Under the pieces are notes generated by a model, which did no database searches, was not told the origin of the DNA, and worked only from the letters and a program-made list of their open reading frames with translations. The translations under genes and the position numbers were made by a program. This document shows, in pieces, positions 1-64,000 of a stretch of DNA of 64,000 nucleotides (the first letter of the stretch is position 1; the number at the start of each line of letters is the position of its first letter). Source of the stretch: an uncultured Clostridia bacterium (GTDB lineage: Bacteria > Bacillota > Clostridia > TANB77 > CAG-508); assembly GCA_947631495.1 (NCBI GenBank), contig CANRLO010000001.1:33060-97059 (forward strand). Direction: 5' to 3'.

Positions 1-1
1 A

Positions 2-433
2 CAAGAAAATGGAGAAGTAAAGGAAGATACAAATCTTCCACAAGCAATTGTAGATTACATTAACAAAAGCATTCAAAATGTTGCCAATGAAGCAAAAGAA
101 AATGTGGTACCTATCGTAGCAGAAGAAATTGCAACAACAACTGTTAACGTAGGTGTAGCAATTTTATTATTCATTATCATAAGAATTGCATTAATTTTTG
201 TAAGTGCTATATCAAAATTAATTACAGATTTACCAATCATAAAGCAATTTGACAAATTAGGTGGAATTCTATATGGAGCATTAAAAGCTTTTGTAATTCT
301 ATTTGTTCTATTTGCATTAATTTCTCTTGTTAGTCCAATGATAGAACAAACAGGAATTATTACTGCAATTCATGAAGCAACAATAGGAAGTATTTTATAT
401 GATAATAACCCATTATTAAAAATTGTGTTTTAA
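2..433 (+). CDS. CvpA-family integral membrane protein, 5' end outside window
   Basis: Frame is open from base 2 (no stop upstream of the listed Met at 104). Multi-helix hydrophobic protein ending KLGGILYGALKAFVILFVLFALISLV. Family recalled from memory. Confidence 0.55.
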   Translation, partial: QENGEVKEDTNLPQAIVDYINKSIQNVANEAKENVVPIVAEEIATTTVNVGVAILLFIIIRIALIFVSAISKLITDLPIIKQFDKLGGILYGALKAFVILFVLFALISLVSPMIEQTGIITAIHEATIGSILYDNNPLLKIVF

Positions 434-559
434 TTATCAAATATCATAATTATACAACACCTAAAAATATTATTACTTAATAAGAAAAATTTTCTTAAAT
501 TTTCTTAAAATAGCAAAAAAATCATTGCCATTTCTAGCATAATTTGATATACTTTTTTC

Positions 560-1933
560 ATGCGAAAAATAGGAGTGAAAAAATTGAAGAAATCAAACGA
601 TAAAAATGAAATAAAAAAGAAAAAGAAGAAAAAAAGTATAATAGGAACAATATTTAAATTAATCCTTAGCTTACTAATCATTGCACTTATAGCCTATGCT
701 GCATATTTTGCATATGAGTATTCTAAGCACACCAAAGCAATGGAAGGAAAAGAATATGACCCACTATCTGCAACAGCTCTTGGCATTAATCCAGAAAAAC
801 TAAAAACAGTAGGAAGAATTAACATCTTATTACTAGGAGAAAGTGGAGTAGGAGATGGTTATAATTTAACAGATACCATTATAATAGCTTCTTATAATCC
901 ACAAACACAACAAGCTTCTTTACTATCTATTCCAAGAGATACTTATGTAGGAAAAAGAGATAAAAATAGTGCTACACAAAATTATTTAGCAAGTTACAAA
1001 ATGAATGCTGTTTATCGTAATGGAGAAAATTTAGAAGAAACTATTGAGTGTGTTAGCAATTTAACAGGAATAAATATAGATAATTATATTTTAGTAAATA
1101 CAGATGCTATTATTGAAATTGTAGATGCAATTGGTGGAGTTTGGTTTGATGTGCCAATTGATATGAATTATGATGATACTAACCAAGACTTACATATTCA
1201 TTTGCAAGCAGGGGAACAATTAATAGATGGTAACAAAGCAGAACAATTACTTCGTTTCCGTCATAACCAAGATTGGACATCCTATCCAACTGAATATGGT
1301 GATAACGACATTGGTAGAATGAGAACACAAAGAGCATTTATAGAAGCAACAGCAAAACAATTATTAAAAATTGAAAATGTAACAAAAGTATTAAAACTAT
1401 TAGACATAGTAAGTAATAATGTAAGAAGCAATTTAGATTTTCAAACATTAAAATATTATATTCCATATGCTTTCAAATTTGATACTTCTAATATTCTTTC
1501 AGATGTATTACCAGGAGTATCAGAACAATGCAATGGAATATGGATTTACACTGCAGATAAAACAAAAACAAAACAAATTGTACAAGATTTATTCACAGAT
1601 AAAGTTATTGTGGAAGAAGAACAAAACACTACAAATACTAATTCCATAGAGGGGGAAGTAGCAGAAAAACAAATTACAATAGAATTATTAGATGGAATAG
1701 GTAATAGTGAAGTTTTAGAACAAGTAAAAGAAAAATTAAAAGCAGCAGGATATACTATTAGCAGAAGCGGTACAACATCTTCTACAGCAAAAACTATGAT
1801 TATTAATAGAACTGAGCAAACTAATAGCGTATCAAGAAGCATAAAATCTGTTTTAGGTGTAGGAACAATTAATAATGGTTCAGATAATGCAAAAGTAGAT
1901 TATACTATTATTCTTGGAAAAGATTATAAGTAA
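560..1933 (+). CDS. LytR-CpsA-Psr (LCP) family cell-envelope phosphotransferase
   Basis: N-terminal TM anchor, then LCP core LLLGESGVGDGYNLTDTIIIASYNPQTQQASLLSIPRDTYV. Alternative in-frame TTG start at 584 behind AGGAG. Confidence 0.85.
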   Translation: MRKIGVKKLKKSNDKNEIKKKKKKKSIIGTIFKLILSLLIIALIAYAAYFAYEYSKHTKAMEGKEYDPLSATALGINPEKLKTVGRINILLLGESGVGDGYNLTDTIIIASYNPQTQQASLLSIPRDTYVGKRDKNSATQNYLASYKMNAVYRNGENLEETIECVSNLTGINIDNYILVNTDAIIEIVDAIGGVWFDVPIDMNYDDTNQDLHIHLQAGEQLIDGNKAEQLLRFRHNQDWTSYPTEYGDNDIGRMRTQRAFIEATAKQLLKIENVTKVLKLLDIVSNNVRSNLDFQTLKYYIPYAFKFDTSNILSDVLPGVSEQCNGIWIYTADKTKTKQIVQDLFTDKVIVEEEQNTTNTNSIEGEVAEKQITIELLDGIGNSEVLEQVKEKLKAAGYTISRSGTTSSTAKTMIINRTEQTNSVSRSIKSVLGVGTINNGSDNAKVDYTIILGKDYK

Positions 1934-1970
1934 ATTCCAAAATAATACAACTTGATTGCTTTAGGTTAAT

Positions 1971-2076
1971 GAAACAATAGTTGGACTTATATAATAAACA
2001 GCGAAATAATAGTTAAACTTATATAATAAACTGTGAAACAATAGTTAGGCTAGATAATTAACTACGAAATAATAAG
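1971..2076. repeat. Imperfect ~32-bp tandem repeat, about 3.3 units
   Basis: Units GAAACAATAGTTGGACTTATATAATAAACAGC / GAAATAATAGTTAAACTTATATAATAAACTGT / GAAACAATAGTTAGGCTAGATAATTAACTAC / GAAATAATAAG lie head to tail between convergent genes. Confidence 0.8.
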
Positions 2077-2143
2077 AAAAAATGTGCAATTAAAAATTAG
2101 TTGTAATTGTAAAAAAATATAAAATAAAAAATAGGGCTTAGAT

Positions 2144-3460
2144 TTAAAATCTGTGCCCTATTTTATTTTTCTTCTTTCTTCTTCTTCTATTTTTTTTATT
2201 TCCTTGTAATAAACGATATAAAAGGAATAACACAAGTACAATACAAATAATAGTTAAAAAAGTATGAAAAGCATTTGACTCTATAACATCTTCTCCAGCT
2301 AGTAAATCAGAAATATATGTATTTCCATCAACATTATAACTAATCGTTCCAATAACTGTATTTTTAGAAATAGGTGCTACTAAATCAGAAGAAATTTCAA
2401 TAGTTGGAGTAATAGAAGTATCACTAGTATCTTTTTTCAACAATAAAGTCATCTTATCTTTTACAACTACATCTAAATTTCTAGTTGAAAGACTTGCTTT
2501 AGAAATCTTTAGTTGTTTCAAAACAGAATTTTCTTCATGTATTGTATAAGTCTTATAATTATCAAAAGCATAATTAAATAAACTAATGCAATCTAAATAA
2601 CGTCCACTTAAACCATTTTCAGTTTGTTCTGCTCCTAAAATAACTACAATATATTCAACACCATCTTTTTTACTACTAGCTACAATACAGTTTTTTGCAG
2701 CATTGGTATAACCTGTTTTAATACCAGTTGCATAAGGATAATAATAATTATCTACGCTATCGCGTTCATCTGGAACGATTAAAGCATTAGTAGTACTAAA
2801 ATAACGGTCTGCTTTTGGATATAAATTAGTAGCAGGAAGTGTATATTTTGTTGTAGAAACTAATTTACGGAAAGTTTCATTCTGCATTGCATAGCGACCT
2901 AATATTGCTAAATCGTATGCACTAGAATAATGTTCTTCATTTTGAACACCATTTGGGTTGACAAAATTTGTATCTTGCATTCCAAGTTCTAATGCTTTTG
3001 TATTCATCATAGTAGAAAAACTTTCTACAGAACCAGCAATATGTTCTGCTAAAACATTTGCAGCATCATTTGCAGAAGGAATAAGAAGAATATGTAATAA
3101 TTGTTCAATGGTAAGAACTTCACCTTCTACTAAATAAGCATGAGTATAACCAAGTGGAACACTAAAAATAGCATTATGACTTACGGTTGCGGTATCTGTT
3201 AATTTACAATTCTCTAGTGTTAAAATAGCTGTCATAATTTTTGTTGTACTAGCAGGTGGAACTTTTGCATGTGCATCTTTTTCATAAATTATTTTCCCAG
3301 TAGAAGCTTCCATTAAAATACAATAAGGTGAATAAGTGCTAATAGGAGAAGTTTCTGCTAAGGATGTGGTAGAAAATAAAGAGAAGGTAAATGTTAAAAA
3401 TGTTATTAAAAATGTTAGTAAAAAAATAAAGTGCAAAAGTATTTTAGTTTTTTTATTCAT
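2144..3460 (-). CDS. Serine-type D-Ala-D-Ala carboxypeptidase (S11, PBP5/DacB-like)
   Basis: Signal peptide. SxxK (ASTTK), SxN (SANDA) and KTG (IKTGYT) motifs. C-terminal TM plus basic tail. Confidence 0.88.
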   Translation of the reverse strand: MNKKTKILLHFIFLLTFLITFLTFTFSLFSTTSLAETSPISTYSPYCILMEASTGKIIYEKDAHAKVPPASTTKIMTAILTLENCKLTDTATVSHNAIFSVPLGYTHAYLVEGEVLTIEQLLHILLIPSANDAANVLAEHIAGSVESFSTMMNTKALELGMQDTNFVNPNGVQNEEHYSSAYDLAILGRYAMQNETFRKLVSTTKYTLPATNLYPKADRYFSTTNALIVPDERDSVDNYYYPYATGIKTGYTNAAKNCIVASSKKDGVEYIVVILGAEQTENGLSGRYLDCISLFNYAFDNYKTYTIHEENSVLKQLKISKASLSTRNLDVVVKDKMTLLLKKDTSDTSITPTIEISSDLVAPISKNTVIGTISYNVDGNTYISDLLAGEDVIESNAFHTFLTIICIVLVLFLLYRLLQGNKKNRRRRKKKNKIGHRF

Positions 3461-3617
3461 AATTTCCTCATTTCTTATTTTTATTATTTAAATTTTAATT
3501 GTTAATAGTGTATGTTTTAATTTTGCATTTTATGTTAGTTATCATATCGTAACTTGTATATAAATTCAAGTATTTTAAAAATAATTAAGAAAAAAATCAT
3601 TTTTATAAGGAGGTTCT

Positions 3618-4301
3618 ATGTTAGAAGACAAAAAGAAAATATTTATTATAGGGGCAATCATTACAATTTTTATTATTGGGGGAATAATATATTATTTTGT
3701 GCAAAAAGGAGAAGAAGAATATATAGACTTTGAAGAAGAATTAAACAATAATTTTGACAATACAGTAGAAAATATAGTTCAAGATAATAATGAAGATGTA
3801 AATGAAAATAATGATATAGAAGAAAATACAAAAATTATGGTACATATATCCGGGCAAGTAGTAAATCCTGGTGTTATTACTTTAGAGGAAGGAGCAAGAG
3901 TAATTGATGCTGTTAATGCAGCGGGAGGATTAACTGCAGAAGCCGATATTAATAAAGTAAATTTAGCTTATATTTTAGCAGATGCACAAAAAATTTATAT
4001 TCCAAGCATAAAAGAAAAAGAAGATGTAGAAGTGATTTCAGAGGCAAGCGGAAGCAGTGCAGAAGTTTCAGGAAAAGAAGGCAAAAATGAGACAAAAACA
4101 GAAAATTTAATGATAAATATTAATACAGCAAGTGAAGCAGAGCTACAGAAACTACCGGGAATAGGAAGTTCTATTGCAGCAAGAATTGTAGCATATCGAA
4201 AAGAAAATGGGAAATTTACAACTATTGAAGATATTCAAAATATAAGTGGAATAGGAACAAGTAAATTTAATAATATCAAAAATTATATTTGCGTAAAATA
4301 A
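3618..4301 (+). CDS. comEA: Competence protein ComEA (SLBB + helix-hairpin-helix DNA receptor)
   Basis: AAGGAGG RBS. TM anchor, SLBB-like VHISGQVVNPGVITLEEGARVIDAVNAAGG, C-terminal HhH pair ININTASEAELQKLPGIGSSIAARIVAYRKENGKF. Confidence 0.88.
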   Translation: MLEDKKKIFIIGAIITIFIIGGIIYYFVQKGEEEYIDFEEELNNNFDNTVENIVQDNNEDVNENNDIEENTKIMVHISGQVVNPGVITLEEGARVIDAVNAAGGLTAEADINKVNLAYILADAQKIYIPSIKEKEDVEVISEASGSSAEVSGKEGKNETKTENLMININTASEAELQKLPGIGSSIAARIVAYRKENGKFTTIEDIQNISGIGTSKFNNIKNYICVK

Positions 4302-4342
4302 TTTTATGTGTATGACAAGCTTCGACAAATAAAAGTAACATA

Positions 4343-4549
4343 ATGTGTTATAATTTCTTTGAGGTGATAATATTGAAAGAGATGTATCAAAAATCACTAC
4401 AAATGATAAAAGAATTACAAAGAATTCCCACAGAAGAAGAATGGAATAGTATTGCAAAAGAAAAATGTTTAATGAGTTATATTACTCTAGAATATATTGA
4501 AAACAAAAGATTTAACAGATTGTGTAGAAAGATAAGAAAAGCTAGCTAA
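4343..4549 (+). CDS. Small hypothetical protein (68 aa)
   Basis: ORF only, followed by an imperfect hairpin at about 4532-4562. No recognisable motif. Confidence 0.3.
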   Translation: MCYNFFEVIILKEMYQKSLQMIKELQRIPTEEEWNSIAKEKCLMSYITLEYIENKRFNRLCRKIRKAS

Positions 4550-4751
4550 AAGCTGGCTTTTCTTGTTGTATAAAAGGAAAGTTATACGAAATTTTCAGCA
4601 AAGTCACTTTACTATTAAAATTATGCATAAATTTGGAATTTTTACATATATTAGAGAGTAGGGAAAAATAGGAAGTTAATAACAAAATTAAGAATTAATA
4701 TTAAAAATAAAAAAAAATTTACTATTTATATGAAAAAAATTTGCCAAAGGG

Positions 4752-4780
4752 TTGACTTTTTTGCCATTTGGCGTTATACT
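4752..4780 (+). promoter_or_regulatory. Sigma-A type promoter for tRNA-fMet
   Basis: TTGACT, 17 nt spacer, TATACT, about 45 nt upstream of the tRNA 5' end. Confidence 0.5.
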
Positions 4781-4827
4781 AAGAAAGCAGTTAAAATTAT
4801 GTAACACAAATTTATATTATTATACAT

Positions 4828-4903
<76 letters not shown>

Positions 4904-4911
4904 AATATTTA

Positions 4912-4954
4912 AAGCCTAGTAGAATACAAAAAATCTACTAGGCTTGCTTTTTTT
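4912..4954 (+). terminator. Rho-independent terminator after the tRNA
   Basis: 12-bp stem AAGCCTAGTAGA / TCTACTAGGCTT followed by GCTTTTTTT. Confidence 0.75.
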
Positions 4955-4967
4955 ATACAAAATATAC

Positions 4968-4996
4968 TTTTCATATATAGAGCTAAGTGATATAAT
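4968..4996 (+). promoter_or_regulatory. Candidate extended -10 promoter of the 5026-9104 operon
   Basis: TGATATAAT at 4988-4996 with a weak -35 (TTTTCA) 17 nt upstream. It lies just after the tRNA terminator. Confidence 0.4.
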
Positions 4997-5025
4997 AGTA
5001 AAAAAATGTAAAAAAAGAGGGAAAA

Positions 5026-6825
5026 ATGTCAGAAATCAAAGAAGAAATACTACAGCAATATGGAATCTATCAAAAAAGAAAATTAAAAGAAAATGAAAAG
5101 ACGGAATTGCTAAAAATCAAACAAGAGATAGAGAAAATAATAAAAATACCAATAGAAAAATTATACTTAGCAGAAGAAGCGGCATGGGGAAAAGAACCAG
5201 AAAAATCTGTTTATAGTATTTGCGTCTTAGTAGATAAAAGGACGAAAGACTTAAGTGAAAAAATAGATTTACTAATTCCTTATGCCAAAAATAAAAAAAT
5301 AGATATTGCATTAAGAGCAATGTGCCAATTTGAAAAAAGAAAGATGATACCAACAGAAAAGGATTATTATATTCATAAATATGGTATTAAAGTATATGAT
5401 AGTGGAAAAGAGACAGAAATTAATGAAAGTTTAGGAGCTACGCAATATGGAAGATATATGGAATATCATAGGGAATTCAGAAATTTTCTTCATACAAATG
5501 TAGACTATTGGATGAATGAAACTGTTAGAATATATACTTTAAAAATGGGATATGCACTTATTAGTCCAAATTCAGAATTAGAAAGAGATTGTAATTTTGC
5601 AAAATTAATAACAAAAGATAAAAAAATTATTAGCATGATAGACTCTTATTTAGAACAAACTGAAAAGAAGGAAAAAGAAAAAATATTAGATGAGTTTGAA
5701 GAATATGTGACTAGTTTAAAACAAGTAAAATTTTCAGCAAAACTAGAAGAAAAACCAACGATGAAGATATACGAAAAATTGTTAAAAAGAAAACAGAAGC
5801 AAGGAACATTAGATATAAAAACACTAACAAAAGACGATTTATATACTATGTACATTATACAAAATATTGATATTGATTTAATAGCAGAATTATATGGAGT
5901 GGAAAATAAAAGCATAAGATTCAAAAAAGATTATTGGCAAATAAAAAGAAGAGAAGCTGCCTTTACTAATACAGATGAAATAATAAAGAAAACAATAGAA
6001 TCCGCAGAAATGCAAAGCTCTAGCTATGCTTATGCTTTATTAAAGAAAAGTGGAATTATGGGCTTCGAAAAATGTACATTACCAATTCTAAAATATATGC
6101 TAGATAATGAAGTTTATTTATTAAAAGAATTTTGGCAATTTACTAAAAATGAAAAAAGTAAAGAAGAAAAATTAATTTTTGGAGATACAAAATATTCCTA
6201 TTGTAAAGCAAGTATGGCTGTAGAGCTATTATTACAAAACAACTTAATAAAAGAGGTAGATTTCAAACAATATCAAATTACAAAAGAAGGGAAGGAGTTA
6301 GTTTGGTATTGTATAGAAAATGATATAGAGCAGATTACTATTCCAATTATTAATAAAAAATTTAAACATGTTAAATATTATAACTTATATTACACAGAGG
6401 AGTATCCTACTGATATCGAAGAAGTTACATGGGAAAAATTATACAATAAATGGAATGAATATTGTAATGAAAACTTTCCTGAATTGTTAAGAAAAGAAAA
6501 TTTACCAATTGAAAATGAGGTAAAAAATGAAGAAGAGATTGCATTAGTCTGGCTTTATTTATTCTTTTTTAATTTAGAATTGAGAAATCTTTTTCCAAAG
6601 CAATGGGAAAAAACAATCTTTATAAGTATAAATGATATTTTAAATCCAATTCGACAACAAATAAAAGAAAAATCAATTTCAGTTGTTATGAAAAAAGATT
6701 TTCAATTAACTCAATTTTTAGATATTTCAAATGTAACAAAATATATAGAAATAGAAAAAGTAGAAGATATGGTAGAATATGCAGCAGTTTCCTGTGCGTA
6801 TTTAATAAAAATAAGAGAAAGGTAA
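5026..6825 (+). CDS. Hypothetical protein A (599 aa): unique N and C domains around an HTH-like + winged-helix module shared with the next gene
   Basis: AGAGGG RBS. Residues ~246-435 are paralogous to residues 1-190 of the downstream protein. No catalytic motif recognised. Confidence 0.7.
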   Translation: MSEIKEEILQQYGIYQKRKLKENEKTELLKIKQEIEKIIKIPIEKLYLAEEAAWGKEPEKSVYSICVLVDKRTKDLSEKIDLLIPYAKNKKIDIALRAMCQFEKRKMIPTEKDYYIHKYGIKVYDSGKETEINESLGATQYGRYMEYHREFRNFLHTNVDYWMNETVRIYTLKMGYALISPNSELERDCNFAKLITKDKKIISMIDSYLEQTEKKEKEKILDEFEEYVTSLKQVKFSAKLEEKPTMKIYEKLLKRKQKQGTLDIKTLTKDDLYTMYIIQNIDIDLIAELYGVENKSIRFKKDYWQIKRREAAFTNTDEIIKKTIESAEMQSSSYAYALLKKSGIMGFEKCTLPILKYMLDNEVYLLKEFWQFTKNEKSKEEKLIFGDTKYSYCKASMAVELLLQNNLIKEVDFKQYQITKEGKELVWYCIENDIEQITIPIINKKFKHVKYYNLYYTEEYPTDIEEVTWEKLYNKWNEYCNENFPELLRKENLPIENEVKNEEEIALVWLYLFFFNLELRNLFPKQWEKTIFISINDILNPIRQQIKEKSISVVMKKDFQLTQFLDISNVTKYIEIEKVEDMVEYAAVSCAYLIKIRER

Positions 6826-6828
6826 AAC

Positions 6829-8091
6829 ATGGAGATATATCAAAAATTATTAAAGCAAAAGCAAGCAGGTGAAAAAATAGAATTAAGTAATTTAACAAAA
6901 GAGGATCTTTATTTTATTTATATAGAAGAAGGTTATCTTGTTCAAGATATTGCAAATTTATTTAACACATCGCAAAACGAAATAAATAAGTTAAGAAATA
7001 AGTGGAATATAAAGGTAACCCAAGAATTCATGACAGACCGTGAAACAATGAAGTATGTTTATGAAAAGTTTGGAAGCGGTTATGAGTATGATTATCATTT
7101 ATATTTATTAAAAGAACATATGGGACTTCCTACATTCGAAGACCTATTTATTCCATTTTTAACCATATTAAAAGATAAAAAAGTTCATAATATACAAGAA
7201 TTTTGGCATTTGACAGATAAAAATTATAAAATAAGCGAAGCAGAATTACAATATTGTGTATCATCTGAAAATCCAACGTTATTTTATAGAGCCGATTGGT
7301 GTTTAGAAGCTATGTTAAAAGCAAACTTAGTAGAAGAAATCGCCTTTCGAGAATATAAAATAACGAAGCAAGGAGAAAAATTTTTAGAGGACTGTATTAA
7401 AGAAGAAGTTAATCGATTTGGCTTAGGATATTTATTAAAGAAGTGCTCTAATTCTAATCTATCTTTATCAAATAATATAAAAGAAACACAACAAAAAACA
7501 AAAAAGGAAGAAAATATTGTAAGTTCTAAGGTAGAAGAAACAAAAGAGGAACAAGAAAAAACAATCAAAGAGCAAGTTTCTAATTTAAAACAAATTGATT
7601 ATGTAGAAAATATAACAAAGAAGAAATCTTCAAATAAAAGTACAAATAAATCAAAAGCAGTAAAGACTAATTTTACGAAAATGAATGAAATAAAAACAGA
7701 CTTTGGAAAAAAATGTGAAAGAATTATTTACGAACATGAAAAAGAAAGACTAAGACAAGAAGGACAAGCAGAAAAAGCAGAACAAGTGATTTGGGCTTCT
7801 GAAGAAAAAGGAGACGGATTAGGTTATGATATTGAATCCTTTGAAAAAATAAATGATAGATATGAAAAAATATACATTGAAGTAAAAGGAACCGATAAAG
7901 ATTGTTCAGAACCATTTGATGTTAGTATTAATGAAGTGATGGTATCAGAACAATTAAAAGATTATTATTATATCTATCGTATTGCAAAAGCAAATACCAA
8001 GAAACCTATTTTTTATAAAGTAAAGGGAAGCATAGCAGAAAACTTTGATTTAACAGCAATTAAATTTAGAGCTTCTAGGAGGAGTAAATGA
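6829..8091 (+). CDS. HTH/winged-helix + DUF3883 (PD-(D/E)xK-type nuclease) domain protein B
   Basis: The C-terminus CERIIYEHEKERL...WASEEKGDGLGYDIESF...IYIEVKGT...FDVSINEV...YYIYRI matches the DUF3883 pattern. Starts 3 nt after the upstream stop. Confidence 0.75.
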   Translation: MEIYQKLLKQKQAGEKIELSNLTKEDLYFIYIEEGYLVQDIANLFNTSQNEINKLRNKWNIKVTQEFMTDRETMKYVYEKFGSGYEYDYHLYLLKEHMGLPTFEDLFIPFLTILKDKKVHNIQEFWHLTDKNYKISEAELQYCVSSENPTLFYRADWCLEAMLKANLVEEIAFREYKITKQGEKFLEDCIKEEVNRFGLGYLLKKCSNSNLSLSNNIKETQQKTKKEENIVSSKVEETKEEQEKTIKEQVSNLKQIDYVENITKKKSSNKSTNKSKAVKTNFTKMNEIKTDFGKKCERIIYEHEKERLRQEGQAEKAEQVIWASEEKGDGLGYDIESFEKINDRYEKIYIEVKGTDKDCSEPFDVSINEVMVSEQLKDYYYIYRIAKANTKKPIFYKVKGSIAENFDLTAIKFRASRRSK

Positions 8092-9104
8092 AAAAATTTG
8101 AAAATCATTATCATGAACCATTAAATTATTTGAGAGAAAAAGATATAGAATCTCCAACATGGTATGAAATTAGAGATAATTTATTAGAATGGTATATACA
8201 AGACTTTGCAGGAGACAGCATAGGAATGGATATGTTAGTAGAATATGTAAGAAAGCAAAAGAAAATAGAAAGCAATACCTTTTTTGAAAATATGGTAAAT
8301 TCAGTATTATTCTCTAAACTTTCTAAAAAAGAGCAAAAAGAAGTTTATCAAATAGCAAAAAACACTTTTATGGATGGACTATTTTATTTTGAAGAATCTT
8401 ACATATTAAATTTAGTAGAAAAAGAATCTTTAGAAAAATATATTGAAAATAATATATTAATACAAGATGAGGAAAAACTTAGATTTCAAAATATATTACT
8501 TCAGTCTTATTTAGCTGCTTGTAAAATTTATGAAGAAAAAATAGAAATAAATGATTCTTTATTTGAAAAATGGTTAGACGAAGATGGATATGAATATTTG
8601 AATCATCAAATTGAGATTTTTTATATATTTTCTATGATTCATTTGGAACTATTTAACCAGCAATATTTAAAACCAAAAATAGAAAAATTTTTAGCAAAAA
8701 TAGATACAAAAAACGATTTTACCATTGCACAATCAATAATGGACATGTATGAAATTGCAGTGGAGTTTGGAGAAGAATATCCAAGGCTTTTTCTTTCAAC
8801 AGAGGAAGATTATTGCTTTATTAAATTTTTAGGATTAGACATAGAAGGAGATATTATAGAACACGATTATGAGCCATATGAAAGTATGTTAAATATTAGA
8901 TATACTGACGAAAATGGCATCATGAAAATTGATTATACGAAAATGAAAGAAGATAAATTTTTAATGAAATGGCTAGATGAAGATGGAACTATAGAAAAAT
9001 TAGTAGAAGATTATAAAATTTTAAAGAGGATATTGAAAAAAATGCAAAAAGAATTAGATAAAGATTATTGTGATGATTGGGAGATAAAGGGATTGGGTGG
9101 TTAA
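8088..9104 (+). CDS. Hypothetical helical protein C (338 aa)
   Basis: ATGA start/stop overlap with the upstream gene and AGGAGG RBS. Acidic and helical. LRFQNILLQSYLAACKIY loosely resembles a STAND winged-helix motif, but there is no P-loop. Confidence 0.65.
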   Translation: MKKFENHYHEPLNYLREKDIESPTWYEIRDNLLEWYIQDFAGDSIGMDMLVEYVRKQKKIESNTFFENMVNSVLFSKLSKKEQKEVYQIAKNTFMDGLFYFEESYILNLVEKESLEKYIENNILIQDEEKLRFQNILLQSYLAACKIYEEKIEINDSLFEKWLDEDGYEYLNHQIEIFYIFSMIHLELFNQQYLKPKIEKFLAKIDTKNDFTIAQSIMDMYEIAVEFGEEYPRLFLSTEEDYCFIKFLGLDIEGDIIEHDYEPYESMLNIRYTDENGIMKIDYTKMKEDKFLMKWLDEDGTIEKLVEDYKILKRILKKMQKELDKDYCDDWEIKGLGG

Positions 9105-9191
9105 TGGTTTAACAGATTTACGAAGGTAAATAAAAATAAAGTGTCAAAATTGAATTTTAAGTGTTGATAGAAATTAATAAAACAAATTTTA

Positions 9192-9220
9192 TTGTAAACA
9201 AAAGTCATTTATGATAGAAT
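9192..9220 (+). promoter_or_regulatory. Candidate extended -10 promoter of the MazG/DUF2075 cluster
   Basis: TTGTAA, 17 nt spacer, TAGAAT with TG at 9212-9213. Confidence 0.4.
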
Positions 9221-9255
9221 ATTGTCAAATATTATAATTAATAGGAGAAAATATT

Positions 9256-9573
9256 ATGGAAGAATTAATGAAAGAAATAAAACAATTTAACGAAGAAAGA
9301 GATTGGGATAAGTTTCACTCACCAGAAAATTTGGCAAAATCAATATCAATAGAGGCAGGAGAACTTTTAGAATGTTTTCAATGGGATAGTGAAAATTATA
9401 ATAAAGATGAAGTATGTGAAGAGTTAGCAGATGTATTCACATATTGTATTCAAATGGCTATGAAGTTGAATGTGAATCCTAAAGAAATAATATTAAAGAA
9501 ATTAGAGAAAACAAAGAAGAAGTATCCAGTAGAAAAAGCAAAAGGAGTAAGCACTAAATATAATAAATTATAA
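9256..9573 (+). CDS. MazG-like all-alpha nucleotide pyrophosphohydrolase (105 aa)
   Basis: EERDWDKFHSPENLAKSISIEAGELLECFQW ... ELADVFTYCIQMA, the typical MazG/YpjD-type EExxE/D signature. Confidence 0.8.
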   Translation: MEELMKEIKQFNEERDWDKFHSPENLAKSISIEAGELLECFQWDSENYNKDEVCEELADVFTYCIQMAMKLNVNPKEIILKKLEKTKKKYPVEKAKGVSTKYNKL

Positions 9574-9591
9574 AAAGTTTAAGGGGTAATA

Positions 9592-11343
9592 ATGATGAGT
9601 TCGGATTTTGAAGTTAAAGAATATGAGTTTAATGTAGACACATTAAATAATATTAATCCAAAATATATTAATTGGCCAGTAGTTTATTTAATAAATAATA
9701 ATAATAAAATTTATATTGGTGAAACATCCAATATAAAAAGTAGAATGAAACAGCATTTAGATAATCCTGATAGGAAATTTTTAAAATTAATCAATATAAT
9801 ATTTGATAAAAAATTTAATAAATCTGCGATATTAGATATAGAACAAAATTTAATCCGTATGTTCTATGCTGATACTAGATTTGATTCAAATAGTGGCATA
9901 TTAAATAAAAATAATGGTCAATCTTCTAAACATAATTATTACCAAAGAGAAATGTATTTAAATAAATTGGTAGATATATGGAAAAAACTTCAGCAGAAAA
10001 AGCTAGTTAACAATTCTTATAATAACATTATAAACTCTGATATATATAAATATTCTCCATTTATTTCATTAACCAATGAGCAAGAAGATATAATGTGTAA
10101 AATTATTAATAACATATTAGATTGTTTAGAGGGAAAAAGTACAAATGAAACTTCAATTATTACAGGATTAGCAGGGACAGGTAAAACAATTTTGGCAATA
10201 AATTTAATATATAATATAGTTAATGCAGATTTTAGCAATATTGATATCTTTGAAGATGATGAAATAGAAATTTTATCAGAATTTGACAAAACGATGCATA
10301 GACTAAGAAAATATATATTATGTAATGGAAAAATCAAAATTGGATTTGTTGTCCCAATGGAATCATTAAGAAACACACTAAATTTTGTATTTAAATCTAT
10401 AAATAGGAAAAATCTAAAAAATATTGTAATTGCTCCAGGTGATGTTACTAAGGATAACTATGATGTAATTATATGTGATGAAGCACATAGGTTAGCACAA
10501 TATAAAAATATTGCAAATATGGGATATTTTAAGAAAAAATGCAAAGAACTTGGAATTGATGAAAATATATCTACACAACTTGATTGGATAAATATAAAAT
10601 CGAAATATAAAGTACTATTTTACGATGGAAATCAAACTATTAAGGGATCAGATATACAAGCAGATAAAATAGATGAATTAATACAGAAAAATAGTGATAA
10701 ATGTTATTCGTTGACAACACAATTAAGATGTAAATTAGGAGAGTTGTTTTTAGATAATATAGATAAATTATTTAAATGTACATTAAAAAATAAAATAGAA
10801 TCATCTAAAGATTTTGAAATAAAATTATTTAATGACCCTAATAAAATGATTGAAAAGATAAAGCAACTAGATAAAGAAATGGGGCTATGTAGAAATGTTG
10901 CAGGATATGATTGGGAGTGGAAATCAAAAGGTAAAACAAATGAAGAGATAAGGAAAAAAGACTTATACGACTTTAATTTTGAAGGGAAGAAATATATATG
11001 GAATCACACAAATAAAGGTTGGATTCTTTCAAACAATGCAGTAAATGAAATTGGATGTGTGCATACAGTACAAGGTTATGACTTAAACTATGTTGGAGTA
11101 ATTATTGGACCAGATTTAAGTTATAATAAAGAAAAAAATAAAATCGAAGTTCATATAAATAAATTAAAAGATTCAAATGTAAAAAGAGGAACAGATGAAA
11201 AAATTGTACAAAATTATATAATTAATACATATAAGGTGTTGTTGGAACGAGGAATCAAAGGTTGTTATATCTATGCATGTGATGAAAGTATGCAGGAATA
11301 TTTAAAGGAACATATCGAGAATGATTATTCTAATAAAGATTAA
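9592..11343 (+). CDS. GIY-YIG nuclease fused to a DUF2075 / SF1-like P-loop ATPase
   Basis: GIY-YIG: VVYLI..KIYIGETSNIKSRMKQH..DIEQNLI. Walker A ITGLAGTGKT, Walker B VIICDEAHRL, C-terminal VHTVQGYDLNYVGVIIG (SF1 motif VI-like). Confidence 0.82.
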   Translation: MMSSDFEVKEYEFNVDTLNNINPKYINWPVVYLINNNNKIYIGETSNIKSRMKQHLDNPDRKFLKLINIIFDKKFNKSAILDIEQNLIRMFYADTRFDSNSGILNKNNGQSSKHNYYQREMYLNKLVDIWKKLQQKKLVNNSYNNIINSDIYKYSPFISLTNEQEDIMCKIINNILDCLEGKSTNETSIITGLAGTGKTILAINLIYNIVNADFSNIDIFEDDEIEILSEFDKTMHRLRKYILCNGKIKIGFVVPMESLRNTLNFVFKSINRKNLKNIVIAPGDVTKDNYDVIICDEAHRLAQYKNIANMGYFKKKCKELGIDENISTQLDWINIKSKYKVLFYDGNQTIKGSDIQADKIDELIQKNSDKCYSLTTQLRCKLGELFLDNIDKLFKCTLKNKIESSKDFEIKLFNDPNKMIEKIKQLDKEMGLCRNVAGYDWEWKSKGKTNEEIRKKDLYDFNFEGKKYIWNHTNKGWILSNNAVNEIGCVHTVQGYDLNYVGVIIGPDLSYNKEKNKIEVHINKLKDSNVKRGTDEKIVQNYIINTYKVLLERGIKGCYIYACDESMQEYLKEHIENDYSNKD

Positions 11344-11379
11344 ACGAAAATCCAATCCAATGGTTAAAGGTAAATAATT

Positions 11380-11640
11380 ATGAAAATAAAGTGTTTAATT
11401 TGTGATAGCACAATTGAATCAAAACATACACATAATTTTGTTACATGTAGATGTGATAATTGCTATATAGATGGAGGAAAAGAATATTTACATTTTGGAG
11501 GGAAAGATTTTAGCAAAATCCTAATTATTTTTGATGATGGTATAGAAATATTAGCAAGTGATGATAGAAATTACAAAAAGAAATACGAGGAATGGAAAGA
11601 AAATAAATATAAAATTAGATTAAATGACAAAAAAGACTAG
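11380..11640 (+). CDS. Small Cys-rich (zinc-ribbon-like) protein
   Basis: CLICDS...CRCDNC (CxxC ... CxC..C) in 86 aa. Co-directional, 36 nt after the ATPase gene. Confidence 0.5.
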   Translation: MKIKCLICDSTIESKHTHNFVTCRCDNCYIDGGKEYLHFGGKDFSKILIIFDDGIEILASDDRNYKKKYEEWKENKYKIRLNDKKD

Positions 11641-12044
11641 CCATTGCTAGCCTTTTTGCTACTCTCTTGGAAGTTTTAAAAGATTATTTTTAAGGATAAT
11701 CTGATTAAATCTAATACATTTTTCACCATTTTGACTAAGCAGTGGTTGTAAGTCTGGATAAGGATATATGTTTACTTGAATATTATTAGGGTTATTTTTT
11801 AGAAAATCATAAATGGAAAATTTAGAATAGTATCCATTTTCTTGGCATCCTTCTAAATATATCTGATCTATTGCTATTAGATTATTTAATGAGCAACAGC
11901 TTGAATCTTTACTGCTTTCATATGAATTATGAACAAATATTGGATATTTTGTTGAGAAAAATAGAAATTTGTGATATAAGATATTATAGAATTATTGTAA
12001 TGTAAAAACTATAATTAAAATATTGCATAAGATAAGGAAGAAAA

Positions 12045-12224
12045 ATGAAAAAATTTTTTTATCAAAAAGAAATAGAAATAATTGAGAAATATGAGATTTT
12101 TAATATTGTATTAATCAAAGAAATTAATACAATGCAAGAATACTATATAGATAAAGATTTGGTTAGTTATAAACCATTGACTGAAAAAAGTATAAATATT
12201 AGTTACATTAATTGGGGGATATAA
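12045..12224 (+). CDS. Small ORF (59 aa, below the track cutoff) abutting the next gene
   Basis: AAGGAAG RBS, ATG at 12045, TAA at 12222-12224, one base before the ATG of the next gene. Translation MKKFFYQKEIEIIEKYEIFNIVLIKEINTMQEYY... Confidence 0.35.
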   Translation: MKKFFYQKEIEIIEKYEIFNIVLIKEINTMQEYYIDKDLVSYKPLTEKSINISYINWGI

Positions 12225-12225
12225 A

Positions 12226-13170
12226 ATGCTAGAATTTATTGAAAAATTAGATGGAGATAGATGGGAGGAACTTTGCAATAGCTGTTATAGAAAGCGATAT
12301 CAAAGAGAAAATTACCAATATGTACCAGCAGAATATCAAGGAGATTGTGGAATAGAAGGATATACAAAAACAGGAATAGTATATCAATGCTATTATCCAG
12401 AAAAAGATTATAATGACGATGTATTATATGAACATTTAAGAGATAAAATGACGACTGATATACAAAAATTGATTGATAATGCAAAAAGAATAAAAGCAAT
12501 TGGAGTTGATAAAGTCATAGAATGGCATTTTGTGATTCCAGAATATAGGGATAAAAGGATTTTAGAGCATGCTGAGAAAAAAAGAAAAGAGGTATTAGAT
12601 GAGAAGAACAAGAAGAAATTAGATTATATTTCAAAGGATTTTAAAATCGTAGTAAAAATTATGGAAGATTTTAGAGATGAGTTATATTTTCTAATAAAGA
12701 CAGAGAAAGACTATAAATTAGATTTAGCTTTGAAACATACAAGGCAAAATATAGATTGGAAAAAATGTGATTCCGATAAAGTGAAAAATATTGAAAGAAA
12801 AATTAAAAATTTATTATCAAGTCAAAATTCAGTGATTGATGAAAATAAATTAAATGAATTAGTGAATTTGTATGTAGATTATTATTTAAAAGGTATAGAA
12901 CTATTTAACTATATACAAGATAAATTACCAGAACAATATGAGGATTTAGTAAATATTGAATATACATATGGAGATGATATAAAACAAAAATGTTTAAGTA
13001 ATAATGATAAAACATGCAATAAGAGCATTTTCGATGAAGTTCTTAGAGATTTTGAAAAAGATTTAAAGGAGGAATACAAATATTTATGGACGATGGCAAG
13101 TATTAAGGAAATAAAGAATGATCTGATAGGGAAATGGTTAGCAGAATGTCCATTAAGTTTTGTAGAATAA
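12226..13170 (+). CDS. Putative effector component (314 aa) of an ABC-3C-like three-component system
   Basis: GGGGGA RBS. N-terminal GDCGIEGYTKTGIVYQCYYP resembles the Mrr/PD-(D/E)xK GD.GID...Q.K core, with Lys replaced by Tyr. Helical C-terminal region. Confidence 0.6.
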   Translation: MLEFIEKLDGDRWEELCNSCYRKRYQRENYQYVPAEYQGDCGIEGYTKTGIVYQCYYPEKDYNDDVLYEHLRDKMTTDIQKLIDNAKRIKAIGVDKVIEWHFVIPEYRDKRILEHAEKKRKEVLDEKNKKKLDYISKDFKIVVKIMEDFRDELYFLIKTEKDYKLDLALKHTRQNIDWKKCDSDKVKNIERKIKNLLSSQNSVIDENKLNELVNLYVDYYLKGIELFNYIQDKLPEQYEDLVNIEYTYGDDIKQKCLSNNDKTCNKSIFDEVLRDFEKDLKEEYKYLWTMASIKEIKNDLIGKWLAECPLSFVE

Positions 13171-13177
13171 AAAAGGT

Positions 13178-13663
13178 ATGAGTAATGAATTAGATTTTAG
13201 AGAATTAAAATTTGTTGAAAGACCTAAAGCGATACCATATAATTATAGAATTAGTTATAGAGTAGCTCAAATTGTATTAATAATAGGTAAAACTGTAAAA
13301 AAAGGAGGATGCTCATCTTTAAAAATACAGATTATTTCACAAGCGTTAAAGAGTAATGAAAATTTTAAGGAATTATTAAAATTTACAAAAGAACAATCAT
13401 TATTTAATAATATTATTAAATTCGATCCAGCAATAAATAAGGCAATGGAGTATGCTTTAACAGATAACATTTTAGAAAAGCAAAAAGATGGGAAATTCAA
13501 ATTAACTACTTTAGGTAAAGAAATTTTTAAAGAAATAGATGAAGATAATACTTTGATGCTTATAGAAAAGAAGAATATTAAAGAAATTGCTGATAAGATA
13601 AACGAAAATAAAATTAAAGAAATCTTAGATATATGGGGGAATTATAGTGCTAAAAATAAATAG
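13178..13663 (+). CDS. Putative middle component (161 aa, winged-helix-like)
   Basis: Starts 7 nt after the effector stop and its 3' end overlaps the ATPase start by 17 nt. Ends with the wHTH-like ILEKQKDGKFKLTTLGKEIF. Confidence 0.6.
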   Translation: MSNELDFRELKFVERPKAIPYNYRISYRVAQIVLIIGKTVKKGGCSSLKIQIISQALKSNENFKELLKFTKEQSLFNNIIKFDPAINKAMEYALTDNILEKQKDGKFKLTTLGKEIFKEIDEDNTLMLIEKKNIKEIADKINENKIKEILDIWGNYSAKNK

Positions 13664-15677
13664 GTTAAAAATTATTATAACTACAGCACAAAAGAAATTT
13701 GGTTTTGATGAGAAATTTGATGAAGGATTAAATTTTATATCGAGTTATGAAAATACCAAAGGAAAAAGTTCTATAATAGAATCTATATATTATTGTTTAG
13801 GAATAGAAGAGTTAATAGGTGGAAGAAATGATAAGATTCTAAAATCAGTTTTTAGAAGCAAAATAGAATTTAATGATATAGAATATGTTCCTTTAGATTG
13901 CAAATTTTATTTAGAAATAGAAAATTCAAAGAAAAAAGTTGTTACAATAAATAGAAACACAAGTAAGATTTCTATACAAGATAGTAAATTAATAACGGTG
14001 TATGAAGGGAATATAGATGAAAGCATATCAGGGAAGAGTAGCTTTGAAGAATATTATACTAATTTACCAGGATCAGCAACACAGGAAAGAGGTTTTCATG
14101 TCTTCTTGGAAAATTTCTTAGATTGGAAATTACCAGAAATCCCAACCTATGATGAAGTTGAGCGAAAATTATATATGCAAGTGGTTTTTGCTTCTATGTT
14201 TATTGAACAAAAAAGAGGATGGTCAGATATTTTAATAGGAATACCAAATATATTTAAAATAAAGGATCCTAAAAAGAGAGTAGTAGAATTTTTGTTGGGA
14301 TTAGATACTATTGAAGTTGAGAAGAAAAAAGCATATATAAAGAAAATGGAAGAAGAGATAAATTTTAAATGGAAAAATTTGTATGAAGATATAATAGAAG
14401 AAATGAAAGAAAGTAATTGTAATTCAAATGATATTTATTTAAAACCCAAGATATTGCTAGATAATTATGTAGAGAATCTGAATATACAAGTAGAAGAAAA
14501 TGAAGAATATATAGATATAAATGAAAAAATAAATAGACTAAATGATGAAATAACAACTTTAAAGCAAACAAAACCAAGAGTTGGAATGATAAATGATAAA
14601 ATTCAAATAGAGCTTGAAGAAAATAAAGAAAAACTTAATTCACTTGAATTAGTGCTAATTAAGGAAAATGAAAAAGAAAACGCAGAGAAATTTGGATTAA
14701 ATAAGTTGAATAAAATATTAGAAAATATAAATTTGGATTTAAATAATAATAAGGATGCTAAAAAAATAATGGAACTAGGATCTATAAAAAATACAAGTAT
14801 AGGTAAAAAAGTATGTCCATTATGCAATAGTAAAATTGAAGATAGTTTATTGTTAAGCCAAAAGAATTATAATACTATGAGCATTGAAGAAAATATTGAA
14901 CATTTAAAACAACAGAAGAAATTAATAGAATATGCTATAGATAACAGAAAGCTTAATATAAACAATTATAGCGATAATAAAACAAAAATAAAATCTGAGA
15001 TTATTAAATTAAGAAGAATTATTAGAAGCCAAATAAATGACTTATATGAAAAAGATGATAGCTTATCAGAAACAAGCATATATACAAAAGTAGATTTACA
15101 AAACCAAATGGAAGAATTAGAATTATTAAAAGAAAAATATTTTAGTTATAAAAGGAAATTTTATGATTTGTCAGAAAAACTAAAGAGCGTATTAAATGAA
15201 AAAGAAAAATTGCCTAAAGATAAATTTACTGAGCAAGATAAAGAAAAAATATCTAAATTTGAACAATGCTTTAAAGAAAAAATAAAAAAGTATGGATATA
15301 AAAGTGAAAATGCATCCAATATTCAAATTTCAATGGATAAACTAATTCCAACAATAGATGGATTTGATATGAGATTTGATAATTCTGGTAGTGATAATAT
15401 TAGGGCAATTTGGGCATATACCATATCACTACTAATAGTTTCTAGAGATATGTCAGGCAACCATCCTAATATATTGATTATTGATGAGCCAATGCAACAA
15501 AGTGTTATTGAGGAAGATTTATTTTCTTTTATTGAAGATTTAAATAGAATAAGTAAAGGAATGCAAGTTATTATAGGAATGACACTTGGAAATGAAAAAC
15601 TTAAAGAAAAAATAAATGAATATAAAAATGTAAATATAATTTTATTAAAAGATAAAGCAATAAAGCCTATTGATTAA
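13647..15677 (+). CDS. ABC/SMC-Rad50-like ATPase with coiled-coil insert
   Basis: GTG start behind GGGGGA. Walker A NTKGKSSIIESIYYCLG. ~350 aa K/E/N-rich coiled coil containing CPLC. Signature-like NSGSDN, Walker B ILIIDEPMQQS. Confidence 0.8.
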   Translation: MLKINRLKIIITTAQKKFGFDEKFDEGLNFISSYENTKGKSSIIESIYYCLGIEELIGGRNDKILKSVFRSKIEFNDIEYVPLDCKFYLEIENSKKKVVTINRNTSKISIQDSKLITVYEGNIDESISGKSSFEEYYTNLPGSATQERGFHVFLENFLDWKLPEIPTYDEVERKLYMQVVFASMFIEQKRGWSDILIGIPNIFKIKDPKKRVVEFLLGLDTIEVEKKKAYIKKMEEEINFKWKNLYEDIIEEMKESNCNSNDIYLKPKILLDNYVENLNIQVEENEEYIDINEKINRLNDEITTLKQTKPRVGMINDKIQIELEENKEKLNSLELVLIKENEKENAEKFGLNKLNKILENINLDLNNNKDAKKIMELGSIKNTSIGKKVCPLCNSKIEDSLLLSQKNYNTMSIEENIEHLKQQKKLIEYAIDNRKLNINNYSDNKTKIKSEIIKLRRIIRSQINDLYEKDDSLSETSIYTKVDLQNQMEELELLKEKYFSYKRKFYDLSEKLKSVLNEKEKLPKDKFTEQDKEKISKFEQCFKEKIKKYGYKSENASNIQISMDKLIPTIDGFDMRFDNSGSDNIRAIWAYTISLLIVSRDMSGNHPNILIIDEPMQQSVIEEDLFSFIEDLNRISKGMQVIIGMTLGNEKLKEKINEYKNVNIILLKDKAIKPID

Positions 15678-15740
15678 AAATAACTGTTATAATTAAAGAA
15701 AATTTGACTTCTATTTGTTGATAATATAAAATGTAGCAAA

Positions 15741-16706
15741 ATGGGGGAAAATAAAATGTCATATAATATAGTAGAATATTTAAGAAAATTAAGTGTAGAA
15801 AATTTATTTGCAACAAATACTTTTTCAAGAGCTTGGAATGTTTGGAAAGATGAGATAAACAAATATGCTAGTAACAAAACTGCAAATCAAATATTAAATT
15901 TAGGAGACAATTTAGCTAATATATTTAGAAGTACTAGTTCAGCAGGTAGAACTCAAAGTGATGTGGCTGGTGGTGGAAATGCATGGGAATCCTTAACATG
16001 CTGGTATCTAAATTTATGTTTGATAGGAAGAAGGACAATAGTAATAAAACATCATAAAGGTTTAATTCCAAATCCAGTTAGTGATGCAATAACAGTTAAT
16101 TATTCAAATTTTGTATCAAATACAGAATCAGACTTAATTGCAATTACTTTTCCAGATGAAGAAGAATATAAGAAAAATATTGATGAAATAGATATAGAAG
16201 ATATAAATGGTAATAAAGTACAAATTTATAATGGTCAGAGAATAAATTATAAAGAAATAATAAATGCTTTATGTACTAGAGATTTTCAAAAATTAGAAAT
16301 ACATGTAATACAATGTAAAACGAATTGGAATGATAATGCACAAATACCAATGTTATGGAATATGGTATATGCAGCAAATGATTTTAAAGAGAACAACATT
16401 TCTGTAGGAAGAAATGGCTATTCTATTCATGATATAAAAAAATTTACATATTCATTTGTAACAGTACCTACAGTTAAATTAGAATCATTTAAGGCAAATA
16501 GTACAGCAGTTAAGAGGGTAATAAATTTGTCTGGAGGTAACTATTGGGGATATGCAACAAAATCTGGTATAGCAAATTCTATTAAAGAAATGTTGAGTAG
16601 AAATTTAGCTAGTGGAGCGGAAACGAACCATTTAAATACATTAAGGGAAGAACTTAATAAATTAAATGATGATTATAGTTATTTTAAAATAAATAATAAC
16701 GCATAA
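15741..16706 (+). CDS. Putative type II restriction endonuclease (PD-(D/E)xK)
   Basis: Convergent with an m5C MTase. Candidate catalytic core ESDLIAITFPDE ... EIHVIQCKTNW (D...E.K). Specificity unknown. Confidence 0.5.
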   Translation: MGENKMSYNIVEYLRKLSVENLFATNTFSRAWNVWKDEINKYASNKTANQILNLGDNLANIFRSTSSAGRTQSDVAGGGNAWESLTCWYLNLCLIGRRTIVIKHHKGLIPNPVSDAITVNYSNFVSNTESDLIAITFPDEEEYKKNIDEIDIEDINGNKVQIYNGQRINYKEIINALCTRDFQKLEIHVIQCKTNWNDNAQIPMLWNMVYAANDFKENNISVGRNGYSIHDIKKFTYSFVTVPTVKLESFKANSTAVKRVINLSGGNYWGYATKSGIANSIKEMLSRNLASGAETNHLNTLREELNKLNDDYSYFKINNNA

Positions 16707-16724
16707 AATTATGCGTTATTATTT
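16691..16724. terminator. Bidirectional hairpin containing both convergent stop codons
   Basis: Perfect 15-bp arms AAATAATAACGCATA / TATGCGTTATTATTT with loop AAAT. No strong U-run on either side. Confidence 0.5.
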
Positions 16725-18047
16725 ATTGCAATAGCAATTTGATTAGCGACAGCTCTTGCTAAAAGAGGAGGAACAGCATTTCCAACTTGCGTATATTGCG
16801 GAATTTCAACCTTTCTTCTATCTCCACCAGTTGTACGTTTTCCGTAGAAAAACAAAACTATCATCAAAAGATTGTAATCTTGCTAATTCACGTACAGAAA
16901 AAATTCTGTTTTCAAATGGTGATATATAATCATCCGGTAATGTAACAACTGTAAAAGAAGGTTTATTTCTATTAAGTTTTTTTCTCATATTTTTTTTAGT
17001 AAGTAATGTTTCTAACATATCACTAGTTATTTCTCTATTTCTAAACCTATTAATAAGATCTTCGTTAGTTAAATTATATTTTTGAGATAATAAATTTAAT
17101 AGAGCGGTTTTCCCTTCTAAATCGATCCCTTGCTCTAAAATTCTTCTTTTTAAAGCAGCTCCATCTTCTTCTTCTTTAAATAGTGAAAATCTTTCTTCTA
17201 TTATTTCTTGATGAGTCGATAATTCTATATTACAAGGAACAAAATCACACCTTATTGGATTATTATTTATATTAGGAGTTCTACCATTTTTTGAATCTAT
17301 TTGAAATTGTGTTAATACTGGATTTATTTCAGTTTTAGTTTCATCATCCGTTATTAAATCACCTATAGCTTGTAGAACAGTAACTTTATTATTTTCATCA
17401 CATATTGGTTCTGGATAATTAGGAGAGTTTTCACCCTCTGCATAAGCTATAAAAATTGCTCTTTTTCTTTTTTGCGGTACTCCATAATCTGAGGCATCAA
17501 GAACTCTAGGTGTTAGTACATTATAACCAAGTAAATTAAATTCATTTATTAAGATTGTAGGAGCAGTTGTATTTTTAGGATATTGATGTCCGGTTGTACC
17601 TGTAAAATTATCAAACTTAGTATCATTAAAACCCTCAACATTTTCCATAACAACATATCTAGGATGAAGTTCACTGATAACCCTTAAATATTCTTTGAAA
17701 AGCATATTCCTAGGATCATCTGCATTTCTTTTTCCGGCTCTACTAAATCCTTGACAAGGAGGACCACCAAAAATAGCATCAATTCTATTTGGTCTTTCTA
17801 TATGTTCTTCATTGAAAAAAGTAAGGTTATTAATACAATTCCATATAAAATCACCATTTAATTCTCTTACATCTCCTCTATGATAATAAGTATTGTATCC
17901 TTGTATTAATCCTAATTGCTCATGTCTATTCATATATGTTTTTTGAACATCAACATTTATATCACTTGAAAATAATATGTGAAAACCAGCCTGAATGATT
18001 CCCTCACTCATACCACCAGCACCACAAAATAAATCTATAGCATACAT
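16709..18047 (-). pseudogene. DNA (cytosine-5) methyltransferase, frameshifted before motifs IX/X (or an assembly error)
   Basis: Motifs I DLFCGAGG, IV GPPCQGFS, VI ENV and VIII QKRKRAIF are in frame. The annotated ORF stops at 16818. Removing base 16844 restores ...SFVFLGKRTTGGDRRKVEIPQYTQVGNAVPPLLARAVANQIAIAINNNA*. Confidence 0.85.
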
Positions 18048-18271
18048 AGTACTACCTCCTTATAAAATTCTAACATAATAGAACATAAAAGTCCAGGCTT
18101 TTTAAAAATTTTATCATATTTTTTTATAAAAGTCCAGGGGGATTATGCAATAATTATATTATCATAAACAAAACAAATGTTCAATAGTAAATTGCGAATT
18201 TTTGAAAAAATTTTTAATAAATATCGAAACCCCTAATATTAAACAATATCAGAAGTTCCCTATGGTTTAAA

Positions 18272-18562
18272 TTATAATTTCAATCCACTAACAATCAACT
18301 TAATCGCATCACTAAAACCAGACATATAATACTTATCATTCCAATGACTACAATAATCAATAAAGTCATCATGCATAAATTCCAATTGCTTGGAAACATA
18401 ATTATAGCCTTCTTTAGTAGTATTTTTCAAAATTCTCTTAGCATAATTATCAAAGTTAAGCAAGTGTTTTTTATCTTCTTCCTCCATATGGCATAAATCT
18501 TCTTCTCTAAATTCTAACAAATTTTTACTTTCTTCATCATTTAAAATATCATTAATTTTCAT
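18272..18562 (-). CDS. Small acidic protein (96 aa), island-end paralogue 1
   Basis: Start chosen at MKINDIL behind GGAGG. C-terminus FIDYCSHWNDKYYMSGFSDAIKLIVSG is paralogous to 23834-24124. Confidence 0.6.
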   Translation of the reverse strand: MKINDILNDEESKNLLEFREEDLCHMEEEDKKHLLNFDNYAKRILKNTTKEGYNYVSKQLEFMHDDFIDYCSHWNDKYYMSGFSDAIKLIVSGLKL

Positions 18563-18728
18563 TTTTTTAACCTCCATTTTTATTAAAATTTTTGGTGACA
18601 AATTGGGGACAATTATTGCAAAAAATGACCTAATTTAACCAAATTCATAATTGCACCAATTTGCTCTAACCCTATTAAAACTATAAAAACTCAAGTTAAC
18701 AAAATTTCTCAAAAATTACAATCAAATC

Positions 18729-18759
18729 CTCATAACCCGAAGGCCGTAAGTTCGAGTCT
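18729..18759 (+). repeat. Partial direct copy of tRNA-fMet positions 32-62 (att-like)
   Basis: CTCATAACCCGAAGGCCGTAAGTTCGAGTCT is 30/31 identical to 4859-4889, in the same orientation. Confidence 0.85.
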
Positions 18760-19007
18760 ATCGTTGACAAAAAATATTGAATCCAATTATTAAAAATTTT
18801 TATTAATAAAAAAACATTTAAGAGAATAAAAAGCATTAAAATTATAAAAAATGAAAAATTTGAAATGATTTTAACATTTTAAATTTTTTATAAAAAACAA
18901 AAGAAAAAAAGCTAATATATGATATTATATATACAACATTTTATAACAGATAATCGTTAAAGACTACTTGAAATATATAAAATCTATATATAAGAAAGGA
19001 TAAAATC

Positions 19008-19769
19008 ATGATTTATATTACAGGCGACACACATGCAGATTTTTCAAGATTTAATGAGGCCAAATTCCCTATACAAACTGAAATGACTAAAGATGATTAT
19101 GTAATTATCTGTGGAGATTTTGGTGGAGTATGGAATTATATAGTTGAAAGTATGTATGAGAAATATTGGTTAGATTGGTTAAATGAAAGAAATTTTACTA
19201 CTTTATTTGTTGATGGAAATCATGAGAATTTTGAAAGATTATACAGATATCCAGTAGAAGAATGGCATGGAGGAAAAGTACATAAAATAAGAGAATCTGT
19301 TTTACATTTAATGCGTGGAGAAGTATTTGATATAGATAATAATAAATTCTTTACTTTTGGTGGAGCAAAATCACATGATATAAATGATGGAATATTAAAT
19401 TTAGATGAAGTAGAAAAAATATATGAATATCGTAAAAGAGGAGCTTATTTTAGAATAAGAGATTATTCATGGTGGGATTTAGAATTACCTACAGAAGAAG
19501 AAATGAAAAATGGAATAAAAAATTTAGAAAAGGTAAATTATAAAGTTGATTATATTATTACTCATTGTTGTCCTACAAGTATACAAACATTACTAAATCC
19601 ATCATATGAAAAAGATATTCTAACAGATTATTTACAAGAAATATCAGAAAAATGTGAATTTAAAAAGTGGTATTTTGGACATTATCATGATAATAAACAA
19701 GTGAACAATCAATATGTTTTATTATATGAAGATATAATTCCTTTGAAATTTAAGAGTATATTTGAGTAA
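19008..19769 (+). CDS. Calcineurin-like metallophosphoesterase
   Basis: GDTHADF, ICGDFGG and DGNHENF motifs. Confidence 0.8.
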   Translation: MIYITGDTHADFSRFNEAKFPIQTEMTKDDYVIICGDFGGVWNYIVESMYEKYWLDWLNERNFTTLFVDGNHENFERLYRYPVEEWHGGKVHKIRESVLHLMRGEVFDIDNNKFFTFGGAKSHDINDGILNLDEVEKIYEYRKRGAYFRIRDYSWWDLELPTEEEMKNGIKNLEKVNYKVDYIITHCCPTSIQTLLNPSYEKDILTDYLQEISEKCEFKKWYFGHYHDNKQVNNQYVLLYEDIIPLKFKSIFE

Positions 19770-19893
19770 AAAATACGTATAACATATTATATATCATAAA
19801 AGTGAAATAGTATTAACAGCATAAAGAACAGGTTTACATTCAGACTTATTTAAAAAAATAAATGTAAAAATTATAAAGTGCAATTTTAGCATC

Positions 19894-19918
19894 TTAAAGT
19901 GCAAAAATTGCACTTTAA
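19894..19918. promoter_or_regulatory. Operator-like perfect palindrome
   Basis: TTAAAGTGCAA-AAA-TTGCACTTTAA, plus an extra half-site AAAGTGCAA at 19875-19883, about 75 nt upstream of a consensus promoter. Confidence 0.3.
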
Positions 19919-19991
19919 AAAATATTATTAGCATATTTAATTTGAAAAAAATTAATAAAAATCAAAAGTTTTTTCATAATTTTGAAAAAAC

Positions 19992-20020
19992 TTGACTATA
20001 ATAATATAAAAGAGTATAAT
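19992..20020 (+). promoter_or_regulatory. Consensus sigma-A promoter
   Basis: TTGACT, 17 nt spacer, TATAAT, 22 nt before the GGAGGAG RBS of 20043. Confidence 0.55.
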
Positions 20021-20042
20021 AAAAATAGTTGGAGGAGATTTT

Positions 20043-21269
20043 ATGGAGAGAATAAAAAGAGAAGATTATTTATCTATATTAAAAAACTTCAAAGATCAAC
20101 AAATTATAAAAGTAATAACAGGAATTAGAAGATGTGGTAAGTCTACCTTATTAGAATTATTTCAAGACTATTTAAGAGAAAATGGAGTAGAAGAGAATCA
20201 AATTATATCAATCAATTTTGAAAATGCAGATTATGAAGATTTACAAGATAGAAAAAAGTTATATGAATACTTAAAATCAAAATTAGTAAAAGGTAAAAAA
20301 ACATATATATTTTTAGATGAAATTCAAAAAGTTGTTGAATTTGAAAAAACAGTAGATAGTCTTTTTATCAATAAAGATGTAGATTTGTATATAACTGGTT
20401 CAAATGCGTGGCTTTTATCGTCAGAACTCGCAACATTACTTACAGGAAGATATATAGAAATAAAAATGTTACCTCTATCATTTAAAGAATATTTGTCAGC
20501 ATTTGAAGATAAAACAGATTTATCAAGAAAATTTAGAAATTATTTACAATATAGCTCATTTCCACAAGCTATAGAATTATTTAAAATAAATCCAGAAAAT
20601 ATTAATTTGTTTTTAGATGGAATATATAATACAATTTTATTTAAGGATGTAATGCAAAGAAAAGGAATAACAGATAAAAATACTTTAGAAAGAGTAACTA
20701 AGTATTTGTATGATAACATAGGAAACAGAACAAGTATGAAAAACATAAGTGACAACATAGAAGGATTAGAAAAAAATAATTCATATAACACAGTTTCTAC
20801 TTATGTTCAGTCATTAATAGATAGTTATATTGTATATAAAGCAAATAGATACGATATAAAAGGAAAAGAATTTTTAAAAACTCAAGAAAAATATTATGCA
20901 GTAGATATAGGACTTAGATATTATATGTTAGGACAAGGCTCTGGTAAAGATATGGGACATATATTAGAAAATGTAGTCTATCTTGAATTATTAAGACGAG
21001 GGTATGAAGTTTATATTGGAAAATATGATGATTTAGAAGTGGATTTTGTGGCAAAAAATTCAGAAAATACAATCTATTATCAAGTAGCATTAAGTACAAG
21101 GGGAACTACTGATGAAAATGATAGCATATTAGAAAGAGAATTAGCACCATTAAAGAAGATAAATGATAATTATCCTAAATATATATTAACTTTAGATGAT
21201 GACTTGGATGCTGATTTTGATGGAATAAAGAAGATAAATGTATTAGATTGGCTACTTAAGAATAAATAA
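20043..21269 (+). CDS. AAA_14 + DUF4143 family ATPase
   Basis: Walker A GIRRCGKSTLL, Walker B YIFLDEIQKV, C-terminal DUF4143-like region YAVDIGLRYY. Confidence 0.8.
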   Translation: MERIKREDYLSILKNFKDQQIIKVITGIRRCGKSTLLELFQDYLRENGVEENQIISINFENADYEDLQDRKKLYEYLKSKLVKGKKTYIFLDEIQKVVEFEKTVDSLFINKDVDLYITGSNAWLLSSELATLLTGRYIEIKMLPLSFKEYLSAFEDKTDLSRKFRNYLQYSSFPQAIELFKINPENINLFLDGIYNTILFKDVMQRKGITDKNTLERVTKYLYDNIGNRTSMKNISDNIEGLEKNNSYNTVSTYVQSLIDSYIVYKANRYDIKGKEFLKTQEKYYAVDIGLRYYMLGQGSGKDMGHILENVVYLELLRRGYEVYIGKYDDLEVDFVAKNSENTIYYQVALSTRGTTDENDSILERELAPLKKINDNYPKYILTLDDDLDADFDGIKKINVLDWLLKNK

Positions 21270-21305
21270 TGTATAATATATGCATTAAGAAAGGGTGAAA
21301 AATAC

Positions 21306-23645
21306 TTGTTAGAAGAATTAAGTAAAAATGAACTAATACAAATGATTCAAAAATTAGAAAAAGAAAATAAAGAATTAAAAGAAAAAATATATGGAAAAAT
21401 AGAAGAAACTCAACAAGTTTATTCCCAAAAAAATATTTCAAACGAAGAAAAAGTTAAAATTTTTATGGAAGTATTTAAAGGAAGAACAGATTTATATGCG
21501 AAAAGATGGACAAGCAATAAAACTGGAAAATCAGGATATTCTCCAGTTTGCAAAAACGAATTTAATACATATAAATGTGACAAGTCAAGAGTTAAATGTA
21601 GCGAATGTATTAATAGAGAACTTATGCCATTAACAGAAGATATTATACTGAAACATTTAAAAGGAGAAATAACAATAGGAATATATCCATTGTTATTAGG
21701 AGATTTATGCAACTTTTTAGCGATAGATTTTGACAAGAAAACATATGAAAAAGATGTAATAGCATTTTGGAACATATGTGATGAATTAAATATACCAATA
21801 TATGTAGAAAGATCTCGTTCAGGAAATGGTGCACATGTGTGGATATTTTTTGAAGAAAGTGTACCAGCAAAAATTGCTAGAAAAATGGGCAATATATTAC
21901 TTACAAAAACAATGGAGAAAGAATCACTAGATTTAGATTCATATGATAGACTATTCCCAAATCAAGATACAATGCCAAAAGGTGGATTCGGAAATTTAAT
22001 AGCATTGCCATTTCAAGGAGAAAGTAGCAAAAATGGAAATACAATGTTTGTAAATAAATATTTTGAAGTAGAAAAAAATCAAATAGGTATATTAACTAAT
22101 ATAAAAAGGATGAGAACAGAAGAAATACAGTCATTTATTGACATGTATAAAGATGACGATTACCAAGAACCAGATACAGAAGAATTATTAAATGATGATG
22201 AAATTCCTAAAAAAGATAATATAAAAGAAACAATATTTTCTAATAATGTAGAATGTATATTTGATAATCAAATATATGTAAAAAAATTAAAATTATTACC
22301 AAATGAAATAACATATTTAAAAAGATTGGCGAGTTTTACAAACCCACAGTTTTATGAAAAGCAAAAACTTAGATTACCTGTTTATAATATACCAAGAATA
22401 ATAAGCTGTTTTGAAGAAGATGAAAGATTTCTAAAATTACCTAGAGGATGCATGGAAAAAATACAAGAAATATGTGAAAAAAGTAATGTTAAATTAATTG
22501 TTAAAGATACAAGAGAAGAAGGAAGTAAAATAGATCATGAATTTAATGGAAAGCTAAATAAAAAACAAGAGAAAGTAATGGAAGAATTATTAAAATATAA
22601 TATAGGTATATTGTGTGCTGCTACTGGATTTGGAAAAACTGTAATAAGTGCTAAAATTATCTCAAAGTTAAAAATAAATACACTTATTTTAGTTAATAGA
22701 AATAATCTTTTAGAGCAATGGAAAGATAGATTGTCTTATTTTCTAAATATAAACAAAAAGGAAATAGGACAAATAGGAGCAGGTAAGGAAACTTTAAATG
22801 GAAAAATAGATATAGCAAGTTTTCAATCTTTAGCTAGAAAAGATAATTTGGAAGACTTAGTTAAAGATTATGGTCTAGTTATTGTAGACGAATGTCATCA
22901 TGTAGCTTCATATAATTTTGAAAAAGTATTAAAAGCTATAAGAAGTAAATATGTGTATGGTTTGACTGCAACTCCAACGAGAAAAGATGGGTGGCATAAG
23001 ATTATTTATATGCAATGTGGTGAGATAAGAGCTAGAGTAAGTAGCAGAGAATTAAAACAAAACAAGGAAATGGAACATATAGTGATAGTACAAAAAACTA
23101 ACTATAAATATATTAGTCAAGAGGAAAATGAAAAAATACAGATATCAGATATTCTTAATGATATGTGTAATAATGTTTTTAGAAATAGTTTAATAATAGA
23201 AGATATAAAGAGATGCATTCAAGATGGAAGAATTCCGATTGTACTTACAGAAAGAATTGAACACTTGAAGTTATTAAAAAAAGGTTTAGAAAGTTTAAAT
23301 ATACCTATTATAATATATAAAGGAAAGATGGGAAAAAAGCAAACAAAAGAGCTAGAAGAGAGTTTAAAAGTAGCAGATGAGAATAATAATCCTAGAATAA
23401 TATTAGCTACAAGCAGTTCAATAGGAGAAGGTTTTGATGATAGCAGATTAGATACACTATTTTTAACAATGCCGGTTTCTTGGAAAGGAAGAATTATACA
23501 ATATGTAGGTAGACTTCATAGGGAACATGAAGATAAACAAAAAGTAATAGTCTATGATTATCTAGATAATATGAAAGTTTTAAAAAAAATGTATGAAAGA
23601 CGATTAAAAGGGTATAAAATTTCAGGATATACTATATTGGATTAG
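21306..23645 (+). CDS. Archaeo-eukaryotic primase (prim-pol)-like domain fused to an SF2 DEAH helicase
   Basis: TTG start. AEP motifs LAIDFDKK (DxD), SRSGNGAHVWIFF (sGxGxH) and a Cys cluster CKNEF..C..CSEC. Helicase motifs AATGFGKT, VDECHH, TATP, QYVGRLHR. Confidence 0.75.
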   Translation: MLEELSKNELIQMIQKLEKENKELKEKIYGKIEETQQVYSQKNISNEEKVKIFMEVFKGRTDLYAKRWTSNKTGKSGYSPVCKNEFNTYKCDKSRVKCSECINRELMPLTEDIILKHLKGEITIGIYPLLLGDLCNFLAIDFDKKTYEKDVIAFWNICDELNIPIYVERSRSGNGAHVWIFFEESVPAKIARKMGNILLTKTMEKESLDLDSYDRLFPNQDTMPKGGFGNLIALPFQGESSKNGNTMFVNKYFEVEKNQIGILTNIKRMRTEEIQSFIDMYKDDDYQEPDTEELLNDDEIPKKDNIKETIFSNNVECIFDNQIYVKKLKLLPNEITYLKRLASFTNPQFYEKQKLRLPVYNIPRIISCFEEDERFLKLPRGCMEKIQEICEKSNVKLIVKDTREEGSKIDHEFNGKLNKKQEKVMEELLKYNIGILCAATGFGKTVISAKIISKLKINTLILVNRNNLLEQWKDRLSYFLNINKKEIGQIGAGKETLNGKIDIASFQSLARKDNLEDLVKDYGLVIVDECHHVASYNFEKVLKAIRSKYVYGLTATPTRKDGWHKIIYMQCGEIRARVSSRELKQNKEMEHIVIVQKTNYKYISQEENEKIQISDILNDMCNNVFRNSLIIEDIKRCIQDGRIPIVLTERIEHLKLLKKGLESLNIPIIIYKGKMGKKQTKELEESLKVADENNNPRIILATSSSIGEGFDDSRLDTLFLTMPVSWKGRIIQYVGRLHREHEDKQKVIVYDYLDNMKVLKKMYERRLKGYKISGYTILD

Positions 23646-23797
23646 GTTTAAAAAATATTTACTATATCAAAAGATTATATGAATTTATATTAGAAAGAAC
23701 AGACATGAAACCAATTTGGATAAAAAAATAAAATTCTGCAGAGATTTCTGCAGAGCTCTGTAGTGAATTCTTCAGAAATCCGGAAAAATTAACAGAA

Positions 23798-23832
23798 ACT
23801 AATACAGGAAGAAAAAGACTTCCTGTATTAGT
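23798..23832. terminator. Hairpin between convergent genes
   Basis: 14-bp arms ACTAATACAGGAAG / CTTCCTGTATTAGT, loop AAAAAGA, T-rich 3' flank. Confidence 0.6.
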
Positions 23833-23833
23833 T

Positions 23834-24124
23834 TTATTCTTCAAAACATCCCGTAATTATCTCCACCCCATTGCAAAATCCATTCCTATAAAACTTTTCA
23901 TTCCAATACTCAAGATAATCATTAAAAGCCTTATCAAGAACTTCAAAATTCATTTTAATACAATCTTGTTTATCTTCAGGAACAGCCTTTAAAACTTCAT
24001 TCATAATAGTATCAAAATAATGGCAATACTCCTTATCAGCATCATCAAAGGTAGAAATACTATCTTTCCTAATCTCTATAAATTCTTTTAAAATATCATC
24101 ATTAACTTCTCTTAAATTATTCAT
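23834..24124 (-). CDS. Small acidic protein (96 aa), island-end paralogue 2
   Basis: GGAGG RBS. C-terminus FNDYLEYWNEKFYRNGFCNGVEIITGC is paralogous to 18272-18562. Confidence 0.6.
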   Translation of the reverse strand: MNNLREVNDDILKEFIEIRKDSISTFDDADKEYCHYFDTIMNEVLKAVPEDKQDCIKMNFEVLDKAFNDYLEYWNEKFYRNGFCNGVEIITGCFEE

Positions 24125-24232
24125 AACAAAATACCTCCATGAATTAAAAAATAGTTGGGCTCAATTTGGGCACACCAAACATACCAACAAAAACCGACAG
24201 AAGCCTTGTAAGCCAACACTTTGAAAGATTTA

Positions 24233-24266
24233 CTCATAACCCCAAAATCATAAGTTTGAGCTTTAC
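24233..24266 (+). repeat. Degenerate direct copy of tRNA-fMet positions 32-65
   Basis: CTCATAACCCcAAaaTCaTAAGTTtGAGctTTAC matches 4859-4892 at 27/34 by hand count, in the same orientation. Confidence 0.55.
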
Positions 24267-24544
24267 TACTGTAGCCAGTAAAATAAAAGGTTCTATTAAT
24301 TAACTAAAACCAAATTTTATAATTTATTCCGAAACTACCATTATATCTAGAAGGTATAGAAATATTGTTTTATTTCCAATAATTCTTCCATATCCAATTA
24401 ATTTAGTATCATCATATACACATAATAAATATAATGTATTTTTAATTAATATTTTCAAAATATAACAAGAATTGACAAGAAAACACAAATTTATATTTTA
24501 ATAATAAAAAATATATGATAGAATATAACAAGGAGGAGATAGAA

Positions 24545-25300
24545 ATGGTAACACACATTCAAAAAGGGCATCCAGAAGAAGTAAAAAACAAAAGAACAAT
24601 GAGAATAAAAGAAGCAATCAGCTTCTCAACTGGAACAAAAGAAGAGCCAGATATGCATATTATTGGAGAAGTGAATGGTAATAAAATATTTTTCTTAAAG
24701 CCCGGGAAAGAATTCTTTAGAGAGAAAAAAAGAAATATAAATGACATGACACCTTGTGTAGGCAATTTATATGAAAAATACTCTTTTGGAGATATATGGA
24801 AAGATATGTTAAACCTTTCTGTCCACATAAATGAAGAGACGTATAAACAATTAAATGTCTTAATATATCGATTAGCATATTTAATGGATTGTACAATAAT
24901 AGATAAAAAAGTAAGATACCAGCCAGAAGGTGAGGTTCTTGAAACAATAAATAAAATACAAAATGAAATTGATACTGCTGGTTATCAATTTAAAGTATTA
25001 GAATTTTTGAATTTTATAGATATTTTAAGTTGGAATGAAGATGTAAAATACCAATCAGATTGCCTATTTGAAAAGGAAAGAGAAAAGGTAGGAAGAATCA
25101 ACACCATCTTAAGTTTAATTTCAATACCATTAATATTTAAACAATTTGTTGATGAAATTATAAAAAACAAGCAATCTTTAGAAAAATTAAATTATTCATT
25201 ATTAGTAGATGTTGCGCAAAACTTTTCTAGAACTAGAGGAGTGCATCCAATATCAAATAAGCAATTAATTCAATATTTGAGTCCATATTTAAGTGAATAA
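24545..25300 (+). CDS. Hypothetical protein (251 aa), possible partner of the adjacent methyltransferase
   Basis: Start moved to the ATG at 24545 behind AGGAGG, because TGATAGAAT at 24516-24524 would sit inside the longer ORF. No confident motif. Confidence 0.55.
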   Translation: MVTHIQKGHPEEVKNKRTMRIKEAISFSTGTKEEPDMHIIGEVNGNKIFFLKPGKEFFREKKRNINDMTPCVGNLYEKYSFGDIWKDMLNLSVHINEETYKQLNVLIYRLAYLMDCTIIDKKVRYQPEGEVLETINKIQNEIDTAGYQFKVLEFLNFIDILSWNEDVKYQSDCLFEKEREKVGRINTILSLISIPLIFKQFVDEIIKNKQSLEKLNYSLLVDVAQNFSRTRGVHPISNKQLIQYLSPYLSE

Positions 25301-25313
25301 AAGAAGAAAACTA

Positions 25314-25342
25314 TTGACAACAAACAAATGTTTATATATAAT
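25314..25342 (+). promoter_or_regulatory. Consensus sigma-A promoter of the methyltransferase gene
   Basis: TTGACA, 17 nt spacer, TATAAT. Confidence 0.5.
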
Positions 25343-25395
25343 AATAAAAAACAAAAGAATAATATAAAATAATAACAAAAAGGAGTATTACATAA

Positions 25396-26595
25396 ATGAT
25401 AGAAAAAACAGTTTGTGAATTATTTGCAGGGGTTGGAGGATTTAGATTAGGACTAGAAAAAGAAAATCCAGAATGGAATACTGTATGGGCCAATCAATGG
25501 GAACCAGGAAAGAAAAATCAATATGCATTCGATTGCTATGTATCACATTTTGGTGAAAGTGAAAACTATGTTAATGAAGATATTGCAAATGTAGATAAAA
25601 ATATTATTCCAGAACACAATCTATTAGTAGGAGGATTTCCTTGCCAAGACTATTCAGTAGCAAGAACAGGGGCAGAAGGAATCGATGGAAAAAAGGGAGT
25701 ACTATGGTGGCAAATTAGAGATATATTAGAAAAAAAGCAACCTAAATTTGTACTATTAGAAAATGTTGATAGATTATTGAAATCACCAGCAAAGCAGAGA
25801 GGGAGAGACTTTGGTGTTATATTAGCATGCTTTAATAATTTAGGATATAGTGTTGAATGGAGAGTTATAAATGCAGCAGATTATGGATTTGCCCAAAAAA
25901 GAAGAAGAACATTCATATATGCAACGAAAAATAACACTACTTATTACAATTCAATAAAAAATAAAAGCTTTGAAGAAATTATTCATAAAGACGGTTTTTT
26001 TGCCAAAGAATTTAAAATACAAGAGAATACAAAAGGAATTGTGCAAGAATTCAAATATAAAGATATATATGAAGTATCAGATAATTTTAAAATGGTATTT
26101 GAAAACGCAGGAATTATGAAAGATAATCAGATATATACAGAAAAAGTAGAACCTAAATATATTGAACCAACAAAATTAAGAGAAGTACTGGAAGAAGATG
26201 CAGATAAAAAATATTATGTAGTAGGAAATATAGAAAAATGGAAAGAATTAAAAGGTCCTAAAAAAATTAATAGAGTAAGCAAAACAGGATTTAAATATGT
26301 CTTTTCAGAAGGTGGCATGTCATTTCCAGATGCATTAGATAGACCAGCTAGAACTATGCTAACAAGCGAATCTAGCGTTAATAGGAGTTCTCATATTATA
26401 GAAGATCCAAAGAAAAAAGAATTAAGAATATTAACTCCAATAGAAGCAGAGAGGATAAATGGATTTGATGACAACTGGACAAATACAGGAATGCCAGAAA
26501 AATTTAGATATTTCTGTATGGGAAATGCCTTAGTAGTTGGATTAATAGAAAAAATGGCAAATAGATTAGATGAGATATTTGCACAAGAAAATTAA
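25396..26595 (+). CDS. DNA (cytosine-5) methyltransferase, intact
   Basis: Motifs I ELFAGVGGF, IV GGFPCQDYS, VI LENV, VIII QKRRRTFI, X GNALVVGL. Confidence 0.9.
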   Translation: MIEKTVCELFAGVGGFRLGLEKENPEWNTVWANQWEPGKKNQYAFDCYVSHFGESENYVNEDIANVDKNIIPEHNLLVGGFPCQDYSVARTGAEGIDGKKGVLWWQIRDILEKKQPKFVLLENVDRLLKSPAKQRGRDFGVILACFNNLGYSVEWRVINAADYGFAQKRRRTFIYATKNNTTYYNSIKNKSFEEIIHKDGFFAKEFKIQENTKGIVQEFKYKDIYEVSDNFKMVFENAGIMKDNQIYTEKVEPKYIEPTKLREVLEEDADKKYYVVGNIEKWKELKGPKKINRVSKTGFKYVFSEGGMSFPDALDRPARTMLTSESSVNRSSHIIEDPKKKELRILTPIEAERINGFDDNWTNTGMPEKFRYFCMGNALVVGLIEKMANRLDEIFAQEN

Positions 26596-26652
26596 GTAGA
26601 AATTTCTAAAAAATACAAATTCTATTCAATAAATTAAAGCAAGGAGGATTTC

Positions 26653-27222
26653 ATGAAAATAATATTAGCATCAAAATCACCAAGAAGAAAAGAATTATTA
26701 GACTTATTAAACCTAGAATATGAAATAAAAGTAAGCGATGTCGACGAAACATTAGAACCAAACTTAAGCATACAAGAGCAAGCCAAAAGGCTATCGTACA
26801 TAAAAGCAAAAACAGTCTTTGAACAAACCTCAGGTGATAGAATTGTAATAGGTTCAGATACCATGGTAATCAAAAACAACAAAATATATGGAAAGCCAAA
26901 AAATGAAGAAGACGCATTTCATATGCTAGAGCAATTAAAAAATACAAAACATGATGTCATTACAGGGCTAGCAATATTGGTAGAAAAGGATGGAAAATAT
27001 GAAGAGCATATTACCTATGACATGGCAGAAGTTTATTTTAAAGATATGTCAAAAGAAGAAATAGAAAAATGGCTTAAAACAGGAAAAGCAATGGACAAAG
27101 CAGGAGCTTATGCAGTACAAGGGGAATTTATGGTATTCATTGAAAAAATAAATGGAAATTATTCTACGGTAATGGGACTTCCAATACATAAAGTTTATGA
27201 TATTCTAAAGAAAATAATATAA
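26653..27222 (+). CDS. maf: Maf-like nucleoside triphosphate pyrophosphatase
   Basis: IILASKSPRRKELL ... GSDTMV ... DKAGAYAVQG. Confidence 0.9.
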   Translation: MKIILASKSPRRKELLDLLNLEYEIKVSDVDETLEPNLSIQEQAKRLSYIKAKTVFEQTSGDRIVIGSDTMVIKNNKIYGKPKNEEDAFHMLEQLKNTKHDVITGLAILVEKDGKYEEHITYDMAEVYFKDMSKEEIEKWLKTGKAMDKAGAYAVQGEFMVFIEKINGNYSTVMGLPIHKVYDILKKII

Positions 27223-27288
27223 AAAAAGAAGGCATAGTTTGAAAAAAAGTATGCCTTTAAATAAAGAGAGAAAGGAATTAAATTTATT

Positions 27289-27681
27289 ATGAATTATGAA
27301 AGAGCATGTGGATGCATTATCATTCGTGAAAATAAAGTGCTATTAGTCCAACACAATGCAGGGCATTGGGATTTCCCAAAAGGGCATATAGAAGAAAATG
27401 AAACAGAAATACAAACTGCAATAAGAGAAGTAAAAGAAGAAACAAATATTGATGCTATAGTACAAGAAAATAAAAGGTATGTAAGTGAATATTACACAAA
27501 AGAAGATACTTTTAAACAAGTCATCTTCTTTCTTGCTACTTGCAAAGAAACAGCAACAAAAAAGCAAGAAGCGGAAATACAAAATATAGAATGGCTTCCA
27601 TTTGAAGAAGCAATAGAAAGAATTACTTACTCTAATTCAAAAGAAATATTAAAGCAAGTAATAAATGAAATCAAACAATAA
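27289..27681 (+). CDS. NUDIX hydrolase
   Basis: Nudix box GHIEENETEIQTAIREVKEETNI. Confidence 0.88.
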   Translation: MNYERACGCIIIRENKVLLVQHNAGHWDFPKGHIEENETEIQTAIREVKEETNIDAIVQENKRYVSEYYTKEDTFKQVIFFLATCKETATKKQEAEIQNIEWLPFEEAIERITYSNSKEILKQVINEIKQ

Positions 27682-27949
27682 TTAGAAAAAATATTTAAGT
27701 AGATACTTTTAAAAATATCAATTTCATCTATACTATTTAGTACAAAGAATTTTTTGTAGAACAAAGTCAATATTTGACGATGAAAAATGCTTGCAATACG
27801 AGAGAAAACATGATATACATAATATAGTTTTATGTAACTTAAATTTAAAAATAAAAGAAAATTAAATAATAACAAAATAAAAAACAAAAATAAAAAAGTT
27901 ACAAAGTAAAACTAAAAAATAAAATATTTCAAAAAGAAAAGAGGAAATC

Positions 27950-29485
27950 ATGTTATCAATCGTAAAAAGTATGTCATTAAATGGCCTAGATGGTTATCTT
28001 GTTTCTGTGCAAGTAGATGTTTCCGCAGGTATTCCAGCTTGGGAAATAGTGCGGGCTTCCAGATACAAGCGTTAGAGAATCTAAAGAAAGAGTCAAAACG
28101 GCCATTAAAAATTCTAGCTACGAATTATTAAGCAGAAAAATCGTTGTCAACTTAGCACCAGCAGACACCAAAAAAGAAGGCTCTTTCTTTGATTTACCAA
28201 TTGCAATTGGAATATTAACTTGTCTTGGAGAAATTAGGCAAAGTAAACTAGAAAATATAGCGTTTCTAGGCGAATTGTCTTTAGATGGTCGTTTAAATCA
28301 AATAAATGGAATTCTTCCAATGTGCATAGAAGCTCAAAAATTAGGAATTAAAAAAATAGTTTTACCAATCAAAAATGCCAAAGAAGCGGCAGTAGTAAAA
28401 AATATTGAAATCATAGGAGCAGAAAGTTTATATCAAGTAGTAGAATATTTAAATTCTAGAGAGGAAATCTCACCTTATCAAATCCAAATGGAACAATTAT
28501 ATAAAAACAAAGAAAAAGAACAATTAGACTTTTGCGAAGTAAAAGGTCAAGAAAATATCAAAAGAGCAATTGAAGTAGCAGCTGCAGGAAATCACAATAT
28601 ACTGTTAATTGGAAATCCACGGCTCACGGAAAAACCATGATGGCAAGAAGAATACCTACAATTTTACCAGATTTAAGTTTTGAAGAAGCTTTAGAAACAA
28701 CGAAAATACATAGTGTAGCAGGAATTTTAAGTAGAGAAAATCCTCTTATAGTAGAAAGACCGTTTCGTGCTCCACATCATACAATTTCGTCTACTTCATT
28801 AGTTGGAGGAGGTATTTATCCGAAACCAGGAGAAGTTAGTTTAGCCCATAATGGTGTTTTATTTTTAGACGAATTACCAGAATTTAATAAAAATACATTA
28901 GAAGTAATGCGAGGTCCATTAGAAGATAAAAAAATAACGATAAGCCGAGTTATGAATACACTTACATTTCCTTGTAACTTTATGCTAGTTGCATCCATGA
29001 ATCCATGTCCTTGTGGATTTTATGGCTCTAAGCAAAAAGAATGTACATGCCAACCACAAGCCATTCACAAATATTTAGGAAAAATTAGTGGTCCTCTATT
29101 AGATAGAATAGATATTCAAGTTGAAGTAGCACAAGTAGAATACCAGCGTTTAGAAAAAAGCGGTAAAGAAGAAACTTCAGAGCAAATCAAGCAAAGAATT
29201 AGCAAAGCAAGAAAAATACAATTAAAACGATATGAAAAAGAAGGCATTTATACCAATAGTGAACTTACCCCTAATTTACAAGAAAAATATTGTACCTTAG
29301 GAAAAGAAGAAAGCATGCTCTTAAAGCAGGCATTTGACAGGTTAAATTTAAGTGCAAGAGCTTATGGAAGAATTTTAAAAGTAGCAAGAACTATAGCAGA
29401 TTTAGATGGAAAAGAAAAAATAGAAACATTTCATATTGCAGAAGCAATTCAATATAGAAGTTTAGATAAAAAATATTGGAAATAA
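27950..29485 (+). pseudogene. comM: ComM/YifB Mg-chelatase-like ATPase split by three single-base insertions (or assembly errors)
   Basis: Three reading frames join into a ~510 aa ComM if C28052, C28620 and C28627 are removed. That restores ...WEIVGLPDTSVRESKERV... and Walker A GNPGSGKTMMARR. Confidence 0.85.
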
Positions 29486-29724
29486 ATATATTATAAAAAA
29501 TAAATCAAAACAGAAAAGAGGATAAAACAATAGAAATACAGAAAATAGACAATACAAAACAAATAAAAAGACCAAAAGAAACAAAAAATACAAAACAAAC
29601 AAAGAAATCAAAAGAAATTAAAAATACAGAGCAAACAAAAAAGATAAAGCAAATAAAATACACGGATAAAGAATATCCAGAAAAATTAAAAAAAATTAAA
29701 AATCCACCTCAAAAATTATATGTA

Positions 29725-30645
29725 ATGGGAGATGTAAGTTTATTAAATAAACAAAGTATTGCTATTGTAGGAAGTAGAGATGCAAGTGAATATGGAAAGA
29801 AATATGCGGCACTATTTTCAAGTAGCATAGCAAACTCTAACGTTGCAGTAGTAAGTGGTTTAGCACTAGGAATTGATGCAATAGCACATGAATATTCCAT
29901 GGAAAAACAAGGCAAAACAATTGCAGTAATTGCATCTGGTTTTTCACATATTTATCCAAAAGAAAATATTCCATTGTATCAAGCAATATTAAAAAATGGA
30001 GGTTGTATTGTTAGCGAATATCCATCAGAAACAAAGCCAAACATGCAAGCGTTTCCAATTCGTAATCGTATCATTGCAGGGTTATCTATGGCAGTTGTTG
30101 TAATAGAAGCAAAATATCGTAGTGGTAGCAGTATTACAGCAAAGCATGCAATAGCGCAGAAAAAAGAATTATTCTGTCTTCCACATAGCATAGAAGATAA
30201 ATATGGAGTAGGTTGCAACAATTTAATTCAAAAAGGAGCAAAACTCATTACAAAACCATCAGAATTAAATAAATATTTAGGAACAAATATTAAAGATAGA
30301 AATATTCAAGAAGTTCTTACGGAAGCTGGGGTTACACAAGAAATTGTTATAGAAGATAAAATGTTCACAAAGCAAAGAGCAAAAAAGGAAGAAATAGAAA
30401 CAGAACCTATTTCGTCAAAAGAAAAAATAGAAAAAATAAAAACAAAAACCAATTTACAAAGAACTATCGTAGAAAAAGAATATGCACCAATTTATAAGTT
30501 ACTATCGAAAAAAACTATGACAAATAATGAAATAGCACAAAAATTAGAATGGCCTATTTCTCATGTAAACCAAATGCTTACCATGATGGAAATTAGAGGG
30601 TATATTGAAGAAATTCCAGGAAATGAATTTAAAATAAAGGAGTAA
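29725..30645 (+). CDS. dprA: DNA processing protein DprA (Smf)
   Basis: IAIVGSRDASEYGKKYA ... VVSGLALGIDAIAHE ... C-terminal winged helix. The ORF stays open upstream to 29497 (see findings). Confidence 0.85.
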   Translation: MGDVSLLNKQSIAIVGSRDASEYGKKYAALFSSSIANSNVAVVSGLALGIDAIAHEYSMEKQGKTIAVIASGFSHIYPKENIPLYQAILKNGGCIVSEYPSETKPNMQAFPIRNRIIAGLSMAVVVIEAKYRSGSSITAKHAIAQKKELFCLPHSIEDKYGVGCNNLIQKGAKLITKPSELNKYLGTNIKDRNIQEVLTEAGVTQEIVIEDKMFTKQRAKKEEIETEPISSKEKIEKIKTKTNLQRTIVEKEYAPIYKLLSKKTMTNNEIAQKLEWPISHVNQMLTMMEIRGYIEEIPGNEFKIKE

Positions 30646-30651
30646 AAAAAC

Positions 30652-31008
30652 ATGTATGAAAGACATGTAACAGGAAAAGAAGGAGAGCAAATAGCAGTAG
30701 AATTTTTAAAATACCTTGGTTATGAAATTATAGAGCAAAATTTTCAAGCAAGGCAAGGAGAAATAGATATTATAGCAAAAGACAAAGAAGAATATGTATT
30801 TGTTGAAGTAAAAACAAGAACAAATAAAAACTATGGAGAGCCAATTGATGCAATTGACAGAAGAAAAATGCAACATATAAAAAGAACGATTAGTTATTAT
30901 TTATATTTAAAAAAATTAGAAAATAAATTTGTTAGAATTGATGTAATAGAAATTTATGAGCATTCAAATAACATACAAATCCACCATATAAAACAAGCAA
31001 TTGAATAG
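30652..31008 (+). CDS. yraN: YraN family (UPF0102) endonuclease-like protein
   Basis: GEIDIIAKDKEEYVFVEVKTR signature. Confidence 0.85.
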   Translation: MYERHVTGKEGEQIAVEFLKYLGYEIIEQNFQARQGEIDIIAKDKEEYVFVEVKTRTNKNYGEPIDAIDRRKMQHIKRTISYYLYLKKLENKFVRIDVIEIYEHSNNIQIHHIKQAIE

Positions 31009-31027
31009 CATATATATAATATACTAA

Positions 31028-31067
31028 TATAGAAATATAGAAATATAGAAATATAAGAATATAGAAA
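31028..31067. repeat. 8-bp microsatellite, 5 units
   Basis: TATAGAAA x3, TATAAGAA, TATAGAAA head to tail. Confidence 0.85.
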
Positions 31068-31228
31068 AAATATTGAATAATGCTAAAAATATACGAAAAA
31101 TATGCGAAAATCTAAAATTATTTAATAAAAAATTATTTAATAAAAAATAAGTAATAAAATTTATCATTTATTACTTATTTTATAAATATATCAATATAAT
31201 TATATATAAAATGCTACATTTTTATAAA

Positions 31229-32482
31229 CTACTTCAAACAATATTTTTTTTCGTATAGCTCTTTTGCAACCTCAGGATTATGAATACCATTAAAATCTTT
31301 AATAGGAGCAAATTCGTCTTCTTTTTCTACTCTTAGAAGTTCTATTTCATCAAATAAAGAAAAAGCATCAAAAATAAAAGTTTCAAATTTATACGTATTA
31401 GGACTTTCTGGTATTTCCTTCATTCCTTCTTCGTTAACAAAAGCATTCTTTTTAAAAGCTCTATGATAAGGGAGAGAAACAGTTGCAATTTTATCTAAAG
31501 AAGAAATATGAAATAAATGGGCAAGTAAGTTAATATCTCGGTATAAGTAATGACCATTTTCATCTTTTGCAATTTTCATCTCATCAGTCAAATGGCAACT
31601 ATTCATAATACAAAGTTTTCCATTCTTCTTTGCGAAAATCCAATCTTTATCTTCTACATTTTCCTTGAATAACGTTTTAGAAGCGATTAATTTTTTATGG
31701 GAAATTGTTAATCCTAAAAACAAAGGGTCAACAATTTCTAATATAACATTATCAACACCAGAAAAGAATACCCATTCTATACGTCTTTTTTTCATATCAT
31801 CTAGGATGCCATGCTGTTTCATAGAAGCAAATACATCACCATTACCATTAGAAGCTTCTTTAATTTTATAAAGTTCTTCCAAAATTAAATTACCAGAAAC
31901 ATCAATTAAAGGAAGCTCAGATTGTTTAAAGAAATAAACATATTCTCTAGGATATCCAAAAAAATTTTTTTCTTCAAAAAATTTTTTAGTTAAAGCATCA
32001 TTGTAAATACTAGTCATAATATACCAAGGAATTGTAATATGGTATTTTTCATTGGCTTCTTTTAAATGTTCGCATAAAATTTCAAAAAGAGATTTTTTAG
32101 GTTCTATGTCAAGTTCAAAAGTACCTTTTGGACCTTTATAGCCAAGTCTAGTGCCTTGGCCACCTGCCATAGTTACAACTGCATATTTCTGACTTGCAAT
32201 GCAACCTTCACCAATAGAAGTATAGTATTTCAATTCTTCTTGAGATAACTCTTTCTTAATTGTATATGGCAAAGGTTCAATACTAAGATTAGGAATAATC
32301 TTATCTGTTTTAGAAGCTTCATACAAATCAAAAATTTGCTTAAAGTCAATTTGGCATATTTGGTTAATTAATTGTTCTTTTTCTTCGTTATTTAATTCAT
32401 CATAAAAATTCAGCAAATGCTCTTGATTATATTGTGCAAGGAACTGTTTTGCTGTTTCATAACTTTGCATCATATTTACCAT
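31229..32482 (-). CDS. UDP-N-acetylhexosamine / UDP-sugar pyrophosphorylase (UDPGP family)
   Basis: VTMAGGQGTRLGYKGPKGTF nucleotide-binding loop. Start set at the Met behind AAAGGA; the longer ORF to 32518 would contain a TATAAT box. Confidence 0.78.
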   Translation of the reverse strand: MVNMMQSYETAKQFLAQYNQEHLLNFYDELNNEEKEQLINQICQIDFKQIFDLYEASKTDKIIPNLSIEPLPYTIKKELSQEELKYYTSIGEGCIASQKYAVVTMAGGQGTRLGYKGPKGTFELDIEPKKSLFEILCEHLKEANEKYHITIPWYIMTSIYNDALTKKFFEEKNFFGYPREYVYFFKQSELPLIDVSGNLILEELYKIKEASNGNGDVFASMKQHGILDDMKKRRIEWVFFSGVDNVILEIVDPLFLGLTISHKKLIASKTLFKENVEDKDWIFAKKNGKLCIMNSCHLTDEMKIAKDENGHYLYRDINLLAHLFHISSLDKIATVSLPYHRAFKKNAFVNEEGMKEIPESPNTYKFETFIFDAFSLFDEIELLRVEKEDEFAPIKDFNGIHNPEVAKELYEKKYCLK

Positions 32483-32566
32483 CAAATCCTTTATTATATC
32501 ATATACAACAAAACACAAATTAGTGATTTGTTATTTTAAACATTTTTATATTAGATAATCATATAG

Positions 32567-33361
32567 CTAGTGGTTTGCAGTTATCAAAGATTTCATAATA
32601 ATTTCTTTATTAGGCATGTCCGACTCTTTCAAATACTCAAGCTCTTTTTCAATGGAATAAGGAAGGCGAACAAGAGTAAAAGAAATAGAAGAAAGAACCT
32701 TGCTATCTAACTCTCCTTCTAAAATCATATAAGAAGACATAGTAGAGTATTTTGAAGTAGAATTTTCTTCTCCTTCATTCATCATTTCAACAGGAACGCC
32801 AACACTACCCACATTAAAAATAGTTTTATTCCCAAAGCGATAAATATTAGGAGTATGCAAATGACCATAACCAACAATATCAGGAACAGGATCATTTTCT
32901 GTTTTACCTATAAACTCAGTATTTTTAAACAAATCATAAGGATTTGTAATAATTTTATTAAAATAAATGGTATCTGAGTTTGGAAACATAGGATTAAAAA
33001 TATGTTCTAAACTAATAGGAGAGGCATGAAAAAGACGAATTAAATGTCCACTCATAGTAAATTCATAAGAAACAGGTAAGTTATAAATAAACTTAGCCCT
33101 TTCTTCACCAATTTTATCTCTGCTCCAAAAACGTCCTTCTTCAATATTAGGGCGACAAATAATTTCATCACAATTTCCCAAAAGCATCACTTCACACTTT
33201 TGGCGCAATAAATCAATTACTTTATCAGGATTTGCGCACTTAATAACGCTATCGCCTAAACAATAGATTTTTGAGATACCTCTTTTTTCTATGTCAGCCA
33301 TAACATTTTCAAGAGCTGTAATATTTCCGTGAACATCAGATAGAATTGCAATTCTTTCCAT
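32567..33361 (-). CDS. Metallophosphoesterase (YfcE/Apa-like)
   Basis: DVHGN, CLGD, GNCD and GHLH motifs. Start at MERIAIL behind AAGGAG. Confidence 0.8.
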   Translation of the reverse strand: MERIAILSDVHGNITALENVMADIEKRGISKIYCLGDSVIKCANPDKVIDLLRQKCEVMLLGNCDEIICRPNIEEGRFWSRDKIGEERAKFIYNLPVSYEFTMSGHLIRLFHASPISLEHIFNPMFPNSDTIYFNKIITNPYDLFKNTEFIGKTENDPVPDIVGYGHLHTPNIYRFGNKTIFNVGSVGVPVEMMNEGEENSTSKYSTMSSYMILEGELDSKVLSSISFTLVRLPYSIEKELEYLKESDMPNKEIIMKSLITANH

Positions 33362-33559
33362 AACTTTAACTCCTTTTAAATTTATCGTTATTATAATATA
33401 AAACAAAATAATTTACAATATACTTGTCATAAGAAAAAAAGTCATAAGAAAAAAAGTATGTCATAAAAAAGTATGGTATGAAATAAAGAAAAAATGAATA
33501 AAGTAATTAAAGGAAAAAATTTAAAAAGGAAATCTTAAAAAATTAAGGAGGAAAAACAA

Positions 33560-34147
33560 ATGTTAGAAATGATTACATTACCATACAAATTTAATGCATT
33601 AGAACCATACTATTCAGAAGAAACATTAAAATTACATTACAATATTTTATACAAAGGTTATGTAGATAATACCAATAAAACACAAGAGCAACTAAAAGAA
33701 GCAAGAGAAAAAGGAGATTTTTCAAACATCAAATGCTTAGAAAAAAATTTAAGCTTCTTTGGTTCAGGTGCCATTTTACATGAGCTTTTCTTTGAAAATA
33801 TGGGGCCAAAAAGAAATACTTCACCGAGTTTATTACTAACAGAGCAAATTACAAAAGATTTTGGAAACATAGAAACATTCAAAGCACAATTTGAAGCAGC
33901 ATCGGCAAGTGTAGAAGCTTCTGGTTGGTGTCTATTAGTATGGGTTCCAAAATGGAATAAGCTAGAAATATTGCAATGTGAAAAACACCAAGATTTAACC
34001 TTATGGGGCTGCGTTCCTATTTTAGTGCTAGATATGTGGGAACATTCCTACTATTTACAATATAAAACAGAAAGACCAAAATATATTAGTGCTTTTTGGA
34101 ATATTGTAAACTGGGATGTAGTAAACAAAAGATGGAATTTAATTTAA
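33560..34147 (+). CDS. Fe/Mn superoxide dismutase
   Basis: LPYKFNALEPY..LKLHY and DMWEHSYYLQY metal-ligand motifs. Confidence 0.9.
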   Translation: MLEMITLPYKFNALEPYYSEETLKLHYNILYKGYVDNTNKTQEQLKEAREKGDFSNIKCLEKNLSFFGSGAILHELFFENMGPKRNTSPSLLLTEQITKDFGNIETFKAQFEAASASVEASGWCLLVWVPKWNKLEILQCEKHQDLTLWGCVPILVLDMWEHSYYLQYKTERPKYISAFWNIVNWDVVNKRWNLI

Positions 34148-34178
34148 ATTTTAGGGACGGGATTAAAAATTTACAAAA
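34147..34178 (+). repeat. Partial copy of the GGGAC intergenic repeat (family 1)
   Basis: AATTTTAGGGACGGGATTAAAAATTTACAAAA, compared with the full copies at 36486 and 37975. Confidence 0.6.
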
Positions 34179-34287
34179 TTTAAGGCTAAATTTTAAGCCT
34201 AAATTTTCTTGATTTATGTTAAATGTTATGATATACTCTTATGCAGTAACTATTGTTGAAATAAACAACTTTAAAAGGAGGAACTAT

Positions 34288-34893
34288 ATGAAATACGACA
34301 CAATGAACGAATACACTATGGCAAAGTATTTCGAAAGTTTGTGCAATAGCTTTTATATTGCATATACACAGGGGAAGCGGTTAGAAGAGCAAAGGGAGGA
34401 ATTAGAAAAAAACTATCCAGATAAGGAACTGGAAATTGTAGAAAAGCTAATTGAACTTTCTAAAATTTCTAGTTCTAATGAGCTAAAAGAAAAGTATGCA
34501 GAGCAGAAATTTTCACAAGAGCAACTGGAAAAAAGAAAAGAAAAGCTAAAAATGCAGAAAGAAGCCTGCGAAGATGGAGACAGAGAAATACAATATCAGT
34601 TGAACTTCTGGTTAGGAAAAATATGGAATACAGTTAAAAACATAAAACAGCTGTTATACAGAATGAAAAATGAAAACTTGTCTATTATCATTACAAGTGA
34701 AGAAGAAATCGTAGCACTTATAGCAGTATTTAGAAGTGAATCACAAGCAATGGACAAATTTGCAAACATCATTAACACCAAAGAGGAATCTTTAAAAAGC
34801 TTTCCTACAAGTGAACTCTGCCAGGCATTTTTGAGGGCATATCAACTAAAAAATAAAGAAGAAATGGAACAGGTAATTGAAAAATATTTTTAA
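34288..34893 (+). CDS. Hypothetical helical protein
   Basis: Start at MKYDT behind AGGAGG. No motif recognised. Confidence 0.5.
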   Translation: MKYDTMNEYTMAKYFESLCNSFYIAYTQGKRLEEQREELEKNYPDKELEIVEKLIELSKISSSNELKEKYAEQKFSQEQLEKRKEKLKMQKEACEDGDREIQYQLNFWLGKIWNTVKNIKQLLYRMKNENLSIIITSEEEIVALIAVFRSESQAMDKFANIINTKEESLKSFPTSELCQAFLRAYQLKNKEEMEQVIEKYF

Positions 34894-34920
34894 CCACTAA
34901 CAAAAAAAACCACACCAACC

Positions 34921-36438
34921 TTACTTAAATAAGTAGGTTGGTGTTTTCTTTCCTTTACTTTTCACAAACGTTCCAAACAAAACCAATAAAACAAAATAAA
35001 GAAAAATAAAAATACCACCATAAACTAAAAACTCTGCAAAAGAATTAGTTGTAAAAAAAGAAGAAAAAATAATATTTAAAAAGAAAATACTAAGAAAAGG
35101 CTTAATTAGCCAATCCAAAAAATTTATCTTAAAATGAGTATGCTTAATAAGAAGGCATAAACTTAATAAACCATTAACAATCTCACTCACAAATAAAACC
35201 ATAATATAGCCTTTTATACCTTGCACAGGAAGTAAAAAATAAATCAGGCAAATACTAGAAATTAAATCAATAATATTAATTCCCATTACGCTTACTTGTT
35301 TATCAAGCCCCTTTAAAATATTATCCACAATATTATCAATATACATAAATACAATCAAAGGACACAAAAGCTTAATATAAAAAGCAATATCAATATTAGG
35401 ATAAATATAATCATTTAACTCTTGAGCAAAGCACCAAAAAAAGCCCATAATCAAAAAAGAAAAAATAAAACAATACTTAAATATTTTGTGAAAAGCAAAA
35501 TGCATCTTTTGTTCATCTTTCCTTGCATTAAGATAAGAAAACTCAGGAATAAGAAGCGAGCTAAAAGAAGAAATAAACGTGCAAGGAAAAAGAATAAGAG
35601 GCATAACCATACCATGAATCATTCCATAAGAAGAAAGAGCGCCTTCACAAGAAAGCCCAGACTTTTCTAACTGAGTTGGAATAAGCAGTTGCTTTAAAGT
35701 AGAAAGCCCAGAGCGAATATAAGAGGTAAAAGAAATAGGCAAAGAAATCTTTAATATTTGCTTCGTATAATTAGTATCCTTAAAACTAGGAGCAGTTAAT
35801 TTACGCTTATCTCTTATAAACAAAAACAGTAAAAATAAAAAAGAAAGAAATTCAGAAATTAAGCTACCAAGCACTAAAGAAATACAAGCATATTCTAAAC
35901 CAGAAGGGAAAAAACAGTTTAGAAAAAATGAAATAAATGTAATTTTACAAAATTCCTCTAAAACTTGAGTATATACAGTCTTCTTCACTTTTCTTAGAGC
36001 AGAAAAATAACCATTCATACAAGAAGAAAGAGCAAGAAAAGGAAGTGAAAGAGCTAAAATACGTAAAGGAAAAGGAGAAACCTTATCATGTAAGCAAGCA
36101 GTAGTAAGAAAAGGAGCACAAGAAAATAATAAAAAACATGCAAAACAACCCATAACAAGGCTATAAGTCAAGCACTTTTTCATAGCCCTCTTAATACCAG
36201 CCTCCATGCCAAAAGCCTCTTGCTCAGAAACAATACGAGTAGTAGCCAAATGAATACCAGAATTAGCAAGAACAGTAGCAAAAAGATAAACAGACATCAT
36301 AAGCTGATAAACACCAATAGCCTCACTACCAATTTTATTAGAAATATAAACATTAAAAAACATACCAATACTGCGCATAACAAGCCCAGTAACAGTAAGC
36401 AAAATCCCATTAAATAAAAAAACTTGAATACGTCTCAA
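34921..36438 (-). CDS. MOP-superfamily flippase, SpoVB/MurJ-like
   Basis: 505 aa with ~14 hydrophobic helices. N-terminus LLTVTGLVMRSIGMFFNVYISNKIGSEAIGVYQL is typical of SpoVB-type proteins. Confidence 0.72.
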   Translation of the reverse strand: MRRIQVFLFNGILLTVTGLVMRSIGMFFNVYISNKIGSEAIGVYQLMMSVYLFATVLANSGIHLATTRIVSEQEAFGMEAGIKRAMKKCLTYSLVMGCFACFLLFSCAPFLTTACLHDKVSPFPLRILALSLPFLALSSCMNGYFSALRKVKKTVYTQVLEEFCKITFISFFLNCFFPSGLEYACISLVLGSLISEFLSFLFLLFLFIRDKRKLTAPSFKDTNYTKQILKISLPISFTSYIRSGLSTLKQLLIPTQLEKSGLSCEGALSSYGMIHGMVMPLILFPCTFISSFSSLLIPEFSYLNARKDEQKMHFAFHKIFKYCFIFSFLIMGFFWCFAQELNDYIYPNIDIAFYIKLLCPLIVFMYIDNIVDNILKGLDKQVSVMGINIIDLISSICLIYFLLPVQGIKGYIMVLFVSEIVNGLLSLCLLIKHTHFKINFLDWLIKPFLSIFFLNIIFSSFFTTNSFAEFLVYGGIFIFLYFVLLVLFGTFVKSKGKKTPTYLFK

Positions 36439-36485
36439 AATATCACCTATCCAAATATATGTATAAGAAAACTAAAAAATGTGTA

Positions 36486-36529
36486 AATTTTAGGGACGGG
36501 GGTTAAAATTTCCAAACTGTGGATAACTT
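36486..36529 (+). repeat. 44-bp intergenic repeat, family 1, with a DnaA-box-like 9-mer
   Basis: AATTTTAGGGACGGGGGTTAAAATTTCCAAACTGTGGATAACTT. TGTGGATAA at 36518-36526. Confidence 0.85.
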
Positions 36530-36748
36530 GAAGAAAGATAAGAAAATATAGAAAAGGAATAAAACTCGCTATATTATAAGAGAAATACACAATTTAAAAC
36601 TAAAGCTAAAAATATATAAGGTGAAAGGGTCAAACACACATTTTACTTTACTTCATATGATAAATTAAAGGAATGAAAGGTTGAACAATATCCTAAATAT
36701 GGAATTATTGAACCGATTTTATACCTTGGAAAGGAATGATTAGCAAAT

Positions 36749-37975
36749 ATGAAAAAAGTAAGATGGTTCATATGTCTTATTGTATTTATTTTTCCAATGT
36801 ACATATTAGTAGGACCAGTGTATGCATTTGGTCCATCAAGTCCTACAATTTACCAAGGAATAGATGTTAGTGGCTGGCAAGAAAATATAAATTATACTCA
36901 AGTAGCAGAAAGTGGAATTCAAATTGTATATATGAAAGCAAGTGAAGGGAGCAATTTTGTCGACCCATACTTTGAACAAAACTATACCAATGCCAAAGCA
37001 AATGGATTAAAAGTAGGATTTTACCATTACTTAACAGCAAGAAGTCAGCAAGAAGCGGTAGTAGAGGCAAACTTCTTTGTATCTACAATTGCAGGAAAAA
37101 TGCCAGACTGCAGACTAGCAATGGACTTTGAAAGTTTTGGAAGCTTAAGCATAGAAGAAATCAATCAAATTGGACTTACATTTGTAAGAACAGTAGAAAA
37201 CTTAAGTGGAAAAGAAGTAGTTATATATAGTGACACAAGCAATGCTTCTAGTGTATTTGGAGGGGAGTTAACAAGTTACCCTTTATGGGTAGCGCAATAT
37301 GAAGTAGAAGAACCTACACCAAACGGAAACTGGGATTCATGGGTAGGCTGGCAATATACAGATCTAGGAGAAATTGAAGGAATTAACGGTTATGTAGATA
37401 GAGATGAATTTACAGAAGAAATCTTTTTAAACACGTCATCTGAAATACCACTTCCAGAAAACACAAATAAACCAACGGCAGGAAAAACAATGGAAATTAT
37501 CATACAAAGAGGGGATACTCTAACAGAACTTGCCATCAAATATAATACAACAGTAGCAAGGCTAGTAGAGATGAATAACATAGCAAATCCAAACTTAATA
37601 TATGCAGGAGCAACACTTATTGTACCAAGTGGAGAAACAGCTATGGATAGTGATGGAAACTCAACCTCTGGTCAAACAATTTACATTGTGCAAAGAGGTG
37701 ACACTTTAGACCAAATAGCGGCAGAATTTGGAACAACAGCAATTGCCATTGCAAAAGAAAACAATATCAGAAATATCAATCTTATATATGTAGGGCAAAG
37801 ACTAATCATTCCAACAAATCGCTACGACTTAAATCATATCATTTATAAGATACAATATGGAGACACCCTATACTCTATTTCAAGAAGATATGGCGTTAGC
37901 ATTGCAACAATTGTAAGACTAAATAGAATTAAAAATCCAAACTTAATTTATGCAGGGCAAACATTAAGAATATGA
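36749..37975 (+). CDS. GH25 muramidase with three LysM domains
   Basis: Signal peptide, YQGIDVSGWQ GH25 core, three LysM repeats (e.g. IIQRGDTLTELAIKYNTTVARLVEMNNIANPNLIYAGATLIVP). Confidence 0.9.
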   Translation: MKKVRWFICLIVFIFPMYILVGPVYAFGPSSPTIYQGIDVSGWQENINYTQVAESGIQIVYMKASEGSNFVDPYFEQNYTNAKANGLKVGFYHYLTARSQQEAVVEANFFVSTIAGKMPDCRLAMDFESFGSLSIEEINQIGLTFVRTVENLSGKEVVIYSDTSNASSVFGGELTSYPLWVAQYEVEEPTPNGNWDSWVGWQYTDLGEIEGINGYVDRDEFTEEIFLNTSSEIPLPENTNKPTAGKTMEIIIQRGDTLTELAIKYNTTVARLVEMNNIANPNLIYAGATLIVPSGETAMDSDGNSTSGQTIYIVQRGDTLDQIAAEFGTTAIAIAKENNIRNINLIYVGQRLIIPTNRYDLNHIIYKIQYGDTLYSISRRYGVSIATIVRLNRIKNPNLIYAGQTLRI

Positions 37976-38018
37976 ATTTTAGGGACGGGGGTTAAAATTT
38001 CCAAATTGTGGATAACTT
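37975..38018 (+). repeat. 44-bp intergenic repeat, family 1, second full copy
   Basis: 43/44 identical to 36486-36529. TGTGGATAA at 38007-38015. Confidence 0.85.
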
Positions 38019-38133
38019 TATAAATTTTAAAAATATAAGTAACTATTAAAAATTCATAAAATAAGAATCAATTTATAAAATAAAAAAGCACCTAAACATT
38101 GTTTAAGTGCTTTTTAGTTAGTGATTTTTAAAA

Positions 38134-38442
38134 CTACTTTTTTAATCTTTTTTTACGTTTTTTTTCAATTAATGTATTAATAGCTTCATAAATTTTTGAT
38201 GCTTGCGCCTTCACGTAGTTTTCTTTGCATGAACTTTGAAGTATGTTGAAAGTTAAATAGTATAACCGAAATGCAATATCATTTGTTATATCTTCTACAT
38301 CTTCTAAATTTTCCAAATTGCAAATAGTTACGCGATTAAGAAGTAAAGACTTTGCAAATTCGCTTTGCGTTTCATTCAACAATGTTCTTAAAATTTTAAT
38401 TTCTTTTCCAATAGGAATAGATGAAATATTATTATTCGGCAT
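38134..38442 (-). CDS. XRE-family HTH transcriptional regulator
   Basis: IKILRTLLNETQSEFAKSLLLNRVTICNLEN helix-turn-helix. Confidence 0.7.
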   Translation of the reverse strand: MPNNNISSIPIGKEIKILRTLLNETQSEFAKSLLLNRVTICNLENLEDVEDITNDIAFRLYYLTFNILQSSCKENYVKAQASKIYEAINTLIEKKRKKRLKK

Positions 38443-38658
38443 AATTTTACCTCCTTAACAAATTTGTTTACGAGATTTTTAGAATCTTATTCTTTGTTTA
38501 AAGTGCCCTCCTAAAATTATTTTGCAAGTTTACGAGTTACATAATTTATAAAATTATAGCATAGGAAAATAGAAAAAACAAGTAGAATTAAAAATTATTT
38601 ACACAAAATAATTAAGCTTACATAAAATATAATATATAGAAATAAAGGTAGGTGCAAG

Positions 38659-39402
38659 ATGAAAGAAGTTTTAAAAGTAAAAGACATAAGCAAAAAATAC
38701 CAAGCAGAAAATGGAGAGGTAGAAGCTTTAAAAAATATTAGTTTTTCTATTGAAGAAGGTGAATTTGTAAGCTTAATTGGACCAAGTGGATGTGGAAAAT
38801 CAACAGTACTATCAATTATTGCAGGCTTAGAAGAAAAAAACTCTGGCACAATAGAAATAGATGGAGAAATTGGTTACATGCTACAAAAAGACAGTCTTTT
38901 AGAATGGCTTACAATTTATAAAAATGCGCTTTTTGGCTTAGAAATACGAAACCAAAAAACAAAGGAAAATGTGGAATATGTGGATAACTTACTTAAAAAA
39001 TATAATTTATATGAATTTAAAGACAAATATCCAAACCAATTATCTGGAGGAATGAGGCAAAGAGCAGCGCTTATTCGTACTTTAGCCATAAAGCCAAAAA
39101 TTCTACTATTAGATGAAGCCTTTTCTGCGCTAGATTATCAAACAAGAATAATGGTAACAAAAGATATTTATGATATTCTAAAAAATGAACACATTACAAC
39201 TTTAATGGTAACACATGATATTTCAGAAGCAATAAGTATGTCAGACAGAGTAATTGTGCTAAGTAATAGACCAGCAGTAGTAAAAGAAATTCATAAAATA
39301 GAGTTTGAAATAGAAAATAGAACTCCACTAAACTGTAGAGAAAGTCCAAAATTTAGTAAATACTTTGATACCATTTGGAAAGGACTAGATGTACATGGAT
39401 AA
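38659..39402 (+). CDS. ABC transporter ATP-binding protein (NitT/TauT type)
   Basis: Walker A GPSGCGKST, signature LSGGMRQR, Walker B LLLDEAFSALD. Confidence 0.9.
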   Translation: MKEVLKVKDISKKYQAENGEVEALKNISFSIEEGEFVSLIGPSGCGKSTVLSIIAGLEEKNSGTIEIDGEIGYMLQKDSLLEWLTIYKNALFGLEIRNQKTKENVEYVDNLLKKYNLYEFKDKYPNQLSGGMRQRAALIRTLAIKPKILLLDEAFSALDYQTRIMVTKDIYDILKNEHITTLMVTHDISEAISMSDRVIVLSNRPAVVKEIHKIEFEIENRTPLNCRESPKFSKYFDTIWKGLDVHG

Positions 39403-40196
39403 AGAAATAAAGATATCAGAAGATAGAAAAAAATATTTACAAAAGAGGAAAAGAGAAAAAATACTAATTAAAATAGTACAATTTAGTATTATTATAGGCA
39501 TAATTGTATTGTGGGAAGTACTTGCAAACCAAGGAATTATTGATAGCTTCATTATGAGCCAGCCATCTCGTATGGTAAAAACATTTTTTAATTTATCTAG
39601 CAATAATTTATTGGAACACTTAAAAGTAACCTGTTTAGAAACTTTAATTGGATTTTTACTTGGAACCTTTTTAGGAGCCATTATTGCTATTTTCTTATGG
39701 TGGTCAAGGTTCTTATCAAAAGTAGCAGAACCATTTTTAGTGGTGTTAAACAGCCTTCCAAAAGTAGCACTTCGGACCAGTCATAATTATTTGGGTAGGA
39801 GCGGGAATGCCAGCCATTATTGTAATGGCATTAGCAATTTCGTTAGTTGTCACCATACTAGAAATATTAAATGGGTTCTTAAATACCGATAAAGAACTAA
39901 TAAAAATGGCAAAAACCTTCCATGCCAATAAATTTCAAATATTAACAAGAATTATCATTCCTGCTAACAAACACACCTTTTTTAACTCTTTAAAAGTCAA
40001 CATTGGACTATCTCTAGTAGGTGTTATTACAGGAGAATTCCTAGTATCAAAAGCAGGGCTTGGTTACCTAATCGTCTATGGTGGGCAAGTATTCCAGTTA
40101 GACTTAGTAATGACAAGCGTTATCATACTTGCCGTAGTTGCTTATATTATGTACCAAGCAGTCGTTTTACTAGAAAAGTTATTGGTAAAAAAATAA
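39389..40196 (+). pseudogene. ABC transporter permease with a single-base frameshift (or assembly error)
   Basis: Removing C39773 joins the two listed ORFs: ...LNSLPKVALGPVIIIWVGAGMPAIIVMALAISLV... (268 aa). Confidence 0.8.
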
Positions 40197-40254
40197 AACA
40201 AAAAAGAGGTGAAATATTCACCTCTTCTTTGTTTACAGATATTACTTGGAAACG

Positions 40255-42090
40255 TTACATGCCCTCCACATTTAACTCTTCTGTGCCAGGCAGTACAAAC
40301 TTTCCATTTTGAATAATAGGAATGCGAACATCTCCATTGATGGCAACAATGTCACCAAGTTCGTAGTAAGGAATGGTAACGTCGGTGTGAACACCAAAAT
40401 AAGCTTTGCTAGAGTCTACAGTTCTTTGCAGTGAAATCTCATTGTCTTTGGCAATAATTTCTTTACCATCTGGATTATAAACTTTTGTCTCTTCATCCAT
40501 AGAATAGCAAGTATCACCAAAAGCAAAATGAGGTCCCGTTTTCTCTGCAATCAAAATGTCTAACTTGTCATTGATGTGGTACTTATTTCCCATGACATAG
40601 GCATAGGTATTAGTGCCGATAGCAAACTCACCCATAGGCAAGGTTTTGTTATCGAAGAGTAAGTGCTCATTGACATATTCCCTATTTTCCTTGTCAGTAG
40701 GAAAGTTCTTGCAAGAATACTCTGTAATCATACCGTCTTTTATCTGAAGGAATAAATCGGTAAATTTCCACCCGTCAAGATAAATTTCAGATACGTGCAA
40801 AGTGCCATTGGTACCATTTAACTTAGGAGAGGTAAAGACTTCCCCTACCGGTACATTTACATCTGCACAACAGTTTTCAAACAAAGTCTGCGTTTTAGAG
40901 TCTTCTAAACTTGCTAGAGCAACCGTTAAGTTTGTTTTATTTCCATTTTTACCAGTGATATGAACATACTTAGCAGTGTCTAATACATCAATGATACTCT
41001 GATGAATGGCTTCATACTTATCATTATCAAGGGTATTTAGGAAAATCGTATCATCGAAAATACTTTCAAAATCTTTTCCAATTTCCGGACAAGGATAAGA
41101 AATGATAGTAAAGGAAGTATTCTTTCGAATATACTCCTCATACAAAATAGCATATTCTGTATCAAACCAGCTGTTTAAAGTAGCTAACTCCTTATCCTTT
41201 TCGAAAACTTCATCACCATTTTTAGGAATAAAACGATTCTCCCCAAAAGACTCAATATAGATAGCACCTGCATATTTTTCATACGTTTGCTGATGCTCCA
41301 TGAGCAATTTTTTAAAGCAAGCAAGATAACTATCTGTATAATTTTGCGACAAATAGAATTGGTAGTCATATCGATGGTTGTAAGATAATTGCTTATCAAA
41401 TTTATTTCCATATAAACGAAGGACCACTTTCCACTTGCCTTCTAAAAGCATGCAGATTTTTCTAGCTAACTTCTCAAAGCCAATAGGATAAAACAGCATC
41501 ACATATTCTTTGGAAGAAGCCTCAATATTAGCATGCTTCATCCCGCGCAGGAAACAATCAATAGTGCAATTTGCCATAGAAGTAAGCTTTTCCTCACTAA
41601 TAGAGTTAAAGTAATCGACAATTTGCATTTGGTTTTTTGTAATGTTTTCACCATAGTAATACAAATAGTTGTAAGTATCCAAATCTGCATGGAATACAAC
41701 CTGAGAAATAGGATTATCCACTACGGTTGTTCTTTCAATGATAGCACTTACATTAAAAGGAATATCCGTGAGAAACTGGAAAAGGATATCATGTAAAGAA
41801 GAACTTGCACCAGACTCTAAGCAAGAATCAGCATCGTTTAAAAAATTAAAAAAGTAAGGGCAGTCTTTATCTTTTAAGCAAAAATGATGATATAAATTTA
41901 AAACCGTATATGCCAAAAGATTATGCAGTTTTTCTTCTTCGCTTGTTTTTTGCGTAAAAATAGGACTTGCATAGAAACACTGAAAACGAGCTTGCAACCT
42001 TTGCAGTTCTACCAAAGATAGATGTGCTAAATCGGTTTCATATACCTCCTGATAAAATTTTGTTACTTCCTTAATAAAGTTAGTAATCAT
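40255..42090 (-). CDS. M29 (aminopeptidase T/PepS)-like protein with a long N-terminal extension
   Basis: C-terminal GEFAIGTNTYAYVMG...ILIAEKTGPHFAFGDTCY matches the M29 GEFxIGTN...EK..HIAxG pattern. Confidence 0.6.
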   Translation of the reverse strand: MITNFIKEVTKFYQEVYETDLAHLSLVELQRLQARFQCFYASPIFTQKTSEEEKLHNLLAYTVLNLYHHFCLKDKDCPYFFNFLNDADSCLESGASSSLHDILFQFLTDIPFNVSAIIERTTVVDNPISQVVFHADLDTYNYLYYYGENITKNQMQIVDYFNSISEEKLTSMANCTIDCFLRGMKHANIEASSKEYVMLFYPIGFEKLARKICMLLEGKWKVVLRLYGNKFDKQLSYNHRYDYQFYLSQNYTDSYLACFKKLLMEHQQTYEKYAGAIYIESFGENRFIPKNGDEVFEKDKELATLNSWFDTEYAILYEEYIRKNTSFTIISYPCPEIGKDFESIFDDTIFLNTLDNDKYEAIHQSIIDVLDTAKYVHITGKNGNKTNLTVALASLEDSKTQTLFENCCADVNVPVGEVFTSPKLNGTNGTLHVSEIYLDGWKFTDLFLQIKDGMITEYSCKNFPTDKENREYVNEHLLFDNKTLPMGEFAIGTNTYAYVMGNKYHINDKLDILIAEKTGPHFAFGDTCYSMDEETKVYNPDGKEIIAKDNEISLQRTVDSSKAYFGVHTDVTIPYYELGDIVAINGDVRIPIIQNGKFVLPGTEELNVEGM

Positions 42091-42244
42091 ATGCTTTTCC
42101 TCCTAATTTAATCTGTAATTTTATAATAGTTAATAGAGACTTGCACAAAGTATATCATAAAATTATGTAAATAGCAAGAAAAAAAGAAAAATTTTTTTAA
42201 GACTAAGTTACCTTTATATTAGAAATTGAATACAATATACAAGA

Positions 42245-42451
42245 ATGAAAAATCATTCAAAAAATAAGAATAGACTATCCTTAGTAGGTGTTATTACAGG
42301 AGAAATCCTAGTATCAAAAGCAGGACTTGGTTACTTAATAGTATATGGTGGGCAAGTATTAGTAATGACAAGCGTTGTCATACTTGCCGTAGTTGCTTAC
42401 ATTATGTACCAAGCAGTAGTTTTATTAGAAAAATTAGTAGTAAAAAGATAA
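42245..42451 (+). pseudogene. Duplicated 3' fragment of the ABC permease gene
   Basis: [57 protein letters not shown] is nearly identical to the end of 39389-40196, minus FQLDL. Confidence 0.75.
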
Positions 42452-42490
42452 AAAGAGGCCTAAGTTATAACATAACTTAGGTCTTAAACA

Positions 42491-42772
42491 TTAGCGACGG
42501 CGATCAAACCAAATAGCCTTTGCCATTTGCTCACCTTTCTCTGGGTTTTGCAAAAAGCTAAATACTATGTTTTCTATTAAAGGAACAGGATATTTTTCTC
42601 CATCTATTTGCATAAAATAAAACCAATCACTATTGTACATACGAGGATTGTAAACCTTGTATAACCAATAACTTCTTTTACCAGCGCTACCTTTATATTC
42701 TAAAAGTAGTAAAACATCTCCACAAGAAGTACATGCTTGCGCATCAGGATAGTGTACTATTGTTTTAGACAT
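42491..42772 (-). CDS. Small hypothetical protein (93 aa)
   Basis: GGAGG RBS. A CTSC motif only. Confidence 0.45.
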   Translation of the reverse strand: MSKTIVHYPDAQACTSCGDVLLLLEYKGSAGKRSYWLYKVYNPRMYNSDWFYFMQIDGEKYPVPLIENIVFSFLQNPEKGEQMAKAIWFDRRR

Positions 42773-43006
42773 ATGAAATTCCTCCTTCTTTTTAAAATTT
42801 TAAATACAAGGATTACAAAAAAATACTAATAAAATATACTACAAATACGAGTATTTGTCAATAAAATGCCAGATAGAAAACAAAAACTATAAAAGAAGTC
42901 ATTTCTCAATTTTCTTTCAAAACCAAGTTACCATCATAAGGAAAAGCGAATACAATATACAAGAATGATTTTTAACATTCAAAAAAATAAGAAAGGAGAA
43001 AGAAAA

Positions 43007-44017
43007 GTGAAAAAATACTTAATAATTGCACTTATTATAGTACTTATCGTAGTAGGGGTAATAGTTTACTTCGTAACAAGAGAAGACACGCAAACTAGCT
43101 CCCTAACAAAAATACGTTTAAACGAAGTAACTCGTTCCGTCTTTTATGCACCACAATATGTTGCAATAGCAAAAGGCTTTATGGAGGAAGAAGGCTTGGA
43201 AATTGAAATTACAACAGGGCAAGGAGCAGACAAAGTAATGACAGCCGTTTTAGCAGGCCAAAGTGACATAGGATTTGCAGGACCAGAAGCATCAATTTAT
43301 GTGTATAATGAAGGAAAAGAAGATTACTGCGAAGTCTTTGCACAATTAACACAAAAAGATGGTTCCTTCTTAGTAAGCAGAGAGCCAACAGACAACTTCA
43401 GCTGGCAAGACTTAAAAGGAAAAACAGTAATTCCAGGAAGAAAAGGTGGAGTTCCATACATGACCTTTGAATATGTATTAAAACAAAATGGAATCAATCC
43501 ACAAACAGATTTAATCTTAGATGATAGCATCAAATTTGACCTAATGGCAGGAGCATTTTCAGGAGGAACTGCAGACTATGTTACACTATTTGAGCCAACT
43601 GCAACTATGACAGAACAAGCAGGAAAAGGCTATGTAGTAGCATCAGTAGGAGAGGCTTCTGGTGAAATACCATACACAGCATACTTCGCAAGTAAAAGTT
43701 ATATAGAAGAAAACAGTGACATCATTCAAAAATTCACCAATGCAATTTATAAAGGACAAAAATGGGTAGCAGAGCATAGCATGAAAGAAGTAGCAGAAGC
43801 AATACAAAGTTTCTTCCCAGACACAGACGTAGAACTACTAGCCACGGTTTTACAAAGCTATAAAGATATAGATGCATGGAAAACAGACCCTGTAATGAAA
43901 GAAGAATCATATAACCTATTGCAAACAGTAATGGAAGAAGCAGGAGAACTAGAACAAAAAGCACCATTTGAAAAAGTAATCAACAATAGCTATGCCCAAA
44001 AAGCAATGGAACAATGA
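43007..44017 (+). CDS. ABC transporter substrate-binding protein (NMT1/THI5-like)
   Basis: GTG start behind AAGGAGA, TM/lipoprotein-like anchor, periplasmic-binding fold pattern. Last gene of the ATPase-permease set. Confidence 0.72.
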   Translation: MKKYLIIALIIVLIVVGVIVYFVTREDTQTSSLTKIRLNEVTRSVFYAPQYVAIAKGFMEEEGLEIEITTGQGADKVMTAVLAGQSDIGFAGPEASIYVYNEGKEDYCEVFAQLTQKDGSFLVSREPTDNFSWQDLKGKTVIPGRKGGVPYMTFEYVLKQNGINPQTDLILDDSIKFDLMAGAFSGGTADYVTLFEPTATMTEQAGKGYVVASVGEASGEIPYTAYFASKSYIEENSDIIQKFTNAIYKGQKWVAEHSMKEVAEAIQSFFPDTDVELLATVLQSYKDIDAWKTDPVMKEESYNLLQTVMEEAGELEQKAPFEKVINNSYAQKAMEQ

Positions 44018-44036
44018 TACAAAATAAAAAATGAAT

Positions 44037-44092
44037 AGAAGGGATGCCCCTTTTCGTTCCATTTTGGAACGCTGGGGACACCCTTCTTTTTC
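44037..44092 (+). terminator. Nested-hairpin terminator, repeat family 2
   Basis: AGAAGGGATGCCCC TTTT CGTTCC-ATTTT-GGAACG CT GGGGACACCCTTCT followed by TTTTT. Confidence 0.7.
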
Positions 44093-44302
44093 TATGTTTT
44101 TTTATTACAAGCTTGTTACAGTTTTATGACAAATAGTTAGTAAATATTGACAAAGAAACGTAAATAAAATATACTCAAAATAGTAGTAACTTATAAACAT
44201 AAAATGCAATAAATCGTAAAAAATACTAACAAATATATTTAAGGAAAATAAGGTTAAAGTAAATTTTATTTTGATATTTTTTATGAAAAAGGGAGGAAAA
44301 CA

Positions 44303-45625
44303 ATGAAAAGAACAAAGGAAAAAGGAATTACGCTAATAGCTTTAGTTATAACAATAGTTGTACTAATCATTTTAGCAGGAATAAGCATTAACTTAGTATT
44401 AGGAAAAAATGGACTATTTACGAAAGCAAAAAATGCTTCTGTAGAAATGGAAAAAGCAAAATTTGTAGAAGATGCAGGATTAGCATATTTAGAAGCATAT
44501 ACGGAAAAATTAGATGAACCTAACTCTAACCAGATAACGGTAGGAGACGTGGTATCTAAATTGGAGTCTAGTTATGGTTATACAGAAGAACAAATAAAAG
44601 TTAATGAAAAAGAAGTATCACAAATAACATTAAGTGGAACTCAAATATTTTTAGAGCCAGGTGGAACAAGAGAAATATTAGTAAACTTAGAAACTGCATA
44701 TTATGTTTTAATAGAAAACTTATATTATCCAATAACATTAACAAATTCAGAAATAACATTAGGAGAAGGAGTAAAAAGTATTCCAGAAGAGGAAACAACA
44801 AATAAATTATCAGCACAAGCAACAATAGGAAGTGAAAAAGTAGATATAACAGTGGCAGATGCAGAAACAGTTATAACAATAAATGCAAAAGAAGGGCAAG
44901 AAGGACAAGCAACAATAGTAGTAACATATGGAGAAATAACAAAAGAAATAGTAGTAACAATAAAAAAGATAGATTTAGGAGAAGTAACTATCGCAGAAAA
45001 TACTACACTTACAAATGGATGGAAATATTTTTATGATGATGAAAAAAATAATAAAGTATGGTTAATATATGATGGAATATTAGAAGCAGAAGCTCATCAA
45101 ATTAATAGTGATGGAACAATACAACTAAGCGGAAACAATGTAAAATCATCAAAAGCTAGACAAGATTTAATAAATTACTTAAATGGTACAGAAAGTTACG
45201 AAGATAGTTGGGACCATATAAAAACAGGCATAAAAAATGCATTAAATGCAAAAAAAATAAATGTCCAAGAAAGCGAAATAGAAGTAAAAGGTTCTCCAGA
45301 TATCGAGCTATTCCAAAAAACATACAATCAGATGTATCCAACTGAAAATTTTAAAGTGAATAAAAATGATACAGGTTATCAGTATAGATTTGGTGCAACT
45401 GGAAATTTTACTAGTGATGTTAAAGTAAGTAATTATTTAAATAAACCATTATTCTTTTTGAGTAGTAATTACTGGTTGGCGAGTCCATCAGCTAATGGCG
45501 ATAGTAGCGTGTGCAGTGTGAGCTATAGAGGAAACTTTAGTTATGGCGGCTATGGATACTCTAACATTGGGGCTCGCCCCGTAATATCCATTCCAAAAAC
45601 TGCATTCGATAAATTAGTAAGTTAA
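44303..45625 (+). CDS. Protein with a type IV pilin-like N-terminus and an Ig-like repeat region
   Basis: MKRTKEKG|ITLIALVITIVVLIILAG class III signal-like segment, with Ala where Glu5 is usual. No pilus assembly genes adjacent. Confidence 0.55.
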   Translation: MKRTKEKGITLIALVITIVVLIILAGISINLVLGKNGLFTKAKNASVEMEKAKFVEDAGLAYLEAYTEKLDEPNSNQITVGDVVSKLESSYGYTEEQIKVNEKEVSQITLSGTQIFLEPGGTREILVNLETAYYVLIENLYYPITLTNSEITLGEGVKSIPEEETTNKLSAQATIGSEKVDITVADAETVITINAKEGQEGQATIVVTYGEITKEIVVTIKKIDLGEVTIAENTTLTNGWKYFYDDEKNNKVWLIYDGILEAEAHQINSDGTIQLSGNNVKSSKARQDLINYLNGTESYEDSWDHIKTGIKNALNAKKINVQESEIEVKGSPDIELFQKTYNQMYPTENFKVNKNDTGYQYRFGATGNFTSDVKVSNYLNKPLFFLSSNYWLASPSANGDSSVCSVSYRGNFSYGGYGYSNIGARPVISIPKTAFDKLVS

Positions 45626-45804
45626 ATGCATTTAAAAAGATAAAATTAAAAATTTGGATATAGGAATTTCTCAAGCAAGTATGAGTCCGCTTAAGAAGGA
45701 ATATATAAATAAAAATGTAAATAGTAATTAGAAAAAATGCCAAAAATTATGCAATTTTGGCATTTTTTAAATTTTATAAAAATATGAAAATAATTCTTCT
45801 TCAC

Positions 45805-46428
45805 CTAATACAACAACTTGAACTTATTCCCACTTTTAGAAATAAAACCTTCATCAATCAAACTTTTAATCTCTCTCATCATAGCACTTCTATCTACACT
45901 TAAATAGTCGGCAAGAGTTGTTAAAGAAAAAGGAACAGTAATATTCTTGCTAAAACTTTTCACCGATAAAATAGAAAAGTAGCTAAGTAATTTTTCTCTG
46001 ATAGTTCTTTTTGACAAAATCTCAATTCTTGCATTTTGGTGTACAACTTTATTTAAAATTAGCTCCAAAAGAAGAGAAATAAGACTTGCATGAAACTTAC
46101 AATTATTCTTACACTTTACATGAACATCATCATATAAAAACAAAAGAACTTCACAATCTTCAGTTGCTAAAACAAACAATTCATTATTTGTATTTACAGG
46201 ATAGAAAGCTTCTCCAAAAATATCATTGGCATTGAAGCGGTCAATAATATCTTTATTTCCATTGAAATCATAACGAATTAAGTCTGCTTTGCCAGAAAGC
46301 AAAATGCAAATTTGTCTTCTCTTTTCAATATAAGTAGTAATAATACTTCCTTTTGAAAAGAATTTTTTTTGCATTTTTATACAATTATCAGCAATATCTT
46401 TAATTAAAGCTAAATCATCCATATTCAT
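45805..46428 (-). CDS. Crp/Fnr family transcriptional regulator
   Basis: cNMP-binding-like N-domain and C-terminal HTH SLTTLADYLSVDRSAMMREIKSLIDEGFI. Confidence 0.85.
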   Translation of the reverse strand: MNMDDLALIKDIADNCIKMQKKFFSKGSIITTYIEKRRQICILLSGKADLIRYDFNGNKDIIDRFNANDIFGEAFYPVNTNNELFVLATEDCEVLLFLYDDVHVKCKNNCKFHASLISLLLELILNKVVHQNARIEILSKRTIREKLLSYFSILSVKSFSKNITVPFSLTTLADYLSVDRSAMMREIKSLIDEGFISKSGNKFKLLY

Positions 46429-46693
46429 TTCATCCTTTCACATTAAAAGAAGAGTATAATATATCATTTAAATTGTATTTTTTACTAAATATAAAGATAA
46501 AATTTTACTTTATTATCTCAAAAAGTAAAAAGTTTGTCAAAAAATAGCTATTTTCATTATGTTAAGATTATACCTCAAAAAGCTTGATATTGCAATAAAA
46601 ATCGACAAAATTTTTTTGTAACGAAAATGTAATATTTCTCCTTTTCTTAGAAACATATAGGATACAAAATTTTAAAAAATATTTTTTAAAATT

Positions 46694-46735
46694 TGTTGCA
46701 AATGCAACAGAATTTAAAAAATTTTTTTATATAAT
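46694..46735 (+). promoter_or_regulatory. Palindrome TGTTGCA-AA-TGCAACA plus TATAAT: candidate class II Crp/Fnr-dependent nrdD promoter
   Basis: Perfect 7-bp arms at 46694-46709 (5-N6-5 reading TGTTG-N6-CAACA). The -10 TATAAT is at 46730-46735, so the palindrome centre is ~41 nt upstream of the predicted start site. Confidence 0.4.
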
Positions 46736-46774
46736 AAAGGCATACAAACAAAAAACGAAAGGGGAGCCAAAGAA

Positions 46775-48900
46775 ATGAAGGTAATAAAAAGAGACGGAAG
46801 AGCAGTAGATTATAATAGAGAAAAAATTGCAACAGCCATTGAAAAAGCAAATAACGAAGTAAAACCAAAAGAAAGAGTAACAAAAGAAGAAATTAAAGAA
46901 ATTATAAAATATATAGAAGAACTTGACAAAAAAAGAATTTTAGTAGAAGATATTCAAGATATTATTGAACAACAATTAATGGATAGAAAAAAGTTCGAGC
47001 TTGCAAAAAAATATATGATTTATCGTTATACAAGAGCATTAGTTAGAAAAGCAAACACAACAGATGAATCTATTTTAGGATTAATCAAAAACCAAAACAA
47101 AGAACTAGCAGAAGAAAATTCAAACAAAAATGCTGTTCTTGCTTCTACGCAAAGAGACTACATTGCAGGAGAAGTTTCAAAAGACTTAACAAAAAGAATA
47201 TTATTACCAGAAAAAATTACAAAAGCACATGAAGAAGGAATCCTTCATTTCCACGACATGGACTATTTCTTACAACCAATTTTCAACTGTTGTCTAATCA
47301 ATATAGGAGACATGTTAGATAATGGAACTGTTATGAACGGAAAACTAATAGAATCTCCAAAAAGTTTCCAAGTAGCCTGCACTATTATGACACAAGTCAT
47401 TGCAGCAGTTGCTTCAAACCAATATGGTGGACAATCTGTAGACATTAGCCACTTAGGAAAATATGTAAGAAAAAGCTATGAAAAATTCAAAAAAGACTTT
47501 GAAAAAGAATTTGGTGATGAACTATCAGAAGACATGATAGAAAGATTAACACAACAAAGATTGAAAAAAGAAATTTCTGCAGGTGTACAAACCATTCAAT
47601 ACCAAATCAACACATTAATGACCACAAATGGACAATCACCATTTGTAACCCTATTCTTAAACTTAAAGAAAGATGACCCATACATAAAAGAAAATGCAAT
47701 GGTCATTGAAGAAATAATAAAACAAAGATATGAAGGAATAAAAAACGAAAAAGGCGTATATATTACACCAGCATTCCCAAAATTAGTTTATGTATTAGAT
47801 GAGCACAACTGCTTAAAAGGTGGAGAATATGATTATTTAACAAAACTTGCAGTAAAATGTTCAGCAAAAAGACTATATCCAGATTATATTTCAGCAAAGA
47901 AAATGCGTGAAAACTATGAAGGAAACGTATTTAGCCCAATGGGTTGTAGAAGTTTCTTATCACCATGGAAAGATGAAAACGGAGAATACAAATTTGAAGG
48001 AAGATTCAACCAAGGTGTAGTTAGTATCAATTTACCTCAAATTGGTATCATTGCAGATGGAGACGAAGAAAAATTCTGGAAATTATTAGATGAAAGACTT
48101 GAACTATGCAAAGAAGCTTTAATGTGCAGACACTATGCTTTACTTGGAACATTAAGCAATACAAGTCCAATTCACTGGAGATATGGGGCAATTGCTCGTA
48201 TGGAACCAGGAGAAAAAATAGACAAACTATTAAAAGATGGATATTCAACACTTTCATTAGGTTACATTGGAATCTACGAAGTAACTAAAGCAATGAAAGG
48301 TGTATCACATACCACAGAAGAAGGACATGAATTTGCAATAAGAGTTATGAAACGTTTAAAAGAAGCAACACAACAGTGGAAGAAAGAAACAGGACTTGGC
48401 TTCGCTTTATATGGAACACCAGCAGAAAGCTTATGCTATCGTTTTGCAAGAATAGACAAAGAAAAATTTGGCGAAATCAAAGACATTACAGATAAAGGTT
48501 ACTACACCAACTCTTATCATGTAGACGTAAGAGAAAAAATAGACGCATTCAAAAAATTATCTTTTGAAAGTGAATTCCAAACACTATCTACAGGTGGAGC
48601 AATTTCATACATAGAAATACCAAACATGAGACATAACCTAAAAGCACTAGAAGATGTTGTTAAATTCATTTACGACAACATTCAATATGCAGAATTCAAT
48701 ACAAAATCAGACTACTGCCATGTTTGCGGATTTGATGGAGAAATTATCATTAATGATAACTAGAATGGGAATGCCCAAACTGTGGAAACAAAGATAAAAA
48801 TAAAATGAACGTAACAAGACGTACATGTGGTTACTTAGGAGAAAACTTCTGGAATGAAGGAAAAACAAAAGAAATAAAAGCAAGAGTATTGCATTTATAA
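46775..48900 (+). pseudogene. nrdD: Anaerobic ribonucleoside-triphosphate reductase NrdD with a -1 frameshift near the 3' end (or assembly error)
   Basis: ATP-cone MKVIKRDGRAVDYNREKI. The main ORF stops at 48763. The downstream frame encodes LEWECPNCGNKDKNKMNVTRRTCGYLGENFWNEGKTKEIKARVLHL* (Zn ribbon + glycyl-radical RRTCGYLG). Confidence 0.9.
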
Positions 48901-48968
48901 AAAAATCAATTTGGCAAGAGTCTTCTTCTTTAAAAGATGAGACTCTTACCAAAAGTGAGGAGTAAACC

Positions 48969-49514
48969 ATGAATTATGCAAAAATAAAAAATTGCGATGT
49001 TGCAAATGGTCCAGGAGTTAGAGTTTCATTATTTGTAAGTGGATGCAATCATCACTGTAAAAATTGTTTCAACCGTGAAGCATGGGACTTTAGCTATGGA
49101 GATGAATTCACAAGTAAACAAGAACAAGAAATTATAGAAGACTTAAAACCAGATTATATCACAGGACTAAGCCTTTTAGGAGGGGAACCTTTTGAACAAG
49201 TAAATCAAGAAGGGTTAGTACCACTAATCAAAAAAGTAAAAGAAACATACCCAAATAAAAAAATATGGTGTTATACAGGTTTTACCTTTGACAAACAAAT
49301 TCTAGGACAAATGATACAAGAAGAACATAGAGAAACCACCAAAGAAATGTTAGAAAACATAGATTACATCGTAGATGGAAGATTTGTAGAAGAATTAAAA
49401 GATCCAAAACTAAGATTTAGAGGTTCAAGCAATCAAAGAATAATAGATGTAAAAAAGAGCCTAGAACAGCATGATATCGTAATTTGGGATGGACTAAATA
49501 AAGATATAGGTTAA
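48969..49514 (+). CDS. nrdG: Anaerobic RNR activating protein NrdG (radical SAM)
   Basis: VANGPGVRVSLFVSGCNHHCKNCFN cluster motif. Confidence 0.9.
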   Translation: MNYAKIKNCDVANGPGVRVSLFVSGCNHHCKNCFNREAWDFSYGDEFTSKQEQEIIEDLKPDYITGLSLLGGEPFEQVNQEGLVPLIKKVKETYPNKKIWCYTGFTFDKQILGQMIQEEHRETTKEMLENIDYIVDGRFVEELKDPKLRFRGSSNQRIIDVKKSLEQHDIVIWDGLNKDIG

Positions 49515-49516
49515 AC

Positions 49517-49572
49517 AAGAGGGACGCCCCTTTTCGTTCCAAAATGGAACGGTAGGGACACCCTTTTATTTT
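49517..49572 (+). terminator. Nested-hairpin terminator, repeat family 2, second copy
   Basis: AAGAGGGACGCCCC TTTT CGTTCC-AAAAT-GGAACG GTA GGGACACCCTTTT followed by ATTTTT. Confidence 0.7.
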
Positions 49573-49710
49573 TACTTTCCAAATCTTTCCTAAAAATAGC
49601 AAACAACTATTGACAAAAAACTATATTTTAAGATATAATACGTACGTATCAAGAAAAATACATATCCCGCACAAAGAAAGTGTAGTTACCGGAAGGAGGG
49701 GAATATTTAA

Positions 49711-49881
49711 ATGTCAGAGATTAAAGTAAATAATGGAAATATAGAAGATGCCTTAAAAAGATTTAAAAGACAATGCGCAAGAAATGGCGTATTGCAAGAG
49801 GTACGTAAAAGAGAGCACTATGAAAAACCAAGCGTAAAAAGAAAGAAAAAATCAGAGGCAGCAAGAAAAAGAAAATTTTAA
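49711..49881 (+). CDS. rpsU: 30S ribosomal protein S21 (56 aa, below the track cutoff)
   Basis: GGAAGGAGGGG RBS. Translation [56 protein letters not shown]. Confidence 0.92.
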
Positions 49882-50069
49882 AATAAAAATGAGATTATAA
49901 AAATAATCAGAACACAAAAATTAAAGTAAGAAAAGAGGTTGTAAGTTAAAGGTTAGAAATAAACTATAATTTTCAACCTTTTTTATTTTTAGTATCCATT
50001 GGGGACGTTTCCTTTTGGTAAATCTGTCCCTAATGGTAACCAATAATACAACAAAAGGAGGAAAGAAAA

Positions 50070-50510
50070 ATGTTAAAAGAAAAATTATTAGAAGATATGA
50101 AAGTATCTATGAGAGACAAAAGTGTCATAAGAAAAAATGTAATTCAAATGGTAAGAGCAGCTATATTGCAAGTAGAAAAAGACAAACAAGTAGAATTAAA
50201 TGACGATCAAATTCTAGAAATCATAGCAAAAGAATCAAAAAAGAGAAAAGATGCTTTAGCAGACTATGAAAAAAGTGGAAGAGAAGATTTAATCCAAGCA
50301 ATCAATCAAGAAATTGATATTTTAGCAGAATATTTGCCAAAACCATTATCAAAAGAAGAAATAGAAAAAATCGTAGAAGAAATAATAGCTAGTGTAGGAG
50401 CAACTTCAATGAAAGAAATGGGAATGGTTATGAAAGAAGCAAAAGCAAAAATAGGGCCAGCTGCTGATGGAAAAACCATTAATGAAATAGTAAAAGAAAA
50501 ATTAAGTTAG
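50070..50510 (+). CDS. yqeY: GatB/YqeY domain protein
   Basis: MLKEKLLEDMKVSMRDK...RAAILQVEKD and the conserved position after rpsU. Confidence 0.85.
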   Translation: MLKEKLLEDMKVSMRDKSVIRKNVIQMVRAAILQVEKDKQVELNDDQILEIIAKESKKRKDALADYEKSGREDLIQAINQEIDILAEYLPKPLSKEEIEKIVEEIIASVGATSMKEMGMVMKEAKAKIGPAADGKTINEIVKEKLS

Positions 50511-50712
50511 TAGAAAAATAATCAGTAATAAAACGTGAAAAATGTACTATTACTGATTATTTTTATATATATAACTAAATAAAAATAAAACCATAACATC
50601 TTGTATAAATTTTCCATTTTGTATTATAATATGAAAAGAGTATAAAAACCATCATAACGAAAATAAAAAATTTAATAAAACAAAATTATGCCTTAGGAGG
50701 AAATAGAAAACT

Positions 50713-51975
50713 ATGAAAAATGAAAAAATAGAAATCAAAGAAGGAATAAATTTCCACGAAATTACAACAAATAAATTCAAAACCAATTTATTTGCTATCT
50801 TCTTAACATTGCCACTAACCAGAGAAAACGTAACAAAAAATGCATTATTAACAGCTGTTTTAAGAAGGGGAACAAAAGATTTACCTTCCCAAGAAGAAAT
50901 CAGTAAAACATTAGAAGAAATGTATGGAGCAAGTTTTGATTGTGGCATTGAAAAATCAGGCGATTATCATACCATAAAATTCTATTTAGAAGTCATAAGC
51001 GACCAATTTTTACCAATGCAAGAAAATATCAGTAAAAAAGGTTTGGAACTACTATTTTCTATAGCATTTAACCCTTATGTAGAACAAAATGCTTTCAAAG
51101 AAGAATATGTAGCACAAGAAAAAGAAAACTTAAAACAAATCATAGAAGGAAAAATAGACAATAAAGCAAGCTATGCTCAAGAAAGATGTATAGAAGAAAT
51201 GTACAAAAATAAACCATATGGACTATACAAATATGGTTATATTGAAGACTTACAAAACATAACAGCCAAAAACTTATATGAACATTATTTAGAAGTATTA
51301 CAAAACTGTAAAATAGACATCTTTGCTTCTGGCGAATTCCAAGAAAAAATGCAAGAAATTGTAAAAAATAATAAAGAAATTGAAAAACTAAACCCTAGAA
51401 AAATAAATTTAGAAATTGAAGATAAAAAAGAAGAGCAAACAGAGCCAAAAATTGTTACAGACAATATGGAAGTAACACAAGGAAAATTAGTCATGGGATA
51501 TGATGTTATTTCAAACGAAAAAAATTTAAGCTATATTGCTATGGTATGTAACACCATATTAGGAGTAGGAGCAAACTCCAAACTATTCCAAAATGTAAGA
51601 GAAAAAGCAAGCTTAGCATATACCTGTGGTTCAAGTTATATCAAAAGAAAACAAACTGTTTTTATAAAAGCAGGAATAGAAATTCAAAATTATGAAAAAG
51701 CACTAGAAATTATCAAACAACAAGTAGAAGATATGAAACAGGGAAAATTTAATGCTCAAGATATCGAAAGTGCAAAAAACTTAATTTATGCTACTATTTA
51801 TAATATAGAAGAAGAACAAGACACCGAAATTAGTTACTATTTTGGACAAGAATTAGCAAAACAAAATGTTAGCATTGAAGAATACAAGAAAAAAATAGAA
51901 GAAGTTAGTAAAGAACAAATTGTAGAAGTAGCAAATAAAATGAAATTAAATACGATTTATTTCTTAAGAGATTAA
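50713..51975 (+). CDS. M16 (pitrilysin) family peptidase-like protein lacking the HxxEH motif (YfmF-like)
   Basis: M16 fold pattern. Paired with the downstream HxxEH-containing paralogue. Confidence 0.75.
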   Translation: MKNEKIEIKEGINFHEITTNKFKTNLFAIFLTLPLTRENVTKNALLTAVLRRGTKDLPSQEEISKTLEEMYGASFDCGIEKSGDYHTIKFYLEVISDQFLPMQENISKKGLELLFSIAFNPYVEQNAFKEEYVAQEKENLKQIIEGKIDNKASYAQERCIEEMYKNKPYGLYKYGYIEDLQNITAKNLYEHYLEVLQNCKIDIFASGEFQEKMQEIVKNNKEIEKLNPRKINLEIEDKKEEQTEPKIVTDNMEVTQGKLVMGYDVISNEKNLSYIAMVCNTILGVGANSKLFQNVREKASLAYTCGSSYIKRKQTVFIKAGIEIQNYEKALEIIKQQVEDMKQGKFNAQDIESAKNLIYATIYNIEEEQDTEISYYFGQELAKQNVSIEEYKKKIEEVSKEQIVEVANKMKLNTIYFLRD

Positions 51976-52080
51976 AAAGCAAAAATAAAAAAGCAAAAAC
52001 AAAAAGCAAAAAAACATAAAATCAACACTAAAATAAAAAAATAAATCGTTAGACACACTTTAACAAAACAAGGAGGAAAC

Positions 52081-53349
52081 ATGAAAGTTATAGAAAGCCT
52101 TAAAATAAAGGAAAAAGTATATATCGAAAAATTAGAAAATGGTTTAACCATTCTACTTGTGCCAAAAGAAACCACAAATAAAAAATATGTTATGTGGTCT
52201 ACACACTTTGGTTCTATAGATAACCATTTTATCATGCCAGAAACAAAAGAAGAAGTTTATGTACCAGATGGTGTAGCACACTTTTTAGAGCATAAAATGT
52301 TCGAACAACCAAATGGAACCAATAGCCTAGATACACTAATGGCACTAGGAGTAGATGCCAATGCATATACTACCAATAACCATACAGCTTATCTATTTGA
52401 AACAACCGAACACTTTATGGAAGCACTAGACGAACTAATGGATTATGTGCAACACCCATATTTTACAGATCAAAATGTAGAAAAAGAAAAAGGAATTATT
52501 GGTCAAGAGATTGGAATGTATGATGACGACCCAGGTTGGCAATTATACATGAATGCCCTAGATTGTTTATACAAAGAAAATGCAATTAAAATAGATATAG
52601 CAGGAACAGTTGAATCAATAAGCAAAATAGATAAAGACGTTCTATATAAATGCTATAACACATTTTATCATCCATCTAATATGGTAATGGTAATATGCGG
52701 AAACTTTAAGCCAGAAGAAATGCTAGAAGAAATAAAGAAAAGATTAATAGAAAAACCAAAACAAGGTGAAATCAAAAGAATATATGCGCCACAAGAAATT
52801 GATATTCATATGCCTTATAAAGAAAGCACAATGGAAGTAAGTCAGCCACTTTTCATGATAGGTTTTAAAGATTCTATAGAACAAGAAAATAAAGTACAAA
52901 AACATATAGCTATTGAAATTTTAATGAACATGTTTATTGGCAAAAGTTCTCCATTATATCAAAAATTATATCAAGAAGGAATTTTACTAGCACAACCAGA
53001 CTTGGACTATGAATTTACCAATGAATATGCTCATGTGCTAATTTCAGGACAAGCAAAAGATCCTCAAAAAATTCAACAAGAACTATTACAAGAAATACAA
53101 AAACAAAAAGAAAATTTTGATGAAGCACATTTTGAAAGAATGAAAAAGAAAGTATATGGTGATTATGTAGTAGAATACAACAACATTTCTGATATTGCAC
53201 GAATGTTATTATCTGATTATTTTAAAGGTATTAATTCATTCGACTATATTGAACAATTTCAAACAGTAACAGCAGAATATACCAAACAAATTTTGCAAGA
53301 AGTATTTGACGAAAAAAAATGTATTTTGTCTGTTGTAAAGGCAAAATAA
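52081..53349 (+). CDS. M16 (pitrilysin) family zinc peptidase (YfmH-like)
   Basis: GVAHFLEHKMFE contains the HxxEH zinc motif. Confidence 0.85.
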   Translation: MKVIESLKIKEKVYIEKLENGLTILLVPKETTNKKYVMWSTHFGSIDNHFIMPETKEEVYVPDGVAHFLEHKMFEQPNGTNSLDTLMALGVDANAYTTNNHTAYLFETTEHFMEALDELMDYVQHPYFTDQNVEKEKGIIGQEIGMYDDDPGWQLYMNALDCLYKENAIKIDIAGTVESISKIDKDVLYKCYNTFYHPSNMVMVICGNFKPEEMLEEIKKRLIEKPKQGEIKRIYAPQEIDIHMPYKESTMEVSQPLFMIGFKDSIEQENKVQKHIAIEILMNMFIGKSSPLYQKLYQEGILLAQPDLDYEFTNEYAHVLISGQAKDPQKIQQELLQEIQKQKENFDEAHFERMKKKVYGDYVVEYNNISDIARMLLSDYFKGINSFDYIEQFQTVTAEYTKQILQEVFDEKKCILSVVKAK

Positions 53350-53404
53350 AAAAATATGTCGAAAAATAAAAGAAAACATAAAAAAATGACATACGAAAGT
53401 TTAA

Positions 53405-53432
53405 AAAAACACCGAAAAATAGGTGTTTTTTT
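53405..53432 (+). terminator. Rho-independent terminator
   Basis: AAAAACACC-GAAAAATA-GGTGTTTTT plus T run. Confidence 0.75.
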
Positions 53433-53506
53433 ATTGACTAAAATGTAAAAATATGGTAGTTTATAATTAACACAAAAGAAAAAAAGATAAAAAAGGGAGG
53501 GGTTAT

Positions 53507-53716
53507 ATGTTAAATGATGAAATTTGTAAATTAAGGGACAAATTAAACGAAAGCATAATTAGTGGGCAAGATTATACGGTAACATATAAGCTTAGCATTG
53601 AACTAGACGAACTCATTGCCAAATATTATCGAACAGAAGAAAGCGAAGAAACAAAAATAACGAAAAAATCAAAAGAAAAAAGAAAGGCTAGTAAAGATTG
53701 CATACTCATTCCTTAA
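53507..53716 (+). CDS. Spo0E-family aspartyl-phosphate phosphatase-like protein
   Basis: ICKLRDKLNESI...YKLSIELDELIAKYY, a Spo0E-like helical hairpin. Confidence 0.7.
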   Translation: MLNDEICKLRDKLNESIISGQDYTVTYKLSIELDELIAKYYRTEESEETKITKKSKEKRKASKDCILIP

Positions 53717-53773
53717 AAATCATTTAAAAAGCTTAAATATTTTTTTACAAAATACAAATTCAATCTTACAATA

Positions 53774-53801
53774 AAAAATTCCCATAACAGGGAATTTTTT
53801 A
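53774..53801 (+). terminator. Rho-independent terminator
   Basis: AAAAATTCCC-ATAACA-GGGAATTTTT. Confidence 0.75.
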
Positions 53802-53898
53802 TTGCTATTTGAAACGTTCATGTTTGAAAATAATGAGTAAAATTAAGATAACAAAAAGGTAAAATAAAATTGTGCGAATAAAAAAATCCCGTAATTAG

Positions 53899-53927
53899 TT
53901 GAAAAAGAGAAATAAATAAAGTATAAT
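53899..53927 (+). promoter_or_regulatory. Perfect consensus sigma-A promoter
   Basis: TTGAAA, 17 nt spacer, TATAAT, 40 nt before the first VirB2-like gene. Confidence 0.55.
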
Positions 53928-53966
53928 ATAAGTAGAGTATGAACGAAATAACGGAGGAAATAAAAA

Positions 53967-54320
53967 ATGAAACAAATTAGAAAAATAATATTAATAACTA
54001 TATTTATATTATTACTAAGTATTACCATATCAAATGCTTCTATAGATACAAATACTTTTAAACCAAATGCTTTAACAGAAGACGATTATGATGTAGCATT
54101 TAACATGGCAGGAACAATTATTAATGCAATTACAACAATAGGAATTGTTATTGCTGTTATAATGGTTATGGTTTTAGGTATTAAATATATGGTAGCTAGT
54201 GTAGAACAAAAAGCAGACTATAAAAGAACTATGATTCCTATGATAGTTGGTGCTATATTATTATTTGCATCTTCTACATTTGTATCAATTATATATAATT
54301 TAATTTCAAAAATAGAATAG
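53967..54320 (+). CDS. VirB2/TrbC-like small membrane protein 1
   Basis: Signal peptide plus two hydrophobic helices joined by the loop GIKYMVASVEQKADYKRTMIP. Paralogous to the next two genes. Confidence 0.55.
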   Translation: MKQIRKIILITIFILLLSITISNASIDTNTFKPNALTEDDYDVAFNMAGTIINAITTIGIVIAVIMVMVLGIKYMVASVEQKADYKRTMIPMIVGAILLFASSTFVSIIYNLISKIE

Positions 54321-54354
54321 AGTAATAAAAATATAAAGAATAGGAAGTGATAAA

Positions 54355-54756
54355 ATGACAAAAAAAATATTAATTAGTATGATGTTAGTAATAAGTATTA
54401 TAACCTTGAATATACATAGCGTATACGCAAGCGATACTACTGTAGAAAATACTACTTTAGGAGATATTATAGAAGGAGCACAGGGCTTTATTGAAGCTGG
54501 AAAAACAGAAGAAGAAAAAATTAGTCAAGAAAATTTACAAAAGTTATCAAATATGATTTATAACATATTATTGGTATTAGGAATTATTATAGCGATTATA
54601 CTAGGTGCTATTTTAGGAATTAAATTTATGACAGAAGGAGTAGAAGGTCAAATAGAAGTTAAGAAAGCATTGATACCTTATGTTATAGGTTGCGTTGTTG
54701 TATTTGGAGCTTTTACAATATGGAAAATAGTAGTTAATATGTTGCAATCTATGTAA
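54355..54756 (+). CDS. VirB2/TrbC-like small membrane protein 2
   Basis: Same topology. Loop GIKFMTEGVEGQIEVKKALIP. Confidence 0.55.
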   Translation: MTKKILISMMLVISIITLNIHSVYASDTTVENTTLGDIIEGAQGFIEAGKTEEEKISQENLQKLSNMIYNILLVLGIIIAIILGAILGIKFMTEGVEGQIEVKKALIPYVIGCVVVFGAFTIWKIVVNMLQSM

Positions 54757-54783
54757 AAAAATGAAAAAATAACTAAAAAATAG

Positions 54784-54812
54784 TTGAAAAATACAAAAAA
54801 GTATTGTATAAT
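54784..54812 (+). promoter_or_regulatory. Perfect consensus sigma-A promoter
   Basis: TTGAAA, 17 nt spacer, TATAAT (TG immediately upstream), before the third VirB2-like gene. Confidence 0.55.
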
Positions 54813-54845
54813 AAAAATTAGTAAATAAAGAGGAGGAAAATTTAT

Positions 54846-55220
54846 ATGAAAAAACAAGTAAAAGTATTATCTATTATATTAATGGTAATCATGATATTAA
54901 CATCATTAAGTAGCATAGTACTAGCAGCACCTGATTTATCTAGTCAAATTACTGAATTAGGAACTGGAACAGCAAGTGGTACAGAGAAAATTATGGATCT
55001 TGGTAAAACAATAGTTGCTATTATGCAAACAGTAGGTATTGTAGTTGCAGTAGTTGTTTTATTAGTGTTAGGTATTAAATACATGATGGGTAGTGCAGAA
55101 GAAAAAGCAGAATACAAGAAAACAATGATTCCATATGTAGTAGGTGCTATTCTAATTTTCGCAGCTACTACTATAGTAAATGTTGTTTATAACTTAGCTA
55201 ATGGATTAAATACAAAATAA
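54846..55220 (+). CDS. VirB2/TrbC-like small membrane protein 3
   Basis: GGAGGA RBS, same topology. Loop GIKYMMGSAEEKAEYKKTMIP. Confidence 0.55.
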   Translation: MKKQVKVLSIILMVIMILTSLSSIVLAAPDLSSQITELGTGTASGTEKIMDLGKTIVAIMQTVGIVVAVVVLLVLGIKYMMGSAEEKAEYKKTMIPYVVGAILIFAATTIVNVVYNLANGLNTK

Positions 55221-55260
55221 TTCATTACAATAAAATTACAAACATATTACAAAAATATTA

Positions 55261-55288
55261 AAAATGCACAAAAAGTGCATTTTTTTTA
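55261..55288 (+). terminator. Rho-independent terminator after the VirB2-like genes
   Basis: AAAATGCAC-AAAA-GTGCATTTT plus T run. Confidence 0.75.
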
Positions 55289-55386
55289 TGTTTTTTAGTG
55301 CATTTTGTAATACTTTCTGTTATAATAGTAATAGGTGTAACTAGAATTATTATGTCATTATGCAATGAAAGGAGAAACAAATTTAA

Positions 55387-55734
55387 ATGGGAACTTATAA
55401 CATACCAAGAAATGTAAAAGGAGAAGGTAGAATATTATTCATTTTTTCAACCAAAAGCTTATTATATACAGTTATTGGAGTTGTTGTAGGGTTACCATTT
55501 TATTTCTTACTTTCTGCTTTAAAATTAAAATTAATAGGAATTGTTATTGCGGCATTTTTTGCATTAATTGGATTTATCATTGGAACTATGAAGTTTCCAG
55601 AACTAGGAGCATTCAAAGCAACAAAAAAAATAGGTGGAGAAAATATTGATGATATTATACTAAGAGCAATTAAGTTTAAGAAAAAAGGAAAAAAAATGTA
55701 TTTATATACTAAGGAGGAACAAAAGAATGGATAG
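55387..55734 (+). CDS. VirB3-like small membrane protein (PrgI/TcpE type)
   Basis: 115 aa with two central TM helices and the N-terminal motif YNIPRNVKGEGRILFIF. Sits immediately upstream of the VirB4 region. Confidence 0.5.
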   Translation: MGTYNIPRNVKGEGRILFIFSTKSLLYTVIGVVVGLPFYFLLSALKLKLIGIVIAAFFALIGFIIGTMKFPELGAFKATKKIGGENIDDIILRAIKFKKKGKKMYLYTKEEQKNG

Positions 55735-56941
55735 TATCAAATTACTAACAATCATTTTAACAATTATATTAGGCATTATATTTATGTTATTAATCGTTTT
55801 AGGTTTTGTTTATCTATCTACTAAAATGAAAACACAGTCTGAAAAGCCAATTCCACAACAAGGAAATAAACCAAACAATAAAACGAAAAAATTTAAAGAA
55901 TACAAAACAGAATCTATTATGAATTTTATGGAATTTGATACTGTTGTCGATAATATGATAGTTCAAAAAAATGGAATGCGTTATATTATGGTTGTAGAAT
56001 GTCAAGGAATTAACTATGATTTAATGTCAGAAGTAGAAAAAAATGCAGTAGAAGAAGGATTTTTACAATTCTTAAATACATTAAAGTATCCAATTCAAAT
56101 TTATACACAAACTAGAACAATTAACTTAGATTCAAGCATACAAGCTTATAAAGAAAAAATGAAAGAAATACAATATGCATATGAAAAACAAAAAATGACT
56201 TATGAAGAAATGCAAAGATCTGAAAAATATACACAAGAACAATTAAATAAAGCTTATTTTGAATTAACAAAACAAAGAAACTTATATGAATATGGAAAGG
56301 ATATTATCTACAATACTGAAAAAATGAGCTTAAACAAAAATGTACTAAATAAAAAATATTATGTAGTAATTCCATATTTCGTAGAAGAACTAGAAGATAA
56401 TAATTTTGATAAAGAAGAACAAAGAAACATGGCATTTTCTGAATTATACACAAGGGCACAATCAACCATAAGAACATTAGCTGTTTGCGGAATTAATGGA
56501 AAAGTTATGACTTCAAATGAATTAGTAGAACTTCTATATATGGCTTACAATCGCGATGAAGCAGAAATATATGGAATTGATAAAGCATTAAAAGCTGGAT
56601 ATGATGAATTATATTCAACTGCACCAGATGTTATAGAAAAACAAATAAAAGCATTAGATAAAGAAATAGAAGAAGAAGCATTTGAAAAAGCAAAAGCAAC
56701 AATAGTAGAAGTAAAAAATGAAAGACAAAAGGCTTTGCAAGAAAAGAAAGAGAAAAAAACAGACTTAATAGATGAAGTAGCACAACTAATATTACAAGAA
56801 AATAAAGGTGCTATAGGAGAAAGTATAGCAAAAGAAGCAATTAATAAAATTCAAAATCAAAAAGAAAAACGTAAAGGAGGAACAAAAGATAATGTCAAAG
56901 AACAAAAAACAAGAAGAACTAGAAAGACAAAGACAGCTTAA
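55727..56941 (+). CDS. Membrane-anchored coiled-coil protein with a VirB4 N-domain-like segment
   Basis: AAGGAGG RBS, N-terminal TM. FDTVVDNMIVQKNGMRYIMVVECQGINYDLMSEVEKNAVEEGFLQFLNTLKYPIQIYTQTR resembles the pre-ATPase domain of Firmicute VirB4 proteins (from memory). No Walker motif. Confidence 0.55.
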   Translation: MDSIKLLTIILTIILGIIFMLLIVLGFVYLSTKMKTQSEKPIPQQGNKPNNKTKKFKEYKTESIMNFMEFDTVVDNMIVQKNGMRYIMVVECQGINYDLMSEVEKNAVEEGFLQFLNTLKYPIQIYTQTRTINLDSSIQAYKEKMKEIQYAYEKQKMTYEEMQRSEKYTQEQLNKAYFELTKQRNLYEYGKDIIYNTEKMSLNKNVLNKKYYVVIPYFVEELEDNNFDKEEQRNMAFSELYTRAQSTIRTLAVCGINGKVMTSNELVELLYMAYNRDEAEIYGIDKALKAGYDELYSTAPDVIEKQIKALDKEIEEEAFEKAKATIVEVKNERQKALQEKKEKKTDLIDEVAQLILQENKGAIGESIAKEAINKIQNQKEKRKGGTKDNVKEQKTRRTRKTKTA

Positions 56942-58868
56942 TAATGATTATTCTAACCCAAATGAATATCAAATTTTAAAAAAACAAACCATAAAAGAAT
57001 TAATTGCTCCTTCTGGAATAGATGCAAGCAATATTGACCACTTAGAAATTATCTCAAATGTAACAAGATATGCAAGGAGCTTCTTTGTATCTACACTTCC
57101 AAGAATGACAACTTTCCCAGAACTATTTAGAGATATGTATTTATTTGGAGATATTAATACATCAATTTATATCAATCCTATTGCAGAAGCAAAATCACAA
57201 AACGAATTAAATAGAACTATTAATGAGCTAGAAACAGAAAGAATTGTAGCAGCAGATAGAGGAAATATCAATAGGGAAAGTACATTAGGACAAAAAAGGT
57301 GGGAAGCAGAGCAGTTAAGAGATGAAATTGCAGCAGGTTACAATAAATTATATGAAGCATCTGTAATCTCTACTTTATTTGCATATAGTTTAGAAGATTT
57401 AAATAGATATACAAAATTATTAGCTTCTGAAATGTCAAAATCATTAGTAGGGGTTAAAAGTGCTTGGGCAATGCAAGAAGAAGCATTTCAAAGTAATTTA
57501 CCACTAATGCAAGATAAAATAAAGAAAACTCATACCTTCGATAGGCGTTCTATGGGAACAGTATTTCCATTTACAACATCAGAAGTAGGACATCCAACAG
57601 GAATACCACTAGGATTTAATAAACAAACGGGAGTTCCAATTTTATTTGATAACTTCCATCCTTCATTAACCAATTACAATATGGTAATCTTTGCAAAATC
57701 TGGTGCTGGTAAATCTGTTACAATGAAAACTTTAATCTCACGTTCTGCAGTATTAATGGGAATTCAAAGTTTAGCATTAGATGCAGAAGGTGAATATTCA
57801 ATTGTAGCAGAAAGCTTAGGTGGAATTAATGTAGTAATTAGCCCAAATTCAAAGACAGTTATTAACTTATTTGATATTGAACCAGAAATCATAAAAGATG
57901 AAATTACAGGAAAATCAAGAAGCGTTTTAAATGTAGAAAATAAAGTAGAAGATGTAACACAAGCACTACTTACAATGGCAAGAGGTAGTACAAGATCACA
58001 AGAAGTAAATGAGCTTACAAAACAAATTATATCAGAAGCAGTAGCAGAAGAATACAGAGAACTTCAAATTACAAGTGATCCTTCTAGTTTATACGAAATA
58101 AATGACAGAATGAGTGCAGATATACTAGGCAAGAAAAAGAAAGCAATGCCAACTATTGGTTCATGGTATAAAAGAATATTGAAAAAAGCCGAACAAAACA
58201 AAAATGAAGATTATCAATTTCACTACAGCTATTTAATTAAAGTTATGAAACAATATATCCGTGAGTATAATGGACAAATGGCTTATTTTGATGGACAATC
58301 TACCTTTGATTTATTAGATGGAACATTATTTATCAACTTAGATATTTCTCAATTAGAAGAAAGATTTGCAAGACCACTTGCACAACAAATTTTACTTTCT
58401 TGGATTTGGGAGAAATATGTTAAGAAAAATAGTGAAGATAAAACAAAAGCATCTAAAAAGAGAGTATTAGTAGATGAGGCATGGATGTTACTTCCATACC
58501 CAGAAGCGGTAGATTTCTTAAATACAATGGCACGTCGTGCAAGAAAAAGAAACGTATCATTAGCTATTATTTCTCAAAGATTTCAAGATTTTTATGAAAA
58601 ACCAGAAGCACAAGCAGTTTTAACCTCATCAGATACAAAATTATTTTTAGCACAAGATAAATCCGAAATTGAATACTTAAAAGAAGTATTTAAATTAAGT
58701 TCAGGAGAAGCAAACTTTTTAGTAACATGCTTTAAAGGAGAAGGACTTTTAAAAGTAGGAGCAGATACAGCTATTATCCAGATAAAACCAACAGCAAAAG
58801 AATTTGAATTTGTAGAAACAAACATTAATAAGTTGGTGCAAATGAACGCAAGCAAGAATCAATACTAG
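56892..58868 (+). CDS. VirB4-family T4SS ATPase
   Basis: Walker A MVIFAKSGAGKSVTMKTL, Walker B RVLVDEAWMLL, N-terminal IAPSGID...YARSFFVSTLPR domain. The start overlaps the upstream gene by 50 nt. Confidence 0.85.
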   Translation: MSKNKKQEELERQRQLNNDYSNPNEYQILKKQTIKELIAPSGIDASNIDHLEIISNVTRYARSFFVSTLPRMTTFPELFRDMYLFGDINTSIYINPIAEAKSQNELNRTINELETERIVAADRGNINRESTLGQKRWEAEQLRDEIAAGYNKLYEASVISTLFAYSLEDLNRYTKLLASEMSKSLVGVKSAWAMQEEAFQSNLPLMQDKIKKTHTFDRRSMGTVFPFTTSEVGHPTGIPLGFNKQTGVPILFDNFHPSLTNYNMVIFAKSGAGKSVTMKTLISRSAVLMGIQSLALDAEGEYSIVAESLGGINVVISPNSKTVINLFDIEPEIIKDEITGKSRSVLNVENKVEDVTQALLTMARGSTRSQEVNELTKQIISEAVAEEYRELQITSDPSSLYEINDRMSADILGKKKKAMPTIGSWYKRILKKAEQNKNEDYQFHYSYLIKVMKQYIREYNGQMAYFDGQSTFDLLDGTLFINLDISQLEERFARPLAQQILLSWIWEKYVKKNSEDKTKASKKRVLVDEAWMLLPYPEAVDFLNTMARRARKRNVSLAIISQRFQDFYEKPEAQAVLTSSDTKLFLAQDKSEIEYLKEVFKLSSGEANFLVTCFKGEGLLKVGADTAIIQIKPTAKEFEFVETNINKLVQMNASKNQY

Positions 58869-58883
58869 GAGGAGATTATTACT

Positions 58884-61481
58884 ATGAAACTTTTTACTAA
58901 TAAAAACATAATACAAAAGATAATAATAGCAATTGTAATAGTAGTATTAATTAATTTTATAGCACCAAATGCAATTATGGCAGAAACAGATTTTGGAGGA
59001 GTATTATTTACACCAATTCAGTATTTAGTACTAGGACTAGGAGATGCAGTCATGTATTTTGCTTCAGTATCTGTTACTGGTGAGTTTGGTGTTGATAATG
59101 TAGTTACATTATCAACAGATGGTTTTGGCGATTGGCTACAAAAAGCATATGACTTTATAACTAAATTGACAGCAGCGGCAATAACAAATCCAATGCTAAA
59201 TTCAGTTAAAAATGCATCAGCTGCTACAATAAAAGCAGTAGGAGTACCATCAGATATATTTCCACAAAAAATTGATTTACCACTTTTTGCAATAACTCCA
59301 GAAAAAATATTTTCTAATGATGTTTCATTTTTAGATATAGATATTATTAATGCAGATAGTGGTGATGATAGTGCAGCAGCAACATTACAATCTACAATAA
59401 GTTCATGGTATATTGCCTTGAGAAATTTAGCAATTGTTGGAATGCTAAGTATTTTAGTATATGTAGGTATTAGAATTATATTATCATCAACTGCTACAGA
59501 TAAGGCAAAATACAAACAATTAATAAAAGATTGGCTTATTGCAATTTGTTTATTGTTCTTTATGCATTATATTATGAGTTTTGCTATTACATTAGTAGAA
59601 CAATTTACTAATGCATTAAAACAAACAATTAATACGCCAGTTTTACAATTAGATTTATCAAAATTTGAAATTTCGGAAGAAGAAGAAAAAATATTCTATG
59701 CAGTAGGAAATGAAGAACCATTAGATAAAGCCAATGTTTATTGGCCAACTGATTTTACAGGACTTGCAAGGTTTAGAGCACAATTAAATTACGAAAGTAG
59801 TAGTAGTGCAGAATCAGAATATGTAGCTGAAGGTGGAAAAGCACAAATGGCATATACCATTATATATGCAGTATTAGTAATATATACCATTATGTTCTTA
59901 TTCCAATATTTAAAAAGGTTAATTTATATTATATTTTTAACCATGATTGCTCCATTAGTAGCATTAACTTATCCAATTGATAAAATGAATGATGAATCTG
60001 CACAAGCATTTAATACATGGCTTAAAGAATATATTTATAATTTATTAATACAACCTTTCCATTTGGTTTTATATTGCATATTAATTGGTAGTGCAATTGA
60101 CTTAGCACAAACACACTTGATTTATACTTTAGCTGTATTAGGCTTCATGCTTCCTGGGGAAAAAATACTAAGGAAATTCTTTGGATTTGATAAAGGTGCA
60201 ACAGGTGCTTCTATTATGAGCGGCGCTGTCGGTGGTGCAATGGTAATGAGTGTGTTAGGAAACATTACTTCAAGAGCAAAAGGCGGAGCTAAAAAGAATT
60301 CTTCAGGTAAGGTAGGAGCTGGAAATTCACAAGAAAGAGTAAGAATGGCAGATAACAGAACTCCAGATAATAGTGTAGACGATGAAGATAGATTCTTAAT
60401 GGAAGCATTAGGAGGAAGACAAGGACAACAAGGAGATTCAAGAGGAAGACAAGAAACAGAAGACTCTGATAACGGACAAAGACCACCATTAGATTTATCA
60501 AATGATGAAACAAATGACGGAAATGAAACATTTAATAAGCAAGAGCAAATAGATAAATTAGGTGAAGAATTAGATAATTATACGAATGGAGAAATTCGTA
60601 TGAGCCCAGAATTACAAGCAAACCAAGAACAATATAATCAACTTACCGAAGAAAATGCCGAATTAGAAGGAAAAGGACAAGAAGTACAAACTCAACCAGC
60701 TAATGCACAAGATACATTCGAAAGACCAAGTTTACCAGATTTACCAGAAGAACAAGGGCCAGCAATCACAGGGCCATCTAAGAAATTTAGAAGACTTAGA
60801 GCTGCTGCTCCAATTTTAGGTAGAGGAGCAATAGGTTTAGGAAAAGGAATTATAAAAACATATGGTGCTGCTACACTTGGAACAATTGGAGTTGCAGCAG
60901 GACTTGCTTCTGAAAAATATTCAAATGTACTTGGTTATGGTGCAGCAGGTGCTGCAGGAGGAACAGCTCTTACAGGAGCTATTATGAATAAAGGAAAAGC
61001 ACTTCCATCAGATGCTTATAGAAAATATAATAACTTAAAAGACGAATATACAAAAAATCTATACAAAGATAATCCAGCAAAATATAGAGAAGAGATGAAC
61101 AAGCAAGCTGACAAAGCATTTATGAAAGACAAGCAAATACAACAACTATATAGAGATAAATTCGGAACCGAAAAGGTAGCAGATGATAAAGGTAACAAAG
61201 TTGAAAAATACAAATTTGCAATGGAAGAAGCAAAGAAATATAGAGAACACGGTATTACAGACAATGAAACTATCATAAAAGCAATGAAAGCAAAGGTAAG
61301 AGGTGTAGACGAAAATAATTTAAGTGCAAATCAAAGAATTGCAGCTGCTAAATATGCAAGTCAAATATCAAACGAAAAAGACATTCAAACAATGAGCGAT
61401 AGACTAAGAAAGAGAGGAATTGGCAAAGAACAAATAGAAATACAAGAGAACATATTAAGACAAATGAAAGGATTAAATTAG
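58884..61481 (+). CDS. VirB6/TrbL-like polytopic membrane protein with a long C-terminal extension
   Basis: Signal/TM then ~6 TM helices including MIAPLVALTYPIDK...FNTWLKEYIYNLLIQPF. Followed by a ~190 aa acidic/polar linker, a Gly/Ala-rich hydrophobic segment and a basic helical tail. Confidence 0.5.
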   Translation: MKLFTNKNIIQKIIIAIVIVVLINFIAPNAIMAETDFGGVLFTPIQYLVLGLGDAVMYFASVSVTGEFGVDNVVTLSTDGFGDWLQKAYDFITKLTAAAITNPMLNSVKNASAATIKAVGVPSDIFPQKIDLPLFAITPEKIFSNDVSFLDIDIINADSGDDSAAATLQSTISSWYIALRNLAIVGMLSILVYVGIRIILSSTATDKAKYKQLIKDWLIAICLLFFMHYIMSFAITLVEQFTNALKQTINTPVLQLDLSKFEISEEEEKIFYAVGNEEPLDKANVYWPTDFTGLARFRAQLNYESSSSAESEYVAEGGKAQMAYTIIYAVLVIYTIMFLFQYLKRLIYIIFLTMIAPLVALTYPIDKMNDESAQAFNTWLKEYIYNLLIQPFHLVLYCILIGSAIDLAQTHLIYTLAVLGFMLPGEKILRKFFGFDKGATGASIMSGAVGGAMVMSVLGNITSRAKGGAKKNSSGKVGAGNSQERVRMADNRTPDNSVDDEDRFLMEALGGRQGQQGDSRGRQETEDSDNGQRPPLDLSNDETNDGNETFNKQEQIDKLGEELDNYTNGEIRMSPELQANQEQYNQLTEENAELEGKGQEVQTQPANAQDTFERPSLPDLPEEQGPAITGPSKKFRRLRAAAPILGRGAIGLGKGIIKTYGAATLGTIGVAAGLASEKYSNVLGYGAAGAAGGTALTGAIMNKGKALPSDAYRKYNNLKDEYTKNLYKDNPAKYREEMNKQADKAFMKDKQIQQLYRDKFGTEKVADDKGNKVEKYKFAMEEAKKYREHGITDNETIIKAMKAKVRGVDENNLSANQRIAAAKYASQISNEKDIQTMSDRLRKRGIGKEQIEIQENILRQMKGLN

Positions 61482-61490
61482 GATAAATAT

Positions 61491-62390
61491 ATGGGTATTT
61501 TTAGATTATATAATCAAAATAGAGTAATGTTTTGGACAATCGTATCTGCAATTATTGTAGTTCTTCTTGTTGTACATATTATGAATTCAATCGTAAAAAC
61601 TAACAATGAAAAACCTAAAAATATTGTCATTGATGAAAAATTGTATGAAAACAAATTAGATATTGATGAACAAATATCAGATGAACAAGTAGAAGAAGAA
61701 AAAGAACTAATCATTGATCAATTTATTAGATTGTGTAATTCTAAAAATACTCAAAGTGCCTATAACTTATTGTCAGAAGAATGTAAAGAAGAACTTTTCC
61801 CAACATTAGAAGCTTTTCAACAAAATTATGTAACAATTAATTTTAATACACAAAAATTATATGGTAAAAAACAATATAAAGGTAATACTTATGAAATTAC
61901 TTTCTATGAAAATATGTTAGTTACAGGAACTAGTAGCAATTCACAAAAGGATTATTATACGATTGTAAATAGAGATGGAAAAAGCAAGCTAAATATTAGT
62001 AATTATGTAAAAAGAGAAAATACTAATAGAACAACAAAAAATAACTATTTACAAGTAGAAGTAGTAAAAAAAGATATTTACATAGATTATGAAGTATATG
62101 AATTAAAAGTGACAAACTTAACACCAAATACTATCATTTTAGATACAAAAGAAAATACAAAGACAATGTATTTAACAGATGAAAAAGGTATTATTTATTA
62201 TTCTGCTGGACATGAAGTTTTAGACAGTAGTTTATTAATTAAACCCAAAGCAACCAATACTATTCAAATAAAATATACAAAAGGATATAAAAGTAATAAT
62301 TCACAAAAATTATATTTTGAAGACATTGTATTAAATGATATGCAAAATACAAACGAAGATAAAAAGATAAAAATGGAAGTAAATATATAA
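61491..62390 (+). CDS. Membrane-anchored extracytoplasmic protein (possibly VirB8-like)
   Basis: Single N-terminal TM, then a mixed alpha/beta region. Assigned by position in the operon only. Confidence 0.45.
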   Translation: MGIFRLYNQNRVMFWTIVSAIIVVLLVVHIMNSIVKTNNEKPKNIVIDEKLYENKLDIDEQISDEQVEEEKELIIDQFIRLCNSKNTQSAYNLLSEECKEELFPTLEAFQQNYVTINFNTQKLYGKKQYKGNTYEITFYENMLVTGTSSNSQKDYYTIVNRDGKSKLNISNYVKRENTNRTTKNNYLQVEVVKKDIYIDYEVYELKVTNLTPNTIILDTKENTKTMYLTDEKGIIYYSAGHEVLDSSLLIKPKATNTIQIKYTKGYKSNNSQKLYFEDIVLNDMQNTNEDKKIKMEVNI

Positions 62391-62432
62391 TATCTCAAAA
62401 AGAAAGATAGCAAGAAATGAGGTGATGGTGGT

Positions 62433-64000
62433 ATGGAAGAAAACAACAATCAAAATGGACCAAATTATGAAAATGAAAGTGATGAAAAAATAAAACAAGC
62501 AGGAAAAGATTTAGCTAGAAAAGTAGGAAAAGTTGCTAAAACAGTTCTAAAATTATTGCTTAAACTAATACCACCATTTGTTTGGCTTATTATTGTTATA
62601 GTAATACTAGTAGTAGTATTACTAACTGCTTTTTGGTATGCTATTACGGGCAATACTTATACGTCTATTTCAAATATTGCCAAAGTCACAACTACTGATA
62701 ATTCTGGCAATATAAGAAATATTACTAGTATTGATGAAAACAGTAGACAAATAGTAATTGACACAGAAACTTTTATAAAACAAATAGATAAATGGTTTAA
62801 AGATAATCATATTCGTCCTGAATTATTAGGACTAAAAAATGGAGATTATGAGAGCCTTATAACTTTCTTACAAGCAGAGGTAGTATCATCATTTCCAGAC
62901 TTAAGAGAAAGACAGAAAATAGGAACTCCAGTAGGGGAAAATGAATTACAAGGAATTGTACAATTTAAAAGAAAATTTGAAGACGGAACAGAGCAATTAT
63001 TGGAATATAAGCCATATACAGCATTTAGAAAAGAAGTAGCTAAATTAGGAAAAAAACTAGACGATGAAGAAACGCAAGAACAAATTTATTTTACAAAAGA
63101 AGAAGTAGAAAGTGCTTATAATAATTTAAAAACATATTTTACAATAGACAACAATTATAATGTTATTATAATTAGTTTGGCAAGCAATGAAAATACAGTA
63201 CAATATAGTGATTATGCAAAAGAAGAAGGAAAAGAAGATGAAAATTCATATGAATATTATATTAGTGTAACAAAAGGAAATTATCAAAGTATTATACAAC
63301 AATATACAATGCCATTTGAATTTCCACTAGCATTACTAATGGTTACAAATAATCCTAGTTTTTGTACAGAAGTAGCAAAACTTGCTATGCCATCTCGTGA
63401 AGGAGAGGATAGTACAGGAAATAATTTTGCACCTAAAATAGTAATAGATATTCAAGATAGCTTAGCAAGTACACACATTAGAGAAGAATACAGTTATAAA
63501 GCTAATTTTAAATTACAAGATTATATTACATATGATAAGGTTACAATGTCACAACTTGGAGGAGTGGAGGAAGAAACAGAACAATATACTCCATATCCAA
63601 TAGAAGTAGAAAAAACAGAAGAAGTAACAAACTATAAAGTAACAGATAATTGGGTTAAGACAATAACATCCCAATTATGTATTTCTGAAGCACTTACATG
63701 GATTTCAGATTACACTTCAACTTATACAAAAATACAGAAAGACGACACAAATGAAACAAATAGTGAAGAAGATGAAAATGATAATGATAATGAAGAAGAT
63801 GATAAAGAAGATAATGATAAATATGTAGAAGTTCTTGACCAACATTCATATTTGGCAAATCAAGAATTTGAATATGAACTACCAGAAGATAGTGAAGATT
63901 ATAAAATTATGAATGTTGAAGAAGAAAAGAAAATTTTAGAAAAAGATACTGATAAAAAAACTAAAATCAAAACAAGCAATACAACAATACAATATAATAA
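62433..64000 (+). CDS. Large membrane-anchored protein, 3' end outside the window (not in the ORF track)
   Basis: ATG at 62433 behind GAGGTG. The frame was read by hand and stays open to base 64000. TM PPFVWLIIVIVILVVVLLTAFWYAI and an acidic D/E/N-rich stretch near 63750. Confidence 0.6.
   Translation, partial: MEENNNQNGPNYENESDEKIKQAGKDLARKVGKVAKTVLKLLLKLIPPFVWLIIVIVILVVVLLTAFWYAITGNTYTSISNIAKVTTTDNSGNIRNITSIDENSRQIVIDTETFIKQIDKWFKDNHIRPELLGLKNGDYESLITFLQAEVVSSFPDLRERQKIGTPVGENELQGIVQFKRKFEDGTEQLLEYKPYTAFRKEVAKLGKKLDDEETQEQIYFTKEEVESAYNNLKTYFTIDNNYNVIIISLASNENTVQYSDYAKEEGKEDENSYEYYISVTKGNYQSIIQQYTMPFEFPLALLMVTNNPSFCTEVAKLAMPSREGEDSTGNNFAPKIVIDIQDSLASTHIREEYSYKANFKLQDYITYDKVTMSQLGGVEEETEQYTPYPIEVEKTEEVTNYKVTDNWVKTITSQLCISEALTWISDYTSTYTKIQKDDTNETNSEEDENDNDNEEDDKEDNDKYVEVLDQHSYLANQEFEYELPEDSEDYKIMNVEEEKKILEKDTDKKTKIKTSNTTIQYN

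Follow-up and report, generated by a model that had tools for sequence, protein, structure and literature searches.

A three-gene operon of uncultured gut Clostridia as a candidate split form of a single-chain, restriction-like nuclease

What do the three tightly spaced genes that open a defence island encode? The window analysed here, 64,000 nucleotides of DNA from an uncultured Clostridia bacterium, carries such a set behind a tRNA-Met gene. From the letters alone these genes, A, B and C (together “the triad”), had been singled out as a possible new immunity system with an architecture that matched nothing named. We searched for their relatives, their neighbors and their domain structure.

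A coupled operon behind a tRNA gene

The three-gene operon of the original prediction was confirmed (Table 1). The reading frames were found at exactly the predicted positions, all on the + strand. The stop codon of A is TAA and the ATG of B begins 3 nt after it. The end of B and the start of C share the four letters ATGA (8088-8091), and AGGAGG lies 6 nt upstream of them. The dN/dS ratio was 0.16-0.29 for A, B, C and the C-terminal domain of A alone (A 0.17; A_C 0.16). The three genes are genuine and coupled, and all are under purifying selection.

The operon had also been credited with its own extended -10 promoter after the tRNA terminator. The terminator was confirmed as a hairpin (4912-4945) with a U-run (dG -17.6 kcal/mol, z -5.3, 0/200 shuffles); a consensus scan missed it because its loop is longer than 8 nt. 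The promoter-like site matches the consensus, but it is weak evidence because this AT-rich region yields 44 such sites where 33 are expected.

Table 1. Features of the operon and its upstream boundary, in window positions
Feature	Position	Strand	Description	Basis
tRNA-Met (CAT)	4828-4903	+	upstream boundary of the island	ARAGORN
Intrinsic terminator of tRNA-Met	4912-4954	+	12-bp stem, 10-nt loop, then GCTTTTTTT	
Promoter-like site TTTTCA-17-TG-TATAAT (extended -10)	4968-4996	+	30 nt upstream of A	consensus match
Gene A	5026-6825	+	599 aa; putative scaffold and DNA reader without a nuclease	ORF, AF2 model, dN/dS
A_N (aa 1-245)	5026-5760	+	predicted NTase-fold core (~1-130) and helical bundle (~140-230); ANT/KNTase/MntA-like, no GS...DxD	
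A_mid (aa 246-470)	5761-6435	+	HTH, Mrr_N-like winged helix, conserved post-wing segment; paralogue of B 1-205	
A_C (aa 471-599)	6436-6822	+	helical domain, exclusive to the split (three-gene) form	tblastn presence/absence
Gene B	6829-8091	+	420 aa; HTH, Mrr_N, K/E-rich linker, NOV_C PD-(D/E)xK nuclease	
B_N (aa 1-205)	6829-7443	+	second, diverged HTH + Mrr_N reader copy; monophyletic across split lineages	
B nuclease domain (aa 291-420)	7699-8088	+		Pfam NOV_C; motif positions
B predicted catalytic residues	E297 7717-7719; D334 7828-7830; E351 7879-7881; K353 7885-7887	+		
Gene C	8088-9104	+	338 aa; helical, putatively non-enzymatic partner; putative winged helix (~aa 86-148) including LRFQNILLQSYLAACKIY	

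B carries an intact nuclease site and shares its DNA-binding module with A

As predicted, B ends in a DUF3883-type PD-(D/E)xK module. In Pfam, B matched Mrr_N over residues 103-187 (44 bits, cutoff 29.5; E 2.4e-11) and NOV_C/DUF3883 (PF13020) over residues 297-395 (65.4 bits, cutoff 22.1; E 5e-18); Mrr_cat (PF04471) was not found in B, the nuclease being NOV_C. The E...GYD...EVK site (E297, D334 in GYDI, E351/K353 in IEVK) was invariant in 30/30 aligned homologues. Among the PADLOC profiles, the linker and nuclease of B matched PDC-S36 (E 1.9e-34, partial, profile positions 78-278 of 280 on B 207-416), the C-terminus of TmtA (1.2e-14) and PD-T4-1 (3e-14), and mREase_IV matched B 98-266 weakly (E 7.8e-4). 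The earlier statement that the operon matches no named defence system therefore stands for A and C and fails for the nuclease of B.

The proposed partial paralogy of A and B was recovered with BLASTP as one alignment through the HTH and Mrr_N-like module (A 246-445 against B 1-205, 30% identity, E 2e-23). The winged-helix piece of A alone scored below threshold against Mrr_N (E 0.024, profile positions 2-84 of 87), and A as a whole matched no PADLOC, Pfam or NCBIfam family.

The flanking domains of A had been described as unrelated to anything in B. No Pfam match was obtained for A_C; the N-terminus is modelled with a recognizable fold. The AF2 model of A (pLDDT 85.8, pTM 0.75; pLDDT ~90 at residues 20-130) and a Foldseek search, whose top matches for residues 1-245 were AAD(9), ANT(4'), AadA, KNTase and MntA, indicate the alpha/beta fold of Pol-beta-type nucleotidyltransferases (NTases) of the ANT/KNTase/MNT group. 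Foldseek probability reached 1.0, with weak E-values (9e-3 to 0.5) and low TM-scores (0.3-0.5). The G[SG]...D-x-[DE] catalytic motif was absent from A in a regular-expression search and across the family alignment, which reads WGK...YSICVLVDKR and lacks the acidic pair. This apparently “dead” domain keeps a strongly conserved LCQFEKRK...DYYI..YG..YD motif, which hints at an unexplained activity. Codon 131 of A is an in-frame TAA in the L005/L006 lineage, so that A may be dispensable there.

C, which had been called helical with no P-loop, is indeed helical, and no Walker A motif was found in it, nor in A or B. C had no Pfam match, to an NTPase or otherwise, and none in NCBIfam or PADLOC; the search against PHROG gave a single weak match of unknown function. 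Its family counts ~11 representatives among 1.84 billion clusters. The AF2 model of C was unusable (pLDDT 34), and 14 homologues share just three invariant residues, F189, N190 and I213. Its suggested resemblance to STAND winged helices rests on one of these homologues, P0037, whose residues 88-136 matched PF24406 (nSTAND_NTPase4) below threshold (15 bits where the cutoff is 27; E 0.024); none of the remaining 13 matched it.

The triad is the split form of a single-chain family

The A-B-C triad recurs in at least seven divergent lineages of uncultured gut Clostridia (the window with loci L001 and L020; L005; L007; L008; L012/L013/L022; L036; L038), at identities from 100% down to 25-45% and with all sub-domains retained. 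The 4-nt overlap of B and C is kept in four lineages, and at locus L040 a C-like gene adjoins a split-type B. The family is patchy: 16 loci were found in 185,579 species genomes, all in Clostridia, and every genome with the family is a metagenome-assembled genome (MAG). We found no paper on the triad.

Most relatives of A are one protein of 600-715 aa in which A(1-470) is followed by a linker and the nuclease of B, and no C is found nearby. This fused form, itself rare, is commoner than the triad. The architecture is thus not the orphan it had seemed, being the split form of this single-chain family. When A_C was scored by tblastn over 40 loci, A_C, B_N (the second reader) and C were present together in every split lineage and missing together from every fused one.

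The trees of A and of the nuclease are congruent, and in both the fused forms branch from within the split ones; B_N is monophyletic and mirrors the topology of A. By these trees, the split state had a single origin, and within its clade deletions produced fused forms on at least two occasions, always with loss of A_C, B_N and C.

The fused relatives bear on a rather unlikely explanation, in which the triad resembles an abortive-infection or toxin-antitoxin system. A toxic nuclease B would be held inactive by A and/or C until infection frees it to degrade DNA indiscriminately and kill the cell; A, with the same type of reader and no nuclease, could occupy or compete for the sites of B, or C could sequester B. 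Tight coupling of the genes would fix their stoichiometry, C lacks catalytic-looking invariant residues and possibly has a STAND-type winged helix as in sensor proteins, and no cognate methylase is present. However, the fused relatives appear to join the scaffold and reader of A covalently to the nuclease and to operate without C. A_mid would then be the nuclease's own targeting module rather than an inhibitor. Since A_mid and B_N are only ~30% identical, they probably read different sites, which also counts against inhibition by competition. Neither a protease nor a kinase nor any other release mechanism is present.

Neighborhoods are rich in defence genes and lack a constant methylase

In the window the operon lies behind tRNA-Met as the first part of an island with Lamassu, C5 methylase, PDC-S01 and TOTE genes, in keeping with the predicted location. 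Across the family the neighborhoods differ, and defence genes abound in them: type I restriction-modification (RM) with AbiJ, MmeI/AlwI RM with McrBC, and Dam methylases with HNH and PIN genes, as well as an AspBHI-Mrr enzyme, CBASS Cap15, Cas9, Lamassu and TOTE. The expected recurrence of A, B and C together, beside RM, McrBC, CBASS and other defence genes, was thus observed in the seven or more lineages. Because the extra parts, C included, are gained and lost as one, a putative role as an anti-phage nuclease complex is credible; that the triad would be an immunity system is inferred from its context.

One could instead suppose a lineage-specific DNA-processing or regulatory module without immune function, such as a nuclease for mobile-element maintenance or recombination, or HTH regulators with a domesticated nuclease, lying in a variable region. 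Such a module might account for the fused-form loci L015 and L016, which sit among ordinary genes with no obvious defence neighbors, and for relatives of the P0030 type. In these no nuclease is detectable; they are more widespread than any other members (43 contigs) and occupy a fixed housekeeping context beside Spo0A and NrdD. We consider it very improbable: no integrase or transposase is consistently linked, the family was unmatched in phage, plasmid and viral-contig collections, its distribution is very patchy, the triad lies repeatedly within RM, McrBC, CBASS and Lamassu neighborhoods, and the catalytic site is strictly conserved.

It is also quite improbable that the triad is a restriction nuclease of a conventional (type II or IIS-like) kind, which uses a nearby, orphan-looking methyltransferase in trans and is blocked by modification rather than dependent on it. 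In the window (16818-18047, 25396-26595) and at L007 and L008, C5 or Dam methylase genes do lie within a few kb, and DUF3883 is also found fused to RE_AlwI. However, over eight lineages the triad has no constant methylase neighbor, by family or by position, the neighboring methylases have apparent nuclease partners of their own, and the fused forms at L015 and L041 have no methylase within 8 kb.

A proposed heteromeric nuclease

The explanation that we favor, and hold to be somewhat better than an even bet, is that A, B and C together are a heteromeric, methyltransferase-less, restriction-like DNA endonuclease, the taken-apart equivalent of the single-chain enzyme of gut Clostridia. From N- to C-terminus, the single chain is predicted to consist of a catalytically dead NTase fold of the ANT/MNT type with a helical bundle, an HTH, an Mrr_N-type winged helix, a K/E-rich linker and the NOV_C/DUF3883 nuclease. 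The NTase fold and helical bundle are probably a scaffold for dimerization or ligand binding. In the triad, A would keep the scaffold and a reader and bear the private helical domain A_C, B would bear the second, diverged reader and the nuclease, and C, a putatively non-catalytic helical or winged-helix protein, would be an assembly or regulatory subunit. Since the split form always has A_C, B_N and C and the fused one has none of them, we infer that they re-attach the free nuclease B to the scaffold A, gate it there, or both. With its HTH and winged-helix readers the complex would attach to DNA, and it would cleave DNA that invades the cell. With no cognate methylase travelling along and an Mrr-type reader, modification-dependent (type IV-like) discrimination of self from foreign DNA seems most likely, although this is a guess because Mrr_N is a generic winged helix.

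A more elaborate version of this split enzyme, which we consider unlikely, adds regulated assembly. Here C would act as a sensor with a STAND-like winged helix but no NTPase, and C and A_C would dock B onto the dead-NTase scaffold only upon a phage cue or a ligand in the NTase-like pocket. The product would be a heterotrimeric nuclease that is inducible and has two different DNA readers. If true, such a nuclease would have no counterpart among named defence systems.

If the heteromeric endonuclease is real, uncultured gut Clostridia alone possess a defence nuclease of three components that has no name yet, and the fused family would enter defence catalogues, which now detect only its nuclease tail. 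Related genomes offer a natural experiment, holding the same enzyme as one chain or as three proteins, with A_C, B_N and C lost as a package. This contrast provides a handle on how a restriction-type nuclease is assembled and gated, on what a dead NTase fold contributes and on the role of the orphan C family.

Comparison with known systems

The closest relatives are the single-chain NTase-like - HTH - Mrr_N - NOV_C proteins (for example P0019, P0022 and P0079), whose annotation goes no further than “DUF3883 domain-containing protein”. They are 32-57% identical to A(1-470) and 43-72% to the nuclease of B, have linker motifs, catalytic residues and taxa in common with the triad and also occur in defence islands, but they are one polypeptide and lack A_C, B_N and C. 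With regard to A 1-245, ANT/KNTase aminoglycoside nucleotidyltransferases and MntA (MNT) antitoxins have the same shape of an NTase core with a helical bundle; in contrast to them, A lacks GS...DxD and is fused to DNA-binding domains.

Several named candidates were considered and rejected. PDC-S36 is a single-gene candidate, whereas its profile match is partial and B is one of three coupled genes. For PD-T4-1 and the Tiamat nuclease-NTPase only the C-terminal nuclease parts match, and the triad has no Walker A motif and no NTPase or helicase. RM of types I-III was rejected because no methyltransferase is conserved in the operon across eight lineages.

NOV_C nucleases have precedents in defence. 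PD-T4-1 is a NOV_C/DUF3883 defence nuclease (PMC9519451; bioRxiv 10.1101/2025.07.10.664194), and defence by HmaA needs NOV_C (PMC11232893). PDC-S36, PD-T4-1, Tiamat TmtA and HmaA are single-gene systems, and B shares only the nuclease part with them. YenY4I and McaZI (DUF3427-DUF3883) are modification-dependent defence enzymes with the same catalytic domain family, and some DUF3427-DUF3883 endonucleases adjoin a DUF2075 NTPase (PMC6765204). A GIY-YIG-DUF2075 gene lies 0.5 kb downstream in the window, but a DUF2075 neighbor is not conserved at other triad loci. The triad has in common with YenY4I and McaZI the logic of a reader joined to DUF3883 and a location in defence islands; it differs in that its reader is HTH + Mrr_N rather than PUA/DUF3427 and that it has three components. 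Finally, Mrr-type type IV restriction enzymes resemble B in having an N-terminal Mrr_N reader followed by a PD-(D/E)xK nuclease and no cognate methylase, while the triad departs from them in using NOV_C instead of Mrr_cat, in its extra HTH and in its two further proteins.

Organization of the A-B-C operon

The three open reading frames of the triad lie where the original prediction placed them (Table). The stop codon of A (TAA) is separated from the start codon of B (ATG) by the three nucleotides AAC, and the TGA of B overlaps the ATG of C as ATGA, with an AGGAGG upstream of C. A tRNA-Met gene precedes A and is followed by its terminator, consisting of a 12-bp hairpin (4912-4945; dG -17.6 kcal/mol, z -5.3) and a U-tract. 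The proposed extended -10 promoter corresponds to a promoter-like site with a TG-extended -10 at 4968-4996, a match of a kind that is common in this DNA of 26-28% GC. No convincing terminator candidate was found downstream of C by terminator scanning or strand folding.

Features of the triad, of the predicted A protein and of the surrounding island
Feature	Position	Strand	Remarks
tRNA-Met	4828-4903		upstream of A
Gene A	5026-6825	+	599 aa, ORF listing
Gene B	6829-8091	+	420 aa, ORF listing
Gene C	8088-9104	+	338 aa, ORF listing
MazG-like, GIY-YIG-DUF2075 helicase and DUF7695 genes	9256-11640		window island
Lamassu LmuC/LmuB	13178-15677		window island
C5 cytosine methylase	16818-18047	-	window
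PDC-S01 (AAA_14/DUF4143) gene, then TOTE AEP primase-SNF2/ResIII helicase fusion	20043-23645		window; PDC-S01 E 1.7e-151; fusion 779 aa
Second C5 methylase	25396-26595		window
A, alpha/beta core	aa ~45-125		AlphaFold2 model
A, helical bundle	aa 140-230		AlphaFold2 model
A, HTH region	aa 248-330		AlphaFold2 model
A, winged helix	aa 335-431		AlphaFold2 model
A, helical C-terminal domain	aa 469-598		AlphaFold2 model

The MazG-like, GIY-YIG-DUF2075 and DUF7695 genes were considered as further members of the system. They were left out because their linkage to the triad is not conserved in other lineages and because they follow it after a 150-nt gap with promoter-like sites of their own. Some DUF3883 enzymes come with a DUF2075 NTPase partner (PMC6765204); the DUF2075 neighbor in the window, a 583-aa fusion of GIY-YIG to a DUF2075/SLFN-group-3 helicase, is not conserved at other triad loci. 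The L012 triad, too, has a MazG-like gene upstream.

B and A share a predicted DNA reader, and only B carries a nuclease domain

B contains an Mrr_N domain (residues 103-187) and a NOV_C/DUF3883 domain (residues 297-395), both above the Pfam threshold. The PD-(D/E)xK module anticipated in B is borne out by the latter match and by the predicted catalytic residues E297, D334, E351 and K353, which are invariant in all 30 aligned homologues, split and fused. The PADLOC models PDC-S36 (1.9e-34), TmtA and PD-T4-1 matched B only in its linker and nuclease, and a PDB sequence search with B found nothing meaningful.

Residues 246-445 of A align with residues 1-205 of B at 30% identity (E 2e-23). The winged helix of A alone gave a near-full-length match to Mrr_N that fell below threshold (E 0.024). 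The claimed partial paralogy of A and B through an HTH and an Mrr_N-like winged helix is therefore upheld, with the Mrr_N match in A sub-threshold. The possibility that A is a decaying duplicate was rejected in view of its low dN/dS (0.17; 0.16 for its C-terminal domain, A_C, alone) and its conservation down to ~37% identity.

A had no match in Pfam, NCBIfam or PADLOC and a single marginal one in PHROG, to a family of unknown function (E 0.069). Pfam searches with A_C and with the N-terminal piece (A_N, residues 1-245) from several lineages gave only noise, and no meaningful match to the A profile turned up among PDB sequences. The AlphaFold2 model of A, built from a 25-sequence alignment, was confident (pLDDT 85.8, pTM 0.75). 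Foldseek comparison of this model with the PDB placed aminoglycoside nucleotidyltransferases (AAD(9), ANT(4'), AadA, KNTase) and MntA/MNT antitoxins at the top ranks, with probabilities of up to 1.0, yet weak E-values (≥9e-3) and low TM-scores; comparison with BFVD gave only weak nucleotidyltransferase matches. The canonical GS...DxD motif is absent across the whole A family, with WGK...YSICVLVDKR in its place. From the sequence and the model, we read this nucleotidyltransferase-like domain as a probably catalytically dead scaffold or ligand-binding module. A near-invariant motif, WGK ... LCQFEKRK..PTE.DYYI..YG.K.YD, spans residues ~50-130 of A (window 5170-5420) in all split and fused homologues, and its conservation suggests that this apparently dead domain may retain a binding or catalytic function.

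C is a rare orphan protein

C had no match in Pfam, NCBIfam or PADLOC, one weak match in PHROG to a family of unknown function (E 0.0072) and none in the PDB when its profile was used. As predicted, it lacks a P-loop: a motif search found no Walker A motif. A STAND-like winged helix was also suggested for C. A Pfam scan of 14 C members returned scattered single matches, all sub-threshold, and the winged helix is represented by a lone hit of this kind, to PF24406 (E 0.024), in the corresponding region of the homologue P0037. Only three residues are invariant over the 14 homologues, and an AF2 model of C from a seven-sequence alignment was unusable (pLDDT 34). One possibility is that C is a hidden paralogue of A; we rejected this because the C and A profiles gave no match when aligned with hhalign (probability 0.3%).

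C is also very rare. A word-indexed search gave seven clusters, and profile searching across 1.84 billion representatives yielded 11 matches, two of them spurious (P0043 and P0044, repeat or low-complexity). C was absent from the JGI metagenome scans, while the scans with A recovered six distant loci that matched only its N-terminal ~450 residues.

The triad co-occurs in several lineages

A C-family gene adjoins a split-type Mrr_N-NOV_C gene on every contig that is long enough (L039, at 1.45 kb, was too short and was left out). The full triad was found in the window lineage (with L001 and L020), in L005, L007 and L008, in the L012/L013/L022 group and at the distant loci L036 and L038. At these last two, identity is 37-46% for A, 40% for the reader of B (B_N), 45% for the nuclease and 26-27% for C, and A_C can still be recognized as a weak match (25%). 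The 4-nt overlap of B and C recurs in four lineages, and dN/dS is 0.16-0.29 for A, B, C and also A_C alone. At L040 (1-2077), the order is C then B: a split-type B follows a C-like gene (27% identity over 216 aa, E 3.6e-9), and the contig runs out before an A gene could be seen.

In L005 and L006, whose contigs come from at least two samples, A carries an in-frame TAA at codon 131 (7378-7380 in L005), exactly at the boundary of the nucleotidyltransferase-like core and the helical bundle. B and C are intact in this lineage, in which A may have been split further or inactivated.

Most relatives of A are predicted single-chain nucleases

Most A homologues are single proteins of ~600-715 aa that carry PF13020. 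In these fused sequences, residues 1-470 of A are followed by a K/E-rich linker, the motif EQVxNLKxI that precedes the nuclease in B, and the nuclease itself. A tblastn and ORF survey identified the fused form at L015, L021, L023, L026-L034 and L041, and found no A_C, B_N or C at any of these loci.

Neighbor-joining gave congruent trees for A(1-445) and the nuclease. In these distance trees, computed without support values, the fused proteins are nested among the split ones: P0027/L023 lies beside L036/L038, and P0018-P0024/L015/L021 fall in between L012 and the window group. When all reader modules are placed in a single tree, the B_N copies group as one clade, and the branching order within it follows that of the corresponding A proteins. 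The most economical reading of these sequences is that the split state arose once and co-diverged vertically, and that in-frame deletions restored a fused gene at least twice, each of which would have removed A_C, B_N and C jointly. Such a history implies that the triad does the job of the single chain, and that A_C, B_N and C probably serve in assembly and/or gating, being required only where the nuclease is made as its own protein.

Other relatives consist of A_N and the A reader with no detectable nuclease (L016-L019, L024, L025 and L035; P0030 and relatives). P0030, the most widespread member (43 contigs), ends in GHGCDIEII, which resembles the beginning of a NOV_C domain cut short. Given its fixed context beside Spo0A and NrdD, P0030 may be a copy that has been domesticated or has decayed.

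Genomic neighborhoods

The expected location at the head of a defense island is supported by the Lamassu, C5 methylase, PDC-S01 and TOTE genes of the window. The Lamassu-like operon (12226-15677) encodes LmuC (4.9e-19), LmuB (1.6e-92) and an unannotated 314-aa protein without a family match, possibly the LmuA effector. An unannotated 321-aa ORF (15741-16706) converges on the first C5 methylase gene and may encode its restriction partner.

Elsewhere, the triad adjoins type I RM and AbiJ (L005), MmeI-type and AlwI-NOV_C RM with McrBC (L007), Dam methylases with HNH and PIN (L008), an AspBHI_N-Mrr_cat enzyme (L012) and CBASS Cap15/JAB (L038). The fused L041 lies near type I RM, nSTAND3-Mrr_cat and Cas9 genes. 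A qualitative look with PADLOC at 121 neighbors from ten loci, of which eight carry the fused form and two lack a detectable nuclease, found RM, mads, Dpd, Hachiman and other components; the surroundings of L015 and L016 looked ordinary. Recurrence of A-B-C beside RM or other defense genes, which had been proposed as a check, is observed.

Housekeeping genes for LytR, a PBP5-type carboxypeptidase and a ComEA-like SLBB/HHH protein flank the triad upstream in both the window (560-4301) and L005 (1-3428), whose lineage is 63-68% identical to that of the window. The contents of the two islands differ, which points to a conserved defense hotspot.

The family is restricted to uncultured Clostridia MAGs, mostly from the gut (16 loci in 185,579 species genomes). 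A mobile-element origin was rejected, as the phage and plasmid collections contained no relative of A or C, and IMG/VR contained no relative of A.

Proposed mechanism and relation to known systems

The observation behind the original prediction is confirmed, and its interpretation is supported in part. We lean slightly towards A, B and C forming a heteromeric, methylase-less, restriction-like nuclease. A would be a scaffold, probably dimeric, bearing a DNA reader; B would supply a second reader and the PD-(D/E)xK nuclease; and C, jointly with A_C, would dock or license B. Foreign DNA would most likely be told from self by modification, in the manner of Mrr-type enzymes and of DUF3427-DUF3883 enzymes (PMC6765204). 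Both the defense function of the triad and the part played by C in assembly are inferred. The naturally occurring pairs of fused and split forms offer a direct way to test what the orphan parts do.

NOV_C nucleases are proven defense effectors in YenY4I (PMC6765204), HmaA (PMC11232893) and PD-T4-1 (PMC9519451; bioRxiv 10.1101/2025.07.10.664194). Among literature mentioning DUF3883 we found no published description of the triad or of the fused architecture, and PDC-S36 is not mentioned in the literature searched. Unlike Mrr-type enzymes, the triad has no Mrr_cat domain; unlike PD-T4-1 and Tiamat, it has no NTPase. Its HMM matches are partial, and it is made up of three genes. Since at least one defining feature of each compared family is missing, the triad would work like these systems and belongs to none of them: it is the split form, itself unnamed, of a fused DUF3883 nuclease family that likewise has no name.
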